Positions 1 through 38,887 of a DNA stretch of 38,887 nt are shown here, in pieces. The notes beneath the pieces are model-generated. The model was not told the DNA's origin, made no database searches, and worked only from the letters and a program-made list of their open reading frames with translations. Source of the DNA: Moniliella sp. 'wahieum' (taxonomy: Eukaryota); NCBI GenBank assembly GCA_003971905.1, contig RSEE01000019.1, forward strand, positions 744,001 through 782,887, in the 5' to 3' direction. The first letter of the stretch is position 1. The number at the start of each line of letters is the position of its first letter. The position numbers were made by a program, and so were the translations under genes.

Positions 1-864
1 TGATATGTTGTGGAGAGAATGTATGACGATATGTACAGGTATACGATTTTTACCCATATAGTATACCCATAGTATAATTCTGAACAGGGGGGTACAGGAC
101 TGGTGCAGGAGAGCATACTACTACTAGTAGTAGCTTGCCCGGTCGGAGGAAGAGCAGAAGCGGCGAAATGAGTTTCACTCGCAGTATCGTCAGGCACAGC
201 AGAGCACAGCTCTGTCACGTTCAACTCTCTTACGGATTTTACTTGCGGCCGATGGGCTGTTGATGATCGATGAGATCGATGATGGCAAAATCGTGTATTG
301 TTGACTATATGATGAGACTACCGGTAGTGACTAGTGACTAGTGACTATCGTGTGCCCCGAGCGGATGTGTGGGAAAAACAGGAACCCTTTAACCAGTAAG
401 AAGGCATTCTCCACAGCTTCACTAACCTTTAGTTCCTCAAGCTTCAAGCCCTTGGCGACATCGAGGCCCGAGGCCTGAGGCTCCTGAGGCCCTGCCACTT
501 CGCTTTGCCCCCTTCCACGTGCCATGCTTCCCCAGTCCACCTCAGACGGGGGGGTAGAGAAGGAGGCGCAGGAAAGCACAGGACGATGCATCCGCGACTC
601 TGGGCCCTGGACTTTGGACCCTGGATCTGGGTGCCTGGGCGTCGGTCCCAGAGCGCGGGGCCAGTGTTTCGGAGATTTGACCCAAAGGCTGCGGCACTGG
701 CTGGCAGAAGAGCGCCATGCATGATGGTTATGTGTCTCATGTATGCGGAGAACTATGCGCTGTCGGGTGCTGGGGGCCATAATGCATAATGCATAACTGC
801 CGCCAGGCGGGCTATTCCGAGCCGTACCATAAAAACGGATGGGGTGTGCTGGTGGTGCTTTCAT

Positions 865-2373
865 ATGTCCTCGCCCCCTTTGTGTTCTTGCCCTCCGTCT
901 CCCCTGCCACCCGTACCCCTTCTCCCCCCGCCCGTTTGGTATCTGCCAGCAATGCCACAGCTCCCCGACCTGGCCCTCGCCTGCCCCCCCGCCCTGCCGT
1001 CACGCCTGCCAGCTGCAGCACCCCAGCCTCAGCCCCATCCTATCCGCCATCACACTGCCCCCTTTCCCCATCTGTTCCCTCCGCAACCGCTTCCCTTTCC
1101 TCTAGGTCCCATCCGCGCGCATCCGCTTCTCGGGCATGGACCTGCCCCTCCCTTGCCCTTCCCGTCTACGGCCTTTCTTCCCCCATACACCCCTCATCAA
1201 GACTGCGATGCGCTCCACCTTTTCCTCCACGGCGACCACAGTAATGGTTCTCTTTCGTCTCCTGAACGTCCTCCTCCTAATAAGGATGATCTCACACTTC
1301 CGTCTACACTGTCGTCATCCGGGACGGAACAACAGGTCTCTTCTCTCCTCGTCCACATATCCCGTCCACCCCAAAGGGGGCAACAAGCAAAGGCACCCGG
1401 AAGGCCCACAGCAAACGTAACCCTCACCTTGTCAACAAGCTGTTTCACATGTTGGAGGATGGATCATGGGATGATGTCGTGCGCTGGTCTTACGCGCGCG
1501 ATAGTTTCGTTGTTGTGGTACGTCGCTGGCCGTCTCAGACCGGGTACGAGAGGAAGGCATGCCTTTTAGACGGGAGAAACTGACTCGAACGTGCATGGGC
1601 ACGGACAGAACTTGGACAAGTTCAACAAGCAGGTACTGCCCTGCCATTTCAAACATTCTAGCTTTTCCAGCTTTGTCCGCCAGCTCAACAAACATGATTT
1701 CCACAAGGTCAAGAGCGATCGAGCCTTGCTGGCAAAACTTTTGGACGTAGATCCGAGGCAAGTCAAGCCAGGACTATTTGGACAAATGTGGGAGTTTAAG
1801 CATCGTTCCTTTCGCTCCGGTCGCCCGACTTGCTCCACTCGATCCAACGCAAGGCCACAACTTTATCGCCCAACAGTCTTGCCAGTACGACCACCTCGGT
1901 ACTGGCCAAAAAAGATAAGGACATGTCCCCTCCCCTCTCCTCTATGCCGAGGAAGTCTGCCCCGACACCCCCATATCCCCCACCAACAACAACGCGGTAA
2001 AGGAGGATGTGACCGACCTCAAGCAACAGTTGAGCAGCTTGCAAGTCATCCAAGATGAGATGATCGACCATCTTGGCGCGCTTACCAAACAGTATGAGAC
2101 AGTGATTACCGACATGGTGCAGGTCCAAGAAACTTGGTATATCAGGATAAGCTTATGCAGCTCCTCGTCCGCCAGTTGGCAACTGCCGACACTGCCATAC
2201 TTACCACCGCCAACGCATCCTTCCCTTCTGTCTCCACGCGCCGTGCACCTTATTTGATGCATCCCAGTCCCACCCTCTCCGTTCACTCGAATTCGTCATC
2301 CCATACCAAGGACACAATGATTCAGCTCCCCAACAGTCCAGTCTCATCACTGAAAGCATCTCATCCTTCGTAA
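865..2373 (+). CDS. HSF-type DNA-binding domain transcription factor (Skn7/Sfl1/Hsf family-like, no receiver domain seen)
   Basis: Joining frames gives VNKLFHMLEDGSWDDVVRWSYARDSFVVV, intron 1518-1608 (GTACGT..CTGAC..CAG), then NLDKFNKQVLPCHFKHSSFSSFVRQLNKHDFHKVK...WEFKHRSFRSGR, a canonical HSF DNA-binding domain. A coiled coil follows (DLKQQLSSLQVIQDEMIDHL). Several frameshifts; start uncertain. Confidence 0.85.
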
Positions 2374-3010
2374 CGCCGACCCCGTGCCGCCGCCACTACC
2401 TCTCTTCCTCCCCACGCAAACCGACGGACGAGCTCGCATATGGAGTTTCTTACCTGCGTTGGTAGACAGCGCTACATTCCCTTCTTCTTGTCACGGGTCT
2501 ATTGTTTGGATGGGGCAGACATCTGCCCATTTTCGTTTTCAGGTTGTTGTAATATATCTGCCACGGGCTCTTTTTTTTGGGGGACTTTAACCGGTGCTAC
2601 CCTCTGCACCCTGTCACTTCTCTTGTTCTGGTCGTCTCATCTTCATTGGCATCACCCAAACCACTCTCGATCTCTTCTTACACATGCAGGTATATGCATA
2701 TAGATTTGTAGAATTTCCCTAGCCCCTCTCCTACCCCGTTGTTGTCTCTTTACGCCGGAGGTGGGTGTAGTCAACGTGCGGCATCTTGGCGTTCAATGCA
2801 GACGATAGTAGAGGTGCTGTGGCAGAAGACATCACTACTATAGTAGTGCCTTTGTATTATAACTTTTCCTTCCTTCTCTGGCGAGAGAGTCTTGGTATTG
2901 CAGTTGTTTCGTAGTTGCCTTCACTCCGTTTTCTTCTACTTTGCATAGTACGATTTTCAAACCGCAACTATGGTGTTCATTGATAAGGTAAGGCAGCCCT
3001 CCAAGGCATC

Positions 3011-3094
3011 GGGCGGATAGCTCAGTTGGTAGAGCGCATGCTTCGCATTCCACGTGCACATGTGAGGTCTGGGGTTCGATTCCCTATTCGTCCA
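3011..3094 (+). tRNA. tRNA-Ala(CGC) with a short (~11 nt) intron
   Basis: Acceptor stem GGGCGGA/TTCGTCC with G3:U70, D arm GCTC-AGTTGGTA-GAGC, anticodon loop TT-CGC-A, T arm TGGGG-TTCGATT-CCCTA, discriminator A. Confidence 0.88.
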
Positions 3095-3096
3095 GC

Positions 3097-3102
3097 TTTT
3101 TT
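3097..3102 (+). terminator. RNA Pol III oligo-dT terminator
   Basis: T6 run 2 nt after the tRNA 3' end. Confidence 0.75.
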
Positions 3103-4455
3103 GGGTTCCGTTGATGAAGCGAACGCAGCCTGCCACCCTCTCCATCTCGCGCTCCCACCTTCTGCCAATGCCAAAGGTATCCCCTTGGAAGAGACGTTCC
3201 CATGACTCAAGGATCCCGACATCCTTTGCCCTTGCAGGCATTGTGGAGTATCCATACGACTACCAGAATGGTTCGTGCCGATTCCGGAGGCGGCTGACCA
3301 TCCGACAGCATGCGTTCCTCGTTAATAGCTGCTCATCGGGACGCGCTGGCTACACGCTACTAACTCTGGTCACCCCCCCCCCTCGGGTAGCTTGGAACCT
3401 CCTACGACGCGGTCTCCCCATTTTGGACCCAGAGAGTTGGGCAGTGCCGCCATCTATTAGCCTAGTACTGTTCTGACCACCACCCGCTCGTCCAGACCCG
3501 CTTAGCCGAGCCACTGTGCACACAGCGAGCCACATACAAACATGGGGCACGGTGTGGGGGACAACCTGAGGGCGCCTACACTCGGACCGAAACCCAATAC
3601 AGCGACGCGGACGACAACAGCTTCCCCGTTCAACCCCTGTCGAACCAGCCCCAAGGGCAGCTCAATTTGCCAGGCAATGTTGGCCACATGGCGTGTGCTT
3701 GGGCGGCCGATGAGCTAGCCTCGAGGGTCGCCGGTTGATCCAGTTCTGGCGCAAGCAGGAAGGGTAACACCATCTAGCTACCTTCCACCCATCTCACCTG
3801 TCCAATACGTATAAAGGACTCGATTGTGTCTCATGCAACTTCGGTGCAGACGGAACAAGTGCTACAGTAATCGTTCGAATTGCTTGCTTCAACGCTGAAG
3901 CACTTGAGGGCGACAACTTTTCGATTCAGGAGGAGGCACATTTCCGGCGTCTCCTGGAGCTCTTTCGCTCCGAGACGATCCCCAAGCACTCGGTGGATGG
4001 GAACATTTTTTCAGTGGATGATGAACTTTAAGGATCCCAAGCCCTGCATCGTCTCGAAGGACATGGTGATTCTCCTGTGGAGTGCGCTGGACAAAGTGAT
4101 TCCCGGGCCTAATCGAGTGTATAGGATATGTGAACGACGTTCCAGAGATGGAGGCGCATATCCCGACGTATCTGCCTCTCCGTCGCCGTAACTGGGCCCA
4201 CAGCATGCACCTTGCCCTCGTTTCGTCCCCCAGGCATATGGCTTGCTGCCATCAGGCGCGCACGAACGAAGACTCGCCCTTGCACTCTGTGTTGACACCC
4301 TTGTCGCCTCCGGCACTGCGGTATTGTGCACCAGTTAGACAGGCAGGAGCATGCCGTTCTTGTTTTTGTTCTGAATTACCCCGCCCCAACCGAGGCTGAC
4401 GTAAGCATGCACCCGCGGTGCTGCGGCAGGTAAGACATGGCGCGCCGCACGGCCC

Positions 4456-7400
4456 ATGCGAGACCCTCCTCCGAGAGGCTGGGGTGGCCAGACCTTTGCG
4501 TGTTCGGCGTGTGTGTTAGGCTGGCGTGACGCTTGGCGCTGTGCGGCCCCCCGCCGCGCCTTGGCGTCCTTCCGCTGCCCGCGCCCGCCTTCCCCGTCAC
4601 CGCCACCGCCCACCGCCGTCGCCACCCCCGCCCCGCCTTCTCCACCCCCGCCACCACGCCCCCCCCCCCACCCCCCCTCCCCCCTCCCCACCAGCCAGCC
4701 AACGCTGCTGACGACCTGCCTCTTTGATCTGGCCCTCAGCTTCTGGCGCGTTTGCTCCGCATCTTCTTCCGCTCCATCCAGCCCCGTGCTCCTGGCACAT
4801 CCCCGCTGCCAACTCTGGCACGGCTGTCCTCTTTGCGGGTGCTCCCCACCACAACCAGTTCCTCGACCCTTTGGTCCTGGGCATCGAAGCCTTCCGCGCG
4901 TCCGGCCGCGCGCGCTCAGCTCCTCACCGCGGAAAAGAGCTTGCGTCGCAAGTTCATTGGCCCGGCCGCCCGCATGATGGGCTCCATCTCTGTTGTTCGC
5001 GCGGCCGACTGTGCTAAGCCTGGCTTTGGCCGCATCTCGTATTGGCCCGACGGAGATGGAGACAACCTACTGCGAATCCAGGGGCACGGCACCCAGTTCA
5101 CCCAGCAGCTCACCCCCCGTGCCCAGCTGGTACTGCCCAAACGCTTTGGCTCTGCTTCAGCCGAAGTGGTTAAGGTGGTGAGTGATACAGAGTGCATCAT
5201 CAAGGCTCCCTTTAAGGATGTGCCAAAGAAGCTGCCGGTGCGACAAGCTCTTGCCCCCCTTCTGCCGCCTCGTCTAATCCCGGAGCATCAGCCTCCTCCA
5301 GAGGAGACGAAGCCTCTTCTGGAGCCCAGCTCGTCAGAACAAGCCAGGCACTGAGTTTATTGTTTTCCCCCCCCCCACATCGACCAATCCAGCATGTACG
5401 CCCAAGTGTTCGACAAACTCAACGAAGGTGGCAGCTTAGGCATATTCCCTGAAGGTAGAGACTCCCTCCCCTCCCCCATTCTCTTTCTCCGTCAATCTCT
5501 TTCGTCCATGCCATTCCCTGACTCCTCTCTCTTCCCGTTCAGGTGGATCGCACGATCGTACGGACTTGCTTCCGCTTAAGCGCGGTGTAGTGATCATGGC
5601 TCGGGGCGCGATTAAGGCCAACCCGAAACTGAAGGTGCAAATTGTGCCGGTCGGCTTGTCGTATTTCCACCCGCACAAGTTTCGGTCGCGTGCGGTCGTC
5701 GAATTTGGCAGTCCGATTGATGTACCCTCTGACCTAGTCCAGCTCTTTGCCCAAGGAGGAGACAAGAAGCGCAAGCGGTGGAAGAGTTGATGGACATTGT
5801 GTACAATGGGCTCAAGTCGGTCACACAACTTGCCCCCGATTATGAGACGCTCCAGCTCATCCAAGCTGGGCGGCGACTGTATGTCCCACGGGAATGAACT
5901 ACAGTGGTGACCTGGAACCCATGCTGGATTGGACACAGCACACCACCGCACGCCTTCAAGGGACAACATGACCCCATCTGCCCATGCTCATTTGAGTCTG
6001 GCCAGGTGGTGACCTGAACCGCCGTTTCATTCTGGGCTACATGACGTTCAAGGACGACCCTCGCGTCCAGCGTTTCAAAGCGTCGGTATTGGCCTACAAC
6101 CGTCGCTTGGCCGACTTGGGGCTGCGAGATCATCAAGTGGAGGTGGCACGACAAGCCAATTTCCACGTGGTTGGATTGCTTTTGTACCGTACTTTTCTTC
6201 TGCTGTTGTGGGGTGGCTTGGCTTTGCCCGGGTTTATCTTGAACATGCCCATTTTCATTGTGGCCAAGGTGATCAGCCACAAGAAGGCCAAGGAGGCACT
6301 GGAAGCGTCCCAGGTGAAGCTCCAAGGCCGCGATGTGCTGGCCACCTGGAAAATCCTGTCTCGCTCGCATGGCACCGATCTTGTATGCCTTCTATGCCAT
6401 TCTCCTGGCCTATTACCTCTACACACGCCAACTGCTGCCCATGCCCATGCTTGGTGGCTTGCCCCCCTCTCCGCCTTGGCCTCCATGCCACTCTTGGCCT
6501 ACAGTACCATCAAGTTTGGCGAGGCGGGCCTGGATATTACAAGTCGCTCCCTCCCCTCGTCGTCAGTCTCATCCCTGGCCGTGGTTCTCAGATTGAGGCA
6601 CTGCAGCACACCCGGCGTCTGTTGGCACGCGACCTGCAGCAGCTCATTGACGAGTTGGCACCCCAAATCTGGCCTGACATGCCCAGTACAAACAGACAAT
6701 GCTCCAACGTGCCGAACGCCAACACAAGTCGAGCGTGGCGGCTACCACAAACGAGCTCTCTGTTCCGGCCCCCTTGGGTCTTCCAGGTGCATGGATCGAA
6801 GACGAAGCGTTGTTTGGATGGCGTGCTTCGGGCCACCACCGTTCAGACTCGCATCGGTTTCCATCTCCCTTTCTTTCGCCACAGCTCGCGCGCACTTCAC
6901 CTGCGCTCGCTGGCGCGTTCATCCTCCCTCACCTCACCCCCACTGCCCAGCCCAGGCACAGGTGGCATTCCTGAATTGGCTTTGCCTCTGGCGGCGCAGA
7001 ACGGGGTCCAAGACACGGAAGCGGCCGAGGAAGAAGCACTTCCGCCCCTGGATGAAGCAGAGTACTTGGCTGCGCTCGACTTGGCTGCGTCCGAAGTGGG
7101 CAGCTACGCCAGCACGTTTACCCGTGCCGCCGCTGCGGCTCGGACCCACCAGGCTGAAAGGCGACTAGACAGCCTCGCCCGCCAGCTTGCTCGGCGCATC
7201 GGGCTGTCCCCCTCGTTGGCCAAGGCACGCAAGAACTTGTTTCATTCCTTGTCGAAGTTGCTTCCTCCTAAGTCGGAACCAGGGACATGGCCGAGCCCGA
7301 ACCCAAGCTCGAGACCGAGACCGTGACCGAGACCGGACTGACCCCCAGCACCCACTCGCCCACCAGCGCACCAGTGGGCACACCGCCACTGACCTCACGG

Positions 7401-7817
7401 CGCCCGCGCGAGCGGGCGGCCGCGCCTACGGTGCTTCAGGTGCCGCGCCACCGCTTTCGCACTCGCTCTCATACACTTGAGGAGACATTTCGGCCGGCGA
7501 GCTGCGTGCGCACTATGCCGCTGCTTCGGCGGCCTTAGCGGACGCGGATGGGTCCCCCGCGCACGCGAGGGGCAAGAACGAGACCGAGACCGAGAACCTG
7601 GCTCAGGTCCCGTTTGACCGTGCGGCTCACCTCTCTCGAAGGCCACGGCCACGGCTACGGCCACGGTCAAGGTCCACGGTGCGACGACCCGTTACTGACC
7701 TCGCCCTTGCACTTGCCCCCGCTTCGACCGATCCCCAAGCTGGACGAGATCCCACAAGCTAGTCGCACCCCGTCTCGTCCTGCCAGCCCCGCGCTTTCGC
7801 CTCACATGCCGCCATAA
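4456..7817 (+). CDS. SCT1: Glycerol-3-phosphate/DHAP O-acyltransferase (Sct1/Gpt2 family)
   Basis: Motifs LRIFFRSI, GAPHHNQFLDP (HxxxxD), GIFPEG|GSHDR across intron 5455-5542, IVPVGLSYFHPHKFRSRAVVEFG, and KKAKEALEASQVKLQGRDVLATWK. Long low-complexity C-terminus. Multiple frameshifts; start and end approximate. Confidence 0.9.
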
Positions 7818-7939
7818 GGGCCTAACCCCTAACGCCACTTCTCATAACATGTAACAAGTGGCCCAGACCCCGTCGATGAACAAGATTCTCCCCAGCGCGA
7901 GCCTCCTTTTGGTGTTTATTACGCGTCGTTGCATGTTAG

Positions 7940-7973
7940 GTGACCGGTGACCAGTGACCAGTGACCAGTGACC
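7940..7973. repeat. Heptamer tandem repeat (GTGACCR) x5
   Basis: GTGACCG GTGACCA GTGACCA GTGACCA GTGACC read directly. Confidence 0.9.
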
Positions 7974-8440
7974 GTAGAATAGACAGGCATTTCAACTGCC
8001 GCCCTTCGCTCCCTCCTGGCTAGGGTTCCCCGGCCTACCAATTTCACTCCCCCTTGTTTATTTTTTTCGTAGCGAATTATGGCCAAGCCGTAAGCGCGGG
8101 ACTGGGGGTAAGCTGACTGACAAGCCTTACCCCTTACCGGTTACCCTTGAGCTCAAGCTTGAGCAGACTGAGTACTGAGCGCCTGAGCGGAGAGACAGTG
8201 GGAGAGAGGTGGCTACCGCAGGGGAACCAGGAGAGAGAGGAGCTGGCAAGATACAGCATGGAGAAGACCGTGGGCGGTGATTGAAAAAAAAGACAAAAAG
8301 AGGAGACACGGGGCAACGTAGGGCTGTGGCGATGGGATGTGTGAAGGAGGGGGAGGGGGGTGGGGGGGTGGGGAATGGTCCAGAGGAGGGGGTACAAGGG
8401 CAGACGTAAGGTACTGGGTGCCTTCACGCTGTTGACTCAC

Positions 8441-9251
8441 AAGCTGCTACTACCAGCGGCGTTGGCCTGGGAGGAGGAAAAAGGGGGAACACAACGTCAG
8501 TAGGCGAGCAGGGGGGGAACAAAGGGAAACGGAGGAAACCGCAGGGACACGACGTACTGCTTGCTTCAGCGCCTGAGTCGGCAACATTTGCGGCGGGTTG
8601 AAGCGTTGCCACATCAGCGGCTTCAAAGAGCCGTCCCAGTCGTACAGCTGGAGGTAATACGCTGCCTCGTCGTAGTGGGTATCGATGCCGATCTGGAACC
8701 CCTTGAGGGTCTCCTTTTGGCCATACCATTGTACCTGCTCCGAGTGGCTGTTGCACCGCGACGCTTGCAGCATCGCTCCGTCTGCCGGGAAGGGGTTGAG
8801 GATGACCCAGTTGGTATCGTTGACAGTGTAGGAGCCGTGTTGCCAGATCAGATACGCCGACACGCACATTGGGTTGCTGCCGTTGATGTTGTACTGGTAC
8901 AGGGCCTCCTCAAAGAAGCCATCGTCGGTAAAGCTGTAGCTGATGCCGGCCGATTGCGGGTAGGTGAACGAGTTGTTGGCTGGGTTGTAGAAGTTGAGGC
9001 CGGTCAGCACATGGCCTGCGCCGCTGCTCCAGGTGCCACTGAGGGACGTGACATTGTTGGCCTGGCCAATGCCGGTGCCGACGGGCGGCGCAGCGACAGT
9101 GGGCGCGGGCGACGCTACGAGCGCGACGAGCCCAGCCAGGGCGGTGGCCAAGGCGGCGGCGGGGAGGGCGGCGAGGAGGGCGCCGCGGCGGCGCGTGTGC
9201 AGGCGGGGGGGGACGCGGCGGCGGCGGAGGGAGGAGGGGCATCGAGTGCAT
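8441..9251 (-). CDS. ROT1: Rot1 ER chaperone (3' terminal exon unresolved, may extend to ~8134)
   Basis: Hydrophobic leader then NVTSLSGTWSSG..VLTG..FYNP...FTYP...GISYSFTDDGFFEEALY...WQHGSY...YLQLYDWDGSLKP...PPQMLPTQAL, typical of Rot1. Intron 8557-8467 and a second donor GTGAGT at ~8440. Frameshift near the ATG. Confidence 0.88.
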
Positions 9252-10165
9252 CGCACGCAGCCCTGGAGGTGTGGGTGTGGGTGTGGCGGACAGAGCAGGG
9301 GAGAAGGTGGTGGCGCTGGGGGGTGCTGAGCCTGCGCGGCTGCTGCCGCTGGGCGGCTGGCCAGCGCCGCGGGCTGCGGCGCCAGCCCAGTCGCCGCGCG
9401 TGGGCCGGTGGTCTGACCCGTGATCTCACCGGCCGCCGGCGAACAATGCACCCGTGCCGCCCACCCACCCACACTGGTGTGCTGCCGCCCGGCATGGCGG
9501 CCGCATCCCGACCACTGCAGCGCAGCGCAGGGCCTCTCTTGGCACCTGCACACGAGCGCGGCGCGGCGCCAGCCTCGCGGATGGACCCTCTGACCCAGCC
9601 AGCGGCAGGCGGTGGCTGTCCCGCGGCATGCCGCGTCACACAGCCCGTGTGCGGCGCGGTGGCCCCCGATCGCCACTTCTGCGTGGCTGGCGCCCTGCCC
9701 GTGCCGCGGTGCTCCGATCGGCCTGCTTCCCCCTGCTGCGCTGGGAGCAGGCGGGTGTCGACCGGCGGTGTTCCTTGTGGAAGCGCCAGCGTGCATGCGC
9801 TGCCCGGCGACGTGCATGACACTGGCCCCCGGCGCTCCTGCGCGCCCCCCTGCGGATGCGTGCGGGTTTCTGCAATGGGTGTTGTGTGCATGTGACCGGT
9901 GACTGGTGACCCTGATTAGCAGCACCGCGGCAGCTGCCAAATCAAAAGCACCGTGGCCGTCGGACTTGCTAGGGTGAAATCTGAAATCTGAAAGGGGAAC
10001 TGCTGCCTCTGCCCTGGCCCAGCAAGTTGAACATTGCACTCTTCTGATGTGATTACGCAATCCACCTGCCAGCCCGCTTCTTCCGTCGTCTGCGCATCGC
10101 CCATCCGTGCATCTGCGTGCGGTGTGCCTTGCCATCGACGACGACCCGCCGACGGCCCTACAGTC

Positions 10166-10624
10166 ATGCTCGGCGCTCCTCTCCGTTCCCTCCTTCGGCC
10201 TGCCCTCGCGGCCACGACACGGCCCGTCTCGGCGCCCTTTGTGCGGGGAGTGCATATGGCACGGAGTGGTTCCGCTCCCCGTGCGCTGCGCGCCTCTGCG
10301 CGCATCGCCACCCCGCTTGCTACCCCCCTTTCCGCCCCGCTGCCCTCGCACCCGCACTTGCACGCCCACGTCGCGGCCACGCCCGCCACGACGCGCGGAA
10401 TGAAGGTGCGCACGTCGCTCGAGAAGCGGTGCAGCTCGTGCCAGATCGTCCGGCGGCGTGGCAAGACGTTCGTGATTTGCAAGGCGCATCCGCGCCACAA
10501 GCAGGTATGTCCATCGCCCCCCCCCTACCAGGCTCGGTTGGATTTGAGCCAGGAATGATACAGGATGCAGGATGGTACTAATGCGTGCTGCTTGGTTTCT
10601 GTTTCCCAGCGGACACGCAACTAA
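10166..10624 (+). CDS. RTC6: Mitochondrial ribosomal protein bL36m with long targeting presequence
   Basis: Arg/Ala-rich presequence then [37 protein letters not shown] (L36 zinc ribbon). Intron 10505-10609 (GTATGT..TACTAAT..CAG); short last exon RTRN*. Confidence 0.9.
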
Positions 10625-11526
10625 CCTGGCCCGGGTGCGCTTGCGCATAGTCGTCGGCCAGAGGAAGCAGCCCCCCGATGCATGTGATTTGGTTGACTGA
10701 TGCTGCTGCTGCTGAGCGGGGTGCGATGCAAATGCGGTCTGAAGACTTCATTTTGGCATGGGCGAAGATAGCAAGGGGGAAGGCAGATGAGTACTGCTCA
10801 GTAGTCGATGAGGTCTCGTAAGGCCTAGGCTAACCCTCGATGAGGTCGACAAGGGCGGGTTGAGAGCAAAGGAGGGGGTAGGGTTGGGCGACACGTGACC
10901 GCGGGGTGTGATCTGGTGATCGCATGCCGCAGGGCCCAACCACCCACCCCTGTACTGGTCTGCGTCCTGAGGCCCTGGGGCCTGACGCGCTGACGTGACA
11001 TGTGACATGTGGCATGCGACACCTGGCACGCGCACCGGCTAATGGATGATGCAGCCATGCACCTGGCGAGGCACTAGCCCAGCCAGTGGCTAGTGGCCGG
11101 AGCGAGCGGCTCGATCAGGTGCGAGCACAGGCGCGCAGGGGCACAGTACCGAGGCAAGGATGATCGGGGGTTGGTGACCGGTGAGCAATGGCGATGCAGG
11201 CGCCACGCGGTGGCTCTGACGCGTGAGGGTGAGGGGTGACGGGTGCGGGCACAGGCGCCGTGCTGGCGCTGCGGCCGCAGCCACGACGCAGCACGCAGGC
11301 AGCGCGGCCGGCATGTCGGCGGGGCATCGCAGCGGGCGTTCGCATTGCAGGTGGCCTGGCGTGCCGCGTAGCCGGGGGCGGTGGATGCTGTGTGGCCGCC
11401 GCCCTGCAACCAGGCCACACCCACCGCCGGCCCCCACCCCGCCGCCGCCGCCTCGGCCGTGGCAGAGCGCGCGGCCGCCCCACGCACCCTCCCTCCCGAC
11501 CACCACTCCACCCCCCGTCTCTGGCC

Positions 11527-13794
11527 ATGGCTTCTGCCGCCGCGCCCGACCCCGTGCCGCCGGCCCAGGGCAGCCCCGCCGCCTCCGCCCGTCACCCTCC
11601 AAGGCCAGGAGGACCCCCACAACTGGAGCGACCGCAAGCGCTGGGCATGGTCGTCCTCGTCTCCCTCATGGGCTTCATCTCCCCCCTCGGCTCCTCCATC
11701 ACCGTCGCCGGATCCAAGTCGCTGGAACAGACCATGGACCTCGCCAGCCGTCTGCTGGCGACCGTGCCCGTTTCCACCTACCTGCTCGGTACGCGTCTCC
11801 CTGCCTTAGGCCTTACTGTGCTTCGTCTGCCGAGCCGCAGCGCGTACTGACCTGGAAGCGCTTCTCCGTCTAGGCCTCGCCTTTGGCCCCTTTGTCTTTG
11901 CCCCGGCCTCGGAGCTGATTGGCCGCCGGCCAGTTTACGTGGCAACGGCGGTTATCTTTGTAGCCTTCAACGCCAGCACCGCTGCCGCGCCCAACTACCC
12001 CGGCCTTGTCATTCTCCGCTTCCTCGCTGGCATATTTGGTTCGACAGGACCGACACTAGGCTCGGGTGTGATTGGTGATATGTTCCAGCCCCGCTTCCGG
12101 GGCCGTGCGGTCGCCATCTACGGATTGGGTCCATTACTAGGACCCGTGGTGGGGAACCTAATCAGTGGGTACATTAGCCAAGCCACCCATTCGTTCCGCT
12201 GGCTGTTGTGGACCTTGACAATTGTATGTTGGCCCTGTCCCATTCCGTTGCGCATGGTGTACTTACCCTACCTTTTGTCTCCTTTCAGATCTCCGGGGCC
12301 GTGATGGGGGCGATTGTGCTTTTCCTAGAGGAGACGTATGCATTTGTCCTGATTGAGCGCAAGCGGCAGCGCCTTGCTGGCCACGACGTCTCGTGGCAGG
12401 CCCGTACTCGGCATTCGGTCCATACCATGCTTCGCCCCTGGATTTGGCACCCATCGCCTGCAGCCCAACAAGTTCCGTTTGGCCATGACCCGGCCCTTCC
12501 GATTACTGTTTTGCAACCCCATCTGTGCCATCTTCAGTCTGTATCAAGGCTTTGTCTATGGCGTCATGTTTATCTTTCTCACTCAGCACCCCTTGCTCTT
12601 CCAACAGCGCAGTGACGTTTCCTCTTCCGGCTCGGGCGCCACCAGTACTGGCTCCGTGTCGTCCAACCATCTTGCCTCCATCACGCGACGACAGACCCCG
12701 TCTTCCTCATCCCAGGCTTCCGCTCACCATGAACGCATTGGTTCCGACCACACCGATCCCAACTTGCATCGTCTTCCCTCCTATGGCTGGTCCATGGGTA
12801 ATGCTGGTCTGAGCTATCTCGGGTTGGGACTCGGTTTCTTGATTGCTATGCTGCTCAATGCGGTCCTTTCCGATCTCCTCTACCGTCGTCTCGTCGCCAC
12901 AGACGGAGAACTGCGATGGGCCCTGTTAAACCCTCGGATCGGGGTAGATCAACTGGCCCAAGAGACCGAGCTGCGTGCTGCTACTCACGAACTGTTGCAG
13001 GGCAGTCGGCCCGCCTCGGTTCGTTCGCAGCAGCCTCCTCCTCCTTCCTGTCCTCCTCCCCCATGTCCTCCACCCTCCTGTCCTCCTCCCTCATGTCCTC
13101 CTCCCTCATGTCTTCCTCCCTCCTGTCCCCCTCCCCCTCCGTCTCTCACCACACGGGTGGGGGTCTCACATGCCGTTCCCCCGCCATATGGGGCGTCCTC
13201 TCCCCCCTCGCACTCGGATACGATCCAGGCCGCTGAATCTGAGCCTGTTCCCAATGCCGAATCTGGCATGAACCCCATCGACGTGCCCGAGAAGAGTGAC
13301 GATCCTCCCCTATCGGAAAAGGGGAGTGATGTGGAGAAGCAAGGAGCCGTGATGCCGCTTGCGACGCCGCCTGCACCTACGCCCCGCAAGGGTCGGCCTG
13401 AATACCGTCTTCCGTTCTGTCTGCTGGGCATGCTGATTCTTCCCTGTGGGCTTCTGCTTTTTGGCTGGAGTGCCTCGGCCAAGACGCATTGGTCTGTGCC
13501 GCTAGTCGGCTCGCTCGTCACGGGCGCCGGGCTGATCCTGTGCTTCCAGACGATTCTCATGTACTTGGTCGATGCATTTGTGCCCTACAGCGCATCGGCC
13601 ACCGCATGCTCTGTCCTGACCCGCTCCGTGCTCGCAGCGGGCTTCCCCTTGTTTGCCGAGTACCTCTATGCGGCCCTGGGCTATGGCGGCGGGTCGTCCC
13701 TGTTGGCGGGTATTGCGCTGTTGGCGCGCCCGTGCTGGTGATTATGTTTGTTTATGGGCCGCGGCTTCGTACCCGGTTTGCGTTTACGGGCTAG
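11527..13794 (+). CDS. MFS multidrug transporter (DHA1 family)
   Basis: EDPHNWSDRKRW, PASELIGRRPVY, LRFLAGIFGS, GVIGDMFQPRFRGRA, GPLLGPVVG, ETYA, RPFRLLF, RPEYRLP and YLVDAF..YSASA motifs. Introns 11789-11873 and 12224-12288; frameshifts present. Confidence 0.92.
13034..13140 (+). repeat. 15-bp coding minisatellite encoding (PPPSC)n inside the MFS gene
   Basis: About 6-7 units of CCTCCTCCCTC(C/A)TGT, translating to PPPPSCPPPPCPPPSCPPPSCPPPSCLPPSCPPPPP. Confidence 0.85.
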
Positions 13795-14209
13795 CGGCTG
13801 AAGCGCCCGTTGCTTGACGCCCTACTGGCCGGCCCATGCCGTAGTCATCGGCGGGAGTGGGGAGTGGGGAGTGCGGAGTGCGGCGCATTGGCCCGCTTCG
13901 CTTCCCCGCGTAAAAAGCACCCTCCATACCCCGATTCACCTCCCCTCCGGCCTCCTCTCCCTAGCCACTCGCTACTCCCCATCCTCAGATCAGCCCCCGT
14001 TCTAGCACCCCCATGGATTGTATACTTTCCGCATTGGAACATTCTTAATTGCACTTACTTCTCACATCGCACGACGGATGGAACCATCGTTGCACACTGC
14101 ACACTGCACTCGCACCCTCCCCTCCCCCGAGGGCCGCCGGGGAGCTTGTCGGCCCTGGTGTTAGCTGCTGTCGCTTCTGGGGCGCGCGCTCTCGAGCAGC
14201 GGCCTGGAG

Positions 14210-15070
14210 CATGCTGGGCTTTACCAGCCCCTGGCTAACGCTAGGAAACTTGAAGCGAGAGGTATACAGGTTGGATACAGATTTTGGCTGTGGCAAGAGG
14301 CGAGACGCGACGTTGCCCGATGCGCGCGACTGACGCCGTCCACATTGTCCCCGCATGGCCACCTAGTTTAAATCGCATGGCCTCTCAGGTACCAGCCCAC
14401 AGGCGTCTTTGCCAGACTGGGTGGGGTTTCACGGTTTTCTTGACGATGGCACAGGATCGATCAAATGTAAACTATGGAGCACCAAGACCACTCCACTGAG
14501 CGTCGAGTTGAATGAATATGCATGTGTGCGTGGCGTGGTCAAGCAGTTCCAAGGCACCGCCACCATCTTGGCTTCCACCGTGGCCCATGGTTGCCGACCC
14601 CAGCGAACTCGTCTTCCACACCCTCCACAAGCCATCTGGGCCCATCTCTAGTACCTGGCCATACAGCGACGTATCCATGGGAGAGCACAACCCCTCCACC
14701 TCTGCCTCTGCGTCTTCCTTTGCAGTGCCTCTGCCTCTGCCTCCACCCACGCCCTCTTCACTCCCGCATTGCGCGTATCCAAAGCGCTGCAGCACCTCGT
14801 CCCGGAGAATCCCAAGGGCGTGTTGGTCGCCCAGATTCAAAAACGCGTGTGTCCACACTCGGTATGAATGTCGCGTACGTTCTGTCCTCTTCCCCTCAGG
14901 TCCAGTTTGCTTGGGTGTTTGGACGAAGGACTGACGCTGCGTTGTGTTTTTTTTTGCTTGAGGTGCAGCAATGATATCTTTACCGATCTGGCCGACGCAG
15001 GTTCGGCGTACAGTGTCCGGGAGATGCCGACGACAACGACGTCTGCTTTCCTCAGGCTCTGCAACTTTAA
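14210..15070 (+). CDS. RPA32/Stn1-like OB-fold protein with C-terminal winged helix
   Basis: FLDDGTGSIKCKLW...EYACVRGVVKQFQG...VADPSELVFHTL/QAIWAHL (RPA2-type OB-fold and helix), then PKGVLVAQIQKRV, an intron at ~14862-14969, and DIFTDLADAGSAYSV/GDADDNDVCFPQALQL* (RPA2-like winged-helix end). Reconstructed across frameshifts. Confidence 0.65.
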
Positions 15071-15759
15071 CCTCCCCCATATCCGCCACACCTTCTCCCC
15101 GCGCCCCCCTTTCACTTTCGCGTCCCACCTTTTTCCCGCGTTCCCGCGCTTGTCGCCTGCTGATGCCTCTCAAGTCGATCTGGCCAGCGAGGCAGACTCC
15201 ACATGCACTCCCACCAGTTCTCTGGCCCCCATCATAGTGAGTGGTACCCTGCCTCCTTTTCATCATTTTCCGTCTACTGACACCCATCGCTCCTGGCTGC
15301 ATGATTGCACTAGTAGTAATCATGATCCCTTCAAGCAAAAGGGGGCGAGGCGGCCGGGAGTGCTATGGGGGCTCTACGTACCAGCGTAGCATGCAGTTGC
15401 GCCAAGACCCAGGGGGACCAACGCTCGGGTGGGGTGGGGTGTACGTCGCGTGATGGCCGAGGCAGATGCGGCAGGAGAAGCGGCGGATGCTTTCAAACAA
15501 AGTGTGGGGGTGTATATACGGCGGTGAAAAAGGCACTGCACTACCCGGCCGCTGCCGTCTGCCCCGCCTTTCGGGGAGTACCGGTTACCGCGCCATGAAT
15601 GGCAGGCTTGTAAGTATATTGCCTGCCATCCCTATTACCTTCCCTCGGCCGTCAGTGCGCGGGCGCTGGGCCTTGGCTGGTTCGCCACCCACCTGACGGA
15701 CCTCGACGAGTACACGATACTAATCCCCCCTTACCGGCCCACCACACAGTTCAAGCCCC

Positions 15760-16835
15760 ATGCGCGACACGGCGGTGGCAGGCGCTTGTGCCGGCCTGGC
15801 ATCGTCCGTGCTGACCTGTCCGCTCGACGTGGTCAAAACACAGCTCCAGGCTCAGGCTGCTTATCCGGCCATTCGCCCTCACCCGGTGCGCGCACCCCTC
15901 CCGTCAGCCCTGCGCCTCAGTGCCGCACGCATCATCGTCGCTCGGATCTGGGCTCGCGATGGCGTCCGCGGCTTTTACCATGGCCTAGGCCCTGCCATCC
16001 TTGGCTACTTGCCCTCCTGGGCCATCTACTTTACCCTCTACGACCATGCCAAGCGTCACCTTGTCCCGTGCTCCCTCAATCCCAATGGCCAGATGGGTGG
16101 GCATGAGATGAGCGCCCTGCTGGCTGGTGTGGCCACAACGGCCATTTCGTCTCCGGTTTGGGTGGTCAAGACACGCTTTATGCTCCAGGCCTTACCGCGG
16201 GAGGGAGAGGCGCGGTACCGTCACACGGTGGATGCGTTTGTCCGCATTGCTCGCAACGAAGGCGTCACGGCATTTTACAAGGGATTGGTGCCGTCGCTCC
16301 TAGGCACGGTACACGTAGCGGCGCAGTTCCCGCTGTACGACGAGCTTAAGAACTTGATGGCCCAGTGCCGACACCCACGCGACACCGACCCCCTCTCGTC
16401 CCAAGAAATCCTCGCCTGCTCCTCCATCTCGAAACTGTTCGCTTCGTGCCTTACCTATCCCCACGAGGTGCTGCGTACTCGGCTGCAGATGCAGGGCAAC
16501 TGCATGCCCTCTCCAGCCCCTACGACTACACAATTGGCTTTGGCCGGTACAGGGCGAATGCCCCCACCGAAACAAGGCATGGTGACCATGGCCAAAGTGA
16601 TCTGGAAACATGAGCGAATGACAGGATTCTACAAGGGAATGGGCATCAACCTGTTCAGAACGCTGCCCAATTCAGCTTTGACTCTTCTAACGTACGTGAT
16701 ACCCCCAATCCAACTCCGTTCCTGATCGGGCATCGTCTATAACTGTTGGTGCGTCTTCTCGTTACTGGCAGGTACGAGCTCATAATGCAACACCTCCACA
16801 CCGACCCGCCACATCAATTCGCAGCCGCCTCTTGA
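15760..16835 (+). CDS. NDT1: Mitochondrial carrier, NAD+ transporter-like (Ndt1/Ndt2)
   Basis: Three carrier signatures (PLDVVKTQLQ, PVWVVKTRFM, PHEVLRTRLQ) and GYLPSWAIYFTLYD, characteristic of the Ndt subfamily. Intron 16692-16771; last exon (T)YELIMQHL...AAAS*. Confidence 0.85.
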
Positions 16836-17421
16836 TGTCGCCTTATAGTCTGCATTGGCCTCCTCGCGTTGAGTTCGGAGTGGGGTCGATTGTTTTTCTT
16901 ATCAAACCTGTAGATGGAACCGGGATATCGTGATACGACTGCTTGACCAAACGACTTCTTTGGCGGCACGAATGTAACGTCGAGTCATGACTATTACCAT
17001 GACTTTTGACCTCTCATGTGCTGGTGAACGTGCCCTGCACTCATTCCCCACGATTTTTCAACGCAACGCGCATTTATTACTCACGCATCAGCCCTGGACT
17101 GCCGAAGGAAAGGTGGGGGGCGGGGGATGGCACGCCTGTCTACTTCGCCTTGACCCATCCGGTTCGAAGATTAGCAACCTGGTATAGTGGTAAAAGGCTT
17201 CCGTAAAGGCTTCCGGTTCTCAAACACTGGCACTAAAGGTAATGGGAACTTCGCTGTCGGCCTCATGGAACCGTGCAGGTGAACGATGTGTGGGTACTGG
17301 GGCATGCAGAGCACGACCAGCAGAGTATAAAATACAAGTCAAGATGGGCGTTATTCGAGGGCCTTGGTCCAGTGGATAGGGTCCACACCCATCCTAGATG
17401 GTCGAGATGCGGGAGGAAGAG

Positions 17422-18344
17422 TTAATCTTGGTGCTTGAGCATCCTGCGCTCCTTGTGCAGGCGATAGGCCTGGACAGCGCGCTGACGCTCTTGTTCCATT
17501 TGCTCCTTCTTGGAGTCGGATGCAGCCTGCTTCTTGGCCAAAGCAGCCAGCTTGCCCAGCTGAAGCGAAGGTGGTGCTTCGGCGACTTGACGCACCCCGC
17601 GGCGATGGGGTGCCGATTCAAACTCACGTTCGGGTTGTTCGTCACGGTCGTGACGCAACGCTTCCCGTTGTGCCTTCAAGTCTTTCTTTTCTCCTCTCTC
17701 TCTGGCTTCGGCCGCTTGAGCTTTGGCCTTGCGCCGCTCCCCTTCCTGTCCAAAACTTTCCTCTTCCTGCTGCGCCTCCTCGCGCAGCACCTTGGCTCGC
17801 GCCTTGCGTTTCTCTCCCCGCCCGGAGCGGGCCACCTTCCGAACCGCCTGGGACACCTCGAATTTGTACGCATCCTCCACGCGGCGGTTGAACTGGAACA
17901 GACTCTCTCCCGGACGGATCTTGAGTTTGGATGGGTCGATGACCTCGTCCTGAGGTTGTTCCTCCTTGTCATCGGCTTGAACCGTAGATGCAGAGGGGGA
18001 ATGAGTAAGCTTAGCTTTCTTGCTGGCCGGGGTGGCGTCCGAAGCGGATGCAGCGGGCTGGAGCTGTGCCGTGCGCTTTTTTGCCTGGGCCTCCGCTTCG
18101 CGCTTCCGCCGTTCGTGGTACGACTCGCGAATTTGACGCGCATTGAGGATGCTGAGCTTGCCCTTGGGCACGTCTTCGAATCGAATGTCCTGACTGCCTT
18201 TGGGCGCCCAGTCGGACCCGCTGGGAGGGAACGAAGAGAACGAGGGGAACGAGGTCAGAGCAGAGAGCGCGAAGGAAGAGCAGACACGTACGACGCCTCC
18301 TTGTCTGACTTGCGTGCCGAGAAACTTTTCCTCTTGTGCGGCAT
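17422..18344 (-). CDS. CCDC137-like basic coiled-coil protein
   Basis: MPHKRKSFSARK start, intron 18291-18221, LKIRPGESLFQFNRRVE motif, K/R/E-rich coil, VAEAPPSL, and C-terminal EQERQRAVQAYRLHK. Confidence 0.7.
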
Positions 18345-19080
18345 GGCGAATGGTGGGGGGGGTGGCGGGGGGGGGCGAGTACCTAAGATGCGAGGCTGCT
18401 AGCGCGTGAGCCGGCTGGCAGCGACTAGCTTGAATTTCCACTGGAAGCGGCCTCGAAAAAATCAATTGCACCGAGCGGGGTGCCACAACGAAATTGGAAA
18501 CGAACTCGATTTGAAAATGCAATGTTCAACAACTACTCGCAGACCAAGGCTCGCTACGACGCTGGGTATGGGCAAGTGAGGCGAAGCTTGTGAAAGGACA
18601 AGCAGCCCCCGGTGCGCATGGTGGATGGGTATTGTACGGTCCCCACGCGCCCATCCGTGCCCCCGTGCCCTGCCGAACAGTTGCCCCGCACCCCAGCATC
18701 AGATGCACACATGCGATGCATCAACAAGCACCAGCCGCTCAGACGCAACACGCCCGGTTTCTTCGCTTTGTCCCGCTGTCCCGGGGGGACGGACAGGGTG
18801 GGATCAGACCGGCCATGGTGAATGGAAGAAGCATGTGCCGATGATTTTGATGGCCGTCGGCGGCTGTGCGCTTCGCCTTGGTACGGCAGCGCGGCTACAA
18901 TGCTGGTTGGGCTCCAAATTATCGCGTTGGCTCTCCGGTGCTTAATTAAGCAACTAGGTTAAATGAGCGTCAAACCACCAAACCGTGCTGGCTTGTCCGG
19001 CGCCCACCATCTCCGGCTGCGCTTGGTACGATGGCCGTCGCATCCGCCGCGGCGGAAGGATCGACGTGCCTGCCGTGGAC

Positions 19081-20207
19081 ATGGTACGACCATCCCCTCG
19101 CTTCCCCCACCAGTCTGCCATCCCTCACGTCCACCGACCAGCAGGTCCAGCACGGCGCCAGCCTATTTCACGCACTGTTCTCCCTCGCCCCTGCTGCCCC
19201 TCCAGCTCAACTGCCTTGCCCCCAGTAGGCACCCCGACTCTCCCCACCGCACGAACGGGCTCAACAGCTGTGCTTGGAGCCTCCCTGTTCAGCTGCGTTG
19301 AGATGCTGCTTCATCTCGTTGCCTCCGCCCAGCCGGGCGAGCCAGCCGGCGGGGCAGCCGACCACGCGGAGCCGCCCTACATCCTGCTCCTCACCGCCTT
19401 ATCTCGGGACGAATTCTACGAGGAGCTCCGCGGGGGCGATCGACTTGAGCTCTGGAAACAGCTCCTTGACCAATTTCGTCATCGGGGGGATGCTCTCGCA
19501 TCCAAGATGCACTGCATTGACATTCGGTTCGTCCTCCCCTCACACCCAAGCAGTGAAGGCTCACCCCCCATTCCAACTCTTCTCTCCTGACTAGCTACGT
19601 CCCCACCTGGAGACACTGTCTTTCCCTGCTTCTCCATCTCGACATCTGTCTTCCCCCGTTGGGTCCGGAGGCTCGTTATGCGGCACGCGACGTGTCCAAG
19701 CTAGGCGAATCCGGCAAGCCGGGGGAATGGGAATTGGAGAGCATGCTTCCTGTGATTGCTCTGCCACAAGCCCCTATGGCTGTGGTTGTGCATGGCATTT
19801 CACGTTGGAGCGAGGACGGGGAGCATGTGCTTCCCCTCATCATGGCAGAGACAAGTACGTTTTGCACAGAGATCGTGCCACGAATGCGGGCCAAGCGGCG
19901 TGATGAGACGGCGGCCTTAGGCGGATCATCTCCCGCTCGGGCGACTGATCTGCACCTCCGGCCGGCGCCTCTGCTGTACTTTGACCACCCTCCTCTCTGT
20001 GCTTCTTTGGATCCACACACCTCGCGCGCGCGCCTTGTGGATCGCGTCCTAGTCGTCAACCAGCATGTGACGCCCGGTAATGATGTTGCGGACGATGCGG
20101 CCAGTGCTGCCGATCCACCCCGCCAGTCCGACCACCTACTTGCTTCTTCCACCTCTTCTACCCGCTCTCACCCCGGCCTATCAGGCTCGCCACACGAGAC
20201 TGGTTAG
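19081..20207 (+). CDS. Hypothetical protein, possibly SWSAP1/Shu-complex (RAD51-paralog-like)
   Basis: Two ORFs join in frame via intron 19527-19594 (GTTCGT..CTGACTAG). ILLLT..., IDIRYVPTWRHCLSLLLHL and PMAVVVHGISRW loosely resemble the SWSAP1 layout. Gene structure is good; function is tentative. Confidence 0.55.
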
Positions 20208-20269
20208 CATTCGACAAAAATGCATTTTCAAGTGTAGCATTCCTCAGGGCAAGGGGCGGAGGGGAGCAA

Positions 20270-21503
20270 CTAAGACGCAATCTTCCACTTGAGCTGCTTG
20301 CCTGCCAGAAAGGGAACGACAGCAATCTTTCCGGGCTGGGTGTCAGGCCAAGTCTGGTGGTCGGCCAAGACATACTCGGCCGGAACTTTACCATCGTCTG
20401 CCTGTGCACTCACAGTCCTGACCAGGGTGACGGTAGGCGTGGCGTCAGAAGGGAGGGTGTGGCCATAGAAGGCGCGGCCATTGCGGCTCACAAATCCTTC
20501 TAGCTGCTCCAGCGCACCAAACGATTCCAGCAGCGTCGCACAGAGCGGAAGCAGAATCGCCGATGTGTACACCCCGGCCGCACAGGCACACTGGGCCGCT
20601 GCGGCATAGCTGCCATGAGAGGAAGCCGGGCATCTTGTTGGTGAACGGATGTGGAGCCGAGTCAGAGCCAAGGAAGAAACGCGGATGGCCAGAACGAACA
20701 ATGTCCTGCAGAGCAGCACGATCAGAGGGATACTTGGCAACTGGCTTGCAAAAGTTGAGCGGCTTGCCGGCCCAGTCGTCGACAATGAGCGCCAGGTGGT
20801 GAGCGGTGATGGAGCAGCCAACGGTTGCACACACTGCTTCACCGCCTCCACCGCGGCAGCAGTTGTGGCGTGCTCCAGTACAATCCGGAGGGTGGGGAAG
20901 CGGGTGTGGATTTTGTGGAGTTGCTTGAGGAATGCTTCTTCAGCGTTCAAAACACAAATTCCCTGCTCGTGAGATGAAAATGTTAGCCCAAGATGGTCGC
21001 GCATGCCGCACGACCTCAGGAGAGGCACAACGTCAAGACGGGAAAGGGGGCGGGGAGTCAACTAGACCACGCACAAGGTCTGGGTCGCTTGGGATTTCCC
21101 CATGAAGATTGAGTACCAGCCCTTCCTGCGCCATGGCCTCAAACACGGGGTAGTACATTTCGTAGTTTTCAATGCCCCCATCCGAATCGGTCGTCACCCC
21201 GCGCGGATAGGACTTGACCCCACAAATGCCGGCCTTGGCGGCCTTGCGGATCTCGTCCGGGGTGAGAGACGGGGAGAGATAGAGGGTCATGACCCACTCG
21301 GTATCGGGAGCGAGGGCGAGCAGGGCTTGCTTGTAGGCCAGCGCCTCGTCCACCGAGCTGATGGGGGGCGTAGTGTTGGGCATGACATAGCCCAGTGAGA
21401 ATCCGCCCTGCTTGACATGGGGGGCAATCAAGGACGCCATCTGGCCCTGGCGGACATGCACATGGTAGTCTGCGGGCGCGGGGATGGTGATGGACGAGGC
21501 CAT
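20270..21503 (-). CDS. URA4: Dihydroorotase (type II, homodimeric)
   Basis: DYHVHVRQG, VMPNTTPP, GVKSYPRGVTTDS, LNLHGE, intron 21074-20963, RIVLEHATT, ITAHHL, NFCKPVAK, FFLGSDSAPHP and CAAGVYT. Frameshifts in exon 2. Confidence 0.95.
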
Positions 21504-21777
21504 GGCCGCGGCGGGTGAGGAGAGGAGATGGTGGTGAGGAGAGGAGATGGTGGTGCGATGGGGGCCACGCCGTGCGCTGCTAACCCCATGTCCATGCCGG
21601 GCAAAAGTAGCATGCGAATACACAGGGCACGGGCCTAGGCATTGCACCGATAGTGGAGACCAGCCGTGTTGGATCATCGATCCACTGCGGGGGGCCGCAT
21701 GGCCTGATGCGTGATGGCCGCGCTGGCTCCAGGAATAAGATCAAGACGCGCCCCCACGCAGTGCGCTTCCCATCGCC

Positions 21778-22650
21778 ATGGCTGTGCCCCCCTCGTGGAA
21801 GGATCTGAGCAAGGCCACCACCGACCTGCTCGGCAAGGACTACCCGCTCGGCAGCTCCACCCTCGACATCAAGTCTGTCGCCCCCAACGGCGTCGCCTTC
21901 CATGTCCAGGGCTCCCGTCTCAACCGCACCGGCGGCCTGGTTGGCGACCTGGAGCTCAAGGCGGCCAGCCGCGCCAAGGGACTGAGCGCGTCGACTGTCC
22001 TCACCTCGTCGAACCAAGTGCGGCAGACGCTCGAGGCGGAGAACTGCTTCGCCAAGGGCTTCAAGCTCGACTTTGTCGGCACCTTCCACCCCGACAAGCG
22101 CACCAAGACGGGTGTGATCAACACTACGTTCAAGCAGCCTCGTCTCCACACCCGCACCTCGATCGATCTTACCAAGGGCCCTCTTATTGCCCACGACAGC
22201 GTGGCTGGGCGGGACGGCTTGCTGGCTGGCTACTCGGCCGTGGTCAATGCGCAGACCAAGCAGCTGACCAACTACAGCGTTGGCGCTGGCATTTACGCGC
22301 CCGACTACTCGATCACATTGCTCAGCACCAACAAGCTAACCCAGTACGCCGCGTCCTATTATCACCGCATCAATGCCGATGTCGAGACGGGCGCGCGCAT
22401 CCTCTACGACGCATCCAAACCCGCGCCGGCGACCAAGCTGGAGCTGGGCAGCAAAGTCTACCTCGACAATGCCGCGTTCATCAAAGCCAAGATCAACACT
22501 GATGGCATCCTTGGCCTGGGGTACACCCAAGCGCTGCGTCCTGGCGTCAAGACAACGCTTGGCCTGGCACTGGACACGAAGGCCTTCTCGACAACCGAGA
22601 CAGCCACGCCAGCCCACAAAGTGGGCGCGGCGCTGTTCTTCGAGGCATGA
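21778..22650 (+). CDS. POR1: Mitochondrial outer membrane porin (VDAC)
   Basis: Intact 290-aa ORF: MAVPPSWKDLSKATTDLLGKDY...KAKINTDGILGLGYTQALRPGVKTTLG...HKVG...FEA. Confidence 0.96.
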   Translation: MAVPPSWKDLSKATTDLLGKDYPLGSSTLDIKSVAPNGVAFHVQGSRLNRTGGLVGDLELKAASRAKGLSASTVLTSSNQVRQTLEAENCFAKGFKLDFVGTFHPDKRTKTGVINTTFKQPRLHTRTSIDLTKGPLIAHDSVAGRDGLLAGYSAVVNAQTKQLTNYSVGAGIYAPDYSITLLSTNKLTQYAASYYHRINADVETGARILYDASKPAPATKLELGSKVYLDNAAFIKAKINTDGILGLGYTQALRPGVKTTLGLALDTKAFSTTETATPAHKVGAALFFEA

Positions 22651-22769
22651 CGAGTGCAGCTGTTAGTTTTGGCAAGAACGCTGGTGCTGTAAGCAATGCT
22701 GATTATCAATTACCCCTCAACCTGCTGGGTAGGCGCATGGGAGGTCTTGGAGGGGGAGGTGATGACAGG

Positions 22770-23560
22770 GGGTGGTAAAGTAGCCACCACCGGCAATCGG
22801 TGTCACTCCACCGTCAGCAATTGGCCAGACGTGCTGGCGCACAACAGCTGAGAACCCAGGCAAGCCGCACGAAAGACGGCGCGTACCAGGATATTGAGAG
22901 CTGCCATAAAGCCATCGCGTTTCAGAGTCAGTCGCAGAAGAGGGGCCGCTTTCCACACCACGGGAGCAGCTGCTTGCCGCGCGATACAGGCCCAAGTGGA
23001 GCCCACTTCGACATCTGCCCGAACACTAAACCAGCCAGATGGTTCTTCAGGCCCGCAAGGTGCTTCGCACACAGCACTTCGACCGCATCCGGCCCAAAAG
23101 TTCGCGTTCTGGGGACGCGGCATACGAGCCGCCCGCCCGGGCATGCGCTCTCTGACCTGGCGATGCACAAAGGTCAAATGATCGGAATGTTGACCCACTG
23201 TAGAGTCTTTCTTCATAGCTTGTGCTCAGGCCACCTCCCGATCCCGGGTCGGCCCTGAGGAAGGCGCAAACATCGGCCGAGGTGCTTTTCTGCAAGCCAG
23301 CCTTCAAGCAGAGCAAGCAGGTGAAACACGGCATGATCGTCGTGACGATCTAGGTAAATTCTTCCAAAGCGACCCGCCGCTTGGTTGAACTGAGGGAGGC
23401 CGCCCCCCTCGTGTTACTCGGCCGCCAGGGCGCAGCGCACTCCACCACTCGAATTGATCTGAATCGGAACGGCGGGTTTGTTTGCTTCGGCGGCCAGCTT
23501 GGGCTAGTACCGCCGACACCGACTGCCCGGCTTAGTGCGTGCGCCTGCGCTGCGACGGGC
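22770..23560 (-). mobile_element. Degenerate fragment (F) of CRE-clade non-LTR retrotransposon, N-terminal part up to the start of RT
   Basis: Colinear with 27820-28680 of copy A (shared GGTAAAGTAGCCACCAC, CACTCCACCGTCAG, CACAACAGCTGAG, GCAGCGCACTCCAC-like blocks). Reads DGGVTPIAGG vs DGGVRPIACG, and LCAKHLAG. Confidence 0.8.
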
Positions 23561-24329
23561 GTCCCTACCTGTCTCGTGCACGAGCATCACGGCAGGCCGC
23601 ACGATTTGGCACAGCCTCCAGGGAGCGGGCTAGGCAGAGAAGGCAGAGGTGGTGGTGAAAGATGGCAAAAGACCAGGCGGAGGGGGCGGGGTCAACTTAA
23701 CCGGGTCGGGGCGGGCTTGGCGCCAGCTACCGGCTGGGTTCGCCCTCACAGCATCGTTTCCATCGTGCGATTCTCCTCGGACAACGGAAACCACCTCCAT
23801 CGCCTAGACGAACCAATTGCGAGCCATCGCCTGCGCCCCGGCCAAGAAGCACCACTCGGCTTGCGACTCTGGCCACCACCCGCTGCCGCCTCTCGTCCTG
23901 CATCCGGTCCACATCCCGCGCAGTCACCGGATGGACATCCCGCTATGCACCATCACCTCGTGCCCCTGGCCCTTGGGCGTGGATCAGACAAAACGCAGTC
24001 AGGTATGGTGTGGATCTCATGCATTACAGACCGACCGGCCACTGAACGTACGAAGAAAACCGCAGGGAACCTGTGAGCGCTGCCCTAGTCAGAGTCAACC
24101 ATCAAGCAAACACACCTCACAAGCAAAGACAGCAGAGACAAAGGGTCGATGGGCACCCACCGCACCCCGTGCAGCCCACCAGGCCTGGGGGCGCGCCCAG
24201 CCCGCCATGCGGGCTGGCTGCTCTCGGCTCAGCTCTTGCAATCGGCGGCGTGATGATGAGGGGGATGACGAATTGACCTCCTTATCTTGGTGGGCCGAGA
24301 CGCCCTCACAGGCGTCCGGATGGCGCGGT

Positions 24330-25050
24330 TGACAGTTCGAGCCACTTGCACCAAATGTCAGTGCGTAAAGAGGCCCACCACACCGAGTTGAATGGGCTAT
24401 TCTGTAACGAAATGTCCAACCGACGCACAATCTGCCCCACTCTCCCTGAAACATGATTCCCATCTGGGAGAAGAGGGGGGAGGGCTCTAATATGCAGCAG
24501 TCGGATATTGGCCCCAAGCATCATGTTGGGGAGTGGCCAAGTGCAAAGCGATGCCGACCCACTCATCACATCTCTCGCATGAATGAAAAGCGGGTACTGG
24601 CTTGATCCACGTTCTTGCCCTGGTGCTCAGATATTCTTGTTGATCATCCGCATACCCGTGCCTGTACGTCCCGGCCTGTACAGGCGCGCTGGTCAGTACA
24701 TCATACCACAGGAAGTGTGGGTGGGGGTCGTCATCGGACGTGTAAAACCAATAGAGGTAATCACGGGCCCGTGTTGAGTAGGGTGCAGATGTTCGTTTTG
24801 GGCTTTAGTATGATCAAATGCAAGGAAGGTGGCCATTGCTAGCCATTGGCGCTCTTTGGCCGAAGGGGGTGTATGGATCTGGCTCTCAGGTGCATGGAGC
24901 TTTGCTAGTCTTGGCCACCAGCCCCGGAGTACCGTCCGCTGGCACTCGTGCGAGCCTCTTCTGCAGCCCATACAACAGTAGCGTACTTGGAGTAAAGTCA
25001 AAGCTGATCTCAGAATTCTTGCCGACACATTGGGGGTCTACCGTGTGCCG
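24330..25050 (-). mobile_element. Degenerate fragment (E) of CRE-like element, C-terminal endonuclease region
   Basis: Colinear with 30160-30585 (TCTGTAACGAA..CCGACGCACAAT, GTTGAGTAGGG vs ATTGAGTAGGG, TTTAGTATGA). Shares GGTCAGTACAT (WYDVLT) with copies A, B and D. Confidence 0.55.
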
Positions 25051-25094
25051 TCTTTTGCTCTGAATGCGGAGAAGGCACACACTGAACCAGGCGG

Positions 25095-25725
25095 ATGAAG
25101 CGCAGCCGCGCCCCCCGACATGTTCTACACGCCCATCCCGTACAACAGAGCAGCATCGAGCTGCATCTGCTCTTCACCAGCCGTAGAGGCCTTCGCTGCC
25201 GGCGCATCGGCAAGGGGCGTGAAGAATGCCCTGCCTTTGCCAGCACTCCCTGCATTGGCGCCTTAAAGGGCGGCCTGAGCGCGCGCACATTGCCTCTGGA
25301 GCTGCTTCCAGCTAATGTACAATGTCAGCAACTTGGGTTCCAGCAGAAGGGTATGAACACGTACATGCATTACCACCATCAAAGTTGCGGTACTCCATGG
25401 ATGGGCCGCCGTCAAGTTGATTTGTATTCCACCACGCAGCGTGTCGATATCGCTAACCCAGCCGCGCTCTCGATGCCAGTTCGGGTGCTGCATGAACAAG
25501 GATGGGGGGCAAGAAGCGGAGGCAAGGGGCGCGCGCCTCGTGACGCATCCGGTTTGGTGCGCAGCGAGAGGAGGGACACGAGGTGCCGCGACGGTCCCAA
25601 CGTGTTGGCTGGTGGCGAAGAAGCAAAAGCCGCCCAGACGCGACGAGATCAAATCCGGCACGGTGCCAGACGTATAGGCGGCGTGGTCGCACTCAGTGTG
25701 GATGGATACCTGAATTGCGACTGCT
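25095..25725 (-). repeat. Subtelomeric repeat family X, copy 1 (putative coding, unknown product)
   Basis: Homologous to 31120-31640 and 35240-35725; encodes GGIQINLTAAHPW...LLLEPKLLT...KAPMQGVLAKA. Confidence 0.75.
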
Positions 25726-25844
25726 TCGGCGCATCAAGCCAGATGGTTAACCGTCAACCCCGACGGGACCCTCAGCCGGTTGGCCATGCCCACCCCCCCC
25801 ATGAGCCACGCGCTTGCGCGGTTGGCGCAGCCGCGGACGAGTGC

Positions 25845-26060
25845 GAAGCGTGCCTTGCCTTTGCCAATGGTGGTGCCTATGGCCAAGGCACGCAGTGGAG
25901 GTACTCCCTCCTTGGGCGCCTTGCACGCCTGCTGAGGGACGCTGATGTGACAACGGCTGCACGAATGTGGGCGTTCCGACTGCGTCTGGCCAATGCGAAA
26001 TGTCAGCAACTTGGGTCACCTCAGAAGGATATGAACCACGTACAGGTATCCCCACCAGCA
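25845..26060 (-). repeat. Family X copy 2 (partial), just downstream of retroelement copy A
   Basis: GCCTTTGCCAA, GGCGCCTTGC and GTCAGCAACTTGGGT (26002) blocks shared with other X copies. Confidence 0.7.
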
Positions 26061-26189
26061 AAGATGGCGCGCTGGGCCCATCGTGGGTCGGTAAGCGCAA
26101 AAGAAGGGGTGCACCGCGGCGAAGCACATCCCGAAGGACAATCAATAGCGGCACAGTTCTTCATCCTGTTAGCCCCACACCCCCATATC

Positions 26190-28700
26190 TGACCAACATT
26201 CCTTGGGCTTGGGCGAGGCGATCTGCAGATGAGCAGCCCCTGCTTCATGTACCACATCGCGGCAGAAGCCGGTAACGATTCGATCCATGTCTTTATCTTG
26301 CACCTCAAGTTCTTGCAGCGCCTGTCCGTTGTTTCATCTGCAGCACCCCCCCGGTCAACGTTGGGGCGGGCCCTGGCACACCGGCCCCGCCACCATCCGA
26401 GTTGTCGTTGCCTGGCGGGGTGTTTAATCTGGTGCGGGGAATGCCTCTGCAGATAGCGGGACGATCGTTTGCTTATCCCATCGGCTATTCTCCACCATCT
26501 AGCGTATTCGTATCTGTTTAGTGCACTGGTCAGTACATTATACCACAGCAAGGCTTGGGTGGGTTCGTACCTGATGAATAGATAGTGGGTACATTGTGCA
26601 TGACAGTGTGAAAGAGCATTTGCACGTCTGGCACCAAGGCCGTGACAGTAAGGCAGGGGCGAGATAGGCGTGTGGGATCAACAGAAACGGACCGACGAGG
26701 TGCCACATCGCGTCAGGTGTGCCTTGATGGCAGCGTCAATCCTACCTTGGTCGCAACACCACCACGGGGGACAGCAGCGATATGAGCCCCGTCTCATCAG
26801 GGGTACGAGTAGTCCCCCTGCAATGGAAGGCACCATATCCAACCCCACCTTACCAGTAGCTGCGGATAGAACCAACCGGAATGCCACCACTGTTGGCACT
26901 CGAAAGCCTAAGCGACCTATACGGGCTGGCAAGGAGAAAAGAGTTCCGTTCCACTTCTGACCGTCCTCATCGCTCGGGTCCGCTCCCCGGATTGCCTTCA
27001 CCTCGCGCCAGAGCTGCTCGTCGATCAGGTAGAGCTGCTCCGCCAGGTCGTCTGTCCGCATCGAGCGGAGCAGGTGCCGCAGGTTCTGCTGCAGAGCCAC
27101 TCGCAACAAGAGCAAGCGGTCCTGCAGCGGCATCCCGTGCAAGGCGAGGTAAAGCGCTGCCTGTGCCTCCACCTTTGCCTGCAGAAAAGCGAGCCGAGCT
27201 GCTCTGGGACCCACGCACGAGCCGAGGAAGGTGCCGCCCTCCAGACGCAACTTTTGCGTCGAGACAGTCTTCGTCTTGCTCAGGTTGAGTTGCAGCCCCG
27301 TCTTGCTCTGCGCCACGACACGCGAGACCAGCTGCAACGCATTGGCGTTGCGGGACAATACATAAGTGTCGTCCAAATAGGACATCAGCAACCACTCGTC
27401 GCCCAGCGCGCGCTGAGCCTGCTCGAGCATGCTGCGGATGCCGACAAAGAAGAAGGCCCAAAGGGGTCGCCCTGCCTCACTCCCTGCTGGCTCAGGAGGG
27501 TTCCAAAGCCGCCTGCACCACCCAACATCAACTGGGTGCGCTTCCCATAAGCCCACCGGAAGAAAGTAAGGAGCTCGGGCGAATAGTCACTCACCGCTTG
27601 GGCCACCGCTGCCCTCTCGATCGAGTTGAACGCATTCTTAAAGTCCAACGACAGCACATAATTGAACTTGGCCCAAGCCGGGTCCCTCTCATCCCCACTA
27701 ACCAAACGATCCATAAGCCGCACAATCGGCTCCACCCCGCCCTTGGACTTGACGCCCAACTGGGGTGTGGAGCAGAGGAGTAACCACATCCAAATGAAGA
27801 AGAAGTGCCTTGGCAATACGCGGTAAAGTAGCCACCACAGGCGATCGGTCTCACTCCACCGTCAGGCTTCGCAAGTGCTGTCAGCCTACTGGTGCACAAC
27901 AGCTGAGCACCCGGGCACGTCCCATGAAACATGGCACACGCCATGGCTTTGAGAGCCGCTCTAAAGTCATCGTGCTTTAAAGCCAACTGGAGAAGAACCG
28001 ACCATCCGCCCACGTCCCGGGAGAAACTGCTTGCCGCGCGGTAGATGTCCTTATCATCCAACTCCAAAACCATTGGGCGCTCACCGGCGTCTGCCGCTGC
28101 GGTGTCGCCTGTTAAACTAGGCGGGGGCCCGCTCCGACATTTGCCGAACCACCACCAACCAGCGGGTTCTTTGGGCCTGCAGGATGCTTCGCACGCAGGG
28201 CCTCAACCGTTTCCGGCCCAAACCCCACCGCTGCATCCTGGGGACGCAGCGTACGAGCCGCACGCCCCAGCATCCCCTCTTTGACCTGGCGGTGTGCACG
28301 GTCAAATCATCGGAACGCTGGCACTCTGCAGAGCCCGTCTCCATAGTTGGCGGTCAAGCCACCTCCGGATACGCCTTCAGGGTGGCACACACGTCGGCCG
28401 AAGAGCCTCCCCCGCAAACCCGCCTTCGGCCGGGCAAACAGGTTGAACTCGGCGTAATCATCGGGATGATCCAAATACGCTCTTCCCAATCGACCGGCCG
28501 CCTCCTTGAACTGACGCCGCACCGTGTGCTGCCCGGCGGCGAGAGCACAGCGCACTCCACACTGGATCCGAATCGGGACTGCGGAACTGCCGGGTGGTCC
28601 GCTTCGGCTGCCAGATTGGGCTGAGCACAGCCGACACCGGCTGCATGGCGTAGCCCGTGCGCGCCTGAGCTGTTGGTGTTACGCTAGTTCCCACCGGCAT
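26190..28700 (-). mobile_element. CRE-clade (Cnl1/MoTeR/SLACS-like) non-LTR retrotransposon, most complete copy (A): RT, Zn knuckle and REL-type endonuclease region
   Basis: LRAKHPAG, LTALAKPDGGVRPIACG, QLGVKSKGGVEPIVR, LSLDFKNAFNSIER, QQGVRQGDPFGP, MSYLDDTY, FLGSCVG, LQQNLRHLLRS, LPARIGRLG, then WCQTC...HAQC and a REL-like tail. Frameshifted; may extend to ~28930. Confidence 0.9.
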
Positions 28701-28949
28701 AGTTCACGCGTATCACGGAAGGGGGCCACATGATTCGCCACGACCTCCAGACGGCGGGCAAGGCGGAGGAGAAGGTGGCGGTGGAAATGTGGAGAAGGAA
28801 TAAGTTGTCCATTGCCCGCCCCTCTCCATTCAAGAGTGCCTTGGACACATTCGTAGCCAAAGTAGCGCACGCAGTCCAGAACCTTCTGCGAATACACTCT
28901 TCTAGTCTTGCATTCTTCTACCAAAGTACCATAGTCCGACTCCTAGGCT

Positions 28950-29975
28950 GTGGTTTTGCAACGTGGTGAAAAAAACAGGGAAATCAAGCAAAGCACCTTG
29001 ATCCATGTCTTACAGGGGTGGCGCGTTTGGATGCAGTGATCCTTATACCTTAGCTTGCACAGCGGATGTGTAACCACAGGTGGAGTCACCCGCAGCGAAG
29101 ACCAAGGGAACAGAGCTACGCACTCGTTGCACAAGGATTGTACGCTGGTGCTTTTTTTTGGCCTCTATGTCGAACAAGGTGTTCATCTCCTTACACAGCG
29201 CGTGTGCCTCAGGACGGCGGCGAGCGGATGGCAAATACGACGTAAAATAGGCGCCGCGCGTCTTGTCTCCGAAGGTCGAAGGGGTTAGGCCGTTGGATAT
29301 GGATGGGCTCTTTGGAGCACCTGCGTTTGCCATCGCGATCTCAGTGCGGGTGATAGTGGCGTAGCAGCGCCCGACTCGCTGAGTGTTGTTGAATGGCTCG
29401 GGCTCTACCATAGTGGCCAGAATGTCCCGCAACCCAGTCATGACCCCGTGGCCAGGAATGTGGACGCTGGATTTGAGGGCACCACCGACCTCCAGCTGGG
29501 ATCGAGCGCTTCTGCTTTCTCATCAGCCAGGAGCCGAGCGATGTAGTCACAGGAGGCAGCAGCTTCGTATCCTGGCAGGCGAGCAAAACCGTCGTCGTTT
29601 CCTTGTGCCATGACGAGGGGCGGGCTCGAATGCCTCTCGTTGGCTGCCGATCACCCCCTGGTGCACCCATACGTTCGCCTCGCTGCCCAAGTCGATGCGT
29701 TGGCCTGTGGAGCAAAGCCAAGAGGAGAGAGCAAGACTGATCTGCCCAAAGCGACGGACATCGGGATGCCAACTTGGTCCTACCATTGACCGACCACATT
29801 GCCCCGATTGTCGCCCCGGTGACTTGCCTGGTGCCGTTGCTGCTCACCTACCCAGGGGAGTTTGGCCTGTGCCAGATACGTTTTCTCCGTCTCGAGCGAA
29901 ACAGATGGCGGAGGGGTTGCTGCAAGCACGAACCGCAAAATGAACAACCAGTGGGGCAACTGGAGGGATTTCAGG
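28950..29975 (-). mobile_element. 5'-truncated diverged CRE-like copy (C): RT C-terminus plus REL region
   Basis: CLQQPLRHLFRS (cf. LQQNLRHLLRS in copy A), then GHD, VEPEP, EAKKKH and VPLVFAAG, matching the REL endonuclease layout. Confidence 0.65.
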
Positions 29976-29989
29976 CAGGGGTAGCGAGT

Positions 29990-30940
29990 GGTTTGACCGC
30001 ATTGTTGACTCGCAAGAGCATCAGTCAGGTGATACAATCCCCAATGCAGAAGTCCAGGCTCTTGGCACGTTGCGTTTGCACACCTTGCACATTGTGTTTT
30101 TAAGTCGAGCCACGTTACACATTGGAACCTTTTCTTGTTCACTCGGGCCCTTCGCCTCGATCGCCTTCTGTAACGAATGTCTAGCCGACGCACAATTTGC
30201 CGCACTATCCCTTGGACTTGGTTCCCATTTGGGATTAGAGGGGAGAGGGTACTCGAATATGCAGGATATTGGAGCCAAGACGAGACGGAGCTTGGAGGCA
30301 TACGACTTGGCGGCTTCAATAGGAACCATTAACATCTCCCACATATATAAATGAAAGCGGGCACTGGTTTGATCCATGTGGTTGCACTAGTGCTCGGACA
30401 CTCTTGATGATCCATCTCCGTCTGCATACCTGTACGTTCCGGCCTGCACAAGCGCGTCGGTCAGTACATCATACCAGATGAAGTGTGAGTGGGGTCGTCG
30501 TCGTACATGTACAACAGTGGAGAGAATCATGGCCCTGGTATTGAGTAGGGTCGTGCGGATAATTGTTTTCGTCTTTAGTATGAATGACGCTGATGGTCGG
30601 CGGCAGTAAGGTTGTGATGAGGAATGCGTTCGCTGTGCGGAACGGCTTGTGCGTCGTGGAGGTCATTGCGGCCAGCACCGGGAGTGAGTTGGGGAAGAGC
30701 TTGGGGCTGCTGCTGGGACCAGGCCGAGAGTTCGACCCATTTTCGATCAGTTTTGGGCGGGATCAATGCGGGTTCCATATTAAGGAACACCCAGTCATAC
30801 TGGGTCAGGACCTGGCCGGTCTGTGCGGGCAGCGGAGGCGTGGGGGGCGCGACTTCGGGAGGGGAGAACAAAGAGACGCAATGGGGTCACAGCCCTGCTG
30901 CGAGTTCCGAGCAAAAGAGGCGAGGTGGAGGATTCATTTT
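29990..30940 (-). mobile_element. 5'-truncated CRE-like copy (D)
   Basis: EVAP, TTLLP and WYDVLTDAL segments; homologous to fragment E; GGTCAGTACAT at 30459. Confidence 0.55.
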
Positions 30941-31640
30941 GGCACGCTTGGGTTGGGTGTGTCGCCAGTCCCCTGACCAACAAGCGTGTCGAGCCAGGCA
31001 GTCACATCCATGATCAGTACCCAATCGAGTGAGGCTCATCGACACTATCCAATCCCGTCTCTCATCCTCTTCAGGGATCCAACAAGGGTAATGAGAGCAG
31101 CCACCCCCCCCGGACCTGCTCTACGCACCCGCCCCAACACAGCAGCATCGAGCAGGATCTGATCTTCGCCAGCCGTAGAGGCCTTCCCTGCTGGCACATC
31201 CGCAGGAGGCGGGAACCGTGCCTTTGCCAATATTCCCTGCATTGGCGCCTTGCGCAACTGGCTGGGGGACGTGGGTTAGGTTAGGGTTAGGGTTAGGGTG
31301 CGCACACATTGCTTCTGGTGCTCCGTCCAGCTAAGGTGAAACGTCAGCAACTTGGGTTCCAGCAGAAGGAAATGGACACGTACAGGCATCACCACCATCA
31401 AAGGTATGGCATCCCATGGGTGGGTCATCTCCAGGTTAATTTGCATTCCACCGCTGCGCATCGTGTCGAGCTCGGTAACGCAACCGCCTTCTCGCAGCCA
31501 GTTCGGGTACTGCATCGACAAGGATGGACAGCAAAAAGCGGTGCCCAGGGGCGTGCCCCCCCGTGAGCATGCATCCGGCTTGGCGGGTAGCGCAAGGATG
31601 AAGGAAGCAAGGACACGAGGCATAGCAGATTCCCAGCGTG
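30940..31640 (-). repeat. Family X copy 3, containing an internal telomere tract
   Basis: GGMQINLEMTHPW...LLLEPKLLT...KAPMQGILAKA...GSLKRM; homologous to 25095-25560 and 33170-33860. Confidence 0.78.
31273..31299 (+). repeat. Interstitial telomeric repeat GGG-TTAGG-(TTAGGG)3-T
   Basis: Read directly; same orientation as the terminal tract. Confidence 0.93.
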
Positions 31641-33169
31641 TTGGTCGTGGAGAGGCAAACCGGTCCCAAACGCAGCCAGGCCAGAATTGGCGCGGGGCCA
31701 GGCTTGGGCGGTGTGGCGGCGGCCAATGTGGAGGAACTTCTGCGCGCCAAGCGAGCGGCAAACGCACGTTAAACGTTAACCCCGCGGCGGCAGCCCTTTC
31801 CGCGCGTCCCGCGCAGAGGCGGCCGATTGCGGCCGATTGCGGGGCTGCTTGGCTTGCGTCCGCCGCCGCCTTTTGTGGTTGCGGCCACGAATATCACAAC
31901 CCAGCCCCCCTTCCCCTGTCATGAGCAGCAGCTCTGTGGACTTGCACTGCAGCAGGGAGCGCTGCCCACGCGGCAAGGCACCCGCCGTGTTGGCCAGGCA
32001 CAGGTCGCTTCCACGCAGGCCTGGTGCACAGCTGCTGAAGCAGGCGCGTGGAGCGCGTCGGACACTGGTTGCGCACGTCCCTTGCTGCGCAAAGCCCAAC
32101 CCGCGCCTTCCGTACAACAGAGGGGAGAGCAGTGCGCGCACTTGCCTTGCGAGGGCGGCGTCAAGCGAGCAGTGCTTGCACTTTCACCCCGCGTCCGCGT
32201 CGCATGCGGTGGATAAGAGGCATTGATGCAACCAGTTTCCTTGGGCTAGTACGCTCGTCCCAATTACTGCTGGTACTGTGTTCGGTCTGCGTGGGTTGTC
32301 AGTATTTCGCACCACAAGAGAGTACAAGAGAGCAGGGGCAACGTACCATCACCACAATGTGAGCCAGCAAGCTTGGTCGAAACGAATGTGCACATCAAGT
32401 GTTGCAGATAAACCGCCCATATCGGCAGCAGCTATCCTATCGTTGGTAACTGCGGAGACATCGCACCACATTTGTAGGGCATGGACAACGTTTACAGCCT
32501 GCACGCAAACAGTACCAGGGCTCATGAAGCTGCGCGCTGCACTGGAAGAATAGCGGAACCAGTCCCCAACATTGCAGTCACCACGCGGCCGTTTGGTGGC
32601 GAATGATGTTCCTTGGGCGCTGGGTTCAGAGGCGTCTGTGTGGCGGGATCGCTGCGATATATGTCGGGGAGTCGCAATGAATAGATGGACATGTTTGGGT
32701 CTCCCGGGATGCAATGCCAGCAACGAGTTCCCCAAGATGATGTGCCTTAGATGTGCACGTAACGCACGAGCAAGCACGAGCAAGACAGCTTAGATCGACT
32801 CGGGACAAAATAGTCAGGAGGCCATTAAGCCAGACCAGGTTGACGGGATGGCATACCCACCGCCTTGCTTCTTTTGGTTAGGACCTGCGGTACACATGCG
32901 CTCGCGGGAACAGTGATTGTTGCGGGACAGATAGAACGAGACAATTCGAGCGACTAACTGGACCGCCGCTCCAACGACGACTGCCGCGATGACAGCCGCT
33001 GTCTTTGCATGCACAAGGGCATGACGCAGAGGCCGTACCAGGAGCTCGCCGTGTGGGTACCCGGCCCAGCAGCACCGGGGGCCGAAGACAGGGGAGGGGA
33101 ACGAGGAAATGTAAATGATAAGGGAGGCGAATGATCAGGGAGTGGCAGACAGAAGATGCGAGGCTGAGA

Positions 33170-33870
33170 ATTCACTCCGACACGGCTTGGGTTTGGGGGT
33201 GGTCGACAGCCCACCCGAACGGCAAGCGCGGTGGACCAAGCGTCGCATCAATCCTCAATATCCAATCGAGAGTGAGGCTCATTGACGCTAACCACACCAT
33301 CTGCATCCTCTTCAGGGGTCCGAGATGCGGCGCCCATCATCCCCCTAAATGGTCATGACAGGCCGGGTCTCGTGCTCGGGAAGCGACAGAACTGCGGCTG
33401 GGCAGGCCTGCTCGGTCAGCAACGCGTTCTCTGGGAGCAGGCAAGCCTGTCGCCGCCGACCCCCATCTTCTTTCGTAGTGCTGTGACTGTGCCAAAGGCA
33501 ACGCACTGCGGCCGCTCGTCCCCCGCACCCGTTCTCCACGTCTGTACCGGCCCCGCATAACAAAACAGCATCGAACAGCACTTGCTCCTCGATAGCAACT
33601 CGATGGCTCCTTGTCGGCGGAAGCGCAGGGAGTGCGAAGCCGGACTTGCTCGGCTTGTGGTGCAGCGCCGATAGCCAACAGGGCAGCGCCGTGTCGGCGT
33701 ACCCTCATTGGCACGCTGAATGACTGGCTGCGGGGCGTTGACGTGACGAGTTGCAGGGCTGCATGATGCGTCCGGCCGATTGCCTCCGGTGCTGCGCTTA
33801 GCCGATATATATGTCAGCAACTTGGGTTACAACAGAAGCACAAGGACCACGTACAAGCATCGACATCCAC
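33170..33870 (-). repeat. Family X copy 4
   Basis: CCAATCGAG..GTGAGGCTCAT..CATCCTCTTCAGGG shared with 31020-31078; ACAGCATCGA; GTCAGCAACTTGGGT at 33813. Confidence 0.72.
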
Positions 33871-33989
33871 ACCAAGAAAGTTGGCGCGCTGGGCCCATCC
33901 TGGATCGGTAATCCCTGAGAGAAGTGTGCATCGCGACCATGCACATCATGAGGGACGATCAGTAGGACCAATTCTTTTCATCCTGTTGG

Positions 33990-34900
33990 TCTCATACCAC
34001 CAGGCCGCCCCCCATTCCTCAGGCGTGAGCGAAACCATCTCCGGATGCGCGTCTCCTTCTTCATCGATACAACGACGCGGTATAAGCTGGCAATGGTTTG
34101 GTTCGCGTCTTTATAATGAACCTCAAGCTCTCTTGCAAAGCGTGCCCATTGTGTTCATTGGGGACGATCCCAGGCCAGGTGGACGGCGGGACCTGGCAAC
34201 CCCCCCGCCACCATCCGAGGTTGCCGCTGCCCGTCGTGACGTTTAATTTGGTGCGAAGGGACGCCTCTGCAGATGGCGGGCTGACCACTTACTTGCTTCC
34301 ATCGGCTATTCGGCTCCGGCAGGCATATTTGTACCTGTTTAGCGAGCTGGTCAGTACATCGCCGCAGAGCAAGACATGGGTGCTTTCGTACCAGAGTAAC
34401 ACATAGTCGGTAGAGCGGTATCAACGCCGCGCAAGACAGCGTAAAAAGGATTCGCACGTCTAGCAATTCGGCGTGGCCGTAAGGCCGAAAGGAAGGTGGC
34501 GGCGCGATAGGCTTTTGCGAATGTAACGCAACAGAAGCAGAAGAACGAGATGCCACACCGCGTCACAGTGTTCCTTGATGGAAGCGTAACCCCCGTCTTG
34601 GTCGCAACACCCACCATGGGGGACATGAACGATACGAGCCCAGCCTCGCTCGTCGATGGAGGAAGCAGCGGTACGTGCAGCCTCACAGCAATGGAGGGCC
34701 CGATATCCAATCCCACCTTACCAGCGCAACTGCTAGCAAAAGGGAATGTTGTCATTGCTGGCACCCGCGTTGCAAAGGTAAAGCTCATACCCATGCCAGG
34801 AATACTCCAAAGGTTGATGTGGCAAAAACTTGTTGCTTCACCCTACTCCGACGAGCCCAAACGCACGCACAACTGTTCAGAGGTAATGGGTCCACTTCTC
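33990..34900 (-). mobile_element. 5'-truncated copy (B) of the same retroelement family as A
   Basis: GKVGLDIGPSIA vs GKVGLDMVPSIA in copy A; CTTGGTCGCAACAC, GGTCAGTACAT, CATCGGCTATTC and CCCCGCCACCATCCGAG blocks colinear with 26380-26900. Confidence 0.8.
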
Positions 34901-35239
34901 CTGGGCACGACAGTTGCCCTCGAGCCGGTTTGTGGAAAATGGTTACTCATGGGAACCCAAGCACGGCCGATTTGGGGGGACAACTAAAATCGATACAAGC
35001 GGGCTGTCGGCGCTCCATCGCGGAGTGAGGTTGGCGCGCTGCCGTTGGGCAATGTGGCAAGCAACGCAAATGGGAGGGCGGCAAATACCAGCAAATGAAT
35101 CATCCGCGAGTGGTGCTGCGTTTGGTTGGGGCGCTGCTGGCTCTGAGAGATGTGCATGATGCATGTTGCTGCCCAGCAAAGGGAAGAGGGCGATCCATAC
35201 TGCCGCCCTCGTTGCCACCACACGCACAGTCCAGCTGTC

Positions 35240-35725
35240 AGGACCCCACGGATGGGCCATCTTCAGGTTGATTTGCATTCCGCCACGCACGATGTCGACC
35301 GCGCTTGGAACAGAAGCGGCCGATTCGGGAAGAACACGATTCACGTTTGCAGGCAAGGCCCGATTCGTCGTACCCACGACTCTAGGTGGGCGGGTGAAGG
35401 AACAGCGTGTCCTGCTCGGCATGCTGCTGCAGACCATCGCCTAGGCCTGGGACGCGTCTAGGCCTGCGTCCCAGCCGCCCCTCGTATCGAGCGCTGCATG
35501 GACAAGGATGAGCAGCAAGAAGCGGGGCCCCGCCCCCATGAGCACGCATCCGCCTTGGTGCACAGCGAGAGGAGAAAAAGCTAGGACACGAGCTGCAGCG
35601 GCGGCCCCACAGTGCTGGTTGGTGGCGCAGAAGCAAAAGCCGCGCAGACGCGACGAGATTAAATTCGGCGCGGAGCTAGGGTTGTAGGTGGTGGCCGCAG
35701 CCGATGTAGATGAATTGCAACTGCG
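35240..35725 (-). repeat. Family X copy 5 (5' portion)
   Basis: NLISSRLRGFCF and RGGMQINLKMAHPW; GAAGCAAAAGCCGC-CAGACGCGACGAGAT shared with ~25620-25650. Confidence 0.72.
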
Positions 35726-38700
35726 TGGGCGCGCCAACCGACGCGGCGGCCGCAACGCGACGACGCAACGCTCGCCGCGAAACCGAGCGGCCCAGCGCTG
35801 TGCCGAGGGGGACACCTGCACCCATATCGGCACCACACTCCCGCGACTGGACCCTCGCCGCGCGTGGCTTCCCGACCCACGTACCCCCTCCTTGGCTGGC
35901 CCGTCCTTACCGGCCGGACCTGGCCACGAACCAACCCACACTGCCGATTCTTGGGGACAGCAGTAGGCGTTTGCCACGCTCGGCAGCACAGCGCACCAAG
36001 CAAGCGGCGCCTTGTCTACCGACCCGCCAATCCGGAACGCAGCGTACCTAGTGCGCCTTTTGGTCGCGCATCCTGCTTCCCCTCGCGTCTCGTCTCCCCC
36101 CTCTCGCCTTCACCGCCGTCGTCCCCGCTGTCCCCGCCGCAGCAGCCATTGGGCTACCCCCTTGGCCGTTGTCCCGCCCAGCACCATGCTCTGCAGCTGC
36201 TTCGCGTCGAGGCCATGTCCATGGCGTTGCCCTGCGAGCTGCTCCTCGGACTCCGCGAGGGCGCCGAGCGCGGAGGTGGTCGCTTGTTGTTGTTCGTCGG
36301 GGTGCTCGCTGTGTGTCGCCTAACATCTCTCGTTGCGGCCAAGAAAAACTACCAACCTAGTCTCTCCCTTTCGCACAAGCAGCAGTCGCTCCAGACCCGC
36401 ACTGCAGACGGAATCGCTGCAGACGGCGTTAAAGGCGTCCGCTGTGTTGCCCAGAAGCAGCTGGCTATCCCGTAGGGGCGCCCGGCCGCTAAAAGACCCG
36501 GATGCAGGTCCGACATCCCCTTCGCACGTCCCTGCCCGGCCAAATGGCAATCAGGATCGTCCGAGCAGACCCCACCGAAGGGGGAGTGGAGCGGGTACTT
36601 TCTTCGCCACAGTAGCTGCTCATCGTCAAGTGGGGCAGTGCGTCCATGGCCACCGCGTACCCTCGTATGCCTGGAAAAGGGGTATTGATCCAGGCAGGTT
36701 CCTCGTTGCTTGAGTACGCGCGTCCCAGTTGCTTATGGTGCGGTGTTTGATCTGCTTTGGTTGTTAGTAACTTGGACTGTACAAGAGAATGTAGGTAACG
36801 TACCGCCATCACAACCTGGGCCAGCAGGGCAGCGACAGTCATAAACCGAACACCAGTGCCGATGGCAGCCTTGCCACGCCCTGTATCCCAGTCAAGAGGA
36901 ACATTCGTAGCTGGAGCAAGGTAGAAGAGGCGGCAAGGGATGAACCACTGAGGTGCTCGTCAACACTGAACCATGCATAGTGGTCCAGTCAAAGGAGGCA
37001 ACTCTATCATTCAAGGGGCTGCTCCTTCGCGGGGTGGGCAGCGCCTTCCATGGCAACAAACAACTTGGCGGTCCAGTCCTCGCATCTTGCGAAGCTTGGT
37101 CAAACTGTTAACGCAAAGTGAATCCAGTAAGTATATCATCCCCTCCGGTTCTTTCTCTAGTGGGGCTGCGCCACGACCCTGAAAAGACCATGATCGTATA
37201 CGTACGTTCTTGGCCGCCAGATACGCCAGTTGGTCCTCCGTATCATTCCAGTTGTTGTAACACGTTGTGGTCCCCGCCCCCCCGTGGTGTGCTGACCAAG
37301 ACGGGAGTTGAGGTACAACATTGAGATCAACAGTGTATCGGGTAAAGAGCGTGCATCATCTTGCGCAGTTTTGAGAGTTGGGATGGTGCCTCATCTGCTC
37401 ATGAGACATGTGCGGGTTAGCACCTCTTCCTCCTCGCGCTCTCTCTCTCCTTTCACCCCTTTCGTCGCACCTGTTACCGCGGCGGGGTGCCAGAAGGAAG
37501 AAGAGCATCTCAACGGATGGACGTCATCGAACGTACCGATACAGTCGAGCCAGGACAGCAACTGTGGCAGAGATTGTGGTTTTGATCGTGCTTCTTGAGA
37601 TCATCCAGAGTCGCTAGGGCTGGGGAGAGCCGTTCGTCCAACCACTGCCGATTCGGGGCATAGTCATCGGCACTCAGTTGCGCTAGACAGAGCTGGGCCA
37701 GGGCGGTATTAGGGCCGATGGGGACTCATAAAAGGGCTGCAGCGGCCATTTGCCACCACTTTGATGCCAGAGTCGCTCGTACGCAGTGGCAAACCGTTTC
37801 TTGGCGGTTGCAGGTAGATAGGCCGGCGATGGACAGTGGCGAGACAATAACATCGAGGGTCGCGTTGGTCGGCGCCTATGATATTGACTCGTATGTGATG
37901 TTCCACAAGGGCATCCCCGCTAGCATGGTGCCCCAGGCGAAGTTGGTGAACATGGCACTGTTTTCTTTGCCCTGGGAAGGAGCTTCGCCAGGGGCTAGAC
38001 GGGGGGGGATGGACCAGAGGCTGCCTCGAGCAGGCCCCCGCCCGGAGCTGGTCGCCTCGCCCTCGCTGCCTGCTGCCGGCCTCCTCGCCCCCCATCCACC
38101 CCCCTCGCTTCCCACTCCGTTCCCCTCCTTCCTTGCCCGACTCCAACCCATTTTCGGATCCACCAGGCAAGGGGACCAAGGCCGTCTCCGCAACGGCAGC
38201 CCTGCGCACAAAGACAGCGTTGAGCGCTGCCCTCTGCGTCGACCGGCGCAACGGCCCCATTGACGCCGACGACCGCGATCGTCCCTGTCGCTGCGTCTTG
38301 ACCGCCCCAAAAGACTCCCCCTCCGACTCGGAGGGGGGTAGTAAACACGACCACGTTTCTTTCCAGATGAACCACGCGCGCTTGTCCGGGACGCATCCAA
38401 TACGGCAGCCGCTGCTGCCACTCCGATTCGCTCCGACCCGTTCGGCAATGTCTTCTGCGCTGCATTCACTTGCTCAGGGGTACCCATTTCTTGCGAGCAA
38501 TCGCCCTGATCGACGTATCAACCAGGTCTTGGCATTAGTCGCATCGGTGCCCGGGGATGCGGCACAGGTCGCACTTCTTGCCCCCGGTCACCGCTTGTTG
38601 GCAGACCGCTGCCGCATACTCGAAGCGGGAGCACCGCTCGCATTGGCGAGGGCACATCGTCATCGTACAAACCTTCTTGCCCCGCCGTAGATGCCTGGCC

Positions 38701-38859
38701 CTTCCTTAGGCTGTGGTTTCGCAACGCAGTAGATAGGGAGAAGTACATCCCACAAGGCACATCATATCTGCACTTGGACAGTCAGCGATGAGCAACGAGG
38801 CAATAATGGGGACTTACTAGTTACTCCAAGCAGGGCATGCGTTAAGCCGATGAGTAAGC

Positions 38860-38887
38860 TTAGGGTTAGGGTTTGGGTTAGGGTTAG
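38860..38887 (+). repeat. Telomere repeat tract (TTAGGG)n with one TTTGGG variant; probable chromosome end
   Basis: TTAGGG TTAGGG TTTGGG TTAGGG TTAG running to the end of the window. Confidence 0.9.

Follow-up and report, generated by a model that had tools for sequence, protein, structure and literature searches.

A probable fossil array of telomere-targeted non-LTR retrotransposons at one chromosome end of a basidiomycete fungus

The chromosome end and its element fragments

We analysed a window of 38,887 nucleotides, meaning the whole stretch of DNA considered here. It closes with TTAGGG repeats, read directly, and thus reaches a chromosome end of a basidiomycete fungus (Table 1). The last host gene encodes a mitochondrial porin whose best named relatives are porins of Ustilaginomycotina (50-52% identity), the nearest named taxa to this host, which has a G+C content of about 60%. 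Host genes are continuous as far as 22650, and profile searches of positions 1-22650 returned no match to the element family or to its 3' block. The porin stop codon (22648-22650) sets the proximal limit of an array of decayed element fragments that spans 22763-38859, which is roughly 16 kb from the last gene to the telomere. A preliminary description of this DNA had closed the array at 34900, which is too short, as fragments continue to 38859. About 4 kb of the array lack any match.

Table 1. Features of the chromosome end, from centromere-proximal to telomeric.
Feature	Position	Strand	Evidence and details
Last host gene, mitochondrial porin/VDAC	21739..22650	+	Pfam Porin_3, E 1.4e-56
Fragment F, 5' part of type-I element, 3'-truncated	22763..23675	-	70% nucleotide identity to A 27811-28802
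Stretch inside proximal duplicated block	23676..24398	.	no match in tile scan or pairwise nhmmer
Unit X1, copy of 30165-31270	24399..25280	-	73-79% nucleotide identity to 30165-30586 and 31094-31251; L block at the distal end, about 25055-25280; A 26520-26585 also similar, over a short stretch (E 1.2e-5)
Short unit E2	25281..25958	-	type-II 3' end 25281-25763 with conserved 3' block, and L block 25814-25958; 25281-25572 78% identical to 31300-31598; 3' block profile E 9e-36, exact motif match at 25322; L similarity 25191-25388 to 25814-26067
Copy A, near-full-length type-I element, pseudogene	25959..28847	-	family profile, tblastn, read-through translation
Copy A 3' UTR	25959-26020	-	
Copy A stop codon	26021-26023	-	preceded by '...TWFISF'
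Copy A C-terminal third, unrecognisable	26024-26903	-	in-frame TGA at 26678-26680
Copy A RT and thumb	26903-28067	-	spread over three different frames
Copy A N-terminal region	28154-28528	-	
Unit Y, type-III 3' fragment	28847..29964	-	29745-29964 similar to A 26916-27132, E 3.6e-10; 3' UTR, stop codon 28943-28945 preceded by 'RCKTTA'; C-terminal coding part at 29088-29351 ('KKKHQRT..VPLVFAAGD'); remnant of the thumb at 29745-29964
Unit X2 (lower boundary uncertain)	29965..31270	-	colinear with X1; distal end is L block 31081-31270, last bases on minus strand 5'-ACGTCCCCCAGCC; 30448-30629 similar to A 26517-26671, E 1.9e-4
Interstitial telomere tract GGGTTAGG(TTAGGG)3	31273..31298	+	read directly
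Unit E4a, type-II 3' fragment	31299..32250	-	colinear with E2 and 35163-36829; 3' block profile E 5.1e-35, motif match at 31341
Unit E4b	32255..33770	-	weak 3' block 32261-32355 (profile E 0.03), interior without assignment, 5' region 33141-33327, L block 33478-33770; similarities 32247-32372 to 36712-36829 (E 1.4e-13), 30903-31086 to 33141-33327 (E 8.8e-18), 25055-25349 to 33478-33838 (E 5.3e-13)
Fragment B, type-I 3' fragment (3' UTR and C-terminal third), 5'-truncated	33775..34769	-	72% nucleotide identity to A 25959-26904; 3' block profile E 1.4e-28, motif match at 33811
Unit E6a, type-II 3' fragment	35114 (approximate)..36715	-	colinear with E4a: 31349-31499 to 35163-35321, 31491-31754 to 35481-35741, 31804-32372 to 36261-36829
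Unit E6b	36720..38610	-	weak 3' block 36727-36816, profile E 0.0039; remaining 1.8 kb (36830-38610) without protein or DNA match
Terminal unit, 250-nt type-III 3' fragment	38610..38859	-	28847-28998 similar to 38616-38762, E 6.6e-4; 3' UTR, stop codon 38706-38708, about 50 C-terminal codons
Terminal telomere repeats	38860..38887	+	TTAGGG TTAGGG TTTGGG TTAGGG TTAG, read directly

Among the fragments of the window, copy A alone carries a statistically clear reverse transcriptase (RT; E 8e-59 to 5e-12). It matches a family profile of about 980 positions between positions 141 and 664 (E 8.3e-59, 4.8e-42, 2e-24, 4.6e-12 and 3.4e-4), shows 38-46% identity to five relatives by tblastn and has 333 database relatives, of which 171 reach E<=1e-10. 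Pfam RVT_1 was passed by all 12 long relatives scanned. The best solved relative is R2 (E 1.7e-36), with L1 ORF2p far behind (E 6.4e-16). The complete element appears to have measured about 3-3.8 kb. Fragment F matches the profile weakly (positions 302-339, E 8.4e-5; 146-180, E 0.046), and the other fragments are linked to the element only through DNA homology to A or a shared 3' block; the match of unit Y to profile positions 834-919 has an E-value of only 5.9. Short unit E2, which lacks the RT, may be an internally deleted derivative similar to MoTeR2.

The relatives of copy A have C2H2 zinc fingers at the N-terminus, then an RT, and at the C-terminus a restriction-like (REL) endonuclease. 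The REL signature C-x2-C-x5-9-H-x3-4-C-x8-11-RH[DNE], followed by E, R.D and D/E, occurs in 82 of 153 family proteins and agrees with the published consensus of MoTeR1, FoTeR and SLACS/CRE (excerpts of PMC12857005). A C-terminal profile built from 83 relatives detected no REL in any copy of the window (best E 0.66), and the C-terminal third of copy A matched nothing in this search. Fragment B retains a 'C-x9-RHD' remnant, ICRGVPSHQIKRHD, at 34233-34274, with E-values at noise level. From this remnant and the architecture of the relatives, we infer that the element of the window also encoded a REL. Its initial designation as an RT+REL element thus stands for the RT of copy A and for the relatives, but not for a REL detectable in the window or for a clear RT beyond copy A.

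Uniform orientation and growth by block duplication

A repeat search of the window gave nine direct families and no inverted pairs. Within the array, self-matches are direct in 16/16 cases (blastn) and in 26/26 merged cases (nhmmer tile scan), with none inverted, and tblastn and family profile searches place the coding sense on the minus strand. Since the window ends in TTAGGG, the 3' ends of the elements point to the centromere and their 5' ends to the telomere. The uniform polarity proposed in the preliminary description hence holds for all repeats between 22763 and 38859. The 3' block directly follows the stop codon of copy A, and its motif ATGTCAGCAACTTGGGTT occurs four times, always on the plus strand, against 0.02 expected. 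Three sequence types no longer align outside this block, yet they share one orientation.

The tile scan also revealed that blocks containing several elements were duplicated: 22763-25763 matches 27811-31785, 25795-26848 matches 33585-34716, and 31349-32372 matches 35163-36829. The array was later enlarged by duplication of blocks spanning several junctions, and much of its growth was not repeated insertion. Because several fragments are copies of such blocks, they are not independent insertions, and few independent events underlie the uniform orientation; a strict count may give only three to five. The earlier view of at least six fragments from two or three diverged subfamilies is right in that the array contains three or more diverged sequence types, but several of the fragments are block copies. 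The statement that the family repeatedly extended the chromosome end overstates the number of events, since junction-spanning duplications explain much of the array. All copies are pseudogenes that differ from one another by 25-30%, and they show no RIP-like bias (ts/tv 1.2-1.5).

At the proximal edge of the array, fragment F extends from the N-terminal region as far as the first RT motif, 'PIADGGVTPIAGGGYF', and is 3'-truncated 113 nt from the porin stop codon; this edge is a rearrangement breakpoint inside an element, not an insertion junction. Most copies had been described as retaining only their 3' portion, which fits several of them (e.g. B and the terminal unit) but not F, which keeps the 5' part.

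Telomere repeats at junctions and beside relatives

The tract at 31273-31298 is the sole tandem telomere tract of the window besides the terminus. It lies between the conserved 5' end of X2 (its L block) and the 3' end of E4a, whose terminus '...GCAATGTGTGCGCA' adjoins it exactly and has no poly(A). Telomere repeats are kept at one of about six junctions, the rest showing either nothing or unrelated short spacers. At the chromosome end, the truncated 5' end of the terminal unit is capped by TTAGGG repeats. Both the C-terminal codons and the stop block of type III reappear there, 150 nt from the terminal repeats: a 20-nt block at 28944 in unit Y is found again exactly at 38707 (two matches against zero expected). 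The geometry of junction and terminus is as expected for reverse transcription primed from the G-rich strand, an interpretation that these observations support, and the same geometry is published for MoTeR and FoTeR (excerpts of PMC7367193 and PMC12857005). Young copies with a 3' junction on TTAGGG had been proposed as a check. The 3' end of E4a does adjoin such repeats, but every copy in the window is dead and 25-30% diverged, and hence there is no sign of present activity.

Metagenome relatives provide an independent view of this polarity. Counting tracts within 600 nt of the ORF end, CCCTAACCC-like (CCCTAA-type) tracts lie 136-502 nt downstream of 6/10 ORF ends in the near clade, the other four having no telomere-like tract; the reverse orientation was seen in 0/10, and in the distant clade such tracts follow 0/24 ORF ends. 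Two loci outside this count (L003 and L016) show the same polarity by eye. Two or more tandem CCCTAA occur in 5/79 metagenome loci, with 8/8 tracts on the sense strand, and all five loci belong to the 21 of the near clade. Telomere repeats flank L004 and L007 on either side, with the contig end at the 5' side. The trees place copy A within the near clade, as they do the telomere-flanked loci L004, L007 and L009 (FastTree support 100, IQ-TREE SH-aLRT 99); no starred set in the trees contains copy A. Its closest tree relatives come without flanking DNA, so the telomere association of its own sub-branch is by bracketing only. The proposal of a telomere-targeting family draws on the polarity of the relatives (6/10 against 0/10), the tract at the 3' end of E4a and the capped 3' fragment, but the retention of telomere repeats at only one of about six junctions weighs against it. 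Taken as a whole, the preliminary description is partly confirmed in its observation and partly supported in its interpretation.

Origin of the array and known systems

The array is probably a fossil head-to-tail stack of a telomere-targeted non-LTR retrotransposon, at the one chromosome end examined. Judging from the geometry and from published relatives, element RNA would be reverse-transcribed from the 3'-OH of the G-rich telomeric strand. Priming from this 3'-OH would place the new copy on the C-strand; its 3' end, which lacks poly(A), would adjoin TTAGGG repeats and its 5' end would face outward. Truncated 5' ends may then result from erosion or from synthesis that stops early, and telomerase would re-cap them. 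The 3' truncation of F is not a product of target-primed synthesis and counts against this explanation. The array would document former activity and not a working system of telomere maintenance.

The same arrangement could arise as ordinary subtelomeric junk, if a few non-LTR fragments without telomere targeting were multiplied by tandem segmental duplication and merely inherited their orientation. The three pairs of duplicated junction-spanning blocks, their similar divergence (70-75% identity in all pairs) and the breakpoint within an element at the proximal edge are in line with this. We nevertheless consider it quite improbable, given that three types unalignable outside the 3' block have a single orientation, that a telomere tract lies exactly at a 3' terminus, that the repeats at the terminus cap a 3' fragment oriented as predicted, and that independent metagenome relatives have CCCTAA-type tracts after 6/10 ORF ends and never in reverse. 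It is barely credible that repeat fragments were mis-joined beside a telomere read during assembly: the terminal tract has only 28 nt and includes one TTTGGG, but differences of 25-30% between copies are far too large for repeat collapse or mis-joining, and host genes are unbroken up to 22650.

Assignment to the CRE clade is a separate matter and is tentative. That the telomere-targeted, REL-bearing element falls outside it, in R2, NeSL, R4, Hero or an unnamed early-branching clade, is unlikely, though it has some arguments in its favour: the trees hold no named CRE, SLACS, Cnl1 or MoTeR sequence, the nearest solved structure is R2, and the motif CCHC...RHD...E...R/KPD...D/E is common to all REL-bearing clades (excerpts of PMC12857005). 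Against it, the same source reports MoTeR1, FoTeR and Cnl1 with SLACS, CRE1/2 and CZAR, apart from R2, and a sub-branch of the relatives (L004, P0059, P0086 and P0116) has the 'RAD-x12-D/E' spacing printed there for MoTeR1 and FoTeR. Moreover, telomere-adjacent elements of Malassezia, from the subphylum of the host's nearest named relatives, match Cnl1 by BLASTP (excerpts of PMC10055393).

By analogy, the family appears to match MoTeR, FoTeR, Cnl1 and the telomere elements of Malassezia in architecture and behaviour, and elements of this type are known from other fungi. MoTeR1 and MoTeR2 of Pyricularia (Magnaporthe) oryzae are non-LTR elements with RT and REL-ENDO that form head-to-tail telomeric arrays. 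Their 5' ends are always nearest the chromosome end, neighbouring copies are spaced by (TTAGGG)n tracts whose length varies between half a repeat and over 20, and telomere repeats re-cap 5'-truncated copies; autonomous and defective elements have a short 3' terminal sequence in common, break-induced events lengthen and shorten the arrays, and internalised relics are found (excerpts of PMC7367193). The array of the window has the same polarity, keeps one telomere tract and contains duplicated blocks; its units share a 3' block of roughly 100 nt, and short ones have both termini but no RT. This likeness to MoTeR1 is one of architecture and arrangement, not of sequence comparison. Unlike MoTeR, which measures 5 kb and has an ascomycete host, the element belongs to a basidiomycete, is apparently about 3-3.8 kb long, has long-dead copies and shows no TTCGGG/(TTTGGG)n run at a 5' terminus in the window.

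The ORF of FoTeR, from Fusarium oxysporum, spans about 1,150-1,184 aa and combines C2H2 fingers at the N-terminus with RT and REL (consensus C-x2-C-x6-H-x3-C-x9-RHD...E...RAD-x12-E). Its 3' ends precede 3-7 TAACCC units, and intact copies exist beside decayed ones (excerpts of PMC12857005). The relatives of copy A have a similar pattern, C-x2-C-x7-H-x3-C-x9-RH[DEN], and 3' CCCTAA tracts, but the motif strings ARHNAVN and ARHDKIV occur in 0/153 family proteins, and the window shows neither a telomere-linked helicase nor RIP-like bias. The Malassezia telomere-adjacent non-LTR proteins, which match Cnl1 of Cryptococcus (excerpts of PMC10055393), have 1,479-1,648 aa against the roughly 980 positions of our family profile. 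Cnl1 is reported active, whereas the window contains pseudogenes. SLACS, CRE1/2 and CZAR of trypanosomatids represent the CRE clade in the strict sense and have a C-terminal REL with the same motif order (excerpts of PMC12857005). The likeness of these site-specific non-LTR elements to our family is one of architecture and motif order, and their targets are spliced-leader genes instead of telomeres. In HeT-A, TART and TAHRE of Drosophila, end-directed reverse transcription builds head-to-tail arrays at the chromosome ends, and the 3' ends face the centromere. They belong to the Jockey clade, carry poly(A) tails and replace telomerase, whereas here the array is dead and TTAGGG still caps the chromosome end.

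Extent and orientation of the array

Up to position 22650 the window holds ordinary fungal genes, which we identified by a Pfam scan of stop-to-stop open reading frames (ORFs): an HSF-type factor, Rot1, mitochondrial L36, an MFS transporter, a mitochondrial carrier and a porin. The top named matches of the porin are from Ustilaginomycotina (50–52% identity), with unnamed sequences reaching up to 72–82%. Hence, the host is a basidiomycete to which no named taxon is closely related. Two minor observations concern this region. The minus-strand open frame at 8453–10747 (765 codons, about 70% G+C) contains the Rot1 chaperone domain in its last ~160 codons only, and its long upstream part is probably open merely on account of the high G+C content. 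A minus-strand ORF that lies immediately upstream of the porin gene (21036–21740) shows a weak match to Amidohydro_2 (E 3e-4, under the cut-off).

The window ends in TTAGGG repeats, and the plus strand is therefore the G-rich strand running out to the chromosome end. One unit of this tract, at 38872–38877, is the variant TTTGGG, which may reflect slippage of telomerase or a sequencing error; there are only 4.7 repeats at this place. TTTGGG is also described as a variant repeat at the 5' ends of MoTeR elements (PMC7367193).

An array of decayed non-LTR fragments adjoins these repeats and occupies 22763–38859, i.e. it runs 4 kb beyond position 34900, where the preliminary description had let it end. 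The co-orientation proposed there was borne out, since every self-match in the array is direct. The repeat search gave 9 direct families and no inverted pair, blastn 16 direct matches out of 16, and nhmmer with 107 overlapping tiles 26 out of 26 after merging. The coding sense of the reverse transcriptase (RT) in the array is the minus strand, which turns the 5' ends towards the chromosome end. Searches of 1–22650 with the element-family profile and with the 3' block of the elements returned no match. Pairs within the array are 70–75% identical, which indicates that the copies are old, and their transition/transversion ratios (1.2–1.5) reveal no RIP-like bias. About 4 kb of the array is without any match (23676–24398, 32372–33140, 34770–35113 and 36830–38610), and protein profile searches of 28500–38860 reached only E 0.063 at best. 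An RT-like similarity between 27636–27796 and 30097–30261 (E 1.5e-5) is out of line with the neighbouring colinear matches.

Features of the array and its borders, with strand and basis where reported
Feature	Position	Strand	Basis
Porin, last host gene (stop codon excluded)	21739–22647		Pfam scan
Fragment F, 5' part of a type I element	22763–23675	-	
Copy A, near-full-length type I pseudogene	25959–28847	-	
Unit Y, type III 3' fragment	28847–29964	-	
Fragment B, type I 3' fragment	33775–34769	-	
RT-less units with L block and 3' block	25281–25958, ~29965–31270, 32255–33770		
Conserved 3' block, ~100 nt	25281, 25959, 31300, 33775		motif and profile matches
Weaker 3' blocks	32261 (E 0.03), 36727 (E 0.004)		profile
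Third 3' end type (codons 'RCKTTA', stop codon, UTR)	28944, 38707		2 matches against 0 expected
Interstitial tract GGGTTAGG(TTAGGG)3, flanked directly by a 3' terminus on one side and by the neighbouring unit's end on the other	31273–31298		direct reading
Terminal repeats TTAGGG TTAGGG TTTGGG TTAGGG TTAG	38860–38887	+	direct reading

Unit ends and block duplication

The core of the 3' block, ATGTCAGCAACTTGGGTT, occurs four times, always on the plus strand, when 0.02 occurrences are expected. In copy A this block comes directly after the stop codon ('...TWFISF*', compared with '...RARFFSF*' in relatives), so that the 3' UTR is about 60 nt long and there is no poly(A). A run of nine T at 29151–29159 was considered as a poly(A) tail and rejected, because it encodes KKK within the C-terminal coding sequence of unit Y. 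At one junction of the array, a 3' end without poly(A) lies on telomere repeats: the interstitial tract there is the sole tandem telomere tract in 38.9 kb besides the terminus. Such repeats are absent at the remaining junctions, where they were either lost or never present. Only 150 nt separate the distal match of the third type of 3' end from the terminal repeats, which means that the chromosome ends in a telomerase-capped, 5'-truncated 3' fragment of 250 nt. The string 'MTMCPRQCERC' near 38690 was discarded as an ORF start, as it is a reading of the 3' UTR.

On the other side of the units, a shared block of 150–290 nt (the L block) stands left of four junctions, with its end at an identical nucleotide in all four. 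We infer that it is the true 5' terminus. If so, the RT-less units that have both the L block and the 3' block look like internally deleted derivatives. They recall MoTeR2, described as having only the termini in common with MoTeR1 (PMC7367193). We also considered 25959–31270 as one full-length element of 5.3 kb, and excluded it because unit Y, which lies inside, brings in separate C-terminal codons with a stop codon, and a remnant of a thumb.

The nhmmer tiles reveal three block pairs whose colinearity extends over junctions (22763–25763 with 27811–31785, 25795–26848 with 33585–34716, and 31349–32372 with 35163–36829). Much of the array therefore stems from the duplication of multi-element blocks, a process described in MoTeR arrays (PMC7367193). 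The idea that the elements repeatedly extended the chromosome end implies more events than the array calls for, given what block duplication accounts for: independent insertions may be as few as three to five. Fragment F breaks off within the first RT motif, at a distance of 113 nt from the stop codon of the porin gene, and what bounds the array there is the margin of a block that was duplicated or captured, rather than a junction made by insertion.

Relatives, telomere polarity and clade placement

The RT frame of copy A (26024–27586, minus strand) spans 521 codons with a single TGA and reaches a family-like stop codon. A search of 1.84 billion representatives with its read-through retrieved 333 relatives, and 171 of these had E ≤ 1e-10. 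These proteins are about 850–1,300 amino acids long, and all 12 that were scanned passed RVT_1. In the protein atlas the clusters are labelled only 'hypothetical protein' or RVT_1. The relatives have paired C2H2-like fingers at the N-terminus and, at the C-terminus, C-x2-C-x7-H-x3-C-x9-RH[DEN], followed by E-P, R-x-D and D/E. This signature of a restriction-like endonuclease (REL) is present in 82 of the 153 relatives, the others being mostly fragments. Hence, as seen in the relatives, the endonuclease of the family is of the REL type, not the APE type, and lies C-terminal to the RT. The signature agrees with the consensus given for MoTeR1, FoTeR and SLACS/CRE in section 16 of PMC12857005. The motif strings of FoTeR were found in none of the 153 relatives.

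The scan of metagenome contigs identified 79 loci. FastTree, run on the RT region, places copy A in a clade of 100 of the 148 rows (support 100), and a smaller IQ-TREE run places it in a clade that comprises 43 of the 52 rows (SH-aLRT 99). In both trees this near clade stands apart from a clade of more distant metagenome loci, the far clade. At least two tandem CCCTAA units occur at five loci, all among the 21 near-clade loci, and all eight tracts are on the sense strand of the element. Ten near-clade ORF ends have a flank of 150 nt or more. The telomere association with fixed polarity claimed for these elements was recovered: six of the ten lead into a CCCTAA-type, CCCTAACCC-like tract 136–502 nt downstream, none has the reverse orientation and four have neither. 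Far-clade ORF ends with a telomere-like tract amount to 0 of 24. Outside the near-clade count, loci L003 and L016 show 'GATGTAA(A)CCCCCTAAC...' directly past the stop codon. At L008 the 3' terminus is followed by three CCCTAA units and then by a 5'-truncated copy, and at L004 and L007 telomere repeats are present on both sides, with the contig end at the 5' side. The telomere-flanked L004, L007 and L009 bracket copy A in the trees; the close relatives of copy A itself are known without flanks.

Some loci have further peculiarities. Right after the terminal CCCTAA repeats of L007 (positions 1–60), the 5' side opens with tandem units of ~21 nt ('ACCCGCTTCCCCGTCA..TT'), which recall the upstream VNTRs of FoTeR and the variant repeats of MoTeR. 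In L003 (2940–3045) and L001 (60–780), several very short units stand in a row; they terminate in 'GTAA(A)CCCCCTAAC', and each carries some 1.5 telomere-like repeats (CCCCCTAA). These units resemble the outcome of recurrent, extreme 5' truncation or of additions that were aborted. The far clade, which is well supported, comprises 58 metagenome loci (L020–L079), with RT proteins of ~1,000–1,400 amino acids at 25–32% identity to the query family.

Which clade do these elements belong to? When a profile of 40 relatives was compared with solved structures, R2 was the best match (E 1.7e-36, two matched stretches), with L1 ORF2p far behind (6.4e-16). Elements of the R2 clade insert in 28S rDNA and carry an N-terminal zinc finger and Myb. 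In contrast, the elements of the window sit at a telomere, the window contains no rDNA, and the match to R2 is distant for a profile of 971 positions. Telomere repeats at junctions are also found in the Penelope-like Athena and Coprina, whose RT is of the Penelope type and which have no endonuclease. The RT of the present family matches instead the non-LTR structures of R2 and L1 and Pfam RVT_1, and the relatives carry a REL. Assignment to the CRE clade would rest on architecture, on behaviour and on the published grouping, the trees themselves being built of unnamed relatives; section 18 of PMC12857005 groups MoTeR1, FoTeR and Cnl1 with SLACS/CRE/CZAR.

Telomere-targeted RT+REL elements are described in Pyricularia (MoTeR, PMC7367193) and in Fusarium (FoTeR, PMC12857005), and likewise in Cryptococcus (Cnl1) and Malassezia, where M. 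slooffiae has interstitial telomere repeats between copies (PMC10055393). The array is a dead addition to these fungal elements. The kind of element is well known, and our literature search found no report of it for a lineage like the present host. The fungi with such retrotransposons thereby gain a basidiomycete lineage whose porin shares 50–52% identity with that of its closest named relatives, in Ustilaginomycotina. Viewed alongside the metagenome relatives, this makes the polarity from 3' end to CCCTAA family-wide, and no peculiarity of Pyricularia, Fusarium or Cryptococcus. The array also illustrates ageing: junction telomere tracts were lost and multi-element blocks duplicated, giving a 16-kb subtelomere that telomerase repeats still cap.

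Reverse transcriptase and C-terminal third of copy A

Several RT+REL fragments had been counted in the window. The co-oriented fragments are real, but with the family profile (54 near-full-length relatives) an RT is demonstrable in copy A only. It matches profile positions 141–664 in four frame pieces (E 8.3e-59, 4.8e-42, 2e-24, 4.6e-12, 3.4e-4), with a frame broken by at least three frameshifts and one stop. Fragment F matches weakly (E 8.4e-5 and 0.046), and outside A and F the whole window gave no match below E 0.2. Of the minus-strand ORFs, 2 of 91 have weak matches to RVT_1, both under the Pfam cut-off and both inside copy A. No RT was found in 124 further ORFs (plus strand downstream of 19557; both strands of 1–20000).

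The REL domain attributed to the window copies was not recovered, and its signature is seen in the relatives instead. The profile of C-terminal REL domains reached only E 0.66 at best over the array. The last 294 codons of copy A score 0 bits against a profile of 83 C-terminal domains, while its RT scores 361.5 bits against the near-clade RT profile, compared with 356–420 in the five intact relatives printed. The ratio of C-terminal to RT bits is 0.26–0.65 in 73 intact relatives and 0.18–1.11 in nine pseudogene loci. The C-terminal frame of copy A could not be placed by hmmalign. Fragment B, 72% identical to the C-terminal part of A, retains 'ICRGVPSHQIKRHD' (C-x9-RHD). This spot takes 9 of the 14 best tblastn HSPs, at E-values (0.002–0.06) no better than those of wrong-strand matches. 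The core reading of the preliminary description stands; the extent of the array, the number of events and the REL domain in the window had to be revised, and the name CRE clade is to be taken as provisional.

Most of this is expected biology to specialists, and only the contrast between the preserved RT of copy A and its unrecognizable C-terminal domain is unusual. Two readings fit. The REL may have decayed in a lineage that was still transposing and would have primed directly on exposed chromosome ends. Alternatively, copy A may combine a young RT part with an old stump resembling B, a young RNA having been reverse-transcribed by homology from the eroded end of an old fragment. Priming on such a stump would explain why A passes from its well-preserved to its unrecognizable part (26903) just where its homology to B stops (26904 in A, 34769 in B). 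That type I elements were endonuclease-independent end-adders, by either reading, seems to us rather improbable. If true, either would make them the equivalent, among LINEs, of the telomeric Penelope-like elements that lack an endonuclease.

Cys and His abound in the C-terminal stretch of copy A ('YRCCPPWWCC', 'YCHGLG..SHCHAQC'). We considered 'YCHGLG...SHCHAQC' together with 'WYN' as the CCHC and RHD motifs and rejected this, because 'ICRGVPSHQIKRHD' in B places the motif about 100 nt further 3'.

Follow-up and report, generated by a model that had tools for sequence, protein, structure and literature searches.

At one chromosome end of Moniliella sp. 'wahieum', a repeated sequence, here called family X, lies among the remnants of reverse transcriptase (RT)-encoding elements, which raises the question of whether it is a gene carried by those elements, a non-autonomous partner of them, or part of the elements themselves. 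Our analysis covered this one chromosome end, in a window of 38,887 nucleotides (the whole stretch of DNA analysed). TTAGGG repeats with one TTTGGG variant (38860-38887, plus strand) terminate the window, which places the end of the chromosome at the right and sets the orientation.

A decayed array beside the telomere

From position 22774 on, the window is occupied by decayed copies, arrayed head to tail, of a telomere-type non-LTR retroelement whose sense strand is the minus strand, the strand on which all RT hits lie, and the 5' ends of the elements point toward the chromosome end. The elements encode an RT followed by remnants of a CCHC motif and of a restriction-enzyme-like (REL) endonuclease, and the family would be telomere-targeted, of the kind that includes MoTeR, FoTeR, Cnl1 and CRE/SLACS. 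One RT-bearing relic, A2 (25980-28799, minus strand), runs from an N-terminal/zinc-finger region through RT, thumb, a linker motif and a CCHC/REL remnant to a terminal block, c'. Its ORF is split over at least three frames, and the string ICRG starts at 26454. A profile built from 56 full-length relatives matches it from 28525 to 26903 in three frames (41, 72, 126 and 183 bits), and residues 1-100 of the family protein P0003 match at 27214 to 26903. RVT_1 was present in eight of the nine relatives tested, and the relatives carry C-x2-C-x7-H-x3-C-x9-RHE downstream of the RT. In the REL remnant of A2 neither the family profile nor block-wise scoring matrices gave a significant match, with scores no higher than those of the reversed-sequence control. 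A second RT-type copy (33896-34767, minus strand) has lost its RT part but retains the linker motif, HVLLCG and ICRGVPSHQIKRHD, a C-x9-RHD relic kept at 34274 to 34233.

Further minus-strand relics complete the array. Block P of unit I (22774-23672) holds only the N-terminal part of the RT (motif 1-2) and duplicates 27822-28799 at 75.7% identity; it is the innermost relic, cut off on its 3' side 124 nt from the stop codon of a porin gene, a truncation that simple terminal addition does not yield. Block Q of the same unit (24400-24813) pairs with 30166-30583 and is a post-thumb linker-motif relic of a further element copy, since family members gave 18 tblastn matches there in one register (P0003 residues 126-213), compared with seven in the busiest bin of the reversed control. 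Fragment F (29456-29964), a relic of thumb and linker motif, occurs in unit II only. The two units are colinear in P, Q, X1 and X2 plus REL, at identities of 75.7, 79.6, 77.4 and 74.6%, respectively, and are followed by a third, partial unit. All element copies in the window are dead and 20-35% diverged, and none is intact. The divergence across the array is neutral, that of the RT included, and between duplicated blocks it follows an ordinary substitution pattern (ts/tv 1.05-1.40, with G+C unchanged).

Family X and the ends of the elements

Self-blastn recovered the five copies of X about where an earlier note on this DNA had placed them, through pairings of 25099-25572 with 31094-31598 (73%, E 1.5e-82), 26000-26856 with 33811-34724 (70%, E 2.4e-105), 25481-25732 with 35487-35732 (73%, E 5e-38) and 30912-31080 with 33150-33321 (74%, E 6e-18). 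The 15-mer reported there, GTCAGCAACTTGGGT, is indeed exact in four copies (25324, 26002, 31343 and 33813, all on the plus strand), with no further match at up to three mismatches; shuffles gave a mean of 1.34 matches even when up to three mismatches were counted, so that four exact matches are far above chance. X also lies directly downstream, in element sense, of the RT/REL remnant at both places where the note had seen this (26903 to 25980 followed by 25980 to 25085, and 34767 to 33896 followed by 33896 to 33150).

X is not one unit, and its copies fall into two kinds, all on the minus strand. The X1 copies, built of blocks a-b-c-d, start at 25085, 31081 and 35243 (25095, 30940 and 35240 in the earlier note). 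In unit I, blocks a and b (25392-25834), which are specific to the RT-less copies and unrelated to the RT-element sequence upstream of c', precede c (25256-25400, a shared 3' module with the 15-mer at 25324-25338) and d (25085-25256). Unit II has a, b and c at 31300-31848 (15-mer at 31343-31357), d at 31081-31272 and a further block, W, at 30912-31080; upstream of a lies block Z (31804-32369), which pairs with a second Z at 36261-36826 (68.5% identity). The X1 copy of the third unit (35243-35777) consists of b (35243-35305) and a (35487-35777), with c missing or unrecognisable. The X2 copies, c' and d' directly behind a REL remnant, lie at 25804-26079 and 33508-33896 (25845 and 33170 in the earlier note). 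The former has c' at 25980-26079 (15-mer at 26002-26016) and a truncated d' at 25804-25980; the latter has its 15-mer at 33813-33827, and a W' at 33150-33321 belongs with it.

Block c, about 100 nt long and holding the 15-mer, is common to X1 and X2; copies of different kinds are 70-73% identical in it and copies of one kind 65-85%. Over the 15 columns upstream of it the corresponding figures are 20-33% and 67-100%. Local alignment of a-b with the REL remnants gave z of at most 2.0, and nothing upstream of c resembles the RT element. The 302 residues of P0003 that remain after its match with A2 predict a C-terminus at 25997, and among all six-frame translations of the window its last 16 residues match best at 25992-26039 on the minus strand (VVHILLR*PKLLTFRI), 5 nt from the prediction; the second best is c of X1 in unit II. 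The score of the c' match (26) equals that of the best reversed-control match, so its support comes from position, and the stop codon at the expected ORF end is kept in no copy. For blocks a, b, c, d and Z, scores with the family profile and with block-wise matrices stayed within those of the reversed-sequence control and none was significant. The X2 copies are nothing other than the 3' end of the RT element itself.

Block d, with or without W, follows every c (four of four copies). Exactly between c and d of the X1 copy in unit II lies an internal telomere tract of about 4.5-4.7 GGGTTA units (31273-31299, plus strand, with an exact (TTAGGG)3 at 31281-31298) in the orientation of the terminal tract. 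Telomere repeats stand at one of four c|d junctions; since unit II duplicates unit I, only two of the four count as independent.

Taken together, we consider it probable that family X is no gene but a set of terminal modules from a telomere-targeted non-LTR retrotransposon family that has decayed. Block c would carry the last codons of the RT-REL ORF and a short 3' UTR, and would end two kinds of element, one RT-bearing (X2) and one RT-less with an unrelated body of Z, a and b (X1). The RT-less partner may have borrowed the 3' end that the RT recognises for target-primed reverse transcription; we infer its mobility and this role of c. Block d, alone or with W, is somewhat better explained as the beginning (5' end) of an older element lying next in the stack, with the (CCCTAA)4.5 between c and d as the telomere tract that received the younger element's insertion, although it is quite possible that c-d-W forms a single long 3' region common to both kinds and that the tract was inserted secondarily. 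With X as terminal modules, recombination at the chromosome end would later have produced two to three tandem duplications of the composite block, and all of it would have decayed neutrally since.

The earlier note's proposal of a MoTeR2-like non-autonomous partner is supported in part: the three X1 copies, with a sharply bounded c in common with the RT element and unrelated sequence upstream, look like such RT-less partners in their sequence, and the two X2 copies do not. From the block order (d'-W'-780 nt-Z-a-b-c), a minus-strand stretch of about 2.4 kb at 31300-33700 is a candidate complete RT-less element, bounded on its 5' side by an RT-type c' and on its 3' side by the internal telomere tract, with no RT or REL profile match inside it. 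The REL parts of P0003 and P0004 gave weak colinear tblastn matches in Z and a (E 0.009-2.8 in a 5-kb database), including FSPLAVHQGGCVLMGAGPRF against FKPLAMTTGGCLEAGAHETF, and the RT-less body could therefore derive from REL by strong divergence instead of being foreign sequence.

Coding potential and other origins of X

The other proposal of that note, a passenger gene possibly encoding a membrane protein, is not supported: the copies have no intact ORF in common, and we found no coding signal. For X to encode a real protein, whether as cargo or a second ORF in the minus-strand frame of that note or through the 365-aa plus-strand ORF at 25095-26192, is very improbable. The minus strand does have stop-free stretches of 156-205 aa and the plus strand one of 365 aa, and the plus-strand frame of b-c has a pN/pS of 0.56 and no stops, but at 60% G+C the window has 58 ORFs of at least 150 aa, and values of 0.43-1.24 occur in stop-filled frames. 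In the frame proposed earlier pN/pS is 1.10 and mismatches lack codon-phase bias; in all frames it is near 1, an outcome that the note had itself named as speaking against its proposal, to be read alongside an RT control that is itself neutral. Most indels between copies have lengths that three does not divide (for X1 of units I and II, 5 of 18 are divisible), and the plus-strand ORF crosses the junction of two different elements and is interrupted in unit II, where its longest counterpart is 194 aa. Of the peptide strings reported, GGIQINL..HPW, GGMQINL..HPW, LLLEPKLLT and FKAPMQGVLAKA are present in stop-to-stop minus-strand translations, but LKRM was not located; the conservative substitutions are expected in any frame at 75-85% nucleotide identity, and translated similarity is about equal on both strands and in several frames. 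No membrane segment emerged: no stretch of 19 aa reaches a Kyte-Doolittle value of 1.6. Pfam returned no family for any of 15 translations of X and its flanks, a search of 5.8 billion proteins no homologue at 62-359 or 360-2000 aa, and a protein atlas search no usable match, with the 365-aa ORF checked against Pfam only.

Two further origins deserve consideration. X1 might be no separate partner but what 5' truncation left of another autonomous lineage of the family, a strongly diverged one, with Z-a-b as decayed REL coding sequence and c as its C-terminus, which we regard as unlikely. Truncation at the 5' end is the usual fate of such elements, as in MoTeR relics (described in part of PMC8381367), and the weak P0003/P0004 matches have the order and strand to be expected: CRTCIRV against CRTDFRV in Z of the third unit (36593 to 36447), PKPGPAPI against PRPGPDPI in X1 of unit II (31756 to 31553, P0003 301-366, E 0.009 in the 5-kb database), 10 of 20 residues of an F.PL....GGC motif in X1 of the third unit (35587 to 35516), and P0003's last 16 residues in c of unit II. 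However, Z-a-b-c gave no match to the family profile, even with a three-copy majority consensus, all scores being negative, and no X copy ranks above the reversed control when scanned block by block (CCHC-RHD, E..RxD, KY-F.PL-GG and the C-terminal block). Frameshift-tolerant alignment of the three X1 regions with P0003 gave z of 2.9, 0.6 and 0.1, scores that mean little given 7.4 for the porin gene as negative control. The F.PL-like motif lies about 75 residues from c, against 46 in relatives, and the sharp similarity edge at c fits a chimeric partner better than gradual divergence. Less probable still is that X was never mobile itself and is old subtelomeric retroelement debris amplified by tandem or segmental duplication, through break-induced replication or unequal exchange, the resemblance between c and c', like that between d-W and d'-W', stemming from an earlier duplication of this sort. 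Much of the linkage between X and RT does come from one duplication, the kind of explanation that the note had listed against its own proposal: five blocks run in the same order in units I and II at a uniform 75-80% identity, a third partial unit holds a, b and Z (35243-36826), and the cut innermost relic beside a housekeeping gene looks like a repair junction; recombinational tandem amplification is, moreover, documented for MoTeR arrays in the part of PMC8381367 used here. Yet c occurs twice within one unit behind two unrelated sequences with a sharp boundary, a telomere tract in one copy lies precisely where c meets d, and c' ends at the expected ORF end, which are marks of element termini and not of arbitrary duplication breakpoints.

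Relation to known telomeric elements

Read as terminal modules, family X is a fairly ordinary relic of old broken elements, some of them without an RT. We compared the window's element with MoTeR and Cnl1 through published descriptions. As far as the sections consulted of PMC7367193 and PMC8381367 describe MoTeR1 and MoTeR2 of Magnaporthe (Pyricularia) oryzae, both families have an RT with a REL-type endonuclease, lie head to tail in telomeres with the 5' end toward the chromosome end, have short telomere tracts between elements, include an RT-less form (a candidate one here) with a short 3' block of the RT form (77 bp in MoTeR, about 100 nt here), and have truncated relics and recombinational amplification of tandem arrays. 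The host here is a basidiomycete, a smut relative, whereas that of MoTeR is an ascomycete; the window's copies are all dead and 20-35% diverged, keep telomere repeats at one junction only and showed no variant telomere-like repeats at a 5' end. MoTeR has an 860 bp shared 5' block, whereas the 5' end of the RT-bearing copy is not preserved and a shared 5' module of this style cannot be demonstrated in the window.

FoTeR of Fusarium oxysporum, in the portion of PMC12857005 drawn on, has the same domain order (zinc finger, RT, CCHC, RHD, REL), decayed copies beside the telomere, and 3' ends followed by (TAACCC)3-7, to which the roughly 4.5 units after c of X1 in unit II correspond. It differs in that purifying selection acts on intact copies and RIP drives the decay, whereas the window has no intact copy and ordinary substitutions (ts/tv 1.05-1.40, G+C unchanged), and that portion describes no RT-less partner.

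Also similar are Cnl1 of Cryptococcus and the Cnl1-like elements of Malassezia, a genus of the same subphylum as the smut fungi. According to the part of PMC10055393 available to us, a single large ORF of 1,479-1,648 aa is intact in the Malassezia elements, in contrast to the relics and RT-less copies of the window. Both they and Cnl1 are RT-encoding non-LTR elements of basidiomycetes that adjoin the telomere tract, and in M. slooffiae interstitial telomere repeats lie between element copies, as the internal tract may do here.

The RT-REL relics of the chromosome end

The five-copy repeat X is made up of retroelement end-pieces: two copies (X2, the RT type) represent the 3' end of the RT element itself, and three (X1, the RT-less type) are RT-less copies with the same end. 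All of the copies are dead and have been multiplied by block duplication, and the passenger gene proposed in the earlier note is not supported. The window terminates in TTAGGG repeats (38860-38887), which place the chromosome end, with its telomere, on the right. The gene-rich part, which includes Rot1, a mitochondrial carrier and an amidohydrolase-like ORF, runs to a porin gene at 21739-22650, and the array from 22774 to the window end consists of repeated debris with a G+C content of 54-64%, like that of the genes. Every RT/REL relic from 22774 onward lies on the minus strand, an arrangement that is telomere-located and head-to-tail, with 5' ends toward the chromosome end; coordinates in element sense descend. 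The 2 kb next to the telomere (36826-38859) gave no similarity to other array blocks and no RT/REL signal.

The identity of the RT element comes from ORF 26678-27586 (-), which has three distant homologues. One of these, P0003, led to a protein family with 583 members (E up to 1e-3), in which lengths of 950-1300 aa are common, and RVT_1 is present in 8 of 9 relatives tested. 3' of the RT, these relatives carry C-x2-C-x7-H-x3-C-x9-RHE and a conserved protein-ending tail, KY..F.PL..S.GG...hW....iSl.LlRAR..F.f; this CCHC-REL layout (REL, restriction-enzyme-like endonuclease) fits the pattern given for MoTeR, FoTeR, SLACS and CRE in the account of PMC12857005, in which a CCHC motif and then an endonuclease of the form RHD/N...E...R/KPD...D/E lie C-terminal to the RT. 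A profile built from 56 full-length family members scored 183, 126, 72 and 41 bits over 28525 to 26903, in three different frames, and also matched 22949 to 22833, which together indicate one frameshifted RT relic (A2, 25980..28799, minus strand) and one RT N-terminal fragment in the first copy of block P. The Pfam RVT_1 model reached only 19.4 and 16.7 bits on the same RT region, under its cut-off of 29.6. A C-x9-RHD relic, ICRGVPSHQIKRHD, is read by direct translation at 34274 to 34233, closely preceded by HVLLCG and the linker motif; in A2, ICRG survives and RHD does not. Together with the RT profile matches, this relic and the linker motif speak for the earlier label of 'RT/REL ORF'. No E, RxD or D/E endonuclease motif was recognised in the REL remnants of the window, and the family profile found nothing above control in the REL/C-terminal region, the REL part being far more eroded than the RT. 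A Penelope-like or hammerhead-bearing element was also considered; an Rfam search of 20000-38887 gave no match, even with E values up to 1, and the idea was dropped because the RT relatives carry the CCHC-REL tail.

The array is built of recurring minus-strand blocks. Block P lies at 23672 to 22774 and 28799 to 27822, and block Q at 24813 to 24400 and 30583 to 30166. X1, composed of sub-blocks a, b, c and d, occupies 25834 to 25085 and 31848 to 31081, with a partial copy of a and b only at 35777 to 35243; X2, a REL remnant followed by its own versions c' and d', occupies 26902 to 25804 and 34767 to 33594. Block W is found at 31080 to 30912 and 33321 to 33150, and block Z at 32369 to 31804 and 36826 to 36261. 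P, Q, X1 and X2 with its REL remnant keep the same order in two tandem units, unit I at 22774-27822 and unit II at 27822-34767, with identities of 75.7, 79.6, 77.4 and 74.6%, and a partial unit III comes after them. A single tandem duplication of this composite block thus accounts for two X pairs and for the repeated linkage of X to the RT, and recombination is described as amplifying MoTeR arrays (PMC8381367). Units I and II differ by insertions or deletions, with a thumb and linker relic at 29456-29964 (fragment F) confined to unit II and the stretch from Z to W', the W copy after d', missing from unit I. Since c, d and W each occur twice within one unit, at least two same-ended elements must have been stacked before the duplication. 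RIP-like hypermutation was rejected as the cause of the divergence, given an ordinary substitution spectrum (ts/tv 1.05-1.40) and an unchanged G+C content. The innermost relic, the unit I copy of P, is cut on its 3' side and the array begins 124 nt past the porin stop (22650-22774), which suggests a break-repair junction at this edge, since terminal addition gives no 3'-cut RT fragment.

Further matches to the family were seen at three places. A relic on the opposite strand at 6043-6907 (+), about 32 kb from the telomere and inside ORF 6041-7168, which has no Pfam family, gave 21 and 8 tblastn matches colinear with P0003 residues 130-399, and a C-terminal-block match of 7.5 at 6851-6907 (control maximum 5.2); it may mark a one-time chromosome end that has become internal. 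The segment 28804-28860 (-), separated by 5 nt from the upstream border of P in unit II, resembles the family C-terminal block (10.0 vs a control maximum of 5.2), and with fragment F it looks like a 5'-truncated element that ends where the RT copy begins. The window's highest match to this block (11.5 vs the same control maximum of 5.2), at 10421-10477 (+), is antisense to the Rot1-containing ORF, has no other family signal nearby and is probably due to chance. The gene-rich part also holds short 7-base tandem arrays (TAGTGAC, GTGACCA, GTGACAT and GGGAGTG; 325-347, 7940-7973, 10995-11021 and 13853-13880) and, at 13036-13135, 6.7 copies of the 15-base unit TCCTCCTCCCTCATG, which encode a serine-rich peptide repeat inside ORF 12353-13741 (+), itself without a Pfam family.

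Coding tests on X

Self-comparison recovered all five X copies (E 6e-18 to 2e-105), although what had been described as one family of five resolves into the two types, X1 (n=3) and X2 (n=2). The 15-mer GTCAGCAACTTGGGT has exactly four exact occurrences, placed as claimed, and no further near-match; it is located in block c and is present in all four c copies. Most of the minus-strand peptide strings quoted as conserved were likewise found in our translations. Other frames and the plus strand, however, show translated similarity of much the same strength; being specific to neither frame nor strand, it reflects the 73-85% nucleotide identity of the copies, not conservation of a protein. Mismatches between X copies show no preference for a codon phase (34/38/51, p 0.13), and of the 18 indels only 5 have a length divisible by three. 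For the ungapped b-c block, pN/pS was 1.10 in the frame claimed for the passenger gene, 0.56 in the frame of a plus-strand ORF and 0.43-1.24 in frames with stops, against 0.59 for the true RT frame as a control. Given that all of the copies, the RT included, have drifted neutrally, this ratio has little power and cannot reveal what X once was.

Homology searches of X gave the following. Pfam found no family in 15 translations of the X region and its flanks, X1 translations had no homologues at 62-359 aa or at 360-2000 aa, and the protein atlas returned no usable match for X (recognition 1891). These results, with the pN/pS of 1.10, leave the passenger gene without support, and its suggested membrane location fares no better, as no 19-aa window of the X translations reaches a Kyte-Doolittle value of 1.6. 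The plus-strand ORF, 25095-26192 (365 aa, searched against Pfam only), spans the point where two different elements meet and is interrupted in unit II.

Block c and the c|d boundary

The tie between X and the RT element is made by block c. P0003 residues 1-100 align to 27214 to 26903 (E 7e-16), and counting on through its other 302 residues puts the predicted C-terminus at 25997. The best six-frame match in the window to its last 16 residues (RVSILLQRARTHTFRI) is VVHILLR*PKLLTFRI at 25992-26039 (-), and the second-best is block c of X1 in unit II. The score of the best match, 26, is no better than the best in the reversed window, so the assignment of c' rests on its position, 5 nt from the prediction, and not on its score. 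Judged by this position, c' would be the end of the RT-REL ORF and the 15-mer would encode PKLLT within its last ten codons; a stop codon at the expected ORF end is kept in no copy. Over about 100 aligned columns, block c is 85% identical between the X1 copies of units I and II and 65% between the two RT-type copies; across kinds the figure is 70-73%. In the 15 columns adjoining c on its upstream side it falls to 20-33% across kinds, against 67-100% within kinds, a sharp boundary beyond which a-b and the REL remnants share no similarity (z at most 2.0). This sharp edge and the unrelated sequence upstream of it imply that, when last copied, both kinds had nearly the same end of about 100 nt behind unrelated sequence. 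There was no case for a conserved RNA structure in block c, with a consensus energy of only -7.32 kcal/mol and double changes in 2 of 22 pairs.

How c relates to the blocks that follow it can be read in two ways. Block d comes after c in all four copies, and W after d in two. In X1 of unit II about 4.5 CCCTAA units (element sense) lie exactly between c and d (31273-31299), in the orientation of the terminal tract. FoTeR 3' ends are described as being followed by 3-7 TAACCC units (PMC12857005), and the tract between elements of MoTeR arrays as anything between half a unit and more than 20 units long (PMC7367193). On these grounds we lean towards reading c|d as a junction, at which a younger element's 3' end would abut the 5' end of an older one below it. 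Telomere repeats occur at one of the four c|d junctions, which amount to only two independent ones because units I and II are duplicates. A deletion spans the tract position in X1 of unit I, the two X2 copies have 4-10 unassignable bases there, and these three junctions hold at most doubtful remnants. It is quite possible that c-d-W is instead a single long common 3' region into which a telomere tract was inserted later. If c|d is a junction, 33700 to 31300, about 2.4 kb, would be an entire RT-less unit, ordered d'-W'-780 nt-Z-a-b-c.

The RT-less copies and known telomeric elements

We regard it as a tentative and rather doubtful proposition that d'-W'-Z-a-b-c (33700 to 31300) and its relatives are what is left of a genuine non-autonomous telomeric retroelement in a basidiomycete. 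Such an RT-less element would have parasitised a Cnl1/MoTeR-like RT-REL element via its 3' recognition block, and perhaps via a 5' block too. d-W heads two RT-less stretches (33700 to 33150 and 31272 to 30912), but the 5' end of the RT-bearing copy, needed for comparison, is missing beyond about 28799. In Z-a-b there is no RT or REL profile match and no nucleotide similarity to the REL remnants. Z and a do contain tblastn matches to the REL parts of P0003 and of P0004, another protein relative, and these, though weak, are colinear and on the same strand, as would be expected if the X1 copies were 5'-truncated and their body a REL remnant that has diverged very far. We consider this origin unlikely, as neither the family profile, even on a three-copy consensus, nor block-wise scans find anything to match. 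Our own frameshift-tolerant protein-to-DNA alignment was uninformative on the point, since its negative control, the porin gene, reached z 7.4. Matches made by eye, with a CCHC in d of the unit I copy of X1 and GG..HPW taken as the GG..hW of the tail, had also raised the idea that X is the REL domain itself; in tests by family profile, sliding-window searches, three-copy consensus and block-wise scans, none rose above reversed controls.

The window's most gene-like unknown is thus retroelement debris and not an undescribed system, which removes a false lead. What the window documents is the chromosome end of a smut-related fungus with stacked, tandemly amplified relics of telomere-targeted RT-REL elements, where RT-less relics keep only the element's terminal block. 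Telomere-adjacent Cnl1-like elements have already been reported from Malassezia, in the same subphylum as the smut fungi (PMC10055393), and among the matches listed in our literature search none described by its title an RT-less telomeric partner in a basidiomycete, a weak negative. Living copies, should there be any elsewhere in the genome or among relatives, would carry the known range of a MoTeR1/MoTeR2-type partnership into basidiomycetes and give a handle on chromosome-end rebuilding in these fungi.

The comparison with MoTeR2, which the earlier note had also raised, is a fair but unproven one. MoTeR2 and MoTeR1 are described as having a 77-bp common 3' end, with the RT region replaced by unrelated sequence (PMC7367193), and c stands likewise in X1 and X2. 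The 3' block common to both kinds upholds this likeness, but a common 5' block and a replaced RT region are unproven. If the non-autonomous reading is true, the partnership of autonomous and RT-less elements known from Magnaporthe would recur among telomere-targeted elements in different fungal phyla.
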